From the IMG/VR virus record IMGVR_UViG_3300045988_081205: 64,000 nt of DNA, one strand, 5' to 3'. How positions within the stretch are numbered: the first letter of the stretch is position 1; the number at the start of each line of letters is the position of its first letter. The notes below the pieces were generated by a model, which made no database searches, was not told where the DNA came from, and saw only the letters and a list, made by a program, of their open reading frames with translations. The position numbers and the translations under genes were made by a program. Of this stretch, positions 1-64,000 are shown piece by piece. Source of the DNA: a virus.

Positions 1-19
1 ATAAAATGTTGGAAAATAC

Positions 20-48
20 TTGACAAGTAAAAAATTTTATGGTATAAT
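20..48 (+). promoter_or_regulatory. sigma-A/sigma-70-type early promoter
   Basis: TTGACA 20-25, 17-nt spacer, extended -10 TGgTATAAT 40-48. The same tacTTGACAa...TGnTATAAT layout recurs across the + strand blocks. Confidence 0.75.
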
Positions 49-61
49 ATAAGAAAGGTTA

Positions 62-140
62 ATAGAGGGTAGCTAACTTCTATTATTTAGGAGAGTTGCT
101 TATACCAACTCTCCACTTTTAATATTTCTTGTATAAGGAG
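62..140 (+). promoter_or_regulatory. structured 5' leader of HNH gene 1 (hairpin 1, terminator-like hairpin 2, loop-SD pairing)
   Basis: Hairpin 1 at 62-83 (ATAGAGG/CTTCTAT). Hairpin 2 at 90-114 (GGAGAGTTG/CAACTCTCC) followed by a T-rich run. Loop CTTATAC (99-105) is complementary to GTATAAG (131-137), which overlaps the SD AAGGAG (135-140). Homologous leaders lie at 2815-2901 and 15258-15336. Confidence 0.6.
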
Positions 141-151
141 AATATATACAT

Positions 152-826
152 ATGGAAGAAAAAGAAATCTGGAAAGATGTAGTTGGGTATGAAGGTTATT
201 ATCAAGTAAGTAATTTAGGACAAGTAAAATCGTTGGACAGGTATGTTAAATACAAGAGAACTGGATTGCGGTTGATAAAAGGTAAAATTTTATCACAGAA
301 AACAGATAGAAATGGATATAAATGTGTATTGATATGTATAGATAACAAAAGGTGGTATGTGACAGTGCATAGACTTGTGGCATTGATGTTTGTACCAAAT
401 CCAGATAATAAGCCACAAGTTGGACATAAAGATGAAACTAAAACAAATAATCGAGCAGATAATCTCGAATGGGTAACTCCAAAAGAAAATAGTAATATGC
501 CAAAACATATAGAAAGATTGTCTGTTGTGTTATCTGGTGAAAATAATCCAATGTATGGAAATTACGGAAAGTTAAGTTCTAGATGGAAAGCTGTTGTAAC
601 TGAAGAAACACGTGCAAAAATGTCTAAGAAATCAAAAGGAAGATTTACAAGAGCAACCCATCCAGCTTCTAAAAAAGTTATGTGTGATGGAATTGTTTAT
701 GATACTATTCTGGATTGTGCAGAGCATTATGGAATGAATCGTAATACATTTAGTAATTATTTGAACGGAAGAGTAAAAATGCCAGATAAATGGAAAAATC
801 TAGGGCTTTCTTTTTATAAGAAATAA
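152..826 (+). CDS. free-standing HNH homing endonuclease (NUMOD4-like N-terminus + HNH_3-like core)
   Basis: N-terminal EIWKDVVGYEGYYQVSNLGQVKS and VHRLVA...GHKDETKTNNRADNLEWVTPKEN motifs. Paralogue of 2910-3473. Own promoter and SD. Confidence 0.85.
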   Translation: MEEKEIWKDVVGYEGYYQVSNLGQVKSLDRYVKYKRTGLRLIKGKILSQKTDRNGYKCVLICIDNKRWYVTVHRLVALMFVPNPDNKPQVGHKDETKTNNRADNLEWVTPKENSNMPKHIERLSVVLSGENNPMYGNYGKLSSRWKAVVTEETRAKMSKKSKGRFTRATHPASKKVMCDGIVYDTILDCAEHYGMNRNTFSNYLNGRVKMPDKWKNLGLSFYKK

Positions 827-914
827 AATGAAAAAGGATGAAAACGGTGAATGGGTGACGCTGAACGAAAAAATTGTGGAGATGAAATGTTGGAAGAAAT
901 TGGAGGTGTAAATA

Positions 915-1262
915 ATGGATACTGTTGAATTTTTGAATGAAGGTACTAGGATGTGTAATAATTATGAAGCATGTGTTGGTTGTCCTATGGAGGAAACAGA
1001 TGATTGCTGTATGGTTAATATGAATCTCAAGCAAATGATAAGTATTGTGGAGCAATGGGCAAAAGAACATCCTATAAAAACAAGGCAGAGCGAATTGCTT
1101 AAGCTATTTCCTGAAGCTAGTGTGCTATATGATGAATATCTAAATATCTGTCCAGCTCAACTTTCAAGTGAATGTCGTGATAAGGAAACTGGTGGATGTT
1201 ATGACCCCGGAATGGATTGTGGCAAATGCAAACGTGATTTTTGGCTAAAAGAAATTGAATGA
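915..1262 (+). CDS. hypothetical Cys-rich protein
   Basis: 115-aa ORF preceded by GGAGGTG. Several Cys pairs. No recognised family. Confidence 0.55.
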   Translation: MDTVEFLNEGTRMCNNYEACVGCPMEETDDCCMVNMNLKQMISIVEQWAKEHPIKTRQSELLKLFPEASVLYDEYLNICPAQLSSECRDKETGGCYDPGMDCGKCKRDFWLKEIE

Positions 1263-1270
1263 GGTGAATG

Positions 1271-1432
1271 ATGACAAATCAAGAAGCTGCCACATTGATA
1301 GTCAAGGAATATGGCAATTATAGAGGAATTTGTATTGAATATAAGCAATTTTCTTATATCAACCCAAATCTATCTGAAGCTATTGCTATGGCTATAGCAG
1401 CATTAAATAAAGAAAATAATAAGGAGGATTAA
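1271..1432 (+). CDS. hypothetical small protein (53 aa)
   Basis: Not in the ORF track (<60 aa). ATG follows GAGGTGA and fills the gap between neighbouring genes in the same orientation. Confidence 0.35.
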   Translation: MTNQEAATLIVKEYGNYRGICIEYKQFSYINPNLSEAIAMAIAALNKENNKED

Positions 1433-1440
1433 GTAAGTAA

Positions 1441-2073
1441 ATGAGTAAAGCAATTATGATTATTGGGGCAAGCGGTTCCGGTAAGACAACTAGCCTAGAG
1501 CATCTTGACCCAAAGCTGACATTTTACATTGATGCAGATGGTAAAGGACTAAGTTGGAAGGGATGGCGCAATCAATATAATAAGACTAATAAGAATTATT
1601 TTGTATGTGATGACCCTAATTCTATTTATAGTCTAATGCAGCAAATCAATGATAAACAGAAGCAGATTAAGTATCTTGTGATTGACACACTGAATGGCTG
1701 TATGGTAGCAGATGAGATGCGCCGAGCTAAGGAAAAGGCGTATGACAAGTGGATGGATTTAGCGCAGAGCGTATATAGCATTGTTGATTTCTCTAATAAG
1801 ATGCGTGATGATCTTACGGTGATTCTCATTGGTCATACTCAGACAAGCGATGATGGATTTACTTGTATGCTCACCAATGGGCGCAAGCTCAATAAGATTT
1901 GTCTTGAAAGCAAGATGACCACTGTGCTACTATCTCGAATCAACGATAATGGCGAATATGTGTTTGAAACAAGAGCAAAGAATAGCACGGCTAAGACCCC
2001 AAGAGGCGCGTTTGAAAAGGATGAAATTCCTAATGATATTATGTTAGTCATTGATGCTCTGAAAGATTTCTAA
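1441..2073 (+). CDS. P-loop ATPase, Sak4-like / AAA_24-type recombination protein
   Basis: Walker A GASGSGKTT at the N-terminus, ~210 aa. Followed by a DUF669-like gene, as is typical for phage Sak4 modules. Confidence 0.65.
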   Translation: MSKAIMIIGASGSGKTTSLEHLDPKLTFYIDADGKGLSWKGWRNQYNKTNKNYFVCDDPNSIYSLMQQINDKQKQIKYLVIDTLNGCMVADEMRRAKEKAYDKWMDLAQSVYSIVDFSNKMRDDLTVILIGHTQTSDDGFTCMLTNGRKLNKICLESKMTTVLLSRINDNGEYVFETRAKNSTAKTPRGAFEKDEIPNDIMLVIDALKDF

Positions 2074-2151
2074 CTACTCCAGCTAAAAAAGCTGAGTAAA
2101 ATATAAACAATCTATTTATTAAAATCAAATTAAAGCGAGGTTAAATTTATT

Positions 2152-2763
2152 ATGAAGCGAATCAATAATTGGGAGAATATTCAGGAAAGCACATCTTTTA
2201 AGCGTCTAACGCCAAATGGCTATATTGTTAAGATTCTCAATGTAGAAGATCATCCTGAAAAGGAATATCTCAAGATTTATTTTGACATCGTAAAGGGCGA
2301 TGATAAGGGTTATTTCAAGAAGCAGTATGACGGCGATACGCGCAAGGAACGCAAATGGCCCAATGCTGGTACATTCATCCGTTCTTATAAGGATTCTGCG
2401 GCATCTATGTTTAAGGGATTTATCAATGCCATTGAAAAGTCCAATAAGGGCTATCAGTGGAATTTTGACGAAAAGACGCTTGTCAATAAGGTCGTTGGTC
2501 TAATTATTGCCGATGAGCAGTATCAGAATCAGAAGGGTCAGGTTCGTGTCCGTAACTATGTCGCGGCCGTTCGCTCTGTTGAGACTATTGAAAAGGACGA
2601 ATATGAAATTCCTGCGCTCAAGGAGCTGACCACCACAAAGACCACAACTGCTCCTGCTAATGACCTAATCCCTGATTTTGGCGATGTGTTTAACACTACA
2701 CCAACCCCTGCTGAATCAGAAAATCCTTGGGATGATTCTGACGAGAATAATCCCTTCATGTAA
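2152..2763 (+). CDS. DUF669-like protein (putative ssDNA-binding partner of Sak4) with acidic C-terminal tail
   Basis: Position directly after the AAA_24-like ATPase. Acidic tail DDSDENNPF resembles SSB tails. Confidence 0.5.
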   Translation: MKRINNWENIQESTSFKRLTPNGYIVKILNVEDHPEKEYLKIYFDIVKGDDKGYFKKQYDGDTRKERKWPNAGTFIRSYKDSAASMFKGFINAIEKSNKGYQWNFDEKTLVNKVVGLIIADEQYQNQKGQVRVRNYVAAVRSVETIEKDEYEIPALKELTTTKTTTAPANDLIPDFGDVFNTTPTPAESENPWDDSDENNPFM

Positions 2764-2772
2764 AAATAATAC

Positions 2773-2801
2773 TTGACAAAAAGTTAATGCTGTGATATAA
2801 T
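2773..2801 (+). promoter_or_regulatory. sigma-A-type early promoter
   Basis: TTGACA 2773-2778, 17-nt spacer, TGaTATAAT ending at 2801. Confidence 0.75.
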
Positions 2802-2814
2802 TACAATAGAGGTT

Positions 2815-2901
2815 GATAAGAAGTTGCAAATTCTTATCATTTGAAGGAAGGTTGCTCGTCTCGACCTTCCTTACTCTACAAATTAAATCTAAGACGAGGA
2901 G
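2815..2901 (+). promoter_or_regulatory. structured 5' leader of HNH gene 2
   Basis: Hairpin 1 at 2815-2838 (GATAAGAA/TTCTTATC). Hairpin 2 at 2844-2872 (AAGGAAGGT/ACCTTCCTT). Loop CTCGTCT (2855-2861) is complementary to AGACGAG (2892-2898), which overlaps the SD GAGGAG. Confidence 0.6.
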
Positions 2902-2909
2902 ATTTTATT

Positions 2910-3473
2910 ATGGAAGAAATTTGGAAACCAGTTAAAGTTAGGGGAGAAGATTTCACAGGATATTATGAAGTTAGCAATTTAGGAAGAATTAAAAAATTGT
3001 CAACATGGAGTTGTGACGGTAAAAGATTTCTAAAAGAGCGGATTATGAAACAAACTCTTGATAAGAAGGGTTATTTGACTGTAAATTTGCAAAAGGGAAG
3101 TCGCCGTTTTACTCGTATATTTGTGCATAGAATAGTAGCAGAGGCATTTATTCCTAATCCAAATGATCTACCTCAAGTTGGGCATAAAGACGATACGGTA
3201 TTAAAGACTAATAACTGTATTGAAAATCTTTATTGGACAACTAACAAAGAAAATGCAAATACAGAAGGAAGAAAACAAAGATTATCTATGTCTCATATGG
3301 GCGCAAAAAATCATGGTGCTAGAGCTGTGATATGTGAAGGCATTACATTTCCAACGATGTCCGATTGCGCTAAACATTATAATATATTTGTTCAAAATAT
3401 ATGTGCGTGGTTAAATGGGAGAGAAAAAATGCCAAACCTATGGATTCAAAGAGGACTAAAAAGAGTTGATTAA
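2910..3473 (+). CDS. free-standing HNH homing endonuclease (NUMOD4-like + HNH_3-like)
   Basis: MEEIWKPV...GYYEVSNLGRIKKL and VHRIVAEAFIPNP...GHKDD...NLYWTTNKEN. The ATG at 2910 is preferred over the track start 2841 because of the SD GAGGAG and the alignment with 152-826. Confidence 0.85.
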   Translation: MEEIWKPVKVRGEDFTGYYEVSNLGRIKKLSTWSCDGKRFLKERIMKQTLDKKGYLTVNLQKGSRRFTRIFVHRIVAEAFIPNPNDLPQVGHKDDTVLKTNNCIENLYWTTNKENANTEGRKQRLSMSHMGAKNHGARAVICEGITFPTMSDCAKHYNIFVQNICAWLNGREKMPNLWIQRGLKRVD

Positions 3474-3499
3474 CGATAAGAATTCATAAAAATATTAAA

Positions 3500-3526
3500 G
3501 GCGGGGCTTGACAATCCCGCCTTTTT
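3500..3526 (+). terminator. intrinsic terminator
   Basis: GGCGGG (3500-3505) / CCCGCC (3516-3521) stem followed by TTTTT. Confidence 0.6.
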
Positions 3527-3536
3527 ATTATATGAT
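3508..3536 (+). promoter_or_regulatory. sigma-A-type promoter whose -35 lies in the terminator loop
   Basis: TTGACA 3508-3513, 17-nt spacer, TATGAT 3531-3536. Confidence 0.5.
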
Positions 3537-3555
3537 AACTGTGAGGTGATGATGC

Positions 3556-4185
3556 TTGAATAGATTTCTATGTGTAGCTCAACTGCAAGAACTGCGAATC
3601 GACCTATATCAGACCCATATGAAAGCCAAATTCAGCGTCATCACTAATCATCAATGCCTTACTATGAGCCAAACATTGAGCCGCAAATGGAATGAGCCGC
3701 AAATCAAATCATGGCTGACAATGGCACAATATATCCATCCACGTATAGACAGCTATATATATGTCAAAAATAAACATTATTATACAATGAAAAAATCTGA
3801 TATACCTACTAGGCTATTGGTATCAGGCAATATCAATGAATGGAAAAAATCATTATATTATAATGTGCAATATTGCCGTATAGTTGAATATAATGCAGCT
3901 GATAGCATGAATATAGAAATGGATGGGCAATGGCTGGATTCATGGAGATTCTTGAATATATGCGGCGATTCACCTAGAGTGTTTACTATCAAGCGTCCTG
4001 ACGGCTGTGAGGGCTGTATATGCCGATTGCGGCTTGAATATGATGCAGGATATAACATAGAGCAAAATCGGGTCATAGCGCATCCTAGCGGTCTTGGTGT
4101 GGTTGATTGCAAGAAAACAGATGCGGTTATGAGCCAAGAAGAAATTGATAAGTGGATGTTAGAATATGAGATAATTTCCTCTTGA
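3556..4185 (+). CDS. hypothetical protein
   Basis: 209-aa ORF (TTG start in the track; true start uncertain). No recognised motif. Confidence 0.5.
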   Translation: MNRFLCVAQLQELRIDLYQTHMKAKFSVITNHQCLTMSQTLSRKWNEPQIKSWLTMAQYIHPRIDSYIYVKNKHYYTMKKSDIPTRLLVSGNINEWKKSLYYNVQYCRIVEYNAADSMNIEMDGQWLDSWRFLNICGDSPRVFTIKRPDGCEGCICRLRLEYDAGYNIEQNRVIAHPSGLGVVDCKKTDAVMSQEEIDKWMLEYEIISS

Positions 4186-4210
4186 CAAATCAATCAACAT
4201 ATGATATACT
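4182..4210 (+). promoter_or_regulatory. sigma-A-type promoter
   Basis: TTGACA 4182-4187, 17-nt spacer, TGaTATACT ending at 4210. Confidence 0.7.
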
Positions 4211-4240
4211 TGGATTATCAAAAAGATGGAGGTAATAAAT

Positions 4241-4387
4241 ATGAAATGGGAAGCGTGGTATTATGACTATATCAATGGCAACAAGAAAACGTACATTTAC
4301 GTTGAAGCCGATTCTTTTGATGAGGCGATTGCTAAAGCTCGTCGTATTGACCTTAGAGTAAACGCGGCAAGAGTGGTAAGTGAATGA
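4241..4387 (+). CDS. hypothetical small protein (48 aa)
   Basis: ATG 9 nt after GGAGGT. The stop overlaps the next ATG (ATGA coupling at 4384). This makes the antisense track ORF 4190-4396 spurious. Confidence 0.5.
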   Translation: MKWEAWYYDYINGNKKTYIYVEADSFDEAIAKARRIDLRVNAARVVSE

Positions 4388-4866
4388 GCAAGCCACCTAC
4401 AGTTAAATGCCGCCAATGCGGTAAATCAACGCCAAAACAAGATGCAATCGAATATAAGCCTAAGTTCTATTTCTGCTGTGAACAATGTAGGCAGGATTAT
4501 ATCAATGCTCATATCGTTAAGCCCAAAGCAGAATCAAAAGATGATAGGCGCAAATTGCTGGATTATATACGTCAAGTTGCCCCTGATGCCAATATGCGGC
4601 TTGTAGGTATCCAGCTTGCTCAGTTGATGAAAGATAATCCTGATATGACATATGGCGGCATTGCTTATACTATCAGATATATCCATAAAGAGCTTGGAAA
4701 GGATATATCTCAATCGCCGCTTGGACTGGTCAAGTATAAGTATGATGAATGTAAAAAATATTATGCTTGGCTAAATCAGGTAAGACAGAATATACAGCAA
4801 TGGCAAGCTGAAGATGGAGTTGAGACGATTGTGAAAAGAAATGATGAGGAGGATGTGTTTGGATGA
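4384..4866 (+). CDS. hypothetical Zn-ribbon protein
   Basis: N-terminal CxxC...CCxxC. 160 aa. Confidence 0.6.
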   Translation: MSKPPTVKCRQCGKSTPKQDAIEYKPKFYFCCEQCRQDYINAHIVKPKAESKDDRRKLLDYIRQVAPDANMRLVGIQLAQLMKDNPDMTYGGIAYTIRYIHKELGKDISQSPLGLVKYKYDECKKYYAWLNQVRQNIQQWQAEDGVETIVKRNDEEDVFG

Positions 4867-5123
4867 AACATAAAATGATTGGATGTTCTGAAGAATGCCT
4901 AGAATTTGCCTGTTGCGATTTCTGCATCTATGTTCACCATGATTTTTTCTTTGATAAAGACGGTGATATTGTCCGTGGCGGACCAGTTGGATGTGGATTG
5001 CATGACGATGAGCGTCATCAAGATATCGCTGAAAGCTGTGGTCATTGTCCTGATTTCCATTGTTTTAGAGCACATGAAGATAATATGGTTGTAAAGGAGA
5101 TTGATGATGATGACGTGGTATAG
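4863..5123 (+). CDS. hypothetical Cys/His-rich protein
   Basis: 86-aa ORF, translationally coupled. TAG stop. Confidence 0.5.
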   Translation: MKHKMIGCSEECLEFACCDFCIYVHHDFFFDKDGDIVRGGPVGCGLHDDERHQDIAESCGHCPDFHCFRAHEDNMVVKEIDDDDVV

Positions 5124-5331
5124 TATTGGCAAAAATAGTAAACCAGATGATTATGAATGGGTGCTTGTTTCATTTCTTACAGAAGACAGTAGACAAAGAT
5201 GCTCTGGCACTTGTGTTGTAGCTGCACTTTGGGAAGATGATGAGGGATGTGCTATATGGTATGACGGTAATCGATTCTATAACATTCATACAACAGACCG
5301 TTGGGCATATATTGAATTGCCGGAGGAATAA
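5101..5331 (+). CDS. DUF551-like small protein
   Basis: The W...P...EWVLV...W...RWAYIELP pattern is shared with 8846-9079. Confidence 0.45.
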   Translation: MMMMTWYSIGKNSKPDDYEWVLVSFLTEDSRQRCSGTCVVAALWEDDEGCAIWYDGNRFYNIHTTDRWAYIELPEE

Positions 5332-5334
5332 TCA

Positions 5335-6807
5335 TTGCTCTATGACCAAAATTCTGTTAGGCTGCTATTAGGTTGTTTGCTAATTAAGCCATCTCTTGCT
5401 ATTTCTGATAAGTACCCTCTAAGCCGTGATGATTTTACGGTCGATTTTCATCTCAGATTATGGCAAGGGTGTGTTGCCCTAGCTAAGCGTGGAGCTGAGT
5501 CCATATCGTCACTAGACATTTATATGCTATGTAAGAACAATAAGCAGGTAGAGGATATATTCAAGTTAAATCAGTTAGACGATTTCATTGATACAGTCAA
5601 GCAGCTTGCTAATGTAGGTAATTTTGAGGTCTATTACAACAACACGCGCCGAGCCACATTACTTCGTTCTTACAAAAACGCTGGCTATAATGTAGACAAA
5701 TTTGAGCAAGACGATAAAGCGACCATAGAGGATATAGTACAATACTTTGACGCACAGCAAATAGCTATAAAAAAGCAATTTTATAAAGACAAGGATATAG
5801 ACGAGCTAAAAGCCGGTGATGGATTTGAAGCGGTTAAAGAGGGATTTAAGGCAGAGCCGCTATTCGGTGCAACGACTTTTAGTGAATATCTAAACACAGC
5901 AGCTAGAGGCTGGATTCCGGGGCAGCTATCTATCTATTCAGTCGGTTCAGGCGTAGGAAAGTCAACTATTGGCTTGGCTAATCTTGTGCAAGTATGTTGT
6001 CCTAGAATCTATGATATGGATAAGGGGCAATATGTAGACAATCCATGTTATCAACATAAAGCTGGTCTATATCTTCAATTTGAAATGGCTGGTGATACTG
6101 AAATTACGCCTAAAATTGTGGCTACAATTAGCGGCGTACCATGCTTTAGCATCTTGAATGGGCGGTATGAAGAAGGTGAAGAAGAGCGTGTGGATGAGGC
6201 TATTAAAATTCTGCATGAATCTAAGTTATATATCGTCACCATGCCCAATTATACTGTTGATTTGATTGAATCCTATGTAAAGGATTATGTAGTCAATAAG
6301 CAAGTGGGCTTCCTATGTTATGATTATATCGTTGAATCCTCATCTGTATCGAGCGACTTAGCTAAAAAGAATGGCGTATCTACTCGTTCAGATCAGGTGC
6401 TATCTGGCATAGCAAGTAAGCTCAAGGATTTAGCTGTTGAATATAATATCGCCGTCTTGACATTTACTCAGGTCAATGCTAATGCTATGACGCAAGAAAT
6501 TATGGATAGCGGCGTTGCGGCTGGTTCAAGAGCAATTCAGAACAAGGCTGATGTAGCTGGCGTAATCATGCCATTACGCCGTAAGGAGCAAGAGATAGCT
6601 GATATGATGATGGAGAAATATTCTGATAAGATAAAGCCAAATCGCGTATTACACCTCTATAAGATGCGCTTCTCACAGGTTGAGCAAGGTATTAAGATAT
6701 ATTTTAATCTTGATTTGAATACAGGTCGAACAAAGGATTGTTTTGTAACCACAAAATTCGATAATCCTTATCAATTAACTAAGACAAGGTTGGTGTATGC
6801 TAAATGA
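5335..6807 (+). CDS. replicative DNA helicase, DnaB-like
   Basis: N-terminal LLGCLLIKPSL-type DnaB N-domain. Walker A GSGVGKST. ~490 aa. TTG start. Confidence 0.8.
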   Translation: MLYDQNSVRLLLGCLLIKPSLAISDKYPLSRDDFTVDFHLRLWQGCVALAKRGAESISSLDIYMLCKNNKQVEDIFKLNQLDDFIDTVKQLANVGNFEVYYNNTRRATLLRSYKNAGYNVDKFEQDDKATIEDIVQYFDAQQIAIKKQFYKDKDIDELKAGDGFEAVKEGFKAEPLFGATTFSEYLNTAARGWIPGQLSIYSVGSGVGKSTIGLANLVQVCCPRIYDMDKGQYVDNPCYQHKAGLYLQFEMAGDTEITPKIVATISGVPCFSILNGRYEEGEEERVDEAIKILHESKLYIVTMPNYTVDLIESYVKDYVVNKQVGFLCYDYIVESSSVSSDLAKKNGVSTRSDQVLSGIASKLKDLAVEYNIAVLTFTQVNANAMTQEIMDSGVAAGSRAIQNKADVAGVIMPLRRKEQEIADMMMEKYSDKIKPNRVLHLYKMRFSQVEQGIKIYFNLDLNTGRTKDCFVTTKFDNPYQLTKTRLVYAK

Positions 6808-6977
6808 CATGGGTGATTTATGGAATAGCATTGTGTGTATCGTTTTTAGCCATTCTTTTTGGAGAATACGAATACAAGAGAACCAATAAATATAGCGATT
6901 TGCTCATATGCGGCATTGGTTGTGGTTTATTGGCGTTTACGTTGATGTTCGGCGCGACATTGATTTTTGTCTTATGA
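6804..6977 (+). CDS. small two-TM membrane protein (57 aa)
   Basis: Not in the track. ATGA-coupled to the helicase stop and TTATGA-coupled to the primase ATG. Two hydrophobic segments. Confidence 0.4.
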   Translation: MTWVIYGIALCVSFLAILFGEYEYKRTNKYSDLLICGIGCGLLAFTLMFGATLIFVL

Positions 6978-8023
6978 TCGACATTCAATCTCTTAAATCT
7001 CAGCTAACCGATGACCGCATTATAGAGCTAATGGATGCTCTAGGTGCTCCATTGATGAAGGCTGATAGCAACAATTTGATATTTCCAAGCATATGCCATC
7101 AGAGCGACCCGTTAGCTCATTCCGCTAAATTATGGCTATACCTCGATTCTATGCAATTCCACTGTTGGAGCTGCGGCTTTTCAGGTGATGCTATATCTCT
7201 AGTTCAACACGTCAAGCATCTTGACTTTAATCAAGCTGTCTCATATATCTGCTCAGTCCTACATCTACAAGTAGGGCAAATAGAGCAAAATGAGCAGCTT
7301 GATAATTGGGCTGAATTGCGCCGATTTTTACCTAATGCTGAGCCAGAGCCAGATAAGCTCTTGACATATGACAAGTCTATATTATCTCTATTTGACCATT
7401 TATATCCGCAAGAATGGCTAGATTATGGCATTTCAGTGGATATACTTGATAAATTTGGCATAGGCTGGTATGCGCGTCAGGCGTGTATTTCCATACCTGT
7501 TGTGTTTAATGGTCAACTAGTAGGCGTGAGAGGGCGATACACAAGAGAGCAGAATGTGGCTAAGGGTAAGTATAGACCAATATGTACGCTGGATGGGACA
7601 GTTCTAAAGTTGGCAACATCACAAGTCATGTATGGCTATGACCAAAATAAAGCCGCTATTGAAAAGTCACGCCAAGTAGTGCTATTTGAGAGTGAAAAGT
7701 CAGTACTAAAAGCGCCAAGTTACAATTTGCATAATGCTCTGGCCGTCTTTGGCTCTAATATAAGTAGACAACACATACAGCTATTACTAGAGCTAGGTGT
7801 GAATGATGTGGTGCTATGCATGGATAGCGACTATAAGCAAGTAGGTGATGATGAATTTAAGTTCTTTGTTGTCAAGATGAAGAAATTAGCAGCTAAGCTA
7901 AAGCCATTCTTTAACTGTTCGATAGTATATAACAATCAAGGCTATGATATGTATAAATGCAATATGATGGATATGCCATATGAGCAAGCTATGAAATTAT
8001 GGGAAAGTAGGGTGAGAGTATGA
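6974..8023 (+). CDS. DNA primase, DnaG-like (CHC2 zinc finger + TOPRIM)
   Basis: CHQ...HCWSCGFSGDAISLV zinc finger. TOPRIM-like VVLFESEKS and CMDSD. The ATG at 6974 is preferred over the track start 6908. Confidence 0.8.
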   Translation: MIDIQSLKSQLTDDRIIELMDALGAPLMKADSNNLIFPSICHQSDPLAHSAKLWLYLDSMQFHCWSCGFSGDAISLVQHVKHLDFNQAVSYICSVLHLQVGQIEQNEQLDNWAELRRFLPNAEPEPDKLLTYDKSILSLFDHLYPQEWLDYGISVDILDKFGIGWYARQACISIPVVFNGQLVGVRGRYTREQNVAKGKYRPICTLDGTVLKLATSQVMYGYDQNKAAIEKSRQVVLFESEKSVLKAPSYNLHNALAVFGSNISRQHIQLLLELGVNDVVLCMDSDYKQVGDDEFKFFVVKMKKLAAKLKPFFNCSIVYNNQGYDMYKCNMMDMPYEQAMKLWESRVRV

Positions 8024-8343
8024 GAACACCATGCAAGTATGCGCATGAAAACCGGTATGATAGATATGTAGACGGTAAAATTCGTGAAGTAATAATCAAT
8101 GAATGCTGGGCTACCAAAGAACCATTTGAATGTGACAGTAAATGTAAGGAGACGTGCGGTGTATATGAATCAGCCAATAAAGGCAAGGCGTTAAAATGGC
8201 TCAATGCAGGATACTTTGATGAATGGTATGGTTGTACTTGTAAATGCGCGAGATGTGGGGCTGAAGTATGTGGATGTGATGCCCGTAATTATTGCCCTAA
8301 TTGTGGTTACGAATACAAGGCATGGGATGGCAAAATTCTATAA
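8020..8343 (+). CDS. hypothetical Cys-rich protein
   Basis: 107-aa ORF with several CxxC pairs, coupled to the primase stop. Confidence 0.55.
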   Translation: MRTPCKYAHENRYDRYVDGKIREVIINECWATKEPFECDSKCKETCGVYESANKGKALKWLNAGYFDEWYGCTCKCARCGAEVCGCDARNYCPNCGYEYKAWDGKIL

Positions 8344-8352
8344 ATTTAATAC

Positions 8353-8381
8353 TTGACAATCAACCTCCTTTATGATATAAT
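8353..8381 (+). promoter_or_regulatory. sigma-A-type promoter
   Basis: TTGACA 8353-8358, 17-nt spacer, TGaTATAAT ending at 8381. Confidence 0.75.
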
Positions 8382-8408
8382 CACTATATCAACAATAAGG
8401 AGGTTGAT
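8359..8408 (+). promoter_or_regulatory. 12-bp inverted repeat pairing the promoter spacer with the Shine-Dalgarno of 8415-8849
   Basis: ATCAACCTCCTT (8359-8370) is the exact reverse complement of AAGGAGGTTGAT (8397-8408). Confidence 0.6.
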
Positions 8409-8414
8409 TTTATT

Positions 8415-8849
8415 ATGAGTAAATTCAAAGTAGGAGATAAGGTGGCTTATGTAACCAAGCCAGATGAAGAAATTGGCGAGGTGAATTGTGTCGTAGAGGA
8501 CAGATATGGTTGTCATATCTTTGTTGCGTTCAACAAAAAGAAAGTATATGAAATGCAACTAGCCGGTTATAACTATGATGAAGATAAGTTAGTTAAGATT
8601 GACGAGTATACCTTATCAGATGATGAAATCTATACCATGCTCAAGCCGAAGCTCGAAAGTATGTGTATGAAAACAGAATATCACAAATTATTGCCAACTG
8701 TATTTGAATTAGAATTTGAATCACAAAAGGATTATGACCCATATGTTCCAGAAAGTGATGTAATTAAAGCTATTGCTCTAGCATATCGTTCTGGTTATCT
8801 TAGAGCTAAGAAAGGAAGACCATTTAAGATTGGAGGAGAGAAAGAATGA
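8415..8849 (+). CDS. hypothetical protein
   Basis: 144-aa ORF with a strong SD. Confidence 0.65.
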   Translation: MSKFKVGDKVAYVTKPDEEIGEVNCVVEDRYGCHIFVAFNKKKVYEMQLAGYNYDEDKLVKIDEYTLSDDEIYTMLKPKLESMCMKTEYHKLLPTVFELEFESQKDYDPYVPESDVIKAIALAYRSGYLRAKKGRPFKIGGEKE

Positions 8850-9079
8850 TTGAATGGCATAAAGTAACAGATGAATTGCCACCATATGATACGCCAGTTC
8901 TTGTGTCTGGTTCAGACACAGGCACATATCTAGAGGAATATGTTCATGTAATGAAAATATTTATTAAGAATCATACATATCTGTGGCAATGCATGTGGGA
9001 CGCTGATGTGTATGAAGTATATGAAGATGATTATTGGGCATATATTAACTTACCAAAAAAGGACGGTGATTCAGATTAA
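8846..9079 (+). CDS. DUF551-like small protein
   Basis: EWHKV...LPPYDTPVLV...YWAYINLP pattern. Confidence 0.45.
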   Translation: MIEWHKVTDELPPYDTPVLVSGSDTGTYLEEYVHVMKIFIKNHTYLWQCMWDADVYEVYEDDYWAYINLPKKDGDSD

Positions 9080-10685
9080 GATTCATCCACTACTAGATTC
9101 CCTTAATGAAGTCACATTTTTAAGGGAATACTTAACCGCTTGTGGCATAGCTGATGTTGACTCATATCTCAATCCAGATAGTATTGAATATCAATCACAT
9201 GATATGTATAAAAATATGGACAAGGCGATTAGCTTATTCAATTATCATATGCCAAATGGAAAGATTGTGATTGTTCAAGACAGCGATAATGATGGCAGTT
9301 GTTCAGCAGCAATTACATATATGCTATGTCGTGAATTTGGCGCAACTGATATTGAAGTGTTATATCATGCAAATAAGCAACATGGATTATCTGACCTCAT
9401 GCCGCAAATTATCACTGAATCACCTAGCTTAGTTATTGTTCCTGATGCTGGCAGTAATAATATCTCAGAATGTCAAGAGTTGTTTCAGCGCAATATTGCC
9501 GTATTGATTTTAGACCATCATAACATTGAGTCACATAATTATTGTGCTATTGTGGTAAACCCATTTAATGATGAACAGGATGAACATATCAATAAATCAA
9601 TCTCTGGTACAGGTGTTGTAGAAAAATTTGCTTGTGCTCTTGGCTCAAATCAATCTTTCAAAGACCTCGTGGCTATTAGCCTAATCTCTGATATTTGCAG
9701 CTTACGTTCATCTGAGAACCGTAAATATGTATATGATGGCTTGACTAATCCAACTAATCCATTTATCAAATATTGCTTAGAGCATTGTTGCAATCGTGGC
9801 GTCAATCCAGAGGGTGTGGCATTTGGTATTGCACCACTTGCTAATGCTCTTGCTCGTAGTGATGACCAGTCTACCAAGCGGCTATTTTTTGATGCACTGA
9901 TTGGTAAGATTGAACCAGAAGTCGCTGTGAAGGCTATGAAAGCCGTAAAGTCCAAGCAGGATTATCAGGTTAAAAAGGTCGTAGATAAGCTGTCAGATGG
10001 GCTTGACACGTCTCACAAGGTCATTATCGGCTTTGGTGAGCCTGAGAATAAATCCTATTTAGGGCTTGTAGCTAATAAATTCTGTGGCAAATATAATAAG
10101 CCTACGTTCTTGCTAAGAGAGCTAAATAGCACAACATGGTCTGGCTCGATGCGCAGTCCTATTGATTTGCTTGAGATTATCAATGAATCAGGGTTGGCTA
10201 AATGTCAAGGACATGATGCTGCAGCTGGTATCACTGTCAAGAAATCAAATCTCAAGCGATTTGCACGATTCTTAGATGGGCTGGATTTGGACGTAGAGCC
10301 AGATATTGAAATAGCGGCTCAGATTGAGCCTAATAATATCACACACAATCTTGCAAATGTGTGTGTAGAAAATAATATCCTATGGGGCAAGGATATAAAC
10401 AAGCCGTTATTTCATTGTACTTTAACATCTCCGCAGATTTATGTATATCGTAATCGCTCAACTACTGTCAAGCTGATTCAGGATGGCATTGAGTTTATCA
10501 AATTCTTTGTTAATAATGAAGAAGCAAGCCAATTTGAATCAGCTCAAGGTAAATCCATAGAGGTAGTAGTATCGCTTGGATTGAATGAATATAATGGACA
10601 AATTAAGCCTCAAGCTATTATTGAGCGATATGAGATTATTGATAAGACAGAAAATGAAATTGATTGGAGTGAATATTTTAATTGA
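9066..10685 (+). CDS. RecJ-like DHH-family ssDNA exonuclease
   Basis: VIVQDSDNDGSCSAA (DHH motifs I/II), PDAGSN and LDHHN motifs. The start is uncertain: GTG 9066 is chosen, while the track ORF opens at 9006. Confidence 0.7.
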   Translation: MIQIKIHPLLDSLNEVTFLREYLTACGIADVDSYLNPDSIEYQSHDMYKNMDKAISLFNYHMPNGKIVIVQDSDNDGSCSAAITYMLCREFGATDIEVLYHANKQHGLSDLMPQIITESPSLVIVPDAGSNNISECQELFQRNIAVLILDHHNIESHNYCAIVVNPFNDEQDEHINKSISGTGVVEKFACALGSNQSFKDLVAISLISDICSLRSSENRKYVYDGLTNPTNPFIKYCLEHCCNRGVNPEGVAFGIAPLANALARSDDQSTKRLFFDALIGKIEPEVAVKAMKAVKSKQDYQVKKVVDKLSDGLDTSHKVIIGFGEPENKSYLGLVANKFCGKYNKPTFLLRELNSTTWSGSMRSPIDLLEIINESGLAKCQGHDAAAGITVKKSNLKRFARFLDGLDLDVEPDIEIAAQIEPNNITHNLANVCVENNILWGKDINKPLFHCTLTSPQIYVYRNRSTTVKLIQDGIEFIKFFVNNEEASQFESAQGKSIEVVVSLGLNEYNGQIKPQAIIERYEIIDKTENEIDWSEYFN

Positions 10686-10848
10686 GCAATTTAAGAAAAT
10701 GGACTAAGGCGATTAGTATGGTTACATCTGTTATACTATATACACTGATTTTACGTGGTTATAGCAACAGATTGGTGTTGTTGGTAGTGGCTGTTATTGC
10801 TTGTATGACAAATAGCCTAGATGGTTGGATTGGAGGGGATGAGTCTAA

Positions 10849-11028
10849 TTGAGTAGAGCAGAAAGAAATCGTCGCAAACGGATTGAGCGTCCCCTAAAAT
10901 ATGCTCCTATCAAATGCCCAAATTGCGGCTTAATGGTAGATGAAAAATATGTAGTTGACATAAATTCTACCTGTCCTATTTGTGGTAATGAGTTATTTGC
11001 AGAATTAAAGAAAATGATTGAAAAATAA
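10849..11028 (+). CDS. hypothetical Zn-ribbon protein (59 aa)
   Basis: TTG start after GGAGGGGA. CPNCG...CPICG. The antisense track ORF 10845-11081 is considered spurious. Confidence 0.4.
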   Translation: MSRAERNRRKRIERPLKYAPIKCPNCGLMVDEKYVVDINSTCPICGNELFAELKKMIEK

Positions 11029-11041
11029 TTAAAATAGGGTA

Positions 11042-11070
11042 TTGACAAAGCCTCCTGTTCATGGTATACT
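11042..11070 (+). promoter_or_regulatory. sigma-A-type promoter
   Basis: TTGACA 11042-11047, 17-nt spacer, TGgTATACT ending at 11070. Confidence 0.75.
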
Positions 11071-11092
11071 TGATTTATCAAAGAACAGGAGG
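11051..11092 (+). promoter_or_regulatory. 10-bp inverted repeat pairing the promoter spacer with the Shine-Dalgarno of 11101-11361
   Basis: CCTCCTGTTC (11051-11060) is the exact reverse complement of GAACAGGAGG (11083-11092). Confidence 0.6.
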
Positions 11093-11100
11093 TTGTTTTA

Positions 11101-11361
11101 ATGCAAGACGTATTAACCTATGAAGCATGGCTCGATGCTGTATGTCATATCTGTAATAGCTTGTTGAAAGCAAATGTAAGCATAACAGGCAATAACGAAT
11201 TTAAGGTGACAGCTACAAAATATCGTTGGATTACATTTGTTGATTGCATTGGATTTGAAGTAATGTACAATGAAGGCTTTGAGCCAGCATTTGGTGCAAC
11301 TAAGCTGATGGAAATTATTATTGATAGATGGGAACAACTGCTGGTTGAGGAGGATAAATAA
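11101..11361 (+). CDS. hypothetical protein
   Basis: 86-aa ORF, SD GGAGG 9 nt upstream. Confidence 0.6.
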   Translation: MQDVLTYEAWLDAVCHICNSLLKANVSITGNNEFKVTATKYRWITFVDCIGFEVMYNEGFEPAFGATKLMEIIIDRWEQLLVEEDK

Positions 11362-12056
11362 TGCAATATATGGGTGGCAAAAGCCGCATTTCTAAACAAA
11401 TTGCAGAGGTATTAAATTCAGCTATCAACAAAGATACACCGTTTGTAAGCCTGTTTTGCGGCTCATGTGCTATTGAATCAAAAGTACAAGCAGATGTTAA
11501 AATTCTTAATGACAAGCATCCATATCTCATTGCTATGTGGCAAGCACTACAAAATGGCTGGACACCGCCTGATGTTGTGACCAAAGAAGAATATTATCGT
11601 GTTAAAGCTAATATGGACGAAAATCCTGCATTGACTGGATTTGTTGGATTTGGTTGCTCATTCGGCGGAAAATGGTTTGGAGGTCTAGCAAGCAATAAAA
11701 AAGGCGATAATTATTGTGCAAGAGCAGAGCGTAGTTTGCTCAAAGATTTGCGCGGAGTACAATCTGCTACATTCACTTGCCTTGACTATCATGACGTAGA
11801 AATCCCGGATGGTGCGGTTGTATATTGTGACCCACCCTATGCCAATACGACGGGATATACAGTTGGACAATTTGATACGAATGAATTTTGGTATTATATG
11901 CGTCAGCTGTCTAAGCGATGTGATGTATATATCAGTGAGGAATCTGCGCCTGATGATTTTGAATGTGTATGGTCACAAGAATTAACGAGAACGCTTGACT
12001 TCAATAAATCCAATCAACCAAAGAAAGTAGAAAAATTGTTCAAATATAAGGGATAA
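11361..12056 (+). CDS. DNA N6-adenine methyltransferase, Dam-like (D12 class)
   Basis: N-terminal YMGGKSR and catalytic DPPY (YCDPPYANT). Confidence 0.8.
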   Translation: MQYMGGKSRISKQIAEVLNSAINKDTPFVSLFCGSCAIESKVQADVKILNDKHPYLIAMWQALQNGWTPPDVVTKEEYYRVKANMDENPALTGFVGFGCSFGGKWFGGLASNKKGDNYCARAERSLLKDLRGVQSATFTCLDYHDVEIPDGAVVYCDPPYANTTGYTVGQFDTNEFWYYMRQLSKRCDVYISEESAPDDFECVWSQELTRTLDFNKSNQPKKVEKLFKYKG

Positions 12057-12057
12057 T

Positions 12058-15000
12058 ATGCAAACAGTAAAATTAACCCCAATGCGCATGATATTCAATA
12101 ACCCTGAATCCAATTTCTCAATTATATCATGCAGCACTAAGGATGAAACAATAGAAATCAACCCTCAATATGGCACAATCAGCCTAAAAGGAACTGGCAT
12201 TGCCGATCTGAAAATGGGGCAATCCATTGATTGTATCATAGAGCCATGTGTGGATGATAAATACAAATACAGCTATAAATTCATTGGCTTTGCTGGATTT
12301 GTAGCTAAAGATGGCAAATTCAACCTAACTGAAAAAGCCGAGCTACAGACATTGCGTAGTTTAATGACTAATGGGCAAGCTGAATCATGTCATGCCGCAT
12401 ATCCTCATTTTGTCAGTATGGTGCTGAATGGTGAAGCCGACAAGCTAGACTACAAAAAAATTCGTGGCGTAGGCAAGGTGTTATTGCCAAGATATATTGA
12501 TAAAATCAAGACGATCAACAAGCGTGTGGAATTTATGGGAGAAACATATGCTTGGGGCATTGAGCATGATGAGGATATAAACAAAATCGCCGCGGCATAT
12601 AAGAACGTATATGGATTCAGCCAAGATATAAATACCAATCCATATGCTATTATGATTAACTTGCTTGAATGGTCATTTGATAGAGCAGATAGGGTGATAA
12701 CTAAGAAAACAGCAAAATGGCTGGATAGCTATGAACGATGTGAGGCGGCTACTATCTATGCTCTAAAGCATAATGAGCTGGACGGCAATACAAGGATGCA
12801 AGCCAAGATGTTGTTTGATATGGTAAAGCGCAAAGCCCCTCAATGCGTTCATCATCTCCTCGATGTTGTGACGAAATCGGCGCAAGTACACTATGACGCT
12901 CCTAGCCAAAACACAGCTCTACAAGTCACATATAGTGCTGAACAGCATATTGCTGATGTTATCAAGAAAAAAATAGCCAATCCACATTACTATCCTATGG
13001 ATTGGCAGAAGTTTACAAGTGTAGACGGTTTAGAGCTGACTGATGAACAAACGCAGATTCTTGAAATGGCTTGTAAACAAGATGTTATGATGCTGACTGG
13101 TTCGGCTGGTTGTGTTGATTGCGATACTGAATTTTTTACTGGTACTGGTTGGAAGCGAATTGCGGATTATCAAGACGGCGACAGGGTGCTTCAGTACAAC
13201 GAGGACGGAACAGCAGAACTTGTAAATCCCATTGCTTATATCAAGAAGACATGCAATACGTTATGGCATTTTGAGACGCTTCGAGGATTAAATCAAACTG
13301 TCTGTGATGATCATAGAATTATATATGAAACAAGAGACGGTGTATTAAAAGAATGTAATATTGAACAACTAAAACAAATGCACTTACCGTCAACCAAGAA
13401 TTTCCAAGGGAGGTTTCTCACAACATTCAACCTTGGTGGTTCTGGTATAGATTTAAATGAATGGCAAATTCGTCTAATGTGCGCGGTTTTGGCAGATGGG
13501 CATTTCAACGCCGGTAATAAAAATAGCACAAGATGTACATTTCATATAAAAAAGCAACGTAAGAAAGATAGACTGATTTATCTTTTCAATAAAAATGGAC
13601 TTGAATATAAAGAACATGAAAGTACAGAAGAAGGATATACTGACTATCATGTGTATGTTCCAAGGAGAGAAAAGCAATTTACAGAGTATTGGTATGGGTG
13701 TTCTAATGAACAATTAAAGATAATTGTAGATGAGGTTGTTTATTGGGATGGATGTATAAGATACACAAAAAATAATACTAAGTATTTAACTTATTGTTCA
13801 TCTATAAAATCAGACGCAGATTTCATTCAATATGCAGCATCCGCGATTGGAATTAGAGCGTCTATAAGCACTTGTAATAGAATTGGTGAAATCAAGCATT
13901 TGAACGGGAAAGAATATATTAGAAAGACAAATGTATATACGGTTCATTTTTCCAACAGAACAAAAGTAGGATTGTGTTCAGATAATAGAAGTAAATGTAC
14001 TAAAACGCCCATAACTCAAGTGCCAACCACTGATGGATATAAATACTGCTTTACAGTACCATCACATATGCTCGTACTAAGAAGAAAAGATTGCATTTTC
14101 ATTACTGGCAACTGTGGCAAAACAACAAGTATGCAAGCACTTGTTAATATGCTAGATAGCAATGGGTACACATATACTCTACTTGCCCCGACAGGAATAT
14201 CTAGCAAAAAATTACGAGAAGCAACGCAAAAAGAAGCGTCCACCATCCATATGTTTTTAACCATGAGTGAGAACCTAGGAGATTATCTAATCATAGATGA
14301 AGCCAGTCAAATTAGCGTCCATTTGCTATCAATGCTATTTGATAAGGTAACAGACCGTACTAAGATAATCTTCATAGCCGACCCATCTCAGCTTGCATCT
14401 ATTGCTTGCGGCAACATTGTTGAGGATATGCTTGATAGCGGCATCGTGCCTGTATGTAACTTGACTAAGGTATTCAGATATAACACATCTGGCATTATTA
14501 CTATAGCTACTGATGTACGAAATGGAGTAAATGACCATCTGACAGATACTTTCACAGATTATAAGTTCATTGAAACTGATACATTAGTAATCAAGCAAAT
14601 TGAGCAAGAATATGCGCGGCTCTTAGCAGATGGATACAGTAAGGATGATGTGCTGATTCTATCTCCATTCAATAAGGGTGATGTTGGCTCATTGGCTATC
14701 AATGCGGCGATTCAAGCCAAATTCAATCCAAATGAATTAAGCAAGGTTGGGCATACTGTCAATGATGTACCTATATATTTCAAAGTTGGCGATAAGGTAA
14801 TCAATAAAAAGAATGAATATGCTATGCCGCTTGTTGATGATGATACGGCTTTTGTAGCAAATGGCGATATTGGCACAGTGATGGAAATTGTGCCTGATGA
14901 AAAAGAGCCATATATGATTGTGCGATATGATTGCGGCGATTGTATAGTAGATAAGGCGCATATCAAGAATACGCTACTTAGTTATTGTGTCAGCATCCAT

Positions 15001-15210
15001 TCAGCGCAAGGTAGCCAAGCAAAGGCTGTGATTGTAGTGATTGATAGAAGCCACGTAAGGATGCTATCGCGCAACTTGTGCTATACAGCGGTATCACGCG
15101 CACAAGAGCGGCTAATATTGATTGGAGATGAGGCGGCTATTCAAGATGGGCTAAAGGTGCAAGAGGAAAAGGAAAGGGATACTTATTTGCGATATTTTTT
15201 AATAAAATAA
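12058..15210 (+). CDS. RecD/Dda-like SF1 DNA helicase precursor containing an intein in the P-loop
   Basis: The Walker A motif is split as GSAG | intein | CGKTTS. C-terminal SIHSAQGSQ and YTAVSRAQERL helicase motifs. Confidence 0.8.
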   Translation: MQTVKLTPMRMIFNNPESNFSIISCSTKDETIEINPQYGTISLKGTGIADLKMGQSIDCIIEPCVDDKYKYSYKFIGFAGFVAKDGKFNLTEKAELQTLRSLMTNGQAESCHAAYPHFVSMVLNGEADKLDYKKIRGVGKVLLPRYIDKIKTINKRVEFMGETYAWGIEHDEDINKIAAAYKNVYGFSQDINTNPYAIMINLLEWSFDRADRVITKKTAKWLDSYERCEAATIYALKHNELDGNTRMQAKMLFDMVKRKAPQCVHHLLDVVTKSAQVHYDAPSQNTALQVTYSAEQHIADVIKKKIANPHYYPMDWQKFTSVDGLELTDEQTQILEMACKQDVMMLTGSAGCVDCDTEFFTGTGWKRIADYQDGDRVLQYNEDGTAELVNPIAYIKKTCNTLWHFETLRGLNQTVCDDHRIIYETRDGVLKECNIEQLKQMHLPSTKNFQGRFLTTFNLGGSGIDLNEWQIRLMCAVLADGHFNAGNKNSTRCTFHIKKQRKKDRLIYLFNKNGLEYKEHESTEEGYTDYHVYVPRREKQFTEYWYGCSNEQLKIIVDEVVYWDGCIRYTKNNTKYLTYCSSIKSDADFIQYAASAIGIRASISTCNRIGEIKHLNGKEYIRKTNVYTVHFSNRTKVGLCSDNRSKCTKTPITQVPTTDGYKYCFTVPSHMLVLRRKDCIFITGNCGKTTSMQALVNMLDSNGYTYTLLAPTGISSKKLREATQKEASTIHMFLTMSENLGDYLIIDEASQISVHLLSMLFDKVTDRTKIIFIADPSQLASIACGNIVEDMLDSGIVPVCNLTKVFRYNTSGIITIATDVRNGVNDHLTDTFTDYKFIETDTLVIKQIEQEYARLLADGYSKDDVLILSPFNKGDVGSLAINAAIQAKFNPNELSKVGHTVNDVPIYFKVGDKVINKKNEYAMPLVDDDTAFVANGDIGTVMEIVPDEKEPYMIVRYDCGDCIVDKAHIKNTLLSYCVSIHSAQGSQAKAVIVVIDRSHVRMLSRNLCYTAVSRAQERLILIGDEAAIQDGLKVQEEKERDTYLRYFLIK
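13111..14112 (+). mobile_element. intein (334 aa) with LAGLIDADG homing-endonuclease domain
   Basis: Starts CVDCDTEFF (block A-like) and ends FITGN followed by Cys +1. Internal LMCAVLADGHF and IVDEVVYWDGC LAGLIDADG-like motifs. Removal restores GSAGCGKTT. Confidence 0.8.
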
Positions 15211-15214
15211 TATA

Positions 15215-15243
15215 TTGACAAATATCTATATATGTGATATAAT
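15215..15243 (+). promoter_or_regulatory. sigma-A-type early promoter
   Basis: TTGACA 15215-15220, 17-nt spacer, TGaTATAAT ending at 15243. Confidence 0.75.
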
Positions 15244-15257
15244 ATAAATAAGGGTAA

Positions 15258-15336
15258 ATGGAAGGTGTACAACTTCTATTCTTTAAGGAGAACGCTTATC
15301 TCGTTCTCCTACCTTAATATTTTCTAAGATAAGGAG
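15258..15336 (+). promoter_or_regulatory. structured 5' leader of HNH-like gene 3
   Basis: Hairpin 1 at 15258-15279 (ATGGAAG/CTTCTAT). Hairpin 2 at 15287-15309 (GGAGAACG/CGTTCTCC). Loop CTTATCT (15295-15301) is complementary to AGATAAG (15327-15333), which overlaps the SD AAGGAG. Confidence 0.6.
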
Positions 15337-15347
15337 AAATATGTGTT

Positions 15348-16019
15348 ATGAGTAAATTCAAAAATTTGACAGGAATGAGATTTGGGAAACTAACAGCGGT
15401 TAAAATAGTAAAAAATTGTGAGCATAAGTGTAAAAGTGTAATTTGGCAATGCAAATGTGATTGCGGAAATATAGTGAACGTTAGAAGTAGTAATTTAATA
15501 AACGGACATACAAAATCCTGTGGATGTATAAGAAAAGAAATAATCATGAACAGAGACAAAGAACGAGCGATTCATAATGATTGTAACTCGAGGCTTTATA
15601 GAATTTGGCATGGTATGAAAAATAGATGTAATAATCCAAACGCTTACAACTATAAAAATTATGGTGGTAGAGGTATTACGATTTGTCCAGAATGGGAAGA
15701 ATTTATTCCATTTAGAGAATGGTCCAACAGCAACGGTTATGCAGACAATCTTACTATTGATAGAATTGACGTCAATGGAAATTATTGCCCTGAAAATTGT
15801 AGATGGGCTGATATAAAGACCCAAAATAACAATACCACTAGAAACAGATTGCTAACAGCGTTTGGAGAAACAATGAATGTTGCTCAGTGGAGTGAAAAGG
15901 TAGGTATAAAAAGAGGAGTTATATATACTAGAATCGATACTTATAAATGGGATGTGGAAAAAGCTCTAACAACACCAGTTGAGCAAAGAAAGCCTAGAAT
16001 TAAAGGAGATGCTGATTAA
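15348..16019 (+). CDS. putative free-standing homing endonuclease (HNH/AP2-associated family)
   Basis: RLYRIWHGMKNRCNNP..YKNYGGRGITICPEW and IDRIDVNGNYCPENCRWADIKTQNNN motifs. Own promoter and a leader like the two NUMOD4-HNH genes. Confidence 0.6.
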   Translation: MSKFKNLTGMRFGKLTAVKIVKNCEHKCKSVIWQCKCDCGNIVNVRSSNLINGHTKSCGCIRKEIIMNRDKERAIHNDCNSRLYRIWHGMKNRCNNPNAYNYKNYGGRGITICPEWEEFIPFREWSNSNGYADNLTIDRIDVNGNYCPENCRWADIKTQNNNTTRNRLLTAFGETMNVAQWSEKVGIKRGVIYTRIDTYKWDVEKALTTPVEQRKPRIKGDAD

Positions 16020-16301
16020 ATGACGGTTGGTGAATTAAGGAAACGGCTTGAAAGATATAACGACGATGAAATTATTGACATGAAGTGCTTAGTTGACAAC
16101 AATTACTATAAAGGATATATTAAAGATGTCTATAAGCTATTCGTGTCAAAGGCACAGAAAGAGCAACCAGTGACCATTGAATTAAAAGTAGATTGGAATT
16201 TATCCATCAGACAGAGATTTGATATGTTGGGTAAAGCAGTAGAAGATGCTATTGACCGTAACTCAACAGAGCTTACAAATATTGCATATGGAGGACGCTA
16301 A
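16020..16301 (+). CDS. hypothetical protein
   Basis: 93-aa ORF, TAAATG coupling. Confidence 0.55.
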   Translation: MTVGELRKRLERYNDDEIIDMKCLVDNNYYKGYIKDVYKLFVSKAQKEQPVTIELKVDWNLSIRQRFDMLGKAVEDAIDRNSTELTNIAYGGR

Positions 16302-16305
16302 TTAA

Positions 16306-16635
16306 ATGAATTATCCAACACCGCAGCTATGCGGCATCCGCGATTTAGATGCAGAATATAACAAAGAGCTAGAACGATACACTGCTCTAGTAAAAGAAAA
16401 GAAAGAAATTGGCGAACTTGAAGATATTGAAAATATCGATGTGAAAGACTGGTTGCCCGTCTTTGTAGTGCATTGTATCAGAGATTGCGTTGAGAGAATG
16501 GCAACAGGTGCGCCAAGATGGTTCACAGCTTATAGTTCTGATTATACTCCACATACGTTTGATGAATATGAGGCGGCTATGTATCTACAAGATTTGATTG
16601 ATGAAAAATTTGGAAATAGGAGGCATCACAGATGA
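16306..16635 (+). CDS. hypothetical protein
   Basis: 109-aa ORF in the operon. Confidence 0.55.
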   Translation: MNYPTPQLCGIRDLDAEYNKELERYTALVKEKKEIGELEDIENIDVKDWLPVFVVHCIRDCVERMATGAPRWFTAYSSDYTPHTFDEYEAAMYLQDLIDEKFGNRRHHR

Positions 16636-17003
16636 ACTATGAATTTCATGTAGGAGATTATGTTAAAACAAGAGCTGGTTATATTGGGTATATTGATAAC
16701 ATCAGCGATTTAGAAAATGATAATATTGCAGTTCATGTATGCTTTAGCGATGGAGATACCGCGCTCTTTAGAGTTAACGACTTAAATGTCACAAATAATT
16801 TTCTTCGTATCGGTGCATATGATTTCACTAAGAAAGAAAAGAAGAAGATTGAGCCAATCAGTGATTGCAACAAGCATATTTTTTCAAATGCAATCAAATC
16901 AGATAGTCAAATAGTAAGAGTGGTAAGTGATGATATTTTGAATAAAATCAATGAGCTTGTTGATGCGGTGAATAAATTGATAGATAAGGAGAATGTGAGA
17001 TGA
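16632..17003 (+). CDS. hypothetical protein
   Basis: 123-aa ORF, ATGA coupling. Confidence 0.55.
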   Translation: MNYEFHVGDYVKTRAGYIGYIDNISDLENDNIAVHVCFSDGDTALFRVNDLNVTNNFLRIGAYDFTKKEKKKIEPISDCNKHIFSNAIKSDSQIVRVVSDDILNKINELVDAVNKLIDKENVR

Positions 17004-17197
17004 ATACCGCTTGGGGCTTTATTGAAAAAGACTATGAGTCAAGAGCTACAATTAAGAAGCCAACCAGAGTATGCTCAGTATGTGGTGCAAATGAGCTTGG
17101 ATATACCGGCTCGTATTATAGTAAGGCTGAATTTTGGATTTGTCCAGAATGTATAAAGAAGTTAAAGAAATTGCTTGACAAGGAGAATGAGGAATGA
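17000..17197 (+). CDS. hypothetical Zn-ribbon protein
   Basis: CSVCG...CPEC. 65 aa. Confidence 0.5.
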   Translation: MNTAWGFIEKDYESRATIKKPTRVCSVCGANELGYTGSYYSKAEFWICPECIKKLKKLLDKENEE

Positions 17198-17391
17198 TTA
17201 AACGGCTATGCGATATTTGTGGTAAAGAGATTATAGGACTTAGAGATAGATATGCTGTTAGCATTGACAATGATTGCGTAAAAGCTGAATATTTTAAAGT
17301 TATTGAGGACGTATGCTCAGATTGCGCAAATTCTATTTATCACTATATTGAAGGCTTAAAAAAGCCTATTGACAAATCAACTGAATCGTGA
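17194..17391 (+). CDS. hypothetical Zn-ribbon protein
   Basis: CDICG...CSDC. 65 aa. Confidence 0.5.
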   Translation: MIKRLCDICGKEIIGLRDRYAVSIDNDCVKAEYFKVIEDVCSDCANSIYHYIEGLKKPIDKSTES

Positions 17392-17397
17392 TAATAT
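17369..17397 (+). promoter_or_regulatory. sigma-A-type promoter
   Basis: TTGACA 17369-17374, 17-nt spacer, TGaTAATAT ending at 17397. Confidence 0.6.
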
Positions 17398-17419
17398 ATA
17401 TGACAAGGAGGTAATGTAA

Positions 17420-17593
17420 TTGACAAAGCTACAGCTAATTCTAGCTTTGACAAAAATGCGCACAATGGCTGAAGGTACGTCACAAGTTCGCATCCACATT
17501 GGCAACCTACTATATGATATTGACCACATTGGCACAGTAATTGATATGGACACCAATAAGCCAAATATTGTTATTCATGTTAAGGAGAATTAA
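17420..17593 (+). CDS. hypothetical small protein (57 aa)
   Basis: TTG start 8 nt after AAGGAGG. Not in the track. The antisense track ORF 17343-17564 is considered spurious. Confidence 0.4.
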   Translation: MTKLQLILALTKMRTMAEGTSQVRIHIGNLLYDIDHIGTVIDMDTNKPNIVIHVKEN

Positions 17594-17608
17594 AAGGAGG
17601 ACGATTTA

Positions 17609-20047
17609 TTGTTTGTAAATGAGGTATATGAATCTATCTGGAAAGATAGATACCAAAAGGACGGTGAGTCATATGATAACCAGCTATGGCGTGTAGCTGA
17701 TTTTGTAGCATCCGCAGAAGGGGATTGGAACGCGCCTAAATGGGCAGAGAAATTCTTCAGTATTATGAAAGAAGGCTATTTCTTCCCTGCCGGACGCACA
17801 ATGAGCAATGCTGGCATTGGTGAAAAGCTAACTCTTAACAACTGCTTTGTAGCACCTATTGTTGGCAACAGCATGGAGCAGATTTTTAATGCGGTTAAGC
17901 TAGGTGCTATGACACATAAGGCTGGTGGCGGCATTGGATACGCTTTTAGCAATCTAGCACCCAATGGTTATAGAACCCGTAATGACGCGATTGCATCTGG
18001 TCCAGTTAGCTTCATGGATGTGTTTAATGCTCAGACGGCTACTGTGCAGCAAGGCTCAAGGCGCGGTGCAAATATGGGTATGCTCAGTGTGTATCATCCT
18101 GACATTCTTGAATTTATTCATGCGAAGTCAGCGACAGAAGGACGGCTCAATCATTTCAACCTATCTGTTGTTGTAGATGATGCTTTTATGCAGCTTGTCA
18201 TTGATAATGGTCAAGTTCAGCTACACTGGCCTATCTATGACGAGAAGGGTAATAAGCTACCGCCAGATAAGTGGGATAAGCAATTTACTAAGCTAGTACC
18301 AGCTCGTGATATTTGGAATGAAATTATGCAGATGGCATATGATAATGGCGAACCGGGCGTATTCTATGAAGATAATGCTAATAACCGAAATCCTGCATGG
18401 TATGTAGAAAGAATTGTTTGTAGCAATCCATGCGCTGAATATCTAGCAGGGACAATCAATGCAACAGACCCATCGCAGTATGGCGGCGCGTGCAATCTCG
18501 GCTCATTATTCCTACACAATTTTGTAAAGAATCCATTTACCAAGCAAGCTCATCTTGATACTGATGCTCTAAGAAATACAATTTCTGTTGCCGTCCGTAT
18601 GCTTGATGATATTATTGATGTAAATAAATTCCCTGACAAGATTTATGAAAATTATCAGAAGGGTATGCGCACTATTGGTATTGGTATCACTGGTTTAGCA
18701 GATATGCTTGCTATGCTAGGCATGAAGTATGATAGTCAAGAAGCAAGAGATTACGTTGAATCTCTAATGCAAATGATTACCAATGCTGAATATTATGCGT
18801 CCGTTCAACTTGCTAAAGAAAAGGGTTGTTTCCCTCTATGTGAACCAGACAAACACGTAAATAGCAACTATGTCAAATCTGTGTTAGAACATGATGTAAT
18901 TGCCGAGATGTCTGAATATGGTATTCGCAATGCCAAGATTCAGGCGGTTGCACCATGCGGTACAATCTCTATGGTATTTGGCAACAACTGCTCTAGTGGT
19001 ATCGAGCCAATCTTCTCATTGAGCTATGACCGTAAGGTAAAAATTGGCGGTCAGGATGATAAGGACGTAAAAATCGTCAAGATGATGGATTATGCTTATT
19101 ATCTTTATCACAAGCTAAAGGATCAAGGTAAGCAACTTGATTTTGACGAGTATGATATTTTCCCAACTGCGCTTAATATGTCTGTTGATGACCATGTAGC
19201 TATGCTTGCTATTATTAGCAAATATACCGACATGAGCGTCAGTAAGACAATCAATGTACCTACTGAAGCATCATTTGATGAAGTCAAGGATATTTACATT
19301 CAGTGCTGGAAGAAGGGCATTAAGGGTTGCACTATTTTTAGACCAAATGCAATCCGTCAGGGTATTTTGCTTACTGACAATAAGAAAGATACTGAATCTA
19401 AGCCAGAATCTACATCTCTTACTCTGCCTCGCGGCTCAATCATCGAGCCAAGTAACGACCTGATTGGCAAAAAGCGCAAAATCCAGACAGGATGCGGCTC
19501 ACTTCATGTTCTAGCATTCTTTGACCCTATTGACGGAAATCTACAAGAGGTATATTTCAACAAAGGCTCAACTGGCGGATGTGCCAATTTCATGACAGGT
19601 CTAAGCCGAATGGTCAGTCTACTATGCCGTGCTGGTGTAGATATTATGACTATTAAAGACCAGCTTGATTCGACTGGTGTATGCCCATCCTATGCTACTA
19701 GAAAGGCAACTCACCATGATACTAGCAAGGGGTCTTGTTGCCCTATGGCTATTGGCAATGCTCTAGTAGAGATGTACAATGAGATGCAATCAGAGTTAGA
19801 TGATAAAGAGGACGATATTCCTATCACATCAAGAAAGCTAAATAAGGCATCTAAAACAGTTACTGAGAATTTTGATAAGGCAACAGAGGCATTCAATAAA
19901 GTTGTCGATAAGCTTGCTCAACTGGCAAAGGATAGCGGCAATGTTTACAACGCGCCAACTGAGGTATGTCCTGAATGCGGCGAACCCGTAATGTTTGAAG
20001 GTGGTTGCAAAATTTGTAAGTCGTGTGGTTGGACAAAATGTGAATAA
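17609..20047 (+). CDS. nrdJ: ribonucleotide reductase, class II (adenosylcobalamin-dependent, NrdJ-like)
   Basis: 812 aa in a single chain. SNPCAEY active-site loop, TISMVFGNNCSSGIEPIFS, and a C-terminal CPECG...CKICKSCG Zn-ribbon tail. TTG start after AAGGAGG. Confidence 0.75.
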   Translation: MFVNEVYESIWKDRYQKDGESYDNQLWRVADFVASAEGDWNAPKWAEKFFSIMKEGYFFPAGRTMSNAGIGEKLTLNNCFVAPIVGNSMEQIFNAVKLGAMTHKAGGGIGYAFSNLAPNGYRTRNDAIASGPVSFMDVFNAQTATVQQGSRRGANMGMLSVYHPDILEFIHAKSATEGRLNHFNLSVVVDDAFMQLVIDNGQVQLHWPIYDEKGNKLPPDKWDKQFTKLVPARDIWNEIMQMAYDNGEPGVFYEDNANNRNPAWYVERIVCSNPCAEYLAGTINATDPSQYGGACNLGSLFLHNFVKNPFTKQAHLDTDALRNTISVAVRMLDDIIDVNKFPDKIYENYQKGMRTIGIGITGLADMLAMLGMKYDSQEARDYVESLMQMITNAEYYASVQLAKEKGCFPLCEPDKHVNSNYVKSVLEHDVIAEMSEYGIRNAKIQAVAPCGTISMVFGNNCSSGIEPIFSLSYDRKVKIGGQDDKDVKIVKMMDYAYYLYHKLKDQGKQLDFDEYDIFPTALNMSVDDHVAMLAIISKYTDMSVSKTINVPTEASFDEVKDIYIQCWKKGIKGCTIFRPNAIRQGILLTDNKKDTESKPESTSLTLPRGSIIEPSNDLIGKKRKIQTGCGSLHVLAFFDPIDGNLQEVYFNKGSTGGCANFMTGLSRMVSLLCRAGVDIMTIKDQLDSTGVCPSYATRKATHHDTSKGSCCPMAIGNALVEMYNEMQSELDDKEDDIPITSRKLNKASKTVTENFDKATEAFNKVVDKLAQLAKDSGNVYNAPTEVCPECGEPVMFEGGCKICKSCGWTKCE

Positions 20048-20060
20048 GGAGTAAATTAAA

Positions 20061-20285
20061 ATGACAGAAAATCGTATCAATTTTTATCTAGGCAGACTAG
20101 GTAATGAAGACTGGATTTGCTCATGCGATGAACTAGACCTAATGGGCGAACCAAATAAGGGCGATTTGGTGTATCTACCGATCAATGCTGACGATGATGA
20201 ACAGGAAATGTATGTGGTGCTACAGAAATATGTTGCGCCAAATGAAATTAGCTATTTCTGCAAGCCATATAATTGGGAGGATTGA
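20061..20285 (+). CDS. hypothetical protein
   Basis: 74-aa ORF. Confidence 0.5.
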   Translation: MTENRINFYLGRLGNEDWICSCDELDLMGEPNKGDLVYLPINADDDEQEMYVVLQKYVAPNEISYFCKPYNWED

Positions 20286-20289
20286 ACGA

Positions 20290-20547
20290 ATGGAATTTCT
20301 ACTAAGATATTTTATTGATGGCAATGTGGATTGTGAAGGACGTGTATGGACATATACTCATGCCGCGCAGATGATTATTCCTAGGATTGGTGAACGCGTA
20401 TGGGTCGATGATAACACCTGTGTAGAGGTTGATATGGTAACATATTCGCCTGATTACTATGATGAGGATAACCTATATCTAGTAGATGTAGAATGTCATG
20501 ATATTACAGAGGATGTCCTAGCTGAATGTGATGAGGAGGACTGCTAA
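20290..20547 (+). CDS. hypothetical acidic protein
   Basis: The ATG at 20290 after GGGAGGA is preferred over the track start 20185. Confidence 0.5.
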   Translation: MEFLLRYFIDGNVDCEGRVWTYTHAAQMIIPRIGERVWVDDNTCVEVDMVTYSPDYYDEDNLYLVDVECHDITEDVLAECDEEDC

Positions 20548-21168
20548 TTGCCTAATGTATCTAATGTTCGCGTATATGCACTAAATGATTCCATTAGAGC
20601 AGCTAAGTATCCAAAGGCGGTTGAGCTTGACGGCTTGACCGCAGAGCTCACCAAGGGTATTTTGGCTTGCTTGAATTGTCCAACAGGTGAGGGACATGAT
20701 AATGCTCTAAATGGTATTATTGTCCAATTTGACCTTACATTCAGCCAGAAGGCATGGGTAGAATTGCAAAGATACCACTTCGTTGATTTCGTCTCATCTT
20801 GCTCTACAATGCATAAACTACAGAATATGAATCCCAGATTGCAATGCAATCGCTATGTTGACCCTAGAGCTATTGATATTCTACAAGAAAAGATAAATGA
20901 ATATAACAGGTTACTCAAAGCAAAGAAAGAACAAGGGCTTGCCGTTGCAGATGAAGAATTGAAGTGGGCGCGACTTGAGATGCTATATAATATCCCTAGC
21001 GGTTTTGAGCTTACAGCTGCAATGACTACCAATTATAGACAGCTCAAAACAATCTATCAACAGCGTCGCAATCACGCTCTTACTGATTGGCAGGTGTTCT
21101 GTGATTTTTGCGAGACACTACCACGCTTCCTAGAACTAACACAGAGAGGATATGAACCAAATGAGTAA
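20548..21168 (+). CDS. ThyX-fold protein with degenerate active-site motifs
   Basis: Aligns without gaps (from memory) with Thermotoga ThyX over GH....I.F...F and IP....T.N.R.L......R. RHR is replaced by RYH, and the Ser/Arg of the ELSGRY segment by Cys/Thr. Confidence 0.5.
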   Translation: MPNVSNVRVYALNDSIRAAKYPKAVELDGLTAELTKGILACLNCPTGEGHDNALNGIIVQFDLTFSQKAWVELQRYHFVDFVSSCSTMHKLQNMNPRLQCNRYVDPRAIDILQEKINEYNRLLKAKKEQGLAVADEELKWARLEMLYNIPSGFELTAAMTTNYRQLKTIYQQRRNHALTDWQVFCDFCETLPRFLELTQRGYEPNE

Positions 21169-21484
21169 AATTTTTATCTCTCAGCCGATGAACGGCAAGA
21201 CAACTGAAGAAATTGAGAATGAACGCAATGATATCATTGACAGACTAGCAACACAGTTTGCCAGAGAAAACGAGTGTATTGAAGTTATTTATTCATTCTT
21301 CAAAAACACGCCGCATGACGTTAAACCCCTATGGTATCTAGGTGAGTCAATTAAGCTAATGAGTGAAGCTGATGTTGTATTCTTCTGTGATGGTTGGCAG
21401 ACAGCTAGAGGATGCCAAATTGAGCATGATTGCGCTCTTGAATATGGTATTGATACTATGTATGAGGAGGACTTAATTGATTGA
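21152..21484 (+). CDS. DUF4406 / nucleoside 2-deoxyribosyltransferase-like protein
   Basis: KIFISQPMNGK ... ADVVFFCDGWQTARGCQIEHDCALEYG pattern. The start may be the ATG at 21161. Confidence 0.55.
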   Translation: MNQMSKIFISQPMNGKTTEEIENERNDIIDRLATQFARENECIEVIYSFFKNTPHDVKPLWYLGESIKLMSEADVVFFCDGWQTARGCQIEHDCALEYGIDTMYEEDLID

Positions 21485-21987
21485 AGATTAAAGCAAAGCG
21501 ACTATCAGATACCGCCAAGCTACCTACTTATGGTAGTGAAAAAGCGGCTTGTGCGGATTTATATTGTGACCTACGTGTAGATAAGTGCATCGACCTAAAT
21601 CCTGCACATGTCGATTTCAAGCATATGGAATATAGCGGTGATTGTTTTGATAGAGTTAATATTGCTCCTCATGAGACAATTAAGATTCTTACAGGTTGGG
21701 CATTCCAGCCGCCTGAAGGATATGCCGGATTCATCTATGCGCGGTCTGGGCTTGCTACTAAAAATGGCTTGCGTCCTAGCAACTGTGTAGGTGTATGCGA
21801 CGAGGATTATTCTGGAGAATATATTGTCGCTGTCCATAACGACACAGACAAATATCAAGTCATCAACAATGGGGATCGCATTGCCCAACTTGAATTTAGA
21901 CCATATGAACAAGCTGAATTTGAGCTAGTAGATGAACTAGATGAAACAGAGCGTGGTCAGGGTGGATTTGGAAGTACAGGTGCTTAA
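21481..21987 (+). CDS. dut: dUTP diphosphatase (trimeric dUTPase)
   Basis: Motifs AACADLY, ARSGLATKNGL, GVCDEDYSGE, GDRIAQL and C-terminal RGQGGFGSTG. TTG start. Confidence 0.85.
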   Translation: MKIKAKRLSDTAKLPTYGSEKAACADLYCDLRVDKCIDLNPAHVDFKHMEYSGDCFDRVNIAPHETIKILTGWAFQPPEGYAGFIYARSGLATKNGLRPSNCVGVCDEDYSGEYIVAVHNDTDKYQVINNGDRIAQLEFRPYEQAEFELVDELDETERGQGGFGSTGA

Positions 21988-21989
21988 CC

Positions 21990-22220
21990 ATGATTCTACC
22001 ACGACTATGTATCAATGGTAGTAGATACCGTGTAGAGCTGTATTATCCAGAAGAACCAGATAAGCCAATCGCTATCATGTCCGGTTCAGCTAAATCATCA
22101 TGTGATTTATTTGCTAATATGCTATATATGGCATTAGAGAATTACGATGATGGATATGATATTGGATATAATGACGCTATAGAGGATATGGAAGGAGGTG
22201 AATTTGATGTGGAAGTTTAG
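21990..22220 (+). CDS. hypothetical acidic protein with GYDxGY repeats
   Basis: 76-aa ORF. TAG stop. Confidence 0.5.
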   Translation: MILPRLCINGSRYRVELYYPEEPDKPIAIMSGSAKSSCDLFANMLYMALENYDDGYDIGYNDAIEDMEGGEFDVEV

Positions 22221-22548
22221 ACCAATAGGAAAATACTATGAACTATTAGTCGATGGTGATAGCGTTTATCTATGCCGCAAACAAGATACTATCATTCAAG
22301 CCGTGATTGAAGAATTATGCAATAGACACAATACTGAGATGGCTAAATATGAGAATCTGGACGTTGAAATTGTCAGCTGTGATGAGGCATATTTGAATGG
22401 GCTTGAAGATGGTAAGGAAGAAGCTGCTCAAGAACGATATGACGCTGGCTATGACGAAGGATATCAAATTGGCAAAACAGATGGATATGACTTAGGCTAT
22501 AGACGAGGATTAGCTGATGCCATTGCTTGTGAAGATAAATTGACATAG
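22207..22548 (+). CDS. hypothetical protein with GYDxGY repeats
   Basis: ATG after GGAGGTG. YDAGYDEGYQIGKTDGYDLGY. TAG-TAA tandem stop. Confidence 0.5.
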   Translation: MWKFRPIGKYYELLVDGDSVYLCRKQDTIIQAVIEELCNRHNTEMAKYENLDVEIVSCDEAYLNGLEDGKEEAAQERYDAGYDEGYQIGKTDGYDLGYRRGLADAIACEDKLT

Positions 22549-22556
22549 TAAAAAAA

Positions 22557-22598
22557 TGGGGAACATGGTAGACATAATAATCTATCCAATGTTCCCCA
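22557..22598. terminator. bidirectional intrinsic terminator between the convergent blocks
   Basis: TGGGGAACAT (22557-22566) / ATGTTCCCCA (22589-22598). An A7 run lies upstream (a T7 run for the - strand) and a T-rich stretch downstream. Confidence 0.7.
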
Positions 22599-22608
22599 TA
22601 AATTTATA

Positions 22609-23136
22609 TTAAGCAGATGCTTGCATTACAATCTTTAACGTCTGGTCGCCTGTATTCTTGACTTGTTTAGCTTCAGTAGTATATCCTGTCTTAGTAGCTG
22701 TAACAGTATATGTATCGCCAATACCGCTTAGTAGGAACTGCTTAGCGTTGCCACTCACTGGGTCAACCGTCTCACCATCGACATCGGTCACAGTGATAAT
22801 AGCATCCTTTGGCGTTACATCAACAGTAAGTAGAAAGCCCTCTTGTAGTGTAACTGCACCCTTTACAATCTTGAAAAAGCGTCCATCAAGACCAACACCA
22901 CAATTACCACGACCCATAACAGGCGCACCAATTTCTTCGCCTTCTGAACCATGTAGAGTGATATAACCAGCGCCGCCAACTTTAACCACGGTAAATAATG
23001 CTCCATCCCAGAGCTGACCGCAAGTAGATACTGCTTTACTTCTGTCAACGCTTGTTGCCCCAACATCACAAATCACCCCGTTAATAATCTTGAGTGTGGT
23101 TGAATCTAGTCTTATGCCGCCACAAAAATTAGCCAT
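22609..23136 (-). CDS. hypothetical structural/adhesin-like protein with C-terminal Ig/CarboxypepD_reg-like beta domain
   Basis: 175-aa ORF. The C-terminal TVDVTPKDAIITVTD...YTVTATKTGY pattern is typical of small beta-sandwich domains. Confidence 0.45.
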   Translation of the reverse strand: MANFCGGIRLDSTTLKIINGVICDVGATSVDRSKAVSTCGQLWDGALFTVVKVGGAGYITLHGSEGEEIGAPVMGRGNCGVGLDGRFFKIVKGAVTLQEGFLLTVDVTPKDAIITVTDVDGETVDPVSGNAKQFLLSGIGDTYTVTATKTGYTTEAKQVKNTGDQTLKIVMQASA

Positions 23137-23157
23137 ATTTCATTCCCCTCTCTATAA

Positions 23158-23970
23158 TTATGCTTTAGCTACCCATGCTAATGCGCCATTTACAATGCCT
23201 AGCACCTTATCATTATCAGCAGCCGTGAATGCTGGCAAAATGGCGTCAACATATGCCTTATCAACTGCGTCATTATCTTCAGTTGGTTCGGCTGTTAGCT
23301 TGAGCTTGCCTACCATAGTGCCGCCTGATTTAAGGATTGCACTAGCTTGAATTGCACCTGTCTTACCATCTACATATTCTTTAGTAGTAGCATGATTCAC
23401 TGATGTTGGCGCACCTACGCTGACAGGTACATAAGTAGCCTGCGTATCAGCCTTAACGAATGCCGCTGTGCCATCATTTGAGCCTGTTAACCTAGGCGCA
23501 TTTGTACCAGTTGGCTCAATGGTCGAGCCAATATATAATGGTGCTGGACCGTCTGTACTGATTCTATGAGCATTGACAATACCATGCTCATTCATGTTCA
23601 GGTCACTGTCAATCTTACCATCATCGCCTAGTAGGCTATGCTCATCTACATATGCCTTGGTTGCGGCATCTTGGTCTGCAACTGGGTCAAGCAGGTCAGT
23701 GATTTTATGATTGTTTAGACTGACCTCTGATTCAATAGCCATGCCACTATCTGTATTGCTAATAGACTTAACGCCCATGATGTTATTGCCATTCATGTAT
23801 AGGTTGCCGCTCATTGGCACTGTGCCATCTGACTTAAAATCGCCGGATGCACCGCCATCGCCGCCTACACCTTTTACATTGAGCACTGGTCTGCCTTGTT
23901 CATCTTTAGTATAATTAAATTGGTCTGAATTTAATAGATAGCCACCATCTGCGGCTCTAATTGTTGCCAT
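23158..23970 (-). CDS. tail-fibre-like protein
   Basis: Repeated (A/T)TK(A/E)YVD motifs (DAATKAYVD, HATTKEYVD, DAVDKAYVD) and Gly-rich segments. Confidence 0.55.
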   Translation of the reverse strand: MATIRAADGGYLLNSDQFNYTKDEQGRPVLNVKGVGGDGGASGDFKSDGTVPMSGNLYMNGNNIMGVKSISNTDSGMAIESEVSLNNHKITDLLDPVADQDAATKAYVDEHSLLGDDGKIDSDLNMNEHGIVNAHRISTDGPAPLYIGSTIEPTGTNAPRLTGSNDGTAAFVKADTQATYVPVSVGAPTSVNHATTKEYVDGKTGAIQASAILKSGGTMVGKLKLTAEPTEDNDAVDKAYVDAILPAFTAADNDKVLGIVNGALAWVAKA

Positions 23971-23986
23971 ATATTATCACATCCTA

Positions 23987-24253
23987 TCAACTATATTCGT
24001 CTGGATCTTCATTCTTTTTAGCAAAGATGCGCTTAAATGCTAGAGAAATCAGCTCAAAGCTAAAAGCACCAGCTGCATATATCAGGACATCGCTAAGGTC
24101 GCATCCAATCGTCTCGCCCCAACGTATAACAGCATATGTCTTTAGGCAAGCTGCCCATATCATTACTAAAGTTAAGAGCCGGAGACAGTATATTACTATC
24201 GTCCGGCTCATTTCTCCTTTAGCCCATCTTCGCTTATTTCTAAGTTTAAGCAT
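23987..24253 (-). CDS. small membrane protein downstream of the endolysin (holin-like / lysis accessory)
   Basis: 88 aa with two hydrophobic segments and charged ends. Confidence 0.4.
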   Translation of the reverse strand: MLKLRNKRRWAKGEMSRTIVIYCLRLLTLVMIWAACLKTYAVIRWGETIGCDLSDVLIYAAGAFSFELISLAFKRIFAKKNEDPDEYS

Positions 24254-24259
24254 GGGTTA

Positions 24260-24928
24260 TCATCCCTTATTAGCTAATTTCTCCATCAAGTCTTTATTGT
24301 ATTTATATGTATCTAGCCAATCTACTGTAGCATCAGTAAATCCAAAGCGGCTCTTTACTTTTGCTTTATTCGCCTCATGCTTTTCGTCAATCTTCTCAGC
24401 TTTAGACCCATCGTTAAGCACCATTACAGTATGTCTAGATTCATTGACTAGCACATCGCCACGCTTGAGATAATCACTAGATGTTAGATATTTCTTGTCT
24501 GTAATCATCTCAAATTTGCCCGTCTTAGCCCATTGCTGTTTCATCTGGAATGTAGCAGGAGCATTGCCCTGTGCATATGCTACATCCATATTAACACCAG
24601 CCGCCTCAGCACATACCGCCATAAATGCGCTACAGTCTGTTTCACATGGCGTCTTGATTGCAGCTAGATTCCAAGCAACTTTCTTTGCTTCGGCTCTAAG
24701 CGTGTTTCTTTGCCATTGGTCATAGCCAATATTTTTATTAGCTACACCGGCTTCACATGCTTTAGCCATCTTTTCAGCCGTCTTTGGGTCTTTGGCTCGA
24801 ATCAACAAGGTCCATCCGCCATTATACCAGTTAGACCGATTCAACTCACGACCTGATTGATTGCCAGCTTGACCACCATGAATACCACCATGTTCATCAA
24901 TGCTGGCTTGACCGATATATACAGCCAT
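24260..24928 (-). CDS. endolysin, cysteine-peptidase type (NlpC/P60- or CHAP-like)
   Basis: Candidate catalytic Cys in ETDCSAFMAVC and His in ESRHTVMV. Lies immediately after a holin gene. Confidence 0.6.
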   Translation of the reverse strand: MAVYIGQASIDEHGGIHGGQAGNQSGRELNRSNWYNGGWTLLIRAKDPKTAEKMAKACEAGVANKNIGYDQWQRNTLRAEAKKVAWNLAAIKTPCETDCSAFMAVCAEAAGVNMDVAYAQGNAPATFQMKQQWAKTGKFEMITDKKYLTSSDYLKRGDVLVNESRHTVMVLNDGSKAEKIDEKHEANKAKVKSRFGFTDATVDWLDTYKYNKDLMEKLANKG

Positions 24929-25245
24929 TATTTATTCTCCTCTTGCTTAGTGCCATATAGCTCATTATGGAGCAGTAAGACACTAGATTCAATCATGTTC
25001 TCAATAGTAGCCGAATCAAACTTGATACCGTGCTCAGACAGATAGTTGACAACATATGCCTTTTTCTCTTGTGCCTGTTCGGTCTTGAACAGTTGTTCTG
25101 CGGCTCTGACAGCAATATCTACATATTGCTGTGTCTGAGCAATCTTGGTTTCACCATATTTCTGCTTGAGATATGGTACAAGAACACCCGTAAGAACAGC
25201 CACGATAAGACTAAGAACGCTAACAATAATCTGAGTATAATCCAT
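24928..25245 (-). CDS. holin (LL-H-like family)
   Basis: One N-terminal TM helix followed by an amphipathic charged region (VDIAVRAAEQ...). ATGA-coupled to the endolysin. Confidence 0.6.
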   Translation of the reverse strand: MDYTQIIVSVLSLIVAVLTGVLVPYLKQKYGETKIAQTQQYVDIAVRAAEQLFKTEQAQEKKAYVVNYLSEHGIKFDSATIENMIESSVLLLHNELYGTKQEENK

Positions 25246-25268
25246 TTTATATTCCTCCTATATTCCTA

Positions 25269-25922
25269 TTATTCAGTAATTTCTTTCCATCCAGCAGGAT
25301 ATGCAGATGGACTATATACATTGGCATCAATCAAGCTTTCATATACCTTACCTTCAAACTTAACCTTGTCGCCCTTCTTATACGCATCATGTGCGCCTGT
25401 TGGTTGTACAAAATCTGGTACTGTTTCAGCGGGTGGGGTTTCTGGTTCAGTTGTGCCGCCTCCACCAGTTTCACCTGAATCACCGCCATCTCCAGTTGAT
25501 TCTGTATATTCTTCCCATCCGGCAGGATATACGTCTGGTGCCCATACATTGGCGTTGATAATGGATTTATATAGCTTACCATTATAGCTTACAATATCCC
25601 CAATATTATAGGCATCTGTTGCGCCTAGTGGTTGAACCCATAGAGGATAACCACTTGGGTCAATGCCAACCTTTTTATATAAGCTAGTAGCCGTATCTGG
25701 CGTCCATTGAGCCGCAGATATATGATCTTGTAGTACCTGATATAACTGTGGATCACCTACAGCATTAACGCCATACACTACCCATTCACCAGTTACATAC
25801 TTTACATTAACCGCCCATTCATCAAAGATGCTAGATACAACTAGCGCCTTTTCTTCTGGTAGAGTTGTAGCGAAATATTGTACTGCTTTTCTAAATTGCT
25901 CTGCATACGCAATTCTTTCCAT
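25269..25922 (-). CDS. protein with two CBM5/12-like carbohydrate-binding repeats
   Basis: Two copies of W/FVQP.GA.DAY..GD.V.(Y/F).GK.Y.S.I.ANV..P...PAGW.E joined by a Gly/Thr/Pro linker. Confidence 0.55.
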   Translation of the reverse strand: MERIAYAEQFRKAVQYFATTLPEEKALVVSSIFDEWAVNVKYVTGEWVVYGVNAVGDPQLYQVLQDHISAAQWTPDTATSLYKKVGIDPSGYPLWVQPLGATDAYNIGDIVSYNGKLYKSIINANVWAPDVYPAGWEEYTESTGDGGDSGETGGGGTTEPETPPAETVPDFVQPTGAHDAYKKGDKVKFEGKVYESLIDANVYSPSAYPAGWKEITE

Positions 25923-26140
25923 TATTCAGCCACCTCCTCTTTTGTAGACAAGCCAATCATAGTATCGATAATCTTATTGGCTTCATCCAGTTTTGTTTGT
26001 AGCTCATCAATTAGAGCCTGTTGTGCCTGTTTATCAATCGTCTCTTGAGTTGGCGCATATACATGATTGCCATTCTCATCTATGATTTCTACGTAACCAG
26101 CTTTTGCAGGTAATGTCGGTTGATTTATCATATACACCAT
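25922..26140 (-). CDS. hypothetical small protein
   Basis: 72-aa ORF, coupled. Confidence 0.5.
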   Translation of the reverse strand: MVYMINQPTLPAKAGYVEIIDENGNHVYAPTQETIDKQAQQALIDELQTKLDEANKIIDTMIGLSTKEEVAE

Positions 26141-26145
26141 CCTCT

Positions 26146-27444
26146 TTAATTCTTTGCTTTAATATAAGCATGTAACCCAGTAGCAGGAGAATATGTTGGA
26201 AGCAGAACATTTGCACTATCAAAACTCAAGATTTTTGTAGCAGCACTACCAATGATATATACCTTATGATCTTGAGGATTCTCAAGCATGTCATATAGAG
26301 TTCCAACATCCAAATCATTTATCAAAACATTCCATGTATTAGCATGATCGACAGACTGATATAATTTTGTTCCATTCAAATAGAAAAATCCATGAGAACT
26401 ACCAAATACTCTATCTGATGTTGGGAGAGTTATCGGCGTAGCTTCTGTAGAATTTTCTAAAATTATATATGGGCTAGCTGCTGTAAATTTACTTGATGCA
26501 TAATTTAACAAAGCAACTGTGCCATCACATGCAAAGAACGTATTTTTTGTACCACTTGTTACAACCGCGCTCCCTAATAACGATGTTCCAAATTTGTTAA
26601 ATATATAACATCGTGGATTTATGACGCCACCATTTACATATCCAGCATACATTATATATTTTCCACCCAATTTTACAATGTTATTATATTGTGTATACAA
26701 ACTATTAGGTATTGTTGCTCCTGCTTCCCTAACATTAAAAGTATTAGGAAATGATGTTACTAAGCATGGCTGAACATTTTCAAAAGTCTGAACAACATAA
26801 AATAAATCTCCATCTACTTCCCATCCACCACTTACTGTCATGCGTTCAAAAGTTGTAGACACTGGCATACTGTTCAAATCGTAAGTATAATATCCATTAG
26901 TATCATGTCCCTGAGAACTCTGCTGTTTAATAGTTGTATACATATATTTCTTTTGACTTGGAACATAAAAAAACGTTAATGTGTCAACATTTGAAGATTG
27001 CGAAGACAATGATGTATAAAAATCATAAGAATTTATTGGGCTGTCTTGGAACGTATCTTTCCACAATATCTCTCCTGCCTTGCCCGGTCTGTATAACGTA
27101 TCTGCACTTGCGCCAATACTTTTGAATGTGCCTACATGCGGAGCGCTTTTCAATAGGTTCTTTAAGACAGGATATTGTGAACCATCTACAATTGCGCCAT
27201 TGCACAATAGCCAATTGTCTCCCAGATTGTTTCTAGCTGTTACAAGTACGTCTCCAATTACATATGAGCCTCCACCATATGCTATATGATTGAAAGCATT
27301 ATTTAATGTGTCGCCAGATGGCAAATTTAAGATACGTTGCGCTTGATCATCTAGTAACACCTGTCCACTAATTGTTTCTGGATATAGAGTATCATAATCT
27401 GTGCCATTATAATTCTCTATAATAAAATTTTTCTTTTCAGCCAA
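26146..27444 (-). CDS. putative receptor-binding / tail fibre protein
   Basis: 432 aa, beta-rich. Distal end of the tail module. TTG start. Confidence 0.4.
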   Translation of the reverse strand: MAEKKNFIIENYNGTDYDTLYPETISGQVLLDDQAQRILNLPSGDTLNNAFNHIAYGGGSYVIGDVLVTARNNLGDNWLLCNGAIVDGSQYPVLKNLLKSAPHVGTFKSIGASADTLYRPGKAGEILWKDTFQDSPINSYDFYTSLSSQSSNVDTLTFFYVPSQKKYMYTTIKQQSSQGHDTNGYYTYDLNSMPVSTTFERMTVSGGWEVDGDLFYVVQTFENVQPCLVTSFPNTFNVREAGATIPNSLYTQYNNIVKLGGKYIMYAGYVNGGVINPRCYIFNKFGTSLLGSAVVTSGTKNTFFACDGTVALLNYASSKFTAASPYIILENSTEATPITLPTSDRVFGSSHGFFYLNGTKLYQSVDHANTWNVLINDLDVGTLYDMLENPQDHKVYIIGSAATKILSFDSANVLLPTYSPATGLHAYIKAKN

Positions 27445-27450
27445 TTATAT

Positions 27451-27738
27451 TCACTCCTTCAATTTGAAGTATACTTGCCCACTTGTCATGCCAGCAGGAG
27501 GTTGAGTAGCAACCTTGATTACATCCTGTTTGAATGTAGAGTCGGATGTTGATTGAACTGCTACAATTCGGCTCGTCACATAGTTAAATAAAGCCGCTAC
27601 TACTGTCTTATCTGTCAACTGGTCGTTCTGTAAAATAGCTAGAGCCGCCTCATATTGTCCGGCTGACATATATTGCTTGAACTGCGTATTCAAATCAACA
27701 TCAGACAAATGCAAGTCTTGATATTTCATTGTCATCAT
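27451..27738 (-). CDS. hypothetical tail-module protein
   Basis: The ATG at 27738 overlaps the upstream stop. The track start 27768 is less likely. Confidence 0.45.
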   Translation of the reverse strand: MMTMKYQDLHLSDVDLNTQFKQYMSAGQYEAALAILQNDQLTDKTVVAALFNYVTSRIVAVQSTSDSTFKQDVIKVATQPPAGMTSGQVYFKLKE

Positions 27739-28061
27739 ACAATAGCCGCTCCTGTTACATGAAACCAAAAATCTGTGGCTTGTTGAAATGTTGGTTGCGT
27801 CTCAGATACAATATAAGCTGGGCTATATCTATCGCCAAAATATTGCTCTGTTGCTGTTAAGCCATCTAGCACATCATTTATAAGCCCAGCTGAAATAATC
27901 TTCTGTTGATTATTTGGTATTTGAGACAATACCTGCTGTGCTACATCATAACTACCAACCTCCATAGCATCTTGATACTGCTTTACCAACTCAGCGTCAT
28001 CAGTTGTAATATCTAGCATAGTTGGAAATGTATCAACTTGATTAGGAAAATTAGTTGCCAT
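27735..28061 (-). CDS. hypothetical tail-module protein
   Basis: 108-aa ORF with SD GGAGAG. Confidence 0.5.
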   Translation of the reverse strand: MATNFPNQVDTFPTMLDITTDDAELVKQYQDAMEVGSYDVAQQVLSQIPNNQQKIISAGLINDVLDGLTATEQYFGDRYSPAYIVSETQPTFQQATDFWFHVTGAAIV

Positions 28062-28076
28062 CTAATCTCTCCTTTC

Positions 28077-28637
28077 TTATTCGTTGAATTTTGGTCCAGC
28101 TATAAATTTACCAGTGCCAAAATTACCATAAAATACGCTATTCACCTTATCCCACAAGCCAACGTCACCTAGCTTATTCTGATATGGGATATAATCTCTA
28201 ATCAATACGCCATCATTCCATATTTTACATGAATGTAGGAATGCTGATAGAGCCGGTGTTTGGAAATAACCGTCTTTACTATAAGTCAATAGCGCCATAT
28301 TATTTTTCATCTTAAATTCACTTGCATCGTATTGTACTGATTGCCCATTTACAGTAAGCTGGTTTTTATTCATATCTAGAGTCATCTTAGTGAATGACGT
28401 GCCAACTGATATTGTCTTACTATTGTCTTGATTATAGCCAAATGTAATTGTTCCATTGTTATATGATGCGCCTAGATATGTATATGTATCAGGGTCTTCC
28501 TGTGCCGCCTTTTCGTTTGTATATATCGAGCCAAATAGATAGCCACTTGCTCCATTAAGCACAGTTAGTTCCATCTGAACACGTGTATTATTGTTAGGAA
28601 TAAAGCCCGTACTGATAAACTGTGTACCTGTAGACAT
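28077..28637 (-). CDS. hypothetical baseplate/fibre-associated protein
   Basis: 186-aa beta-rich ORF. Confidence 0.45.
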   Translation of the reverse strand: MSTGTQFISTGFIPNNNTRVQMELTVLNGASGYLFGSIYTNEKAAQEDPDTYTYLGASYNNGTITFGYNQDNSKTISVGTSFTKMTLDMNKNQLTVNGQSVQYDASEFKMKNNMALLTYSKDGYFQTPALSAFLHSCKIWNDGVLIRDYIPYQNKLGDVGLWDKVNSVFYGNFGTGKFIAGPKFNE

Positions 28638-28661
28638 AATATATTTTAGCTCAACCGGCTC

Positions 28662-30155
28662 TTATGTTCCATCTACTAGATAATATGGATACCAGCTTGA
28701 CGCTGATATGGTCATACTATTTGTATCACCGTATTGTGCATTATATGACTGTATCATATATTTCTTTGGGTCACCCTGTAATTTCATAGCATGACTCATA
28801 ATAATATTGACATCAAGCCAAGGAATTGGTATAGTAGCTAATGAAATACTATCATTAAGCCGACAGCGCCAATATAGCTCTATATCAGCTCTTTGTTTAG
28901 CCAAATCATTAGACATGATATTATCATATTCGCCGCTATAGCATACATGGCGAATAATACCAACGGAGCTAGAACCAACAGGGTTACCAACGTAGAACGG
29001 GCTATCTGGATTATCGTCATATGCCACAGCTGATGCTTGGTCATTACCCAAGTCTAAGAACGTGTGATTTGCTTGAAACTGAGCGACATAATATTTGTCT
29101 TTTTCAAGATAGTTTGCACCAGACCCATCTTTATTAACAAGTTTATATGTACCTAATATGGTTGGCGCTGCTTCACTAGCGCCAGCTGTAATCTTTAGAT
29201 AGATAGAACCTGTCACCTTACTAGGAGGCACAAAGCCAACCAACGTCCATTCTTGTAATGGTGAACCACCTGTTGCAGTTGGCGTTAATGATGGTATATG
29301 CAAAGTAACGGTCGAGCCATCCACTGTGGTATTATCGCTAAAATGGTCAATATTATGACTACGCCCATATACCTCTATATAATTCTTGACATTCTCAAAA
29401 TCTGTGTTTACTGATTCTGAGATGAGAATGTTCTGCCATACATCGTCATCAATCAATACAGGGTCATTTGCACCAGTTGGAATAAGCTCATAGTGAAATA
29501 CGCCATCTACGTCAAAATACATCTGATATTGTGGCAAGATAGCACATAGCTCTTTGAGAATATCATATACAGTACCGCCTTGAGCTATCTCAATATCATA
29601 TGGCACTTCTTGAATTGCGCCATCTACGTTCTTACATTCACTAACAATATACTTGTTGAACCCGCCTAATTCCAATGCGGCGATTATAGCACCACGCACA
29701 TCTGAACCTTGTGGCACTTTAGTAGGTACGCCCGGCAATTCGCCATTTCTCAATCCTGTTAATTTTGACATCAAGTCAAGCCCTGAGAAAGATAGAGTAT
29801 ATGTCGCCGCATCATATTGATAACTAGGCGCATTGATTAGATAGATGCCCTGATTATACCATTGGATATTACCAGTACGAATATTAAGATATCCTATCCA
29901 TGGTCTGATATATTTGTCAAGGAAAATCTTGCCACCGGGTTTAATCTCAAATGAGCTATCTGTTACAACTAAGCTGCACTCACACGAACGCCGCAAATCA
30001 GCATTAGCATCAACTGTGACTGATAACCCAATCAGGTTGCCGCTTAGTTCATCTACTACGTTCATGTTGAAATCCAACAGGTCTAGCTTAATATATTGCT
30101 TGATATATGATTGTCTAAGGATGTTATAATCATCCTGTGTGATATTCAATGCCAT
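28662..30155 (-). CDS. putative baseplate / tail-associated structural protein
   Basis: 497 aa. Position downstream of the tape measure. Confidence 0.45.
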   Translation of the reverse strand: MALNITQDDYNILRQSYIKQYIKLDLLDFNMNVVDELSGNLIGLSVTVDANADLRRSCECSLVVTDSSFEIKPGGKIFLDKYIRPWIGYLNIRTGNIQWYNQGIYLINAPSYQYDAATYTLSFSGLDLMSKLTGLRNGELPGVPTKVPQGSDVRGAIIAALELGGFNKYIVSECKNVDGAIQEVPYDIEIAQGGTVYDILKELCAILPQYQMYFDVDGVFHYELIPTGANDPVLIDDDVWQNILISESVNTDFENVKNYIEVYGRSHNIDHFSDNTTVDGSTVTLHIPSLTPTATGGSPLQEWTLVGFVPPSKVTGSIYLKITAGASEAAPTILGTYKLVNKDGSGANYLEKDKYYVAQFQANHTFLDLGNDQASAVAYDDNPDSPFYVGNPVGSSSVGIIRHVCYSGEYDNIMSNDLAKQRADIELYWRCRLNDSISLATIPIPWLDVNIIMSHAMKLQGDPKKYMIQSYNAQYGDTNSMTISASSWYPYYLVDGT

Positions 30156-30158
30156 ATA

Positions 30159-31067
30159 TTATGCCTCCGTGGGGATAAGTCCATTCATAAACAGGTCCGA
30201 CTTATTATCCGGTTTGCCTGTCTCTGTCCAGCTTGCATTAACATCGCACATACCCATACCATAATTGCTATCATAAGACACCGAGGGATTGCCTGTGATA
30301 AGGCAGAGCCACGCCTCACCATTCCAGTCCTTTATTATCTTGGGCTTACCATTCGTTAAGAATTTCAACAGGGTATTCTTTCTAGCTGTGATTTCCTGTC
30401 TATCAATATTGCCAGTTTGCTCAAAGTCAGCAGGTAGCACCTTGCCTTGAATTGAGCCAGTCTGATAATTCTGTAGTCCATTGCTAATAACAACAGGATA
30501 TTGCCGCCCATATGGTGTGAATACGCCTACTTGCCGCATTTGGTCATTATTGCCATATGCAACACCACAATATAGTTTATATACCGTGTCATAGTCACAA
30601 ATGAAGACACCCTTGAAATTGGTAGCAATTTGCTCGACAATATAATCGCCCTCAACATGGCTCATCATAGGCACATAAGCATATTGATATTCAGTGAAGT
30701 TAAGTGCCAAATTATCAGTGAATGTAAACGTCAATTCTGATAGGCTGTTAATTTCAGCCTCTTTAATTATGGTCCATTCAAACTCGCCTACTTTACGCCG
30801 TTTGAGTCTGTACCCTGTAACATCCTTTGCTATCTGGTCGACATTGCCAGCAGAGATGTTGTTCTCAAAGTTACAATCCATGACCGTCTCCCAGTCCCAA
30901 TCAGTAGGGATAGTTGGATTATATGGTTTAGTTACATTTTTGCTTACATTAAAATGGTCATATACGCCGCTCTCAATGCGCGTCTTAGTGATATGTGAGA
31001 CGTTGGTTGGCATAGGGTCAATAGCGTTTCTATCAGAACAAAAATTATAGCCTAATACAGCAATCAT
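30159..31067 (-). CDS. putative baseplate structural protein
   Basis: 302 aa, coupled to its neighbours. Confidence 0.4.
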   Translation of the reverse strand: MIAVLGYNFCSDRNAIDPMPTNVSHITKTRIESGVYDHFNVSKNVTKPYNPTIPTDWDWETVMDCNFENNISAGNVDQIAKDVTGYRLKRRKVGEFEWTIIKEAEINSLSELTFTFTDNLALNFTEYQYAYVPMMSHVEGDYIVEQIATNFKGVFICDYDTVYKLYCGVAYGNNDQMRQVGVFTPYGRQYPVVISNGLQNYQTGSIQGKVLPADFEQTGNIDRQEITARKNTLLKFLTNGKPKIIKDWNGEAWLCLITGNPSVSYDSNYGMGMCDVNASWTETGKPDNKSDLFMNGLIPTEA

Positions 31068-32146
31068 ACCGTCTCACCTCTATTCTCTATCTTTAAGTCG
31101 TATACATTGTTGATGCGCCGATTCCAGATGAATAGATATTCTGTATCAGCTGGCTTTGCTATCTTATTGGAGAATATACTGTAATAATGCCGCCATTTTG
31201 GATGAATGGCAACCAGCTCAATCCATACATAATTGCCCTCTTCACGATATGTTATTGTAACCGTCGCGCCATCATCATTGGTGAACGTTAGAATGGTTGA
31301 ATTAGGGTTAAAGTCACGTCCCCATATACCCATAGTGTAATCGCTAGCTATCTCATAGTTATCTTTCCATTCTACATACGTTCCACTTTGTCTGAGGTCA
31401 ACCTCTTTATCGTCAATATAAGTAGGAGGGTATGGGTTAGAATCACCCGGAATACCAACCATATTATTCTCAATTGTCACATATCCATCATGGCAATTGT
31501 TGGTCAAATACATAGTTGTATATAATCTTGGTATGACATATACAATATATATATTAACCTTGCCCGATTCGACCGCTGTTCCTTCTACAGTTTGCCCAAC
31601 TACCTCAATCTGATATGCCAACTTATCCTCAAAGCCTGAGAACATATAAGATACAGTTGTTGGTACGGCTTGATTCTGTAGGTATTTAACGCCGCTTGTT
31701 GCTACCAAATCGCCCTGAGCATCATATAAATTGAATTGATATTGCGCCAACTGCTCAGATTCAGCCTGATTATATTGTGCCTCAAACTCAAATGACGCAT
31801 TGGGGATATTATTGCTAGGCGGTATATTGCTAAAAGTTAAAGTAGGTTGAGTATAGCAATAGAATAAAATAGGGTTTGATTCAACTGATATATTGCCCTG
31901 TGCGTCAATCGTCTGAATCGTCGCTTGATATTTTGTACCATTAGCTAATGTATTGGCTGGTAATGTATGTATATAAGCAAATGTTGTAACCGTCTGTTTA
32001 TATACTTGCTCTAACGTCACATTATTTTTTATTGTTAATATGTTGCCTGTGACCTGAGAGCCACCTTGTGAATAGAACTTGAACTGCTGTGACTTAGTTG
32101 CGTCAAATGCCGCAATTTGAGCTAATGTTGGTTTGGTTAATACCAT
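31064..32146 (-). CDS. putative distal tail / baseplate protein
   Basis: 360 aa, strong SD AAAGGAGGA. Second gene after the tape measure. Confidence 0.4.
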   Translation of the reverse strand: MVLTKPTLAQIAAFDATKSQQFKFYSQGGSQVTGNILTIKNNVTLEQVYKQTVTTFAYIHTLPANTLANGTKYQATIQTIDAQGNISVESNPILFYCYTQPTLTFSNIPPSNNIPNASFEFEAQYNQAESEQLAQYQFNLYDAQGDLVATSGVKYLQNQAVPTTVSYMFSGFEDKLAYQIEVVGQTVEGTAVESGKVNIYIVYVIPRLYTTMYLTNNCHDGYVTIENNMVGIPGDSNPYPPTYIDDKEVDLRQSGTYVEWKDNYEIASDYTMGIWGRDFNPNSTILTFTNDDGATVTITYREEGNYVWIELVAIHPKWRHYYSIFSNKIAKPADTEYLFIWNRRINNVYDLKIENRGETV

Positions 32147-32161
32147 ATCTCATCCTCCTTT

Positions 32162-32491
32162 CTATATTGTTTTCCAAATCAAGTTACCTTCTGAATCTAT
32201 TGATAACACCTTACCGGCATCTGCTTTTGTATAAGGTGGTAAAATATCAACTGTTATAATAAACGCCTGATTCATTGAACCATTTGGACAAAATACCCTA
32301 TAACTCTTATTTACAGTTGGTGTATCGCCATAATACGCTATATTACTGTGTGTCTTGCCATTAGCTCTAACTGAGCATGTATTATTATCCCCTACAGCCG
32401 TTACTATAGCCGTATATATCTTAACTGAATCCTTGACTGCGTTTTGAGCCAAGATGTCCATTGATTGTAATAATTCTTCACTAGGTAACAC
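32162..32491 (-). CDS. hypothetical tail protein
   Basis: 109 aa. GTG start. TAG stop followed by an in-frame TGA 4 codons later. Confidence 0.45.
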   Translation of the reverse strand: MLPSEELLQSMDILAQNAVKDSVKIYTAIVTAVGDNNTCSVRANGKTHSNIAYYGDTPTVNKSYRVFCPNGSMNQAFIITVDILPPYTKADAGKVLSIDSEGNLIWKTI

Positions 32492-32512
32492 TAAATCACC
32501 TCTTTTAGATAA

Positions 32513-32548
32513 TCATGGTAGCCATATATTTCTATACAGCTACCATGA
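32513..32548 (-). terminator. 10-bp hairpin just after the tape-measure stop (attenuator or RNA-stabilising hairpin)
   Basis: TCATGGTAGC (32513-32522) / GCTACCATGA (32539-32548). No clear U-tract. Confidence 0.35.
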
Positions 32549-32555
32549 TGTTATA

Positions 32556-35500
32556 CTAACTACGTCTTGTCACATATTGTTGCGCCAATTCTCTAAGTCC
32601 ACTTACGAACGATTGAGCATCGCGCACATTGGGTAATGTAACATTGCTAATGTTGAGCGTCTGCGCCAAACTCTGTGCTTTTTGAGCCAAAGACGACAAC
32701 ATATCGCTAGGTGTCATAGACCCCCAACGCCATAGATTGTCCGTAATGCCGCTTGGTAGGATACCATCGCCCTGATTCAGCACTCTCAGCTCTGGACCAT
32801 TTTCACCAACTAAAGATAAGCCGCTGTCGGCATTACGTGTGCCACGAGCATAACCTTGAGCGCCTATCTTCTTCATTTCGGATGCATAGTTTAATAAGTA
32901 TCCTTTAGTAATATCATATTGAGCTTTATCATATAAGTCTTGAACTTCGTCTTTCGTTAATGATTCACTAAATAATTTGTCATATAATCGTTGATCGGCA
33001 AGTCCCTCAAAATCAAGCGCATCTGCTACATTGTATTCAGTCGCTAAAAGATCAGCTGGTATTTTTTTGTAGCCACCATGCATAGCGGCTGATGTATTGC
33101 TTTGGTCAATATAACCGAGCTCATCTTGCTTAAATTCTCCCGGTTTAGTGCTCCAAGCATCGGTCTGATGCTCCCAAGCCTCTTTGTATAAATCACGGTT
33201 GCTAGCCCATGTGTCTTGTTTGCTAACATCTGTTCCGAAATATTTTGAAGCGGCTTCATCGCCATATGCCTCTCTATATTCCTTAATCATTTGTTGCTTA
33301 GTATCTCTGAGCTGAGTCCAATATGCAACTTCAGCCTGAGACTGAGCGTTCTTTATCTTTTCGCCAAAGTCGGTTTGAACACCATAAGACCTTACATTTT
33401 CTTCACGAATCTGTTTCTTTAGCTCGGCTTCACGTTGCCGCCTTTCTTCTCTGGCTGCCTGTGCTTCGTTATATGCTATAAGAATTTGTTTGTAAGCATC
33501 ACCGGGCTTCATTGCCTCACCGAAAGTATCATATAGACCCTCTTCAGACATCCCCTCATACACAGTTCCAGATATCTGTCCTTGGGCATATTGTAACAGA
33601 TGCTTACGAAGAGCGTTTGGGTAATTTAGAACATCACCGCCATTGCTGAAATACTTTTTAAAGAACGCTTTCGATTCATCGCCTAGCATAGACATTAAGT
33701 CTTTAGTTTGGCTCTGTTCTATACCACGATACGTCTCTTGATAGTCTTTCTGCGCACTAGATATAGCATCGGAATCTTGCATATATTGGAAGCGCCCTTC
33801 ACTATATACTAGCATACGGCGCTGTTTAGCTTTTTCTAATGCCTCTAGCTTTTCTTCAAGGGCTATCTTATCCTCTAGTAGCTGATTCTGACGGTCATAT
33901 TCTTCTGCTGCTTCTTCAGCTATTCCTTTTTCAGCGGAGGCGTTCTTTACAGCTTTCGCAACTGCGGCATTATATTGTTCTTCGATGCTGGCACCCATCT
34001 GACGAATCATCGCCCAAGCTTCTTCAATGGCCGTAATAGCGCTATTCGCGTTTCCGCTTGCAAATGCCTGATGAATAGAGCCTGTTATAGATGATACAGT
34101 AGACGATACTTTGTCTTTTAGCCCATCTAGCAAACCACTAATAGAACCGGACAAATCGCCGCAATTCTTCTCAATATAAGTGATAAGCTCGTCAACACTA
34201 TATGTGCCCTCAGATACAATCTCAGAAAATAGCGTTTTTAGTACTTCAACAAATTGAGCAAATTCAGCCTCAGCTTGTTTATACTGTTCACTTGTTTCAT
34301 CAAATCCTTGTTGCTTGAGCTGAGATAGGTAATCCTGATAGGATTGATATATAGTGGCTACTTCTGATAGAGTTGACTGTAAATCAGATTTACTAATATC
34401 TGGGTCAATTAGTTTGAGACGTGTTGACTCGTCTGTTAGATATTCGCGCAGTTCTTCAATGGTATTGATGGTTTGAGCTTTGACCTCTTCTTGGTCTTTT
34501 TTGGTTGAGGATGAACCTCCTCCGCCACCACCACCTGTTGAGACAAACGGCTTGATGGATTCGAGCTGTTTCTTATACTCTTCCATCTTCTTTTTGTAAT
34601 TGCTTTGCCCAGCCGATTGTATTTGAGACGTAACCCATTTATTAAATCCCGCTATATCAGCATCAGCGCTTTTACCAAAAGTACGAAAATAAGCTTGTCG
34701 CAAGCCCTCCATATCGCTAGTTGTACCAGCGGCTCTACCACCAACAAGGTCAGACGCAGTACTAACGCCAGCCATATCCATCATAGACGCTAATTGGCTA
34801 GTGGTAATCATTGCAGCATTGCCAACCTCTTGAATAGCTAGTATCAACGCGCTAAAATCAGCTTGAGCTTGTGCCTGTTGTGCCTGAATAAATGACTGAG
34901 CCATACTAGCCATAGAACCAGATGTAGATAATGCCTGTTTAGCCGCTTCTGTTAATTGTCCATTAGCATCAAATAGAGAATTGACCAGTACACCACTAGC
35001 ATCATCCGCATTTTCATTTGCACCACGATATTGGTCAAGCGCGGCTATGTAGGTATCTAGCTTAGATGCTGATTCTTCTTCTGCTACACCAAGCTCTTGT
35101 ACGTCATTAGCTGCTCCGCTTAAATCAGTATTTTGTACTACACCATTAAGCGTTTCCCAGTTATTGATAAAATCAACTTGCCACTGGTCAAGATTTTCGC
35201 CATTATCTGCAAGAATTTTTAGAGCATTATAATAATCCTCTGTTGATGTTACAAGCTCACCTACTTGCCGAGTAGCAGAATCACTAGACGTAATAACATC
35301 TTGAGTATATTTTGACCAATTAGCTAATGACTGCCCTTGAGATTGCGCCCAATCAATCGTCTTTTGCTTTGTTTCGGTGATTGTAACACCCAATCCATTA
35401 AGAGCGTTTTTAGCAATTTCAGCAGCCTCGCTCCAATTTCCAAGAGAGGATGCCTCTAAATAGGCATCATATGATGTAGAATCTACATACTCATGTAGAG

Positions 35501-36956
35501 CTTCAAACGCTGCATTGGTTGCATCTTCAACAGACTCGAACGTTCCCTTTAGCGCATTTGCTTGTTCATCTGTTATAGTTAGAGTTTGTTGCCAAGTTGT
35601 AAGTGTTTTGTTACCAAATTCATCTGTGCTTAATCCGCTTACGGTTGCGCCAGTTACTTGTTTACCACCAGTTGTAACTTTACGGGCTGCCTCAACTGTG
35701 TCTGTCTGACGTAATTCAATCAGCTTTTCATAAGCTTCAATCTGCTTCTCTAGCTGCTCACGTTCTGCTTGTAGTTCTGCTTCGTTACCATCATATGGTG
35801 TATTATTAAGCTCATCTAGCTTTTTCTTAGTTTCTTCATACCCTGTCTTGGTATTTTCTAGCTCTTGGTTAGCTTCGTCCATAGAGGCAACAAGATTCTC
35901 AAACTTATTGTTTTCTACGGCTTGATTTACAGCTTTAATAACTTCAACTAAAGCTGTAATAGCTGCAACTGTGCCACCAACTATGAGCGCGATTTTGCCA
36001 CTGGCAAGCATACCTAGGAACGAGTCGCCACCAACTCCTAGATTTTTAAGTTGTAAACCAACCTCAGCTATCTTGCCTACAGTTTGCCCAACGATACCAA
36101 CTAGACCAGTAACACCAGTGCTTAATACACCAATTCTAGTAACAGCTGCGCCGACATCATTGTTAGCAAAATTAAGCATAGCTGTACCAGCATTGATGAA
36201 ACCGCCAACTAGGTCTTTTGATAATACGCGATTTGCAAAATCTTCAAATTCTGCTTTAAGAGCCTGTTGCTTTGCTTCTAGGCTCTCCATATATTTACTG
36301 TTTTCCTGTGCCGCAGAGCCAGCAGACTCTAAGGCTGCTTTGGTTGCATCAGCCGCATGACCAAAGTTCTGCATCACACTGGCAAGGACTTTATATTGAT
36401 TCTGTCCCGCGATAGTATCACCAAGAGCCGTTCTTTGTGCATCTGTCATTGAATCCCATTTAGGCTTCAATTCAGACAGCACATCAAATGTACTCTTTAG
36501 ACTACCGTCTACATTTTCTACTGTAATGCCATATTCTGCAAGCGCATCTTGATTCTTTACAATACGAGCCGCAATAGTAGATAATCCACGCGCAACCTGA
36601 CTACTGCGCCCTTGCATGATTTCTGTACCGCTAGTTACGAGACCTATGACTTGTTCAAATGAATTGCCATAAGTAGCCATACCACTAGCGGCAATTTCCA
36701 TTGCTTGTGATATGTCATTGGTGCCTACACTAAAATTGTTTGCCACTTCATTGTATGCGTCTATAACATGAGTGGCAAAATTAGCATCTTTACCAAATGC
36801 ACGAATCTGAGAAACAATAGATGCGGCTGCATCTTCTGCTGAAACAGCCGTATCAGCTACGTTCTGATAAGAAGCAGCAACTTTTGCAAGCATAGCGGCA
36901 TCCGAATCGTTGAATCCGCTCTTGCGGAACATAGATGCTGCTGATACCATCTCTGA
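32556..36956 (-). CDS. tail tape-measure protein, exon 2
   Basis: About 1466 codons, Ala/Gln-rich and helical, with TP901-type core (FRKSGFNDSDAAMLAKVAASYQNVAD...). Joins in frame to exon 1 after intron removal. Confidence 0.85.
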   Translation of the reverse strand, partial: SEMVSAASMFRKSGFNDSDAAMLAKVAASYQNVADTAVSAEDAAASIVSQIRAFGKDANFATHVIDAYNEVANNFSVGTNDISQAMEIAASGMATYGNSFEQVIGLVTSGTEIMQGRSSQVARGLSTIAARIVKNQDALAEYGITVENVDGSLKSTFDVLSELKPKWDSMTDAQRTALGDTIAGQNQYKVLASVMQNFGHAADATKAALESAGSAAQENSKYMESLEAKQQALKAEFEDFANRVLSKDLVGGFINAGTAMLNFANNDVGAAVTRIGVLSTGVTGLVGIVGQTVGKIAEVGLQLKNLGVGGDSFLGMLASGKIALIVGGTVAAITALVEVIKAVNQAVENNKFENLVASMDEANQELENTKTGYEETKKKLDELNNTPYDGNEAELQAEREQLEKQIEAYEKLIELRQTDTVEAARKVTTGGKQVTGATVSGLSTDEFGNKTLTTWQQTLTITDEQANALKGTFESVEDATNAAFEALHEYVDSTSYDAYLEASSLGNWSEAAEIAKNALNGLGVTITETKQKTIDWAQSQGQSLANWSKYTQDVITSSDSATRQVGELVTSTEDYYNALKILADNGENLDQWQVDFINNWETLNGVVQNTDLSGAANDVQELGVAEEESASKLDTYIAALDQYRGANENADDASGVLVNSLFDANGQLTEAAKQALSTSGSMASMAQSFIQAQQAQAQADFSALILAIQEVGNAAMITTSQLASMMDMAGVSTASDLVGGRAAGTTSDMEGLRQAYFRTFGKSADADIAGFNKWVTSQIQSAGQSNYKKKMEEYKKQLESIKPFVSTGGGGGGGSSSTKKDQEEVKAQTINTIEELREYLTDESTRLKLIDPDISKSDLQSTLSEVATIYQSYQDYLSQLKQQGFDETSEQYKQAEAEFAQFVEVLKTLFSEIVSEGTYSVDELITYIEKNCGDLSGSISGLLDGLKDKVSSTVSSITGSIHQAFASGNANSAITAIEEAWAMIRQMGASIEEQYNAAVAKAVKNASAEKGIAEEAAEEYDRQNQLLEDKIALEEKLEALEKAKQRRMLVYSEGRFQYMQDSDAISSAQKDYQETYRGIEQSQTKDLMSMLGDESKAFFKKYFSNGGDVLNYPNALRKHLLQYAQGQISGTVYEGMSEEGLYDTFGEAMKPGDAYKQILIAYNEAQAAREERRQREAELKKQIREENVRSYGVQTDFGEKIKNAQSQAEVAYWTQLRDTKQQMIKEYREAYGDEAASKYFGTDVSKQDTWASNRDLYKEAWEHQTDAWSTKPGEFKQDELGYIDQSNTSAAMHGGYKKIPADLLATEYNVADALDFEGLADQRLYDKLFSESLTKDEVQDLYDKAQYDITKGYLLNYASEMKKIGAQGYARGTRNADSGLSLVGENGPELRVLNQGDGILPSGITDNLWRWGSMTPSDMLSSLAQKAQSLAQTLNISNVTLPNVRDAQSFVSGLRELAQQYVTRRS

Positions 36957-36976
36957 CGGTTATAAATTATCTAATA

Positions 36977-37180
36977 TTATAGCTTTCCCCAACGCCAATC
37001 ATCATCTAATCCCCATTCATTGATTCGCCGCTCTTCCTCTTTTGCTCGGCTATCAATATGATAAGGTTGTTGATTATTTTGTTGATTGTCATGTTTTCCA
37101 AACAATCCAACTATCACACAGTATAATGTCCAGATACCAATAGCTGGAAAAATCAACATAATAAGCATTAAAGCAAACAT
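36977..37180 (-). CDS. intron-encoded small membrane protein (67 aa), not a homing endonuclease
   Basis: ATG at 37180 after AAAGGAGG. N-terminal TM segment (MFALMLIMLIFPAIGIWTLYCVIVGLF) and a charged Gln/Asp/Trp-rich tail. Bracketed by a 14-bp stem (36964-36977 / 37217-37230). Confidence 0.55.
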   Translation of the reverse strand: MFALMLIMLIFPAIGIWTLYCVIVGLFGKHDNQQNNQQPYHIDSRAKEEERRINEWGLDDDWRWGKL

Positions 37181-37206
37181 GATAGATACCTCCTTTAAGT
37201 ATCTAT

Positions 37207-37235
37207 AACATAGCACATATTAGATAATTTGTCAA
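37207..37235 (-). promoter_or_regulatory. promoter-like element inside the intron, upstream of the cargo ORF
   Basis: On the - strand: TTGACA (37235-37230), 17-nt spacer, TATGTT (37212-37207). Confidence 0.35.
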
Positions 37236-37574
37236 GGGGTTTTCAAGCCCTTCCCGAATAATTCTTTACCCTATATATTTGGAGGGTCGCCCTGTATATT
37301 CTGTTGACACATCCCTCATCAGGACTTCGCGCCCAATCTGCCCTTTTATGATACATTATTTATCATTGATTCTTTAGGTTTTTCAACCATGGAATCATCC
37401 TTATCGTCTTTCTGCTTTCGCACTAATTCATTGTTAATAATGAATAATTTTCACACTCAGGCATATCTCATCCTCATGTTGTAGTGATAAGGCTCTTGAG
37501 GCTTTCAAGGGTTTAGGGGCTGTTCTCTATGCACATTTACCATCTGTACATACCGGCTCAGACCGATTTGGTTT

Positions 37575-37973
37575 ACCGGTTCTTGCTACTTCTCTGCCAG
37601 ATTGACTTAGCTTTGTAACATATTTATCAAGTGCTGTACCCTGTAAATCACTGACCTTCTTAAAGTCGGTCATAGCATCATCAAGATTCTTGACTTGCTC
37701 ATACATACTGCTTAAAGCACCTGTTGCTAAATCAAGAACTTGTCTAAACTGCTGATAAGTAACAGCAATATTTTCTGTTTCTGCGTTAAGATTTTTCGTG
37801 GATTGAGTTACACCATCTAGCTCTTTTTTAGTTCGCTCTGCACCATCTGCTGTAACACCAATCTTTAACTTAGTATCTTTATTATTTTGGATTTCTCTAA
37901 GTTGTTTCTTTATACTCTCTTCCTGCAGCTGAACATCAACCAGAATCGAGTAGTTAGAGTTACTTCCAGCCAT
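37575..37973 (-). CDS. tail tape-measure protein, exon 1
   Basis: 133 codons ending ...SGREVARTG at the proposed 5' splice site. The track ORF 37527-37973 reads 16 codons into the intron before a TAG. Confidence 0.75.
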
Positions 37974-37976
37974 TCA

Positions 37977-38477
37977 TCACACTCCCTTTTTTATTTGTGA
38001 GTAGGCTATGAGGATTCCTTCTGCGCAATCATCCTCATTTTTTTTGCTACTTGGGGCAACCCATGCCAATTCGAGGCCAAATTCTTCATTCGCCATCTCT
38101 ATGGCTTTTTTCTTCAGAACATCTCTTTGTAATCCAGCTCTAGTACCATCAAAGAGATTAAGGTCGCCACGCCATTTACTTGGCATCAAGAAGCATGGCT
38201 TTATCTTGAAGCCAGCACATAATGCTAATATCACGCCTTGTACTGCGCCCAATTTTTCTATGGTAGACGCTCCTTTTTTTAATGGCACTTCCTCAGCATA
38301 GAGAATTGTCGGCTTATACTGTCTAAATATGCTTGATAATTCCATAGTAAGCCCCATTACTCTGTCATGCCAATCATCGCCCTTTGGCTTAATTGTGCCA
38401 TATGCAATGAGCCGCCCATTATCAAATATAGACCATCCAGTAGATGACGTACTAGCATCTAATCCTGCTATAATCAT
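37977..38477 (-). CDS. RuvC-like Holliday-junction resolvase
   Basis: MIIAGLDASTSSTGWSIF (first catalytic Asp), YAEEV, and C-terminal acidic residues. 166 aa. Confidence 0.6.
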   Translation of the reverse strand: MIIAGLDASTSSTGWSIFDNGRLIAYGTIKPKGDDWHDRVMGLTMELSSIFRQYKPTILYAEEVPLKKGASTIEKLGAVQGVILALCAGFKIKPCFLMPSKWRGDLNLFDGTRAGLQRDVLKKKAIEMANEEFGLELAWVAPSSKKNEDDCAEGILIAYSQIKKGV

Positions 38478-38479
38478 AT

Positions 38480-39034
38480 CTAGTCCACCTTAGTTGTCGT
38501 GACCTCTATGGCTTTATTGTGCATCTGCACTTTAAGCCCAGCCGCCTCCAACCCCTCTTTCATCCATTGTTTCATCTTGCGTCTACCTATGCGTTTATTC
38601 AGTTCTTCCCATGCGTCACGCTTTTTTCTGAATGCGCCATCACCGAATAGCGAACCGGTCGCGCCGTTATATATCAATTCAGCTAAATATGGTCGCGCAT
38701 CTTGTCCATAGAAATCACCAACTAGACCAATATGTTGTCCATAGCTAGAGCTACTTGGGTCAGTGCTACCAATGCTCATCTTATCGGGTTTGTATTTGAA
38801 CTCGCCCTCAACTGTTCTTTCATTTACTACTTTTGTAGTACCAGCTCCCCATGCTCTATAGAAATCACCAGTCCGCTCATATTCTTCTGGGCTATATGCC
38901 ATATACACTATATCATGTATCGCGCCTATATTCTCATCATATATCTTGTCTATGACATAGTTTATAGCTTTAGCTATAGGGCTATGTAACATAGCTAAGA
39001 CTTCTTTATCATTTCGTGCTTGGGATAGAGGCAT
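38480..39034 (-). CDS. hypothetical protein
   Basis: 184-aa ORF between the chaperone-like gene and the RuvC-like gene. Confidence 0.5.
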   Translation of the reverse strand: MPLSQARNDKEVLAMLHSPIAKAINYVIDKIYDENIGAIHDIVYMAYSPEEYERTGDFYRAWGAGTTKVVNERTVEGEFKYKPDKMSIGSTDPSSSSYGQHIGLVGDFYGQDARPYLAELIYNGATGSLFGDGAFRKKRDAWEELNKRIGRRKMKQWMKEGLEAAGLKVQMHNKAIEVTTTKVD

Positions 39035-39410
39035 TTTTCATCACCTCATCTACCTTATTACTAAATCTTGGTAATTCTCTTGCAATCTGCGTAATAGACT
39101 TCTGTAGAGATTCTTCATACTTGATGGCATCATACAACTGGAAGATATTTTCAATTCTATCATGCACTTCTTCAATGATGCCCGTCTTTAACCAATAATC
39201 ATGATCATGCGCCTCAATTTCTTCTTTCTTGAGGTCAGTTGCAAAATATAGAATGCACATATCAATGCTCTGTTGCCGCTCTGCCCATGAATTTAGTTTC
39301 TTTAGCCCATCAACAATAGACTGAATTTGACTATACGTTAGATACTGATTGACCTTAATGCCATATTCTTTAATCTCTACTGGCTCTTTGCTCATAATAT
39401 TTTCCTTCAT
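39009..39410 (-). CDS. putative tail assembly chaperone
   Basis: 133 aa, acidic and helical. Located between the major tail and tape-measure genes. Confidence 0.35.
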   Translation of the reverse strand: MKENIMSKEPVEIKEYGIKVNQYLTYSQIQSIVDGLKKLNSWAERQQSIDMCILYFATDLKKEEIEAHDHDYWLKTGIIEEVHDRIENIFQLYDAIKYEESLQKSITQIARELPRFSNKVDEVMKNASIPSTK

Positions 39411-39736
39411 TATTCCTTATTCTCCTTTACAATTACCTTATATTTTCCTTTATATTTCCTTAATTCTACATTATCTGGGATATAATTATATGGGTTTTCC
39501 ACCTTAATAACCTCATCACCCACTTTGACGTATAGATAGCCATGCCGCTCAAACTGTACATTGCCAGTTGGCGCAGACTTGATTGGGCAATTCGCCATAT
39601 ATGCTAGGGGCTTCCAAATATGATGCTCAATACAACGCCTGACATGAGGACAGATAGGATTTCCCTCTTGCTTGTTGCAAGTTGGGATTTCGTCATAATT
39701 CACTACATTACAATATGGACAATCCACTATTTTCAC
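39410..39736 (-). CDS. hypothetical Cys-rich protein
   Basis: 108 aa. CPYC...C...CPH..RC. Confidence 0.5.
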   Translation of the reverse strand: MKIVDCPYCNVVNYDEIPTCNKQEGNPICPHVRRCIEHHIWKPLAYMANCPIKSAPTGNVQFERHGYLYVKVGDEVIKVENPYNYIPDNVELRKYKGKYKVIVKENKE

Positions 39737-39759
39737 CTACTTTGTTTGAATGTAATAAA

Positions 39760-39789
39760 ATGGGGAAAGATACGAATATCTCTCCCCAT
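39760..39789 (-). terminator. intrinsic terminator/attenuator after the major tail gene
   Basis: ATGGGGA / TCCCCAT stem, followed on the - strand by TTTATT. Confidence 0.55.
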
Positions 39790-39803
39790 TAAAATTAAAC
39801 GCA

Positions 39804-40874
39804 TTAGCCGGTTACAGTAACCTCAGCATAACCAACAACGGCTGGACCATTGCCGGGGTCAGCACCCTTTAGAGTTGCAGAAATATGAGCCGTGCCAGCC
39901 TTAGCCGCAGTGACTACGCCAGCCGTACTAATAGTAACCACACCATCTCCATCTTCTTCAGCGAACGTAAAGTTAGCATTATCAACAATCTTAGGAGCCT
40001 TATTGCCATCAAATAGCACATAGCAAACTAGAGCCTGAGTGCCCCCATTTGCTAGAGCAATATCAGCATCCTCAAATGCGATGGCTCTGACTTCGTTCTG
40101 CCACTTTGCGCCAAAGATTTCTTCGGTCATAGTGCCATAGTAAGATTCAGCCTCGCAAGAATCAGTGTTATCAACTGCTAGAGCAGAGCCAGACAGAGAA
40201 ACAGTAGCCGCAGAAGTTGCGGTAAGATTAAGGTCTTGTGCGCCGTCAAGCTGTAGTCTAGGAATATCAGTGATTAGACGACCAACTTTGGTTGCATTGT
40301 TCGTAGTGGAAATATCCGCATTGAACAGGTCGTTAAGAATGATGACATGAAGCTCATCTGGTACATAGTCAACTGGGATAATAATGCTATCAGCATTGGC
40401 ATTCTGATAGAAATACATCACACAATACTTCTCGCCAGCCTTAGCGTTAGGAATAGCCATTGTATATGCGCCAGCCGCTTCAGTAATAGTGCCAACGGTA
40501 TAGTCCTTCTCGCTAGGAGTACGATACCAACCAATCATAGAACCAGCAACAGCGGTTGGAGCCTGTGGCAAAGTGACCTTACCAGCAGTCTGAACGGTTA
40601 GCTCATTTTGATAAACACCAAGACCGCCCTTCTGTAGATCAACACCAAGGTTAGCGGCAATATACTCTAGCTTGAAGCAAGAGTCAGTAATCTGAACAGT
40701 TAGACCAGAGTCATGGTAATACTTACCGATTAGTGCATTGCCCTTACCTCCACGGATTTCCTCCGAAGAAATAGTAAAGCCAAAGGTTGACTCGGTTAGA
40801 GTCTTAGCGAAGCCGATGATAGTCTGACCCTTAAGGAGAATAGCATCACCAACGCCAGCTAGGAATTTTCTCAT
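39804..40874 (-). CDS. major tail protein with C-terminal Ig-like (Big_2-type) domain
   Basis: 356 aa, strong SD. The C-terminus VVTISTAGVVTAAKAGTAHISATLKG...AEVTVTG is typical of Big_2. Position and the following terminator suggest high expression. Confidence 0.55.
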   Translation of the reverse strand: MRKFLAGVGDAILLKGQTIIGFAKTLTESTFGFTISSEEIRGGKGNALIGKYYHDSGLTVQITDSCFKLEYIAANLGVDLQKGGLGVYQNELTVQTAGKVTLPQAPTAVAGSMIGWYRTPSEKDYTVGTITEAAGAYTMAIPNAKAGEKYCVMYFYQNANADSIIIPVDYVPDELHVIILNDLFNADISTTNNATKVGRLITDIPRLQLDGAQDLNLTATSAATVSLSGSALAVDNTDSCEAESYYGTMTEEIFGAKWQNEVRAIAFEDADIALANGGTQALVCYVLFDGNKAPKIVDNANFTFAEEDGDGVVTISTAGVVTAAKAGTAHISATLKGADPGNGPAVVGYAEVTVTG

Positions 40875-40888
40875 ATAAGATTTCCTCC

Positions 40889-41713
40889 TTATTGATTTAC
40901 AATGTTATTTATTTGTTTTATCATATCGGAGTTGGCTTGTTTAACTATGCCATCTCCACCCATAGATTTATTGTAAGACTCAACAGATGTAATATACCCA
41001 TCGAGCCTGTCTTTCTTTTTCTTGTATATCCAATGCTCAAGCTCTTTAGCTTTTCCAGCATATAGCATAATAGGACGCAAAGTTGTAAACTCAACCTCTC
41101 CTGCGCATTCTTCAAATAATAACTGCAATGACCGCATTGTATACTGCATCAATGTTTGCTTATCAATGCCGCAATGAGCCGTAATGATAGCCATACGCCG
41201 TTCTAGGCTCGGTGTGCTGATACCCTGACTTTTCAATCTATCTACTTCACCCATCATCTTTTTCAAATCTGGATCGATATAGGTATCATCATAGTGCGGC
41301 ACGTTCTGATACAATATGATGCGCTTAATATCATCAAATTGCTTACCTGTAATTTCAAACGAATCATCAGGCGCAAGTATGCTAATTTTTTTCTTTTCAT
41401 TCATCTTGATTTTCCAATCTGGCATACCAAGACACAATTTCAAAATATTACAGAATTTATCTAGCATCAATCCTGATTGGTCTGTAGGTAACATGACTTT
41501 AAGTAAAAAATCAAGATAGCTCATCTGTATTATCTCAACAGAATTAAGCGCGTTTTTATCTATTTGAAGAATATCACAACTTGACAAAAAGACCTCGCTG
41601 TCGTATACTGATATAGGCGTTATATCAATATGGGTCGTATCTGATAATTTATATGGTACCGGCTTATCGAAATAAAAATATCCTTTTTCAAGGACGGCAA
41701 TATCAATCGCCAC
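40889..41713 (-). CDS. hypothetical head-tail joining region protein
   Basis: 274-aa ORF. Confidence 0.45.
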   Translation of the reverse strand: MAIDIAVLEKGYFYFDKPVPYKLSDTTHIDITPISVYDSEVFLSSCDILQIDKNALNSVEIIQMSYLDFLLKVMLPTDQSGLMLDKFCNILKLCLGMPDWKIKMNEKKKISILAPDDSFEITGKQFDDIKRIILYQNVPHYDDTYIDPDLKKMMGEVDRLKSQGISTPSLERRMAIITAHCGIDKQTLMQYTMRSLQLLFEECAGEVEFTTLRPIMLYAGKAKELEHWIYKKKKDRLDGYITSVESYNKSMGGDGIVKQANSDMIKQINNIVNQ

Positions 41714-42281
41714 AATCTACCACCTTACCAGAATCACCAACATTGACCGCCATATATAGCTGAACACCTGTGAATGTCTTATTGTTACCAATAGTTGATT
41801 TAGCCGCGCTATATCGGCTCATATCATTTAAGAACATGAGCTTACCTACGCCGCCTACTTCTGCGCCATTAAGCAAATATAGCATACAATGAATGAACAA
41901 ATCGCCGCGATTAACAGGAATACCGTTATATTCAACTAGACTCATCTGACCACCATATAAACAATCAAACGCATAGACTACTGTGCTAGTATATAACTCA
42001 GAAGCATGGATGTAATATTGGTATATCTTAACAACCTGCTTGGATTCAGCCATAGCGTCCTCAATTAGATTGGTTAAGAATACACTATATATATCCTGCT
42101 TGCCCTGCGCCCATACTAGCTTCATCTTCTGTTGAAATGTAAGCGGTTCATGGCTCAACGCCTTATAGTCCTTATATGCCAGCATTTTCCAAAAGACATC
42201 GGCAACAGGGTCGGTCGATTTTGCTAAATATACCATAATATTATATGGTATTGTCGGTAAACGACTTAATGAATTATACAT
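41703..42281 (-). CDS. hypothetical head-tail joining region protein
   Basis: 192-aa ORF with SD AAGGAGGG. Confidence 0.5.
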   Translation of the reverse strand: MYNSLSRLPTIPYNIMVYLAKSTDPVADVFWKMLAYKDYKALSHEPLTFQQKMKLVWAQGKQDIYSVFLTNLIEDAMAESKQVVKIYQYYIHASELYTSTVVYAFDCLYGGQMSLVEYNGIPVNRGDLFIHCMLYLLNGAEVGGVGKLMFLNDMSRYSAAKSTIGNNKTFTGVQLYMAVNVGDSGKVVDCGD

Positions 42282-42295
42282 CTAACCGCCCTCCT

Positions 42296-43048
42296 TTAGC
42301 CCATTGGAAATGGCGCGTTTTCATCCATTGGATAATCAACAGAGCTATTATCCGCAAGTTGATTCGCAATATCATCGCCAGCATGAACCTCATCAAGATA
42401 TAGCTCAAGAGTAAGCAATGTCGGCTTATCGATACCATATGCGTTGATTGCGTTTTGATAAGATAACAGCTTGAATGGTCTGCCACCTAGAATATATCTT
42501 GTATTCAACTTGAATAGTCTATATACATCCTCATTGCCCTGAACCATAACAACAGCATGGTTGTTTGGCGTAATGATTGGTGTACTCACCTGTGCTGATG
42601 GTGATTGCATATCATAGTCGACAACGCATGGCGCGCTAAAGATTACGTCATTGACCTCATCTTTAATACGCATGACATTGTTACAACGACGCACGCCAAC
42701 GGCACGTGGCAAACCATCAAATTTGCCAGAATCATGGACAATCCACACGTTATTATCGAACTTATAATACAGTCCACGCACAACAAAATGGTCAATGTTC
42801 CTAAATATTAGCTGTAAGAAATCTATAGTATCCTTTTGTCCTGTCGATGTGGTTGCCACAGTAGGCGCAACCCATGCTTGGACACAGCTGTATTCATTAG
42901 ACCCTATTTCATTTTGTTCTAGCAATTCGCCACCATTCTCCGGCGTTTTAGCAGACGTGTTGTACCATTGCGCACAAATGTATTCTTGCGTCAAATCACG
43001 ATAATAATCATTGGGGTTTGGTTGATATTGAAACATCTCGTATGCCAT
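42296..43048 (-). CDS. hypothetical virion protein
   Basis: The ATG at 43048 is preferred (the track opens at 43069). Confidence 0.5.
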   Translation of the reverse strand: MAYEMFQYQPNPNDYYRDLTQEYICAQWYNTSAKTPENGGELLEQNEIGSNEYSCVQAWVAPTVATTSTGQKDTIDFLQLIFRNIDHFVVRGLYYKFDNNVWIVHDSGKFDGLPRAVGVRRCNNVMRIKDEVNDVIFSAPCVVDYDMQSPSAQVSTPIITPNNHAVVMVQGNEDVYRLFKLNTRYILGGRPFKLLSYQNAINAYGIDKPTLLTLELYLDEVHAGDDIANQLADNSSVDYPMDENAPFPMG

Positions 43049-43049
43049 A

Positions 43050-43316
43050 TCAATCACCCATCCTTTCAATCCTGTTCGTCATGCGCAATACACATGAACG
43101 AATAATAGGATGAGTAAGCTCAAGCCCCATTTTACTTAATCCTGCCAATGTATCAGCAATTTCACCATCAACCGCTCTAAATCGCACAGATAGCCGCTCA
43201 CAATATGTTGTATAGTCGGATTCTTCGATTGTCGGTTCAAGACTGATTAAATCTTCAAACAATAACAGAACTTTATATAAAGCATGAATTTTATCTTGCT
43301 TGTCTGTTCTACTCAT
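43050..43316 (-). CDS. hypothetical protein
   Basis: 88-aa ORF. Confidence 0.5.
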   Translation of the reverse strand: MSRTDKQDKIHALYKVLLLFEDLISLEPTIEESDYTTYCERLSVRFRAVDGEIADTLAGLSKMGLELTHPIIRSCVLRMTNRIERMGD

Positions 43317-43330
43317 ATATCCACCCCTCT

Positions 43331-43771
43331 TTAATAATTATAGGAGGATAGATATAAGAGCTGGTATTTGTCGTGAATGAGCCTATCTACATCTTCTTCT
43401 AGCTTATCAATGACGTTCTGTTTTTCTTTGAAATTCTGCGAGGATACGCCATCCATCTGGAAAGATGATGGAACTTTAAGTTTTTGTGCAATCTGTGTTG
43501 CTACGTCCGTCTCGCCGCGCCACCAGTATATTACCCAATATTCGGCAAGAATCTGAATCTCTAAATCTGTTAAATCTGCGTCAAATTGTCTAAGCTCTGA
43601 ATCGTATGTTAACGGTTGTTCACATTCTATAAACTTTGCAGCTGAACTAACGATCCACCCATCAATCTTGTCGTGAAACAGCTCAATATTTGCATCATAT
43701 AGCTTGCGTAGTTTATAGTCATCAATTACACTTAATGCTCTTTGTCCAATAACATCAAATGATGTTGCCAT
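43331..43771 (-). CDS. putative head-tail connector/adaptor protein
   Basis: 146 aa. The call rests on position after the capsid module only. Confidence 0.3.
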   Translation of the reverse strand: MATSFDVIGQRALSVIDDYKLRKLYDANIELFHDKIDGWIVSSAAKFIECEQPLTYDSELRQFDADLTDLEIQILAEYWVIYWWRGETDVATQIAQKLKVPSSFQMDGVSSQNFKEKQNVIDKLEEDVDRLIHDKYQLLYLSSYNY

Positions 43772-43777
43772 AATTTA

Positions 43778-44434
43778 TCACTCCTTGTCATCAAGGGGTT
43801 CAATATCAATTAGATTTTTACCACTAAGTTCACCAATCTTAACAAGCACGTTCGCATCGACCGGATGTCCATCAAGCACCATATTAGAAATAGTATCTAC
43901 AATGATTTGCTTCTGCTGGTCAGTTGCGCCCTTATATACTTCACAGATATCAACTACATTCTGCTTGAGTAGCTCCTTGAGCTTTGTCGCACTAAGAATA
44001 TGACGATAAATTTCATCTAGGTCGCACTTATGAACAAATTCTGGGTCATCAATATATACCATGCCGCTAGATACGGTTTCGGGCATATTATTTACAACAG
44101 AAAATGCTTCTGACTCTGGAATCATCTTATACTTATACTGTCCTTCAATTCTATGCATACGAGTTCCGCGCAAATTGATATTGCCAGGACACATATTGAT
44201 GAACTTGATATTTCTAAGCGCCTTAGATTTATCCTCGACAGATGCCACATCTGTCTTAATCTGAGACTGTGCTTGCATAAGCACCTGCATCTGCGCCATC
44301 ATTTCTTCCATGCGCTTCTGCTGTTCTGCAAGCTGTGCCTTTAATGCCTCTTTTTCGGCATCAACAACAGGTGCTTCAGTCTGCTTGGTTGTCTTGGTAG
44401 TCGTAGTGGATTTAGTGTTTGTAGTATTTGCCAT
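43778..44434 (-). CDS. hypothetical protein with Thr-rich N-terminus and coiled coil
   Basis: 218-aa ORF immediately after the major capsid gene. Confidence 0.5.
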   Translation of the reverse strand: MANTTNTKSTTTTKTTKQTEAPVVDAEKEALKAQLAEQQKRMEEMMAQMQVLMQAQSQIKTDVASVEDKSKALRNIKFINMCPGNINLRGTRMHRIEGQYKYKMIPESEAFSVVNNMPETVSSGMVYIDDPEFVHKCDLDEIYRHILSATKLKELLKQNVVDICEVYKGATDQQKQIIVDTISNMVLDGHPVDANVLVKIGELSGKNLIDIEPLDDKE

Positions 44435-44470
44435 TCCTTTTATTTTCCTTTCTTATTTCCGTTATAAATA

Positions 44471-44493
44471 GAGAGGGGTTAATAACCCCTCTC
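44471..44493 (-). terminator. hairpin attenuator/terminator after the major capsid gene
   Basis: GAGAGGGG / CCCCTCTC stem, followed on the - strand by TATTTAT. Confidence 0.5.
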
Positions 44494-44502
44494 AGATAAT
44501 TA

Positions 44503-45594
44503 TTACTCAGTGATGGTGTATAGACCAGCGAAGGATGCACCAACAAACTCGAAGCCATAGTTTTTGCGCATTGTAAAATTCTGTGTAAGATCAGCATTCT
44601 CATAGAACTGATTGCTGTTGGTTAGAGTTGTAGACATAGCACCAACAACTAGCTTAGAACCAACAGGAGAAACAACATATAGCTTGTTGTCATCAAGAGC
44701 TAGACCATAGTTAGAGCCAGTAGGCATCTGAGGTAGCTCATAGAGAGCAAAGCCATAGAAGTCACGGAGAACATGGACAGAGCCGCCATTGGCGTCGTAA
44801 GTACCACGATAGCCCATAGTGCTATCAGGTAGAACGTTAGCTAGAGCAGAAGCAGTGCCCATGATAATTGGCTTAATGCCATTGTTATAAGCCTGAACGC
44901 GCTGTGCTAGGGCAATAAGCTTCTTAGCGTCAAACGCGGCATTCTCTAGGAACTGAGAAGGATAAGAAGCACCAGCTAGACCGGCATTAAGAGCGGCAAC
45001 AGCCATCTTCTGCATATCAATCTCAATGGAAAGAACGATAGCACGGACGAAATCAGCAATATCTTCCTTGCCAGCCATTACACGATACATATCAACGTAA
45101 GTGGTGATAATGCGCTCCTGCATGGAAATTACAACATCACCAGCATACTTCTTCTGACGGAAAGTAGTGCGCTCACCAGTACCACCAGCAGAGACAGTGT
45201 AAAGGGTACGAGGCATAACCTTGACCTTAACAATATCGCCAATGCCAGCCATACGGAAATCAACGAATGGAGCAAGAGACTCAGTAACATATGCAGGAAG
45301 AACTGCATTGACTAGAGCGTTAATAACTGCGAAGTTTGCCCAACGAACCATAGGATTAGCTGCCCACGCATCAGCATTCTCAGCGTTACGAGTGCAGTTG
45401 GAAAGACGCTCAACTTCTGCAAAATATGCGGCGTTGACAACATCGTGCTTTTCAGCAAGAGGCTTAGTTGCATCATAAGCGCCTAGCTTACGGCCCTGTT
45501 CAGCCTCGGACTTGTGGAAATGATAGTCCATGAACTGCTCATAGAACTTAGTGTTTCCATTGGAGAAAGCAACAATCTCTTTACTTAGATTCAT
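44503..45594 (-). CDS. major capsid protein
   Basis: 363 aa, strong SD AAAGGAGA. Position after the protease/scaffold and decoration-like genes. Followed by a hairpin. Confidence 0.6.
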   Translation of the reverse strand: MNLSKEIVAFSNGNTKFYEQFMDYHFHKSEAEQGRKLGAYDATKPLAEKHDVVNAAYFAEVERLSNCTRNAENADAWAANPMVRWANFAVINALVNAVLPAYVTESLAPFVDFRMAGIGDIVKVKVMPRTLYTVSAGGTGERTTFRQKKYAGDVVISMQERIITTYVDMYRVMAGKEDIADFVRAIVLSIEIDMQKMAVAALNAGLAGASYPSQFLENAAFDAKKLIALAQRVQAYNNGIKPIIMGTASALANVLPDSTMGYRGTYDANGGSVHVLRDFYGFALYELPQMPTGSNYGLALDDNKLYVVSPVGSKLVVGAMSTTLTNSNQFYENADLTQNFTMRKNYGFEFVGASFAGLYTITE

Positions 45595-45629
45595 AATATA
45601 TATCTCCTTTACTTATTTATTAAATTTAA

Positions 45630-46154
45630 TTAGTTGCGGGCGCACTTGAGAATCCAAGTAGGAACAGCTTCAATACCAATATCAACGGTATGCTCAGCCT
45701 CAATGGTAAAATAAGTACCAGAAGCAGGAGCGCTAGCAACTGCGACTAGGCGACCATCAATACCAACAGAGGCAACAGTAGCACTAGCGACAGTCTTGGG
45801 GTCCTTAGCATCTTGGAATGCAGAAGCAGGAACCTCAATGAAAGTACGACCAGCAGTTAGGCCCTTAATGGAGAATGCACTGCCCTTGGGGTTATAGAAA
45901 TAACGTGGATCGCTCATCTCCTGCATTTCAACAGTAGAGCCAACAGCGGGCTTTTCAACAAGCCATAGGTCAGTAGCATTAGCGGCAGGTAGTGTACAAG
46001 CAAATTCATAGCCACCATCAGTCTTTAGACCAAGAGCACCACGAGTAACAAACTGACCATTGTCTAGATCAACAGTAGCAATACCAGCACAGTTGATGGC
46101 ATCATTCTGCCAATCGTCAAGAGTGCGGATAACAAAAGAGTGAGTATTAGCCAT
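45630..46154 (-). CDS. putative head decoration / capsid accessory protein
   Basis: 174-aa beta-rich ORF directly upstream of the capsid gene. Confidence 0.3.
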   Translation of the reverse strand: MANTHSFVIRTLDDWQNDAINCAGIATVDLDNGQFVTRGALGLKTDGGYEFACTLPAANATDLWLVEKPAVGSTVEMQEMSDPRYFYNPKGSAFSIKGLTAGRTFIEVPASAFQDAKDPKTVASATVASVGIDGRLVAVASAPASGTYFTIEAEHTVDIGIEAVPTWILKCARN

Positions 46155-46189
46155 AATATATTTGTCTCCTTTTTAATCAATTTTAGTTT

Positions 46190-47860
46190 TTAGTCCCATA
46201 GACTAGTTCTTTTCTTGCCCTCAATTGGGGCCGCAAATGAAAATACGTCAGATTTTTCTTTCTTATTTACTTTCTTAGCCACAGAGAAACAACACGCTTT
46301 AACCTTATTGCTCCAAGCGTCAACTTCTTCAAACTTACATTCAAGGCCCTCTTGGCGAAGTTGCTTATATGCGTCATCCGCTAGATAATCTTTGCATTCT
46401 GTCATTACGGATTCTACACAAATAGCCTTTTCCTTGTCCTCTACATCTTTCTTAAACTGACGTAGCGTCTCAAGCTCAGAATTTTGACCCATAATGATAT
46501 TGTCTCTATCTTCAATATCTTTTTCAAGCTGTGCAATACGAGCTTTCATATCATCAGCAGACATTTCTTCCTCATGCCCATCATCGTCATGCCCGTCACA
46601 ATCAGCTAGACGATATTCAGCAACATTCTCAGGTTCTGCAAATTTCTTGATATTATCAGTCTCAGTAAATTCCTGCTTAACCTCAACAACCTCATCTGCA
46701 AGAGTAAGACCGTCCTCAGTCAGACTAAAATCGAGCCGATATAGGGTTTTTGCACGGTCGGTAATAATAGCAAATTTCTTGTTATCTTCCTCATAAATAC
46801 CATAAATACCATACGGCCAATCGCGCTTATCAATAGCGTCCCATAGCTTGCTCCAAAGGTCACCAATTTCAACTGCGCTAAATTCAATTTCAGCCATTTT
46901 CTTGTCCTCCTTTCTTTCAGAATCGTCATCAAGGTCTAACTTCTTATAGATAGCCTTAATTTTATTTACAACCTCAGTCTCATCATTCTGCTTTGCATAT
47001 GCTAGTGCAGCGCTCAGAGCGTTTCGGTTATACACAAATTTGTCACCGTCAAGCATCATAACTGGGTACTTGAGGTGTTCAGATGGCGCATCTTTCCAAC
47101 CATCTTCTACAAGTAGATATACAGATTTAACAAGCGTGTCACGATTCTTAGCCTCCATGATTTTATCTCTCATAGCTGCCTTGTCGTAATCACCCCAATC
47201 AGCCGTAGACATGGCTTCTTTGGACTTGTCAATCTTATACGTTTTCTTTTCAGCCATTGATTGTTTACGCTCCTCAACAAAATTCTTGAGTTGTGATAAA
47301 GAGTCAGACTTTTGCGCAAAGAACTTATCTGCATCATCCTCTGAAAATCTGACAAACTCTATATCAGATTCGGGACAACTCGGTTTTATGCTTTTCCCCA
47401 AAACTGTTACGCCCATAATGTTAAAACGTTGAACAATATTATCATCTTCGTCATCTGTAAAAATTTTCATTTCTACAGAAACAGCGCGATTCTTGTCTTG
47501 CTCAAACGCCTTGCAAAAATCTTTGGCATAAATTTTAGAGATAACAGTATCTACATATGCTCTAAGGTATCCATCATCATCATAGACAAATTCAACACTT
47601 TGGCTTCTTGGGATTCTGCCAACTATATGCTCATTCTTTGTATGAGTGGTGGGTTCTCCCATAAACATATCCGCAACGACCCATTTATTCAAAGCAGATG
47701 ACGCAGATTCGCGTAAGACATCTTCATCAATGATTAAATTGTGCGCGTTCGGTCTAGTTGATAAAAAGCCCATTTTGGCTATAGCAAATTCATCATCAGA
47801 ATAGCTATCAAAGTCAATTTTTTGGACATCATCAACAGCCAATGATACAATTTTTTCCAA
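46190..47860 (-). CDS. putative prohead protease-scaffold fusion protein
   Basis: 556 aa. The C-terminal half is highly charged coiled coil (scaffold-like). Located between the portal and capsid genes. TTG start after GAAAGGAGGAAG. Confidence 0.4.
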   Translation of the reverse strand: MEKIVSLAVDDVQKIDFDSYSDDEFAIAKMGFLSTRPNAHNLIIDEDVLRESASSALNKWVVADMFMGEPTTHTKNEHIVGRIPRSQSVEFVYDDDGYLRAYVDTVISKIYAKDFCKAFEQDKNRAVSVEMKIFTDDEDDNIVQRFNIMGVTVLGKSIKPSCPESDIEFVRFSEDDADKFFAQKSDSLSQLKNFVEERKQSMAEKKTYKIDKSKEAMSTADWGDYDKAAMRDKIMEAKNRDTLVKSVYLLVEDGWKDAPSEHLKYPVMMLDGDKFVYNRNALSAALAYAKQNDETEVVNKIKAIYKKLDLDDDSERKEDKKMAEIEFSAVEIGDLWSKLWDAIDKRDWPYGIYGIYEEDNKKFAIITDRAKTLYRLDFSLTEDGLTLADEVVEVKQEFTETDNIKKFAEPENVAEYRLADCDGHDDDGHEEEMSADDMKARIAQLEKDIEDRDNIIMGQNSELETLRQFKKDVEDKEKAICVESVMTECKDYLADDAYKQLRQEGLECKFEEVDAWSNKVKACCFSVAKKVNKKEKSDVFSFAAPIEGKKRTSLWD

Positions 47861-47951
47861 TTATCTTCCTCCTTTCTTCAAGGATATAACGAGACATTCG
47901 TCCCGTCTACTGTGGCCCAAAGAGCACTATGCCCAAGCCGCCCATTTATGG

Positions 47952-48371
47952 TTAATTGACATCTTGTGAATCAACACCAGTATAGTCAACAGACCACGTT
48001 TTCATTTCTTCAATAAGCCCCTTGGTATAATGATTCTTTTGCAGCTTATTGACGTAAATATCCTCAATCTGCAACATATGCATCTTTTCATAATATGGCA
48101 ATGTCTTGGTGTCCATGTATCTATAGAACATATTCTTAATTTCACCACGACACGCCTCGGTTGTATATACTACAGTTGCATCTAGTTTACTCTCAATCCT
48201 CTTGAGCGTCGCTTTGAGGGTATTTTGTTTTACTTTATCATCTTGTTCACTCTGATATTTTTTTAGGGCATTCGCAATATATAGTTTAATAGGCTTGCAA
48301 CATAGGGTAATAACCGCTGATAATGAAAGGATTGCTCCCAAAATTGCGGCGATATTCTTGACTGTTTCCAA
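47952..48371 (-). CDS. hypothetical membrane-anchored protein
   Basis: 139 aa with an N-terminal TM helix. TTG start after AAAGGAGGTG. Confidence 0.5.
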   Translation of the reverse strand: METVKNIAAILGAILSLSAVITLCCKPIKLYIANALKKYQSEQDDKVKQNTLKATLKRIESKLDATVVYTTEACRGEIKNMFYRYMDTKTLPYYEKMHMLQIEDIYVNKLQKNHYTKGLIEEMKTWSVDYTGVDSQDVN

Positions 48372-48396
48372 TCATAGACACCTCCTTTCTAGCGTA

Positions 48397-48573
48397 TTAT
48401 CCTTCTATTCCATTCTTATTTAACCATTTTAGCAATTTTGCATTTCGCTTATAATAGTGCGCGTCCTCATCTAAGTATTTAGCAGAAAATCCAGCCCTAT
48501 CTAATTCCCAAGCAAGTGTATCATCGGCAATAAAATAATCTTCTGGATTCTTTGGGATTCCAAGGATAATCAT
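48397..48573 (-). CDS. hypothetical small protein
   Basis: The ATG at 48573 overlaps the upstream TGA. 58 aa. Confidence 0.4.
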   Translation of the reverse strand: MIILGIPKNPEDYFIADDTLAWELDRAGFSAKYLDEDAHYYKRNAKLLKWLNKNGIEG

Positions 48574-49082
48574 TGATAATCCTCCAGCCCAACAATTCCC
48601 CAACTGTCAATATGACGGTCATATTCATCATATTCTGTTGACATTTGTTTGGCTTTATCATCCAATAGAATAATCTGCGCTACAACTTTATTCATATCCT
48701 GCATAAGCTCTTGTAACATAGCGTTGGCGTTAAAATCTTTTTCTTCTTTAGCAATATAATACGTCTGCTTAATAACTTGATATAGGTCAAGCGTTTCTCT
48801 AAGCATAGTATCCATCATTTGCTCAAGATTATCATATTCGCGCTTATCGCCGCGCGTCTCAGGGTAATATGTGGTAATATTCCACTGATGCTTAAAGTCG
48901 CTTACAGTATCAGCCATAAGCGGCCAGAGATGCGCTAATTTGTGATGTATAATATTTGCAGCATTCGGCATAGCAAATTTTACTTCCATCCACGAAACGC
49001 AACGGTCGAATGTGCGATTCAACTGGAAATACTGCCCAACTAGAATATCTAGGGCTTCACTTGTTCTTTCTGATAACATCAT
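48570..49082 (-). CDS. hypothetical helical protein
   Basis: 170-aa ORF. Helical-bundle-like composition. Confidence 0.5.
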   Translation of the reverse strand: MMLSERTSEALDILVGQYFQLNRTFDRCVSWMEVKFAMPNAANIIHHKLAHLWPLMADTVSDFKHQWNITTYYPETRGDKREYDNLEQMMDTMLRETLDLYQVIKQTYYIAKEEKDFNANAMLQELMQDMNKVVAQIILLDDKAKQMSTEYDEYDRHIDSWGIVGLEDYQ

Positions 49083-49093
49083 AATATTTCACC

Positions 49094-50671
49094 TTATTCT
49101 AATGAATCTCGGCTTGCTTCGCCACTTTCGGTAAGTGATGTTTCTGACTGACGGGGTCTACCACCCTCGTTATCTGAGCCGCCCTTGGTTGTATTGGTAT
49201 TTTTCAAGAGCTGTGTATATTTATCAATCCAACCGGTATATTTACTTTCAGCCATCATTGCTTCAAATACTTGTGGTTGATAGCCCGATACAGATGCCCA
49301 TGTCTGCATAGGTAGAACAATGCCAGAATCAGCCATTTTTTTCACTTTATCAAATCGAGCTTCACGCTCAAATGGGTAGTTAGACCCGTCGAAGATAAAT
49401 TTCCACTTGTATTTCTTTGTTAGCTGATTGACATAAAATTCTAGGAAATTGCTAAACTGTGGATATAGCGGCTTCATAGTCTGGTACATGTCATTAAGTC
49501 CAGCCTCAATCTCAGCGTTGGACTGTCTATCAGAGCTATAAATAACACGGCTCACACCAGAACCAACACCAGCAGATGTAGCAAGTTGAGTTGAATACAT
49601 ATCTGTATTCTTATCCTCAAACTGGTAGAACTTAATATTTTCAAGCGGCATTGCGGCAAGTTTTGACAATGAGCCAAGACCAGCCTTTGCCTTCTGCATA
49701 AATCCACCTAGCGTCTTTGGGTCAATAGCAAACTGATTCGCTTTAGTACCAGATTTAGCCGAATCAAATAGACGAATTTCACCAGCTAGAATAGCATAGG
49801 CTGACGCAATATCCTTGTTATACTGCAACTGAGCAATATCATCATTAGCAATGGCATTCTTCAGAAATGGAGCTAAAAATGGCGTATTATTAAATGTGCT
49901 AGGATTCCACTTAAATACCCATGCACCATCACTAGGTGATGTTTGCGTCCACATAGCATATGCTCCATTGCGTCTATTTAGTGGGTTTGTAGGGCGATAA
50001 TTTTTGAACGCTTCTTCCTCAGAGCCAAATACGCGCTGATAATATTTCTTAAATGCTGGGTCAAACCCATTGATGTCTACACCAGCTTGCAGGAAATAGC
50101 TCATGTCAAAATCAAACAACATGCCCTTTTCCCAATATCCAGTAAGTAGACATCTATCTTGTGGCAAAATCTGTAGGGCGAATTTCATTCCTTTGTTGCC
50201 CCACTTCGTCTTTCTGAACCAAGTGAAATATGTTTCATGCGTCACAATCTGTGCTATAACTTTACCAAATTCGGCCTTATAATCAAATTTGTTCAAAAAA
50301 TCATATACGCGCCGCTTATCCTCTTGGTATGCGCTTGATTCATAATCACTCTGAGTAAAAGCATTGATACAAACAGGCTGTAGATCAAATGATAGAGCGT
50401 TACAATATGCTTGTAGAGTTCTGGCAAATATCATGTCCCAGAATTTCATATATTCCATATAGCCCTGAATTTGCTCTGAATTTTCCTTATATTCAGCAAG
50501 AGCCTTGCGGATTTTATCAGAGCTTGGGGTTTCTGGATTGTTGTTCAAACTCTGCAATAGTTGATTACTCAACATTGGTGACCAAAAGCCAAACTGGTCA
50601 TAAGCATATAACGCCTGTGCAAACTCTGTTACAGCTTGAGCCTGTTCAAATGTTACTAGCGGTTCTGCCAA
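49094..50671 (-). CDS. portal protein
   Basis: 525 aa. First large ORF after the large terminase. Acidic C-terminus. TTG start after AAGGAGGG. Confidence 0.6.
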   Translation of the reverse strand: MAEPLVTFEQAQAVTEFAQALYAYDQFGFWSPMLSNQLLQSLNNNPETPSSDKIRKALAEYKENSEQIQGYMEYMKFWDMIFARTLQAYCNALSFDLQPVCINAFTQSDYESSAYQEDKRRVYDFLNKFDYKAEFGKVIAQIVTHETYFTWFRKTKWGNKGMKFALQILPQDRCLLTGYWEKGMLFDFDMSYFLQAGVDINGFDPAFKKYYQRVFGSEEEAFKNYRPTNPLNRRNGAYAMWTQTSPSDGAWVFKWNPSTFNNTPFLAPFLKNAIANDDIAQLQYNKDIASAYAILAGEIRLFDSAKSGTKANQFAIDPKTLGGFMQKAKAGLGSLSKLAAMPLENIKFYQFEDKNTDMYSTQLATSAGVGSGVSRVIYSSDRQSNAEIEAGLNDMYQTMKPLYPQFSNFLEFYVNQLTKKYKWKFIFDGSNYPFEREARFDKVKKMADSGIVLPMQTWASVSGYQPQVFEAMMAESKYTGWIDKYTQLLKNTNTTKGGSDNEGGRPRQSETSLTESGEASRDSLE

Positions 50672-50913
50672 ATTTCGCCCTCCTTTCTTTATTTTATTGT
50701 TTATATATTAGAGCAGTTAGATTATGGACTTCATTAACGTATGCCAAAGTTCATTGAGCTACTTGTCCTCCCTATCCGCTCGTTTTATATTTTTGAGTGT
50801 TTTTGTTTTCAGCTTTTTGATTAAACCTAAGTTGGAACTTGGATTCCACACAACCCTAATAGCACCTCCACGGCAACATACCAACATAGCAGCCGCTTCA
50901 TAGGTAAGTCATA

Positions 50914-52758
50914 TCACCAGACAAGTTGAATAGAATCTATATCAAACTCATCTTCTTGTAACTGTTGCTGCCATGCGTTCTCAATTAAATCAATAATGTA
51001 ATTACCATACATAATGGTTACAATTCTATCCTTTGTGCCTGTGCGCGGTTCTTCTAGTTTAATTTTATCCTGCTTAATAACCGTCTTTAGATTAACAGCC
51101 TCTATAACCATCATATCAGTTTGACCATATGGCTCAAGCTGATTAGCTAATTCTTCAGCGGTATATTGATAATATTCACCGCTATCCGTTAGTTCGTTCT
51201 GATAATCTTGCATAGAAATAAGGAATTTCATATTGTTGGTTTCAAGTTGTTTACGCAATGATAACCAACCGCTACTGTTTAATTCAGGTGTGCCAATAAT
51301 CGGTATCAAACATGGTACAGCATTTTTATCAACTGTGCGGTTATGATAATCGTCTATCTTAGCTTTAGATACAACCTGATATTTATCAGCCAATCCAAAT
51401 CCGCGCGAATCCCATCTTGCGCCCAAATCGGGTCGTGGTAATGGTTCTGTAAGGTGGTTTGCTATTACCTCACCACCACTACGCGAATCGAATAGACAAT
51501 AATCTGCATCATATACCCATTTAAGGTATCTAAATCTATCAGATGCACCGATTGTATCAGATGCGTCATGACCCTCTATATAATCAACATGACGCTCGAA
51601 TCTATTCTTTTTACTGTCCCAATGAGCCGACATAAGAGTAATAATTGTATTATCGTTCTTTGTACAACCAGTGGTGTTTGCAAATGCCAAGTCCATTGAC
51701 AGTATGCGTATCTCATCCTCTTTCTTTTCTGGGAAATCAGGTTGTTCGCCAGCAAAGAATTGTAATGCAGTAGGTGGACGGAAACAATGCTCAATAATTT
51801 GGTTCTCTTTGAATGACTTTAGATTAAAGAACGCATCATCGCCCTCTGAAATCATCTCGTTCAAATCTTCCATTCTGAAGTCCATTTCGCCGCCAGCCTT
51901 ATCATTCCAATAGTCAGCCCATGTCTTAAACCCATTATCAATAACCATAAATATATCACCAGCAAAAATATTACATCTTACTTTGGTGTCGGTAAATATA
52001 CGAGTAAATGTCTTTTTGAACAATAGCCAGAACCACTCAAACTTATATCTGGCAGATGTGATATAGATATGTTGACATTCCTCTTTCCAACGAGGATTAT
52101 TACCATATACAGGGTTACTAAGATATTTGGCTTGTCTTGGATGCGCCATCTTCTCAAAGACGGAATCGACCATACCTTTTTTGAGCAAACGGGCTTCTTC
52201 GTATGTAAGAATTGTTGCTCTTGGCCCACGAGAGCTATCTTGGCATGGTAATACACGCAAAGTAGAACCGTTAAGCTTATTCTCTATTCTATAACCATCT
52301 TCTGGTTTAGTGATAACCAAATATTCGTGCTCATACATATATAAGAGATATGGCGATAATTTTTTAATCAATTCATCCCTTATTTTATCTTCAACCATCT
52401 TGTTCGCCTGTGCAACAGTTGATGATGTAATTACCGCCTCTGTATATGGATAAAGATTCATCTTTACAATATTACCTAGACCAACGATAAAAGTTTTAGA
52501 TAAGCCACGACAACATATTGCGAAGAACACATCTGATATGCCCATCAGATATATCATTATCATCTGAAATGGGCGCAACTTGATACCAAGAACTAAATCA
52601 ACATATATATGCCAATTTCGGCGTAACTAAAATAAAGTCAGCCACTCTATAGCATTTTCCTCTTTCTGCGCATCTTTCATTGCATTTTCTTTTGCTTTTG
52701 TTGTAATTAGGTGGTTTCCAAGGAACTTGCGTCTCAAGCCCCCCATCTGACTTTTCAT
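50914..52758 (-). CDS. terL: terminase large subunit, interrupted by one in-frame TAG (52627-52629)
   Basis: The segment YVDLVLGIKLRPFQ...CCRGLSKT (Walker A-like) ...ILTYEEA (Walker B-like) ...SMDLAFANT (nuclease Asp) contains no start codon between the TAG and the TTG at 52578. An ATG at 52758 with SD GGTGGTGA lies 43 codons upstream in the same frame. Confidence 0.7.
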
Positions 52759-52774
52759 TCTATATCACCACCTA

Positions 52775-53602
52775 TCATCTCTTTTGGTCTGAGGGCAAAT
52801 CTGGATATTCGCGCGTCCCCCCAACCAAATTCTTACAACATCTCAAAATATCTTTCCATGTCAGCTCAAATCCACTAAAATCCTTATACTTATTCAAGTC
52901 TTCACATTCACACGGTTTTGTATTCTCAATATTCCATGCCATGCGTTCTATGAATTTTCCAGTATCACTCTGCTTGTTTTCCTTAAATTGGTCTAGTTTT
53001 AGCACCTTCATCAATTTAAGAATTTCATCGCCAGCATCCTTATCTGTTGGGTCTTTGAACTTGCGTAGATTAGCTTGGCACAGATTTCTATACGTCATCT
53101 CTTTAGCTGTGTCCATATCAAGAATTTCGTCAGTGTATCGTTCAAATATATCATCAAGCCACTGATATTCCCATTCTTCATAATCAGCGCCCCACTGACG
53201 ATTCCATCTTGCTTTAAGCGCCACCTCATCTGTTTCTCCTTTAGCTACATCGCCCAAATCCTTGAAATTAGACAGCTCCATATCACTATCCCAAACGCCA
53301 GTTAATTTATCAGGAGATGTAGATAGATATGTATGATACAACATAAATAGACTAGGCTTTTTTCCCTTAGCCGCCTTTTCTAGCGTATCAAGACAAGCAG
53401 TATATTCAGCACGTCTCATAGGAATACCAGTCTGCATACAGGTTGACCATAATGCCGCGCCTTGATCTTTAGTGGATTCAAGAGCTTGTTTATATAGCTC
53501 AGTTACACATGATTTGCATGGTTTAATATATTCACCCGTTTTGATTGGGCTTTTATAGAATTGGCTATCTTGCTTTTCTTTGCCACAATATGGGCAAAAC
53601 AT
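52775..53602 (-). CDS. putative terminase small subunit / packaging-associated Zn-ribbon protein
   Basis: 275 aa with N-terminal CPYCG...CKSC. The functional call rests only on its position immediately upstream of terL. Confidence 0.3.
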   Translation of the reverse strand: MFCPYCGKEKQDSQFYKSPIKTGEYIKPCKSCVTELYKQALESTKDQGAALWSTCMQTGIPMRRAEYTACLDTLEKAAKGKKPSLFMLYHTYLSTSPDKLTGVWDSDMELSNFKDLGDVAKGETDEVALKARWNRQWGADYEEWEYQWLDDIFERYTDEILDMDTAKEMTYRNLCQANLRKFKDPTDKDAGDEILKLMKVLKLDQFKENKQSDTGKFIERMAWNIENTKPCECEDLNKYKDFSGFELTWKDILRCCKNLVGGTREYPDLPSDQKR

Positions 53603-54509
53603 ATTCTCATTCCTTTCCGTTCCGTTTATTTTCCTATAAATATGACGAAGCAGCCAAGATTGCTCTCGGCTGCTTCGTATTTGTTAAGGTTCAATATTCA
53701 ATTAAACAACAGTTCCCATTGAGTTGGGCTTATTGTAGATATGAGCCGATTGGCTCTGACCACCATCCTTTCTTTAATTATGCTTCGGATAAACCAGTGG
53801 ATAATTCAAGAGAATAGTGACCTCCTTTCGGATATTCATAGCCGCCAATGAGTAGTAGCGACAGGCAGTTTCAGTATATACCTAGATACAAACATTTCGT
53901 TAAAGCTCCATTTATAAAGCGCCATCGAGCATCTAGCGCCACTCACTGTTATGTTTTATTATTTTACAAATGCGACATATTCTTGCCGTGTCGCCGGGCG
54001 TTATGGTGCAATGGGTCTTAGATGCCATCACATCTCGCCTTTGCATCGTTCTAATGGCAATACGGTTTTCATTGTTGTCATATGGTATACCGCAAACCTT
54101 CGATTAACGTCCACATATTGCCGAAAGACAACCCGGTTCTATGCTTCATACGCTCGTATAACACACCTGTTGCTATACGCCTATCGTCTAGGATAGGATT
54201 TTGCAAGAGCCGCCATTAACGACTCCAAGAACTCCTTGCACGCATGGTACATGAGATGAATTGTCATATCTCACCACAGTATATGACGCGCTCGTATTAG
54301 GATCTGCTGAATTGCAGATTCACGGCGAAGATATTCAACTCTGCTAGGTGGGTCAATCGCCCCGCAAGCATGATTAACACAGCCATAGCTATCACCTAGC
54401 AGAGAATGAATCAATTTAAGGGTGGTAGCGCCATTTGCAACTGACGCTACCGATAAAATAAATTCTGTCGGATGACAGCGAAAAGCGTTCAGGCTTTTCC
54501 TCTAGTGTA
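53603..54509 (-). ncRNA. ORF-free, hairpin-dense ~0.9 kb island (candidate large structured RNA; strand uncertain)
   Basis: Stops are frequent in all six frames. Visibly richer in G+C than the flanks. At least 10 local 5-12 bp stems, e.g. 54339-54350/54393-54404 (12 bp), 54424-54430/54445-54451 (7 bp) and 53645-53655/53668-53678 (11 bp). Confidence 0.35.
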
Positions 54510-55694
54510 TTATAGATAAAATGTTTTACGCCATTCTGCCCCATCTTCTGAATACGTAGTAAACATACAAGACGGTCTTGATGCTTTACAAATAGACTTT
54601 GCAAATCCATCAACACCACATACAGAGCCAACGCGCCAACACAATTTATCGCCTAACTCAGTAATGCCAGCATTCTTCATTTCTTGTCGATGTAAATGTC
54701 CAACGTAACACTCATCAATGTCAATATTATATAAATTTTCAAAATACCGCATTGTCTCAGCTATATCACCGCCATCTCCATGATGAAACATGATTGCATT
54801 GTTTTTAATGTATTTAATAGCACAATCCGTATAATCATCAACTGTAATGCCATCTACCGACTTTAGCCGCTCTTGTAGATACCATACAATGATTTTCCCT
54901 AGATTTTCTTCTTCAAACTGTGGCTTAGATGTCAATGGGCGGCACACATCATGGTTACCACCAACCATCACCACATTAACAGGAATTTCAAGCCTGTCAT
55001 GTAACTCAACAAACCAATCAGCTAGATATTCAGACAACTTGATGACCGTATCAATGACTGGCTCTCTCAGCTTAGTCAGACTAGATGTGCGTAAAATATT
55101 CTCTACACAATCACCAAGCACAGCAACCGTAATATCATCAAGCCAGATACAATTGTCATCATTACACATCTTGTTAAGCAACCCATCAAGCCGCGCCCTC
55201 ATAATGTCAAAATCGTACTTGTTTACAATTTCATTATATGCGCCCTTGATTTCATAAGTTGAACCAGCATGAAGGTCAGAAATGCAAAGAAGTCCACTTA
55301 CATTCGTTTGTGGTAACTTGTTGAATTCGCGAATAGTAAACGGCTCAAGGTTCTTAATTGACTCAGCAATCTTTTCTTGAATCAAATCTGCTCTTGCATC
55401 AAGTCTCTGATTTTGAACATACTGTATGTTCTCACTCTGTAATTTCTTACGTTCTTTTTCTAATTCCTGTTTAGCCTCTCTTAACTGTGATAGAATACTA
55501 GCATCTTTTTCATCTGATTCACAATCATCTGCGCCATTTAGCATATTGCGGACAAATACAGCACAACGTCGTAAATATTCCTCCGACCAAACACCCCTAT
55601 AATCTTCACCAAGACAACGAGCCGTCCATTCCTGCAAGTCAATTAACTTGCTATCTAGCAGCTCAGTCGCTTGTCGTATCTTCTGTAGATTCAT
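54510..55694 (-). CDS. calcineurin-like metallophosphoesterase with N-terminal coiled coil
   Basis: Motifs ISDLHAG (DxH), VLGDCV (GD), GGNHD, FHHGDGGD and VGHLH. Confidence 0.7.
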   Translation of the reverse strand: MNLQKIRQATELLDSKLIDLQEWTARCLGEDYRGVWSEEYLRRCAVFVRNMLNGADDCESDEKDASILSQLREAKQELEKERKKLQSENIQYVQNQRLDARADLIQEKIAESIKNLEPFTIREFNKLPQTNVSGLLCISDLHAGSTYEIKGAYNEIVNKYDFDIMRARLDGLLNKMCNDDNCIWLDDITVAVLGDCVENILRTSSLTKLREPVIDTVIKLSEYLADWFVELHDRLEIPVNVVMVGGNHDVCRPLTSKPQFEEENLGKIIVWYLQERLKSVDGITVDDYTDCAIKYIKNNAIMFHHGDGGDIAETMRYFENLYNIDIDECYVGHLHRQEMKNAGITELGDKLCWRVGSVCGVDGFAKSICKASRPSCMFTTYSEDGAEWRKTFYL

Positions 55695-56226
55695 TCAATT
55701 TCTGTTCCTTTTCCTTCTTTTTCCGTTCATAATCTTCTTTTTTCTTGTTGATTACATTGATAAAATCATCATAGCTCTGTTGCTTTGCTTGCTCAATGCG
55801 GTCATCTTGCATTTGCTTCAATGTTCGTTTTGCCGTTCGTTCCATTTCAGCCTGAGTTATCAGTTTGAGATCATTTGGTGTCAACTTACGCTCACGAACA
55901 CGCTTGCGATATCTTTTTGTAACCCCTCGTCCATTGACGTTATTGATGAAATCATCATTGCTTTTATATGTAATTTTGAACCACGCCGGGATTGTTCTCT
56001 CTACGAGCTCGCCATTATCATCTTTTGCCATTCCAGTCCAAGACGGCACTTCTTTTAACTCAAATGTTCCAACTCCGGGCATTTGACATCTTCCATCAAA
56101 ATGCAACATATGGACAATAGTATCGACACATGCTTGCCAATATTTTTTTACTGTCTCTGGTTTAGATTCAAGCAAACTAGCCGCATATTCATAAAATTGC
56201 TGATTCAACTTATTATGTTCAGCCAT
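55663..56226 (-). CDS. HU/IHF-like DNA-binding protein with long charged C-terminal extension
   Basis: MPGVGTFELKEV...beta-arm...FKITYKS resembles the HU fold core. About 90 aa of Lys/Glu-rich tail. Confidence 0.5.
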   Translation of the reverse strand: MAEHNKLNQQFYEYAASLLESKPETVKKYWQACVDTIVHMLHFDGRCQMPGVGTFELKEVPSWTGMAKDDNGELVERTIPAWFKITYKSNDDFINNVNGRGVTKRYRKRVRERKLTPNDLKLITQAEMERTAKRTLKQMQDDRIEQAKQQSYDDFINVINKKKEDYERKKKEKEQKLNESTEDTTSD

Positions 56227-56638
56227 CTTCTTCTTCCTTCATAAACTTGGGATTATCAGGATAATTCTCCAATACCCAAGCATCATATTCCTCTTTGGTT
56301 GCGCCTTTCCCATACAACGTACCAGCTTTTACATAACTCGCCATATGTTTCTCAGCCTTAAATTCTAATCGATAATAGCCCTGTCTGTCTGGATAGTACA
56401 TACGCCGCTTTTGAAAGCCATTCCAATATTCACCAGCTGGACGAGGGGGATAATCGCGGAATGTAATAACACCAATATCTGGCAATGAATATTCCACGCC
56501 ATGCTGTAGTGTCTCGCGGATGATATCGTGATAGTTTCTTAACACTAACTCAATAATCTTAGAATCAACGCCTGTACGCCGTCGTAGCTCTTTACTCATG
56601 TCGGCTTTGCCTAGCCTAGGATATTTGTTTTTATGCAA
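56219..56638 (-). CDS. HU/IHF-like DNA-binding protein
   Basis: MSKELRRRTGVDSKIIELVLRNYHDIIRETLQHGVEYSLPDIGVITF...RLEFKAEK matches the HU-family helix-helix-beta-arm pattern. Confidence 0.6.
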   Translation of the reverse strand: MHKNKYPRLGKADMSKELRRRTGVDSKIIELVLRNYHDIIRETLQHGVEYSLPDIGVITFRDYPPRPAGEYWNGFQKRRMYYPDRQGYYRLEFKAEKHMASYVKAGTLYGKGATKEEYDAWVLENYPDNPKFMKEEEDG

Positions 56639-56707
56639 TTATATCGTTCCTTTCCCTATTAGTCTACCACAATATATTGTGGCTAGTTCATTTTATCCAT
56701 ATATTTT

Positions 56708-59296
56708 CTACTGTTTTAACATATCCCCCGTGCGGACAGGTGGGGCTTCACGTGATTCAGTACGCCGCTGATTATCTGCCTTCTTGTAACATTCCTCTGA
56801 GCAGTAATGTTGACATACATCTCGCGGCTTAAACCGCTTGCCACAAATGGAGCAGATTGGATTAAGTTGCGCCGTATTGATTCTCAAATTCTCTACAATC
56901 GTCCAACCAAAACAAGCCCACAACATTTTCTTATTGCTTGATTTTTTGACAGTATATAGATAAGCCACCAAGCTATTTACCACAACATCTAGCGGCTCGT
57001 TGCTATATTCCACTATATCTTGTGCAATGCGGCGATATTTATATAAATCGTCTTCATTGATATGCGGGTCATCGCCATAGTCAAATCGGCGCTGATTCCA
57101 CATCCACCAATTATACCTCTCTATGATTGGGGAATTTTCTCTAGTTGTATAATCAACTGATTTATTTATCAACATCGTCCAGTCGAATTTCCCAATCTTG
57201 TTATTATAGCGAATTCGGGAAGTAGGGATTTTAGCCGATATACGATTCATCGTGGAATTGTTTGGAGGCTCTACTTGTGTATCTGGGTCTTTGTCTTTAG
57301 CATAGATGAAAAAGTTGGGTAATTTTGATTTAGTATATTTTTTAATAATATCAGCAATTTCTTTTGGAGGTTCACTTTTCCACAACGTTTTCGCAAAATC
57401 AATAATTTGATTGTTCTTCATTGTGAGCCAAGCAATAACTCTAATTTGCTCCTCAGTCATTTTACCGCCATTGGCGTTTTTTACCTTCGATATAGAGTTA
57501 CTTATCGGGCCAATCGACCCACCTGTATATGCGGTGCTTACGCCTTCATACAATCTATCCGCATCAATAATACCCCCACGAGCCTTTTTTAAGTCATATG
57601 ACAACGGCACAATTCCTTGCATATTACGCTTCGCTACGGTTGTTAGTGTTCTATCTTTTACAACCAAACTAATATCCCCATCAAAATCTTGCTGCAATAT
57701 ACGGCTAATCATATCGTGACAACTGAAGTAAACGCATTTTGTTCCGCCTAACCATTTATCGGTTAGTTCATTCCGCTTGTTAATTCTAACTGCGTGTTCT
57801 TGATACAAGTGTGGACTTCTCAAACAATCAAGCTCATCGCCATCTTTGAATTGATTGGTGTAAACCTCTCCATTCTCAAGTATGCCGATTGGGAATTGCT
57901 CACCTTTGAACAACCACTCACAAAATGCCACAGGGTCAGGAGAAATAAACAGATATTTACCGTTAATTCTCAATCTGCCGCCTCTTGCTTGCTTTACCAA
58001 GCTTTTTTTTGTTTGTTTCAACAACTCCCGGTTATACGCATCTTTGAATAATTCTGGATATATTGTCAACGCTTCTTGCATGGCTGATTTTGTTTGATTG
58101 TATTCAGTCGCGCCTAATAGTCTCATAGTAGTTTGATAGTCTCTCCCGACGCTATCAATTTCATCTGCTGTCTTGGCAATAAGCCGCTCAATCTCATTGT
58201 CTGTCATATCACTTAAAGATTGAAGCATCTGATAATTGATTCGCGCTTTTGGTATATAATCTTCCTCAACTTTGCAACAACCAAAGTAACAACCATAACT
58301 TTTGAAATTAGACTTGTAACACAACCAAGATGGATAAAACTTATACAGCTTGAACATTGACTTCGTTAGGATATACTGAATATCATCCTCAAGAATCTTC
58401 CATTCTTTACCATATATATCAGTTACAGCCCAATCGTCAGCGGTGAAATATTCTTTGAGCCATCCTCTAAAGTCGAAATAAGATACCAATCCTTTTATCC
58501 ACGGCGCTCGAACAATTTGTGTCTTAAATCCGGGCTTACAACACATACCCCAGCCATCTGTCTCAGCTATAATCGTCTCAGACGTTTTTCGCGTAATGCT
58601 GTAATCTGTACAATCAATAAAATCTGATTCAGCTATAACCGGCATTTCAAAATCATCAACTACAATACAGCGATCTATATCAAAGTTCTCAATTCTGTCG
58701 GTTGCAGACGCCATAAGACTCTTATAACTCAATAGCTTGTTTTCATTCATGCCGCCCAGCGCATTGATTGAATCAATGGTCAGTCCGCACATAAGAGTTT
58801 GCTCAACAGCTAAATAATCTTTTTCGCAAACGGCCATAAATCGCTTTGTGCGTATCATGCCCGCTCCACATGAATAGAAAATGTAATGTTCACCATTGTA
58901 ATTAAACCCGTTGTGAATAATGCTGTTTAGCACTTCAAAAAAGAACACATTGACAATGATGATTTTGTCACTTCGCTCAAATGTCTTAATGCCAAGACTA
59001 CGAGTCAATTCAGAGCAGAACAGGTTAATAATTGTCTTGTCTGTTACCGCATCTGGATTGAGTTCTCTTGTAATATTATCCTCAAGCGATTTTCTCAGCA
59101 ACTCAACAAGTTCATCTTTATGCTTCTTGATAACACGGTTAATTGATGAAACGCGCCATTTTCGATTTTGACCATCCTTCTCGCGCATTCTCAAGGCATA
59201 TAGCTTGACAAGTCGATTATGTATTGCTTGTTCCTTCGGCGTATAAAAAGCATCTGTTGCTACAGAAGGTATATAACAGAACTCTGTCAATGGCAC
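56708..59296 (-). CDS. YonO-like single-polypeptide RNA polymerase candidate (two double-psi beta-barrel type)
   Basis: RSPHLY (57806-57820 encodes RSPHL) followed ~40 aa later by DFDGD (57674-57688), the beta-prime-type Mg-binding signature. An upstream RAPWIKGLVS (58490-58510 encodes RAPWIKG) resembles the beta-type barrel. C-terminal Zn ribbon. GTG start. Confidence 0.6.
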   Translation of the reverse strand: MPLTEFCYIPSVATDAFYTPKEQAIHNRLVKLYALRMREKDGQNRKWRVSSINRVIKKHKDELVELLRKSLEDNITRELNPDAVTDKTIINLFCSELTRSLGIKTFERSDKIIIVNVFFFEVLNSIIHNGFNYNGEHYIFYSCGAGMIRTKRFMAVCEKDYLAVEQTLMCGLTIDSINALGGMNENKLLSYKSLMASATDRIENFDIDRCIVVDDFEMPVIAESDFIDCTDYSITRKTSETIIAETDGWGMCCKPGFKTQIVRAPWIKGLVSYFDFRGWLKEYFTADDWAVTDIYGKEWKILEDDIQYILTKSMFKLYKFYPSWLCYKSNFKSYGCYFGCCKVEEDYIPKARINYQMLQSLSDMTDNEIERLIAKTADEIDSVGRDYQTTMRLLGATEYNQTKSAMQEALTIYPELFKDAYNRELLKQTKKSLVKQARGGRLRINGKYLFISPDPVAFCEWLFKGEQFPIGILENGEVYTNQFKDGDELDCLRSPHLYQEHAVRINKRNELTDKWLGGTKCVYFSCHDMISRILQQDFDGDISLVVKDRTLTTVAKRNMQGIVPLSYDLKKARGGIIDADRLYEGVSTAYTGGSIGPISNSISKVKNANGGKMTEEQIRVIAWLTMKNNQIIDFAKTLWKSEPPKEIADIIKKYTKSKLPNFFIYAKDKDPDTQVEPPNNSTMNRISAKIPTSRIRYNNKIGKFDWTMLINKSVDYTTRENSPIIERYNWWMWNQRRFDYGDDPHINEDDLYKYRRIAQDIVEYSNEPLDVVVNSLVAYLYTVKKSSNKKMLWACFGWTIVENLRINTAQLNPICSICGKRFKPRDVCQHYCSEECYKKADNQRRTESREAPPVRTGDMLKQ

Positions 59297-59440
59297 TTAA
59301 TCAATCACCTCTAATTCATTCTCTGAACTACCATATATCCAAAGCGCCCAATCACGCTCAGTTGGCTCATATTCATCATCCCATACTTCTGGCTCTATAT
59401 CTTCTGATACATACCAGTTATAGCTCATTTCGCTCCACAA
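59297..59440 (-). CDS. small acidic protein (47 aa) translationally coupled to the RNAP-like gene
   Basis: TTG start 8 nt after AAGGAGGTGG. Its TAA is immediately followed by the GTG of the 862-aa ORF. Confidence 0.4.
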   Translation of the reverse strand: MWSEMSYNWYVSEDIEPEVWDDEYEPTERDWALWIYGSSENELEVID

Positions 59441-59469
59441 TTTCTTACCACCTCCTTGAGCTTAATGCT

Positions 59470-59498
59470 ATTATATCATATAATTGATTATTTGTCAA
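59470..59498 (-). promoter_or_regulatory. sigma-A-type promoter driving the leftward RNAP operon (proximal)
   Basis: On the - strand: TTGACA (59498-59493), 17-nt spacer, TGaTATAAT (59478-59470). Confidence 0.7.
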
Positions 59499-59513
59499 TA
59501 CTAAAATTTCTAC

Positions 59514-59542
59514 TTGACAAAAATTGATTGATGTGATATAAT
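59514..59542 (+). promoter_or_regulatory. sigma-A-type rightward promoter (upstream copy)
   Basis: TTGACA 59514-59519, 17-nt spacer, TGaTATAAT ending at 59542. No ORF follows for ~260 nt. Confidence 0.65.
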
Positions 59543-59562
59543 CTCTTATAAATTATAAATAT

Positions 59563-59591
59563 ATTATACCATATATTACAGTATTTGTCAA
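59563..59591 (-). promoter_or_regulatory. sigma-A-type leftward promoter (distal), face to face with the promoter at 59514
   Basis: On the - strand: TTGACA (59591-59586), 17-nt spacer, TGgTATAAT (59571-59563). Confidence 0.65.
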
Positions 59592-59675
59592 TAGTTAATT
59601 TATTCATAATTTATTAACATATAATTCATAATACTGTAATATTTATATGATATAATATCTAGTATATATAATTAC

Positions 59676-59721
59676 AATTTAACTATTATCTACTCATAAA
59701 TTCGTAGATAATAGTTAAATT
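59676..59721. repeat. 18-bp perfect inverted repeat
   Basis: AATTTAACTATTATCTAC (59676-59693) / GTAGATAATAGTTAAATT (59704-59721), 10-nt loop. Confidence 0.8.
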
Positions 59722-59753
59722 GATGTGAAAAATCAATTTATCAAAAATTATAC

Positions 59754-59782
59754 TTGACAAGTGCAAAATGATGTGATATAAT
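59754..59782 (+). promoter_or_regulatory. sigma-A-type promoter of the right-hand early block
   Basis: TTGACA 59754-59759, 17-nt spacer, TGaTATAAT ending at 59782. Confidence 0.75.
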
Positions 59783-59802
59783 CATTGTATGAGGTGAGAT
59801 AA

Positions 59803-60018
59803 ATGAAAATGAATTGTATGTATTGCACAAAAGGATACCATTTGCCACTGCAAAGCGAATATAGCGGCATAGAAGCTGGATTTATCAACGACAATGGATT
59901 GCTTCGTATTCGAGCATTTGACGAAAATGATGACTTACAAACTCAAGATATTGTCAGTTTGAATTATTGCCCAATGTGCGGAAGGAAATTACGTAATGCC
60001 AAGAACAAAGAAAATTAA
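59803..60018 (+). CDS. hypothetical Zn-ribbon protein
   Basis: 71 aa. CMYC...CPMCG. Confidence 0.55.
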   Translation: MKMNCMYCTKGYHLPLQSEYSGIEAGFINDNGLLRIRAFDENDDLQTQDIVSLNYCPMCGRKLRNAKNKEN

Positions 60019-60226
60019 CGCAGTAGTGCAATATGGCGATACTGACTGGATTATCAATGATTGCGGCAATGGACAATTCGAGCTATATAATATCAACACA
60101 AAGCAGATTTTAGCAAAGAGCAATAATCCACTAGATTTTGATAAGCATATAGACAAGATTTTTGGCAAGGAGGCGGCTAGACGTGTTCGAGATTTTCAAG
60201 CTAAACAAGAAGAAGAAAGCGCTTGA
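59996..60226 (+). CDS. hypothetical protein
   Basis: 76-aa ORF. Confidence 0.5.
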   Translation: MPRTKKINAVVQYGDTDWIINDCGNGQFELYNINTKQILAKSNNPLDFDKHIDKIFGKEAARRVRDFQAKQEEESA

Positions 60227-61364
60227 AGAGCAGATTTCTCAACTCAAAGCAGATATTTCTAGTATGCAAACAGAGATTGATAACTATGACGAACATCGGC
60301 AAATTGCGGCACATCAATATGAAAACACCATGCGATCTGCAAAAGCGGCTCAGTCTATCCTTGATGCGTTAAATGGTAAAATTCATGCCATTGAAGAAAT
60401 GCAGGATTATAATATCCCGTATTATCAAGATTCGTTAGATGAGCTTGAGCATAAGCGCTATGAGCTACAAAGCAAAATTGAATCAGCTGTGAATACTGGA
60501 TTGTATCGCATTGAGCAAGGATATACGCTCAATGACTCTGCTAGGCGCGGCAAAGAAATGCAGGACGTGTATGGGCGCGGATTGATTTACAGTTGCAACG
60601 CATATATTGACAGCAAAGAAAAATCTGTGACAACCGGCAATATTGCTAAAAGCAAAGAATTGATTAAAAATAAATTTAATTCTTATCAGTCTAAAGCAAA
60701 TAAAGTCGGATTGGCGCTTAATGCTGAATATGTGAAGGCACGGCTTGATATGCTTGATATTAGCTTAGCTATCAAGGTCAAGCAGAAAGAAGAAAAGACG
60801 CGAATCCGTGAAGAAAAGCGCAGATTGAGAGAACAAGAACAGTTACTTGCTGAGGCTGAGCGTGAAAAAGCAGAACTTCAGAAAGAGCGCAGAATGTATG
60901 AACAATCTCTCCGAAAGACACTCAATGCTGAAGAACGTGCTAAATTTGAAGCAACGCTTAAAGCAATCGATAAGCGTATTGCAGATATTGATTACCGTGT
61001 TAATAATGCAAAGGCTGGATATCTGTACATTGCTGCAACGCCAGCCATGCCAAATTGCTGCAAGCTGGGCGTAACACGTCGCCTTCAGCCCTTGCGTAGA
61101 ATTTCCGAATTGTCATCGGCATCAGTCCCATTTCCATTCGTTTGCTATGGGCTTGTATTTGATGATGACGTGTTTGACCTTGAGACGCGCATCCATGATT
61201 ATTTTGACGATAAGCGAGTTAATAAGGAAAATAAACATAAAGAATTTTTCTATGTGAGTCCCAAAGAAGCTATTGATGTACTGCGTAATGAATTTCATGT
61301 AGATGTTCATTTTGTAGATGAAGATTGTGATGAAAATGAGGAGGATTGCGCTGATGAAGGTTAA
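60183..61364 (+). CDS. DUF4041-like coiled coil + T5orf172 (MUG113, GIY-YIG-superfamily) domain protein
   Basis: Long coiled-coil N-terminal part. C-terminal GYLYIAATPAMP..CKLGVTRRL.PLRRISELS...FFYVSPKEAI fits T5orf172. GTG at 60183 after AAGGAGG. Confidence 0.55.
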   Translation: MFEIFKLNKKKKALEEQISQLKADISSMQTEIDNYDEHRQIAAHQYENTMRSAKAAQSILDALNGKIHAIEEMQDYNIPYYQDSLDELEHKRYELQSKIESAVNTGLYRIEQGYTLNDSARRGKEMQDVYGRGLIYSCNAYIDSKEKSVTTGNIAKSKELIKNKFNSYQSKANKVGLALNAEYVKARLDMLDISLAIKVKQKEEKTRIREEKRRLREQEQLLAEAEREKAELQKERRMYEQSLRKTLNAEERAKFEATLKAIDKRIADIDYRVNNAKAGYLYIAATPAMPNCCKLGVTRRLQPLRRISELSSASVPFPFVCYGLVFDDDVFDLETRIHDYFDDKRVNKENKHKEFFYVSPKEAIDVLRNEFHVDVHFVDEDCDENEEDCADEG

Positions 61365-61512
61365 ATTCAAAGGAAAATATGATAACGATATTTATACTGT
61401 TTATAATGTGCGGGATAATAAGGCTGGTTATCCACATTTCTTAATCTATGTAGCTAAAGAATGGCGATATATCAGCGCAAAGAATTTTACACCAGTTAAG
61501 GAGGATGAATAA
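61354..61512 (+). CDS. hypothetical small protein
   Basis: The ATG at 61354 overlaps the upstream stop. 52 aa. Confidence 0.4.
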   Translation: MKVKFKGKYDNDIYTVYNVRDNKAGYPHFLIYVAKEWRYISAKNFTPVKEDE

Positions 61513-61513
61513 A

Positions 61514-61720
61514 ATGATTATCTATACTTGCCCTAAATGTGGTGGTGACATTTACCATAATTATATTTCGCCTATTGATATATGGGCTTGCCTAGATTGT
61601 GACTGGAAGTATGAAGTGCCAGATAAACTTGAATATCGCCCATTCGAGCAAATTAAAATTAAATCAGATGAAGATTGGACACTATATGAAGCGCTTGATA
61701 ATGTAATGGTAAATGGATAA
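61514..61720 (+). CDS. hypothetical Zn-ribbon protein
   Basis: CPKCGG...CLDCDW. ATG 9 nt after AAGGAGG. Confidence 0.5.
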   Translation: MIIYTCPKCGGDIYHNYISPIDIWACLDCDWKYEVPDKLEYRPFEQIKIKSDEDWTLYEALDNVMVNG

Positions 61721-61735
61721 GGAGGATGAATAAAT

Positions 61736-62275
61736 ATGACAAGAAAAGAAAAAGTTAATGTACTCGAATGGTATTGTGATTATTGTGGCAATACTTGTGA
61801 TACGTGTGAATTAAAAAATATGTACGATAAAGAAACGGATGGATTTACAGACAGCTATTCTTGTGCATTTGATGAAATGGACGATAAAATGCTTGATAAA
61901 ATCTATAATTGGTATAAAGAGCTTGACCCAGCAGCTTGTGAAAATGCAGAAACTAAACGTTATGACAAAGAGCCAGATGCCATTAAGTTGCATATTGAAC
62001 CAAAGGTGGCGCAACATTATGCAATCTGCCAGAAGCTCAATCAAGTATATAAAGCAAAGAACCATGATTATGGAGATTCGTTTGGTGATACATACAAAAA
62101 GCTTGGCATCATCAGTGCTGTGACTCGGCTTAGTGATAAGATGAATCGACTCATGTCGCTTGCTGTATCGCATGATGCTCAGGTCAAAGACGAAAAGATT
62201 GAGGATACATTGCTTGATATGGCTAATTATGCTATTATGACGTTGATTGAATTAGGATATGAGGTGGACAAATAA
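61736..62275 (+). CDS. DUF1599 (Nmad1)-like protein with Cys-rich N-terminal extension
   Basis: KNHDYGDSFGDTYKKLGIISAVTRLSDKMNRL...DTLLDMANYA matches the DUF1599 pattern as I remember it. Confidence 0.45.
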   Translation: MTRKEKVNVLEWYCDYCGNTCDTCELKNMYDKETDGFTDSYSCAFDEMDDKMLDKIYNWYKELDPAACENAETKRYDKEPDAIKLHIEPKVAQHYAICQKLNQVYKAKNHDYGDSFGDTYKKLGIISAVTRLSDKMNRLMSLAVSHDAQVKDEKIEDTLLDMANYAIMTLIELGYEVDK

Positions 62276-62439
62276 TGGCTGTTTATATCAAACTTGAGGA
62301 TGCAGTTGAAGCGTTTAAGAAAGCCGAAGCAGATGATATTGAGAGGTATGGATGCTGGATTATTGATTGTTTCCCAGCAGAAAGAGCTATTGATATTATC
62401 TGTAAATGTCATAAATATTTAATGAAAGGTGAAGTATAG
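62275..62439 (+). CDS. hypothetical small protein (54 aa)
   Basis: TAATG coupling. Not in the track. TAG stop. Confidence 0.35.
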   Translation: MAVYIKLEDAVEAFKKAEADDIERYGCWIIDCFPAERAIDIICKCHKYLMKGEV

Positions 62440-62440
62440 A

Positions 62441-62608
62441 ATGACTAATAGTGAATGGTTGCTTAACCAATCTAAAGAAGAAATTATTATAAATATGTCA
62501 AAGCCATGTCCTCATCATCATTGTCCCGACATTCTCAAATTATGTATGGAATGTTGGATTGATTGGCTTAATAAAGAGCATAAAGGACCAGATGAACCAG
62601 AGAACTAA
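62441..62608 (+). CDS. hypothetical Cys/His-rich small protein (55 aa)
   Basis: ATG 1 nt after the previous stop. CPHHHCP...CMEC. Confidence 0.35.
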   Translation: MTNSEWLLNQSKEEIIINMSKPCPHHHCPDILKLCMECWIDWLNKEHKGPDEPEN

Positions 62609-63008
62609 GCGCGGCATTGAATCGGCTTGTAGGGCAAGCAAAGAATCTGAATTTCCCAGATATCATCTCGGCGCAGCTCTGTACTATAAGGGTGTATTGC
62701 TTGCTACAGGATGCAATAGCACCAAAACAAGCCCATTGCAAAAGCGGCTTAATGCAGAGCGTGAATTTGACCCAAATCAGAGCGGTGTGATAAATTCGCT
62801 CCATGCTGAAATCAGGGCATTGAGTAAAGTAAAATATCTGGATATTGATTTTAGTAAATCGACGCTGTATGTATATCGTGAATATGCAAATGGGAACAAA
62901 GCAATGGCGCGTCCATGTCCTGCTTGTATGAAATATATAAAAGAATTAGGAATTAAGCATATTTGTTATAGTACGGCTGATGGAATTGCCGAAGAAAGGA
63001 TTGATTAA
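62592..63008 (+). CDS. dCMP/cytidine deaminase-family zinc enzyme
   Basis: HAEIRAL and PCPACMKYI zinc-binding motifs. The ATG at 62592 is preferred over the track start 62559. Confidence 0.8.
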   Translation: MNQRTKRGIESACRASKESEFPRYHLGAALYYKGVLLATGCNSTKTSPLQKRLNAEREFDPNQSGVINSLHAEIRALSKVKYLDIDFSKSTLYVYREYANGNKAMARPCPACMKYIKELGIKHICYSTADGIAEERID

Positions 63009-63680
63009 ATGGGAACTGATATTAACATGATTGCTGAGGTACGGCGTAATGGTGTGTGGGAGATGTCAACTGCCAAAGTATTCAAGAATCCATGGTATGA
63101 CCCAGCTTCAGATAAAAAATGGGCTATGACAGAATACATGAGCAAGCCCAATGATGATCGAAATTATGACTTGTTTGCTATTCTTGCAGGAGTTAGAAAT
63201 GGTGAAGGATTTGCCGGATGTAGAATCGGTGAACGATTCAAGCCGATTGCCAATCTAAAGGGTTATCCTGACGATATGTCTAAGAATGATGTGTTGTTTG
63301 GCGATGAATATGGCTCTTGGCTTACATTGAGAGAGTTGCACGAATATAATTGGGAGCAGTTACACAGAAAATACGGTTATGTTGACGAAGCCACATATCG
63401 TGATTATATTATGAATGGTAAACAACCAAATTCGTATAGCGGTGATATATGGGGACGCGATATTATTAAATTGACCGAACCAGAAATGGTTGATTTAATC
63501 AATGGAGAATATCCAAGAGACGAATCAAAGCAATATTATACTGCTTGTTATTTTGCGCCAATCACATATAGAGAATGCGCATCTTGGTTCTATGATGAAA
63601 CGACGGAAGGGCTGAGGCGACTTATTCCAGATGGTGGTACAGAAGATGATGTGCGCATTGTATTTGAATTTGATTGCTGA
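63009..63680 (+). CDS. hypothetical protein
   Basis: 223-aa ORF, TAAATG coupling. Confidence 0.6.
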   Translation: MGTDINMIAEVRRNGVWEMSTAKVFKNPWYDPASDKKWAMTEYMSKPNDDRNYDLFAILAGVRNGEGFAGCRIGERFKPIANLKGYPDDMSKNDVLFGDEYGSWLTLRELHEYNWEQLHRKYGYVDEATYRDYIMNGKQPNSYSGDIWGRDIIKLTEPEMVDLINGEYPRDESKQYYTACYFAPITYRECASWFYDETTEGLRRLIPDGGTEDDVRIVFEFDC

Positions 63681-63693
63681 AAGGATTGATTAA

Positions 63694-63876
63694 ATGAGAT
63701 ATATCACTCAAGATTATATAGAAATCAAGCCAATCGAATGTGCTGGATGTGATTATTATCAAATTGGCACAGATGCGTGGAATATCGTGGTTGGACTTGG
63801 TGGATTGGTTAATATGGTAAATCAAGCCAATAAAATTATTGAAGATTACATGAATAAACTTGAGGCGGAGGATTAA
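63694..63876 (+). CDS. hypothetical small protein
   Basis: 60-aa ORF. Confidence 0.45.
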   Translation: MRYITQDYIEIKPIECAGCDYYQIGTDAWNIVVGLGGLVNMVNQANKIIEDYMNKLEAED

Positions 63877-63881
63877 AAAGA

Positions 63882-64000
63882 ATGGCAACAAAACGAGTAT
63901 GTGACCGCTGCGGGGCGGAGATAAACCCCACAAGCTCTGCGACGTATGTAAACGTACGAAGCGCGTTCCATGAGGAATCACCTGATATTGAGCTTTGCTG
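63882..64000 (+). CDS. hypothetical Zn-ribbon protein, 5' partial (runs off the window)
   Basis: ATG after GGAGGA. CDRCG. Open to the end of the window. Confidence 0.45.
   Translation, partial: MATKRVCDRCGAEINPTSSATYVNVRSAFHEESPDIELC

Follow-up and report, generated by a model that had tools for sequence, protein, structure and literature searches.

The 64,000-nt window analyzed here, the whole stretch of IMG/VR virus record IMGVR_UViG_3300045988_081205 under study, encodes a YonO-like single-chain RNA polymerase of 862 amino acids, an assignment on which sequence, profile, predicted structure, and gene order all agree. The protein is a clear full-length relative of YonO from the Bacillus prophage SPbeta; the enzyme type is already known, and knowledge of the enzyme class is unchanged by the finding. 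We consider it very likely that this is a functional YonO-orthologous DNA-dependent RNA polymerase encoded in a host-transcribed operon, which is followed by a polymerase-driven late block. The homology, invariant residues, fold, and synteny behind this reading were computed here.

The polymerase gene has the position, strand, and length given in a first-pass annotation of the window, and its reading frame is uninterrupted (Table 1). BLASTP comparison with SPbeta YonO aligns residues 3-832 of the query collinearly with residues 8-816 of YonO, with 339 of 843 positions identical (40%, and 60% positives), and the tblastn match to SPbeta YonO has an E value of 5e-163. In a profile search phrog_8308 was matched end to end (E 1e-222, over 7-842), accompanied by a weak match to phrog_4291, a family that bears the annotation "RNA-dependent RNA polymerase". 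The homologues retrieved from databases number in the thousands, and a near-identity search with 14 kb of the DNA found no match among GenBank phages. The earlier remark that no T7-type polymerase motifs are visible stands, with no right-hand-fold match in the Pfam, PHROGs, PDB sequence, or PDB fold searches. Pfam scanning of the 862-amino acid protein found no family even at E <= 10, and PDB sequence searches with the single sequence and with the 33-sequence profile gave nothing relevant. PF05183 (RdRP) is not matched by the query at E <= 10 and is matched by 19 of 33 relatives at E <= 0.01 (best 2.3e-15). Because the Pfam and PDB sequence searches were negative, the link to RdRPs and to beta-prime rests on the predicted structure and on these relatives.

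Table 1. Features of the polymerase operon, leader, and late block in the window.
Feature	Coordinates	Strand	Remarks
Distal sigma-A-type promoter, TTGACA-17-TATAAT	59563..59591	(-)	12/12, extended -10 TG
Proximal sigma-A-type promoter, TTGACA-17-TATAAT	59470..59498	(-)	12/12, extended -10 TG
Acidic Trp/Tyr-rich small ORF, 47 aa	59297..59440	(-)	TTG start, or 43 aa from ATG at 59428
YonO-family single-chain two-barrel RNA polymerase, 862 aa	56708..59296	(-)	GTG start
Codons of beta-like barrel residues D247, R263, P265, K268 (motifs TDGWG, VRAPWIKG)	58493..58558	(-)	family-invariant
Codons of beta-prime-like barrel R493, P495, metal-binding D537-x-D539-G-D541	57674..57820	(-)	triad aligns with YonO Asp triad
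C-terminal zinc ribbon CxxC-x13-CxxxC (C815, C818, C832, C836)	56789..56854	(-)	family-invariant including SPbeta YonO
HU-like DNA-binding protein 1, 139 aa	56219..56638	(-)	PF00216, E 1.2e-5, 25.9 bits (cutoff 22.4); SPbeta YonN position
HU-like DNA-binding protein 2, 187 aa	55663..56226	(-)	PF00216 below cutoff, E 1.5e-3; marginal YonN tblastn match
YonJ-like metallophosphoesterase/exonuclease, 394 aa	54510..55694	(-)	
Leader element: CTCAT-stem-loop-stem-AAGGAG hairpin, then second hairpin	54190..54262	(-)	
Non-coding leader, 907 nt	53603..54509	(-)	largest non-coding stretch of leftward block
Late block: YonG-like, terminase region, portal, virion structural protein, tape-measure, tail genes	22609..53602	(-)	no promoter >=11/12 on coding strand

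The motifs lie exactly where the first-pass annotation placed them: RSPHLYQEH at residues 493-501, DFDGD at residues 537-541 (44 residues past R493), and VRAPWIKGLVS at residues 262-272. In a family alignment of 33 sequences with 39-82% identity to the query, D247, R263, P265, K268, R493, P495, D537, D539, and D541 are invariant. All of these except P265 make up the eight invariant residues of two-barrel RNA polymerases as defined by Ruprich-Robert and Thuriaux (2010; PMC2919709), a set to which the beta-like barrel contributes an Asp and 2 basic residues, and the beta-prime-like barrel R-x-P and D-x-D-x-D. The motifs are not a matter of chance, because both these catalytic residues and the zinc ligands are invariant in 33 homologues. 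Pairwise alignment sets D537/D539/D541 opposite D535/D537/D539 of YonO, a triad that is essential in that enzyme, where the triple Asp-to-Asn mutant (3D>3N) is inactive (PMC5467207). By analogy, D537/D539/D541 together with D247 would hold 2 Mg2+ ions, and R263, K268, and R493 would contact the NTP and the RNA.

Several details of the original motif reading needed correction. DFDGD had been taken as a beta-prime signature; D-x-D-G-D is conserved, but the F varies (YonO has DNDGD), and judging from the alignment the resemblance that this F gives to beta-prime NADFDGD is incidental. VRAPWIKGLVS had been likened to a beta-subunit loop, and its beta-like barrel residues are indeed invariant, but the R263-K268 spacing of 5 is that of R738/K743 in QDE-1 and not the 8 of beta/Rpb2; the R493-D537 spacing of 44 compares with 45 in QDE-1. 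The C-terminal zinc ribbon, thought to be an undescribed feature, is present, and the word "zinc" is absent from the YonO papers PMC5467207 and PMC2919709. It is a family-wide trait, however, and not special to this protein: all 4 cysteines are invariant in 33/33 aligned family members, and SPbeta YonO carries CCICGK...CQSCG at this site. A faint PDB sequence match (E ~2.4) likens the C-terminus to the zinc ribbon of L37e.

Profile and structure comparison, the check proposed for the first-pass annotation, yielded both a YonO-family profile match and an RDR2/QDE-1 fold match. The AlphaFold2 model of the polymerase has a pLDDT of 87.6 and a pTM of 0.82, with clusters of beta-strands around residues 210-273 and 442-546. 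In a Foldseek search against the PDB, all 20 matches at E <= 1e-3 were to RDR2 or QDE-1 (E 2e-19 to 3e-13, TM ~0.4-0.56 over 720-960 columns, probability 1.0). The predicted structure thus has a QDE-1/RDR2-like fold with 2 double-psi beta-barrels. A specific beta-prime assignment was not borne out, there being no RNA polymerase Pfam domain and only weak beta-prime/Rpb1 Foldseek matches (E > 0.3) that rank after RDR2/QDE-1. Against BFVD, Foldseek retrieved phage entries named "RNA dependent RNA polymerase" (E 5e-34).

The surroundings of the gene fit expression by the host. Both of the tandem promoters that had been noted before the polymerase gene are perfect 12/12 leftward matches, and the proximal one and the small ORF are conserved as a pair in related loci, including those whose sequence diverges further upstream. 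The distal promoter lies face-to-face with a rightward promoter at 59514-59542. The leftward block had been described as free of further promoters, and a whole-window scan turned up nothing else on the minus strand that reached 11/12 within 22609-59440 (36.8 kb); in the same scan ten promoter matches reaching 11/12 lay on the coding strand of the plus-strand blocks. The HU-like genes expected downstream are there as well, the 139-amino acid protein above the PF00216 cutoff and the 187-amino acid protein below it. We propose that host sigma-A RNA polymerase would transcribe, from the consensus promoters at 59591-59470, an operon that probably comprises 5 genes: the 47-amino acid acidic ORF, the polymerase, the 2 HU-like genes, and the YonJ-like exonuclease gene, which is probably the last. 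After this last gene there is a terminator-like hairpin at 54478-54465 that is weak (5 bp).

The 47-amino acid ORF at the head of the operon has 15 acidic residues and 1 basic residue. Its ribosome-binding site, AAGGAGG, is strong, and the GTG of the polymerase gene follows directly on the TAA stop of the ORF, in agreement with the translational coupling suggested earlier. It is conserved in relatives. It belongs to no PHROG or Pfam family, found solely close relatives in a search of 5.8 billion proteins, and has no detectable sequence similarity to SPbeta YonP. Its AlphaFold model is poor (pLDDT 58.7), with one short helix.

Four points are read across from SPbeta YonO: that the enzyme is active, that it is specific for DNA templates, where the late unit starts, and that this unit depends on the polymerase. 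In SPbeta, YonO is required for 37 late genes, with a single start site in the yonN-yonK non-coding stretch. By analogy, the polymerase would transcribe the ~31 kb of structural and packaging genes in a single long unit, independent of host promoters, from a start in or near the 907-nt leader. The polymerase gene does head the leftward late-strand block, as had been claimed, but on the SPbeta analogy the polymerase-dependent late unit itself probably starts downstream, in the leader and not at the polymerase gene. Published SPbeta primer-extension primers map to L001 9282-9305 and ~9500-9526, and a YonO promoter search found no motif common to the SPbeta start-site interval (L001 9305-9500) and the window leader, so we only infer where the late unit starts here.

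Across relatives the leader is a mosaic of modules, and a sub-threshold drum-like RNA at 54058-54154 was the sole Rfam result for it. Its hairpin element also occurs in the SPbeta late-operon leader, where there are 2 copies, and in a Ruminococcus MAG at a prophage-like locus; the window and SPbeta leaders are 80% identical over a 55-nt element. Searched with blastn against all phage records, the 73-nt element gave nothing significant at database scale. We rejected this element, the sole one common to the two leaders, as the mapped start site, since in SPbeta it lies ~700-960 nt downstream of the start-site interval.

A search of genome contigs with a protein alignment found 80 loci (a single-protein search of genome contigs found nothing). 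The closest, at 52-59% identity, sit in MAGs with clashing labels (Gastranaerophilales, Muribaculaceae, "Bacilli", Tenericutes, and Eubacteriales), and MAG loci with such inconsistent labels are probably mis-binned phage contigs. In related loci yonO is interrupted by ~1-kb inserts that carry free-standing HNH or GIY-YIG ORFs. Inteins were rejected as an explanation of these interruptions on account of the free-standing ORFs and of exon frames that end in stop codons.

Since the late genes follow downstream of the polymerase gene on its own strand, host read-through is compatible with the sequence. An active polymerase next to a late block transcribed mainly by host RNA polymerase running on from the 2 sigma-A promoters would fit the uninterrupted same-strand block formed by the polymerase and late genes, with its 2 perfect host promoters at the head and a sole, weak terminator-like site separating the leader from the YonJ-like gene. 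On this reading the YonO-like enzyme would have a narrower job, for instance making only a leader non-coding RNA or priming replication, and QDE-1-type enzymes do accept varied templates, going by PDB entry titles. We nevertheless regard such read-through as quite unlikely: deletion of yonO in SPbeta leaves 37 late genes silent and the phage unable to form plaques, the SPbeta gene order and the common leader element are present here, and YonO, described as highly processive and as pausing little, is well suited to a long operon.

The fold also invites the suggestion of an RNA-dependent RNA polymerase that copies RNA, perhaps in an RNA-silencing-like or defence process in phage or host, with eukaryotic RdRPs as the closest solved structures and relatives that match PF05183 and to which GenBank and UniRef give the label "RNA dependent RNA polymerase". 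Those labels stem from automatic Pfam transfer, however, and YonO, the sole characterised member, is strictly DNA-dependent with a strong preference for DNA over RNA templates (PMC5467207). With 40% identity to YonO end to end and the same genomic context, a role in copying RNA is highly improbable for the 862-amino acid protein. Still less credible, to the point of being barely worth entertaining, is the idea of a protein that is inactive or has a structural role alone and keeps polymerase-like motifs as a relic; the direct Pfam scan is negative and nothing specific favors it, while the catalytic residues and 4 zinc ligands are all intact and invariant, the ORF is uninterrupted, the model is of high confidence, and purifying selection is evident among the thousands of homologues.

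The favored reading, a functional YonO ortholog that drives the late block, leaves room for helpers of YonO-type polymerases, a proposal we put forward as unlikely. The Trp-rich 47-amino acid peptide could be a dedicated polymerase partner, acting as an initiation or specificity factor, or, as a small inhibitor, it could shut down host RNA polymerase and so force the changeover to phage transcription. The CTCAT-hairpin-AAGGAG element, which sits at an equivalent spot in the late leaders of this phage, SPbeta, and the Ruminococcus prophage-like locus, could act in cis within the YonO system, either as a processing or stabilizer site or as a recognition hairpin. If true, a role of the peptide or hairpin would address how YonO finds and expresses its operon. 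Of the single-chain relatives of cellular RNA polymerases, only YonO has, to our knowledge, been characterised biochemically, and a 2021 preprint about SPbeta-like phages still describes it as a unique enzyme seen with SPbeta alone. The complete late-transcription module of the SPbeta type, consisting of the polymerase, HU-like proteins, YonJ- and YonG-like genes plus the terminase region, and a long structured leader, is also present in abundant uncultivated ~90-kb phages of gut metagenome samples. The locus thus offers comparative material on the promoter and cofactor needs of YonO, with the invariant zinc ribbon, the small acidic ORF, and the common leader hairpin as candidates for these questions.

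Among known systems, the two-barrel polymerases of crAss-like phages are carried inside the virion and work early. A protein of crAss-like phage cr118_1, annotated as a DNA helicase, is a BFVD structure match at E 1e-4, and protein A7KVB1 of Bacillus phage 0305phi8-36, a phage reported to carry a YonO-like ORF (PMC2919709), is one at E 8e-11; both differ in being larger, in having 10-14% identity, and in their genome context. The multisubunit beta/beta-prime (Rpb2/Rpb1) enzymes have in common with the present protein the D-x-D-G-D loop, the upstream R-x-P, and the basic residues in the partner barrel. They differ in having 5 subunits in place of one chain, homology is undetectable outside the barrels, and the beta-prime/Rpb1 Foldseek alignments cover a few dozen to a few hundred columns. 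The published YonO analysis likewise found no detectable trigger-loop homology and predicted the ~100 kDa YonO to be without most msRNAP domains. QDE-1 and RDR2 (PDB 2j7n, 7w82, 7rqs) match structurally over nearly the whole chain, and QDE-1 has the 8 catalytic residues at near-identical spacings, whereas sequence identity is 11-13%, below sequence or profile detection; these enzymes act in RNA silencing, in contrast to the putative role in phage late transcription here, and the characterised phage homologue copies DNA.

SPbeta YonO (Forrest et al. 2017, PMC5467207) resembles the present protein along a chain of ~840-860 amino acids, collinear from the N-terminus to the zinc ribbon, with the Asp triad, the basic residues, and a C-terminal CxxC...CxxxC ribbon in common. 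Gene order is also alike (compared with yonP-yonO-yonN...yonJ...yonG-yonF), running from small ORF to polymerase, HU-like, YonJ-like, YonG-like, and terminase genes and then to portal, tape-measure, and tail genes, and both phages have a long non-coding leader with the hairpin and AAGGAG element. The systems differ in the metal motif (DFDGD here, DNDGD in SPbeta YonO) and in the HU-like paralogues, of which there are 2 here and a single YonN in SPbeta; no homologue of SPbeta YonK was found here. The leader follows the YonJ-like gene here but precedes yonK/yonJ in SPbeta, and an uncultivated phage of ~90 kb from gut metagenome samples stands beside a 134-kb Bacillus prophage.

The 862-aa open reading frame that a first-pass annotation had proposed as a YonO-like single-chain RNA polymerase lies, with its motifs, exactly where that annotation had placed them, and its GTG start is backed by relatives whose proteins open with an identical MPLTEFCY. 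YonO is the single-chain, two-barrel RNA polymerase of the Bacillus prophage SPbeta. A tblastn search against GenBank phages matched 40 records. The best were SPbeta-group Bacillus phages, at 39-40% identity across 96-99% of the query (SPBc2, E 5e-163), in which the matched genes carry the annotation yonO or "DNA-directed RNA polymerase"; Psychrobacillus phage Perkons and Clostridium phage D-1873 gave comparable matches. Aligned pairwise by BLASTP, the protein and SPbeta YonO run collinearly over residues 3-832, with 40% of positions identical and 60% positive. PHROG 8308, labeled "unknown function," matches end to end (E 1e-222), and there is a weak match to PHROG 4291, "RNA-dependent RNA polymerase," over the catalytic region. 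Homologs are very numerous: with 8000 candidates scored, at least 2806 proteins were found at E <= 1e-5 using this polymerase as query and at least 4638 using SPbeta YonO. Many of these homologs carry a precomputed Pfam RdRP match (PF05183); a direct Pfam scan assigned no family to the polymerase itself, but 19 of 33 aligned relatives match PF05183.

These 33 sequences, from a gut-metagenome clade and the Bacillus YonO clade and 39-82% identical to the query, have invariant columns that include D247, R263, P265, K268, R493, P495, D537, D539, G540, and D541. Eight residues are invariant in all two-barrel RNA polymerases (Ruprich-Robert and Thuriaux, PMC2919709), their counterparts in the eukaryotic RNA-dependent RNA polymerase QDE-1 being D709, R738, K743, R962, P964, D1007, D1009, and D1011, and all eight are found among the invariant columns of this family. 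The spacings are similar as well, 5 (R263-K268) and 44 (R493-D537) compared with 5 and 45 in QDE-1. In the pairwise BLASTP alignment, D537/D539/D541 stand opposite YonO D535/D537/D539, the triad whose change from Asp to Asn abolished RNA synthesis (Forrest et al., PMC5467207). The motif had been read as the DFDGD signature of the multisubunit subunit beta-prime; the catalytic aspartates are indeed invariant in all 33 sequences, but the second residue varies (F here, N in SPbeta YonO), so the literal match to beta-prime is incidental.

An AlphaFold2 model built from the 33-sequence alignment was confident (mean pLDDT 87.6, pTM 0.82), surrounds both motif regions with clusters of beta-strands, and has a QDE-1/RDR2-like predicted fold. 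Foldseek gave 20 matches in the PDB at E <= 1e-3, every one of them either RDR2 (from maize or Arabidopsis) or QDE-1 (E 2e-19 to 3e-13, probability 1.0, TM 0.41-0.56 across 720-960 columns), with beta-prime and Rpb1 ranking after them as weak matches. The best matches in BFVD were phage entries bearing the name "RNA dependent RNA polymerase" (E 5e-34), together with a protein from phage 0305phi8-36, a phage reported to have a YonO-like ORF (PMC2919709), and one from a crAss-like phage that is annotated as a DNA helicase; small RlpA-type DPBB proteins appeared toward the end of the list. How the two barrels are oriented toward each other we infer from these global structural matches.

The C-terminal Zn ribbon, CxxC-x13-CxxxC, is invariant in 33/33 family members. 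It had been called undescribed, and the word "zinc" is indeed not mentioned in PMC5467207 or PMC2919709, but SPbeta YonO has it too, and it is a family trait rather than a peculiarity of this polymerase. The ribbon explains why relatives are occasionally annotated by JGI as "ribosomal protein L37E."

Features of the polymerase operon, its control region, and the late leader, with counterparts in related loci
Feature	Position	Strand	Detail
Polymerase ORF	56708-59296	-	GTG start, 862 aa
Barrel motif	aa 262-272		VRAPWIKGLVS
Barrel motif	aa 493-501		RSPHLYQEH
Metal-binding motif	aa 537-541		DFDGD
Cys cluster	C815/C818/C832/C836		polymerase
47-aa ORF	59297-59440	-	strong AAGGAGG ribosome-binding site; TAA abuts polymerase GTG
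Leftward promoter, proximal	59498-59470	-	TTGACA-17-TATAAT 12/12, extended -10 TG
Leftward promoter, distal	59591-59563	-	TTGACA-17-TATAAT 12/12, extended -10 TG
Rightward promoters	59514-59542, 59754-59782	+	perfect, sigma-A-type
Inverted repeat	59675-59722		perfect 19 bp, 10-nt spacer (CAATTTAACTATTATCTAC / GTAGATAATAGTTAAATTG)
Divergent neighbor	60162-61364	+	400 aa; coiled-coil N-terminal part, T5orf172/MUG113 domain
Late leader	53603-54509	-	907 nt, non-coding
Leader hairpin element	54190-54262, hairpin starting 54255	-	CTCAT-N4-loop-N4'-AAGGAG, usually then second hairpin
Leader hairpin, SPbeta (L001)	10203-10226, 10262-10331		two tandem copies
Leader hairpin, prophage-like locus in Ruminococcus MAG (L087)	9440-9505		one copy
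Drum RNA (RF02958)	50792-50906	-	54.2 bits, above threshold
Drum-like match	54058-54154	-	39.9 bits, just below threshold, E 1e-5
Insert site 1	near aa 537		L021, L022, L024; at or near DxDGD
Insert site 2	near aa 633		L015, L016, L017, L022, L026; close to conserved NNQ(I/V)ID
Group I intron match, L022	9686-10040		sub-threshold
HNH-type ORF, L009-L011	5203-5979		258 aa, between small acidic ORF and polymerase gene

The neighborhood mirrors the SPbeta order yonP-yonO-yonN...yonK-yonJ...yonG-yonF. The small ORF and the polymerase are followed by two HU-like proteins, as the first-pass annotation had noted; both match PF00216, only the first above threshold. After these come a YonJ-like metallophosphoesterase (tblastn E 9e-24 to YonJ), near-identical relatives of which match Pfam YonJ_CC, then the leader, a YonG-like gene and terminase region whose relatives match YonG_N and TerL_ATPase, and finally the genes for the portal, a virion structural protein, the tape measure, and the tail. 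Viral contigs in IMG/VR, about 88-90 kb long, are essentially identical to the window, and close relatives come from metagenome assemblies, one of them a Hadza stool-DNA assembly.

Both tandem host-type promoters proposed upstream of the polymerase are perfect. When the entire window was scanned with a threshold of 11/12 matching positions, the minus strand held only three sites, this pair and a third at 21060 that lies outside the block, and the coding strand of 22609-59440 held none beyond the pair at its head, as had been claimed. The plus-strand early regions, 1-22000 and 59500-64000, have ten such sites on the strand that encodes their genes, and six of the ten are perfect; two plus-strand (antisense) matches, at 28807 and 41581, fall inside the late block. 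This asymmetry agrees with a 36.8-kb leftward block that has no internal host promoters.

YonO is strictly DNA-dependent, highly processive, and induced together with the prophage, and it is needed for 37 SPbeta late genes transcribed as one unit, whose start lies upstream of both yonK and a non-coding RNA that is not annotated (PMC5467207). We placed the published primer-extension primers at 9282-9305 and about 9500-9526 of the SPbeta locus, both within the 1.7-kb non-coding stretch yonN-yonK, which means that the YonO-dependent unit of SPbeta does not include yonO or the HU-like gene. The leader is the only comparable stretch in the window and by far the largest gap of the block, and a pairwise search found a common 55-nt segment in the two leaders (80% identical, E 6e-8). 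On the strength of this size and shared segment, homology suggests that transcription of the block probably proceeds in two stages. Host RNA polymerase would read a five-gene operon from 59440 to 54510 from the two sigma-A promoters, and the phage polymerase would then start in or near the leader and transcribe about 31 kb of structural genes. The main rival to this two-stage scheme is that host RNA polymerase reads the late block by read-through.

The control region at 59470-59782 contains four perfect sigma-A-type promoters, two leftward and two rightward. The distal leftward and first rightward promoters face each other with their -10 elements about 20 bp apart, which suggests transcriptional interference or a switch, and the inverted repeat within the same region may serve as an operator or form a bidirectional hairpin. 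The neighbor divergent from the polymerase operon, with SNIPE/T5orf172/MUG113 matches, is kept in relatives down to 56% polymerase identity.

The hairpin pattern of the leader occurs once in the 64-kb window by structural pattern search, and in the Ruminococcus locus it likewise lies in the gap directly after a YonJ-like gene. Its inner stem varies (GUAC/GUAC, CUAC/GUAG, CUGC/GCAG) with 70/70 cells paired and compensatory changes in two pairs, a score reached by 3 of 500 shuffles. A conserved coding segment is excluded because a 1-nt indel separates the SPbeta and window copies, and the hairpin is not the mapped SPbeta promoter because it lies about 700-960 nt downstream of the start-site interval. 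No Rfam family matched it. A hairpin followed by a Shine-Dalgarno-like box that does not initiate translation is reminiscent of two Bacillus mRNA stabilizers, the cryIIIA STAB-SD element and the 5' stabilizer of phage SP82, and this resemblance makes a processing or stabilizer role plausible. The late leader also contains the drum-like match, and a drum RNA lies in the gap between a terminase-region ORF and the portal gene; the SPbeta leader instead has a DUF3800-VIII RNA that passes the threshold and a skipping-rope RNA that does not.

The acidic 47-aa ORF is real and is called as a gene in metagenomes, one 90% cluster holding 856 members. Among close relatives its aromatic residues are invariant or almost so, and changes at third codon positions are about twice as frequent as at first or second ones; ORFs recognizable by the pattern W-x-EMSY...EPE-x-(W/L)D precede polymerases only 56-80% identical to this one. 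The translational coupling proposed for it fits the abutting stop and start codons in the window but is not universal, being broken in related loci L009-L011 by an HNH-type homing endonuclease ORF, judged by eye from an HNH motif (HHIVPK...) and NUMOD-like repeats. The peptide showed no similarity to SPbeta YonP in sequence comparison and no confident fold in structure prediction; any role as a cofactor of the polymerase or an inhibitor of the host enzyme is speculative.

At two sites, inserts of about 1 kb with free-standing ORFs interrupt the yonO homolog of related IMG/VR phages. Locus L022 has both, and its ORFs match GIY-YIG and, slightly under the Pfam cutoff, HNH_3. The gene is split in the same way in SPbeta-like Bacillus phages, where it is annotated yonO_1 / yonO_2. 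Compared with window 54510-59440, L021, L022, L024, and L026 retain the small ORF and first HU-like gene at 92-97% and the second at 81-98%, and the YonJ-like gene is about 97% identical in the first three and 46% in L026. Their polymerases are only about 59% identical to that of the window, and with such conserved flanks the polymerase allele must have been exchanged as a cassette. A small ORF about 95% identical ahead of so different a polymerase argues against tight co-evolution of the pair. YonJ-like alleles swap too, with 46-50% identity in L007, L012, L015, and L026.

Collinear homology, invariant residues, predicted fold, and gene order support the reading of this protein from an uncultivated phage as a single-chain polymerase of the YonO family. 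Three features stand out as leads: the Zn ribbon, invariant in the family, the small acidic ORF, and the hairpin conserved in the leader. Work from 2003 to 2017 had already established this class of enzyme, with its catalytic motifs and its role in late transcription, and the surprise is modest.
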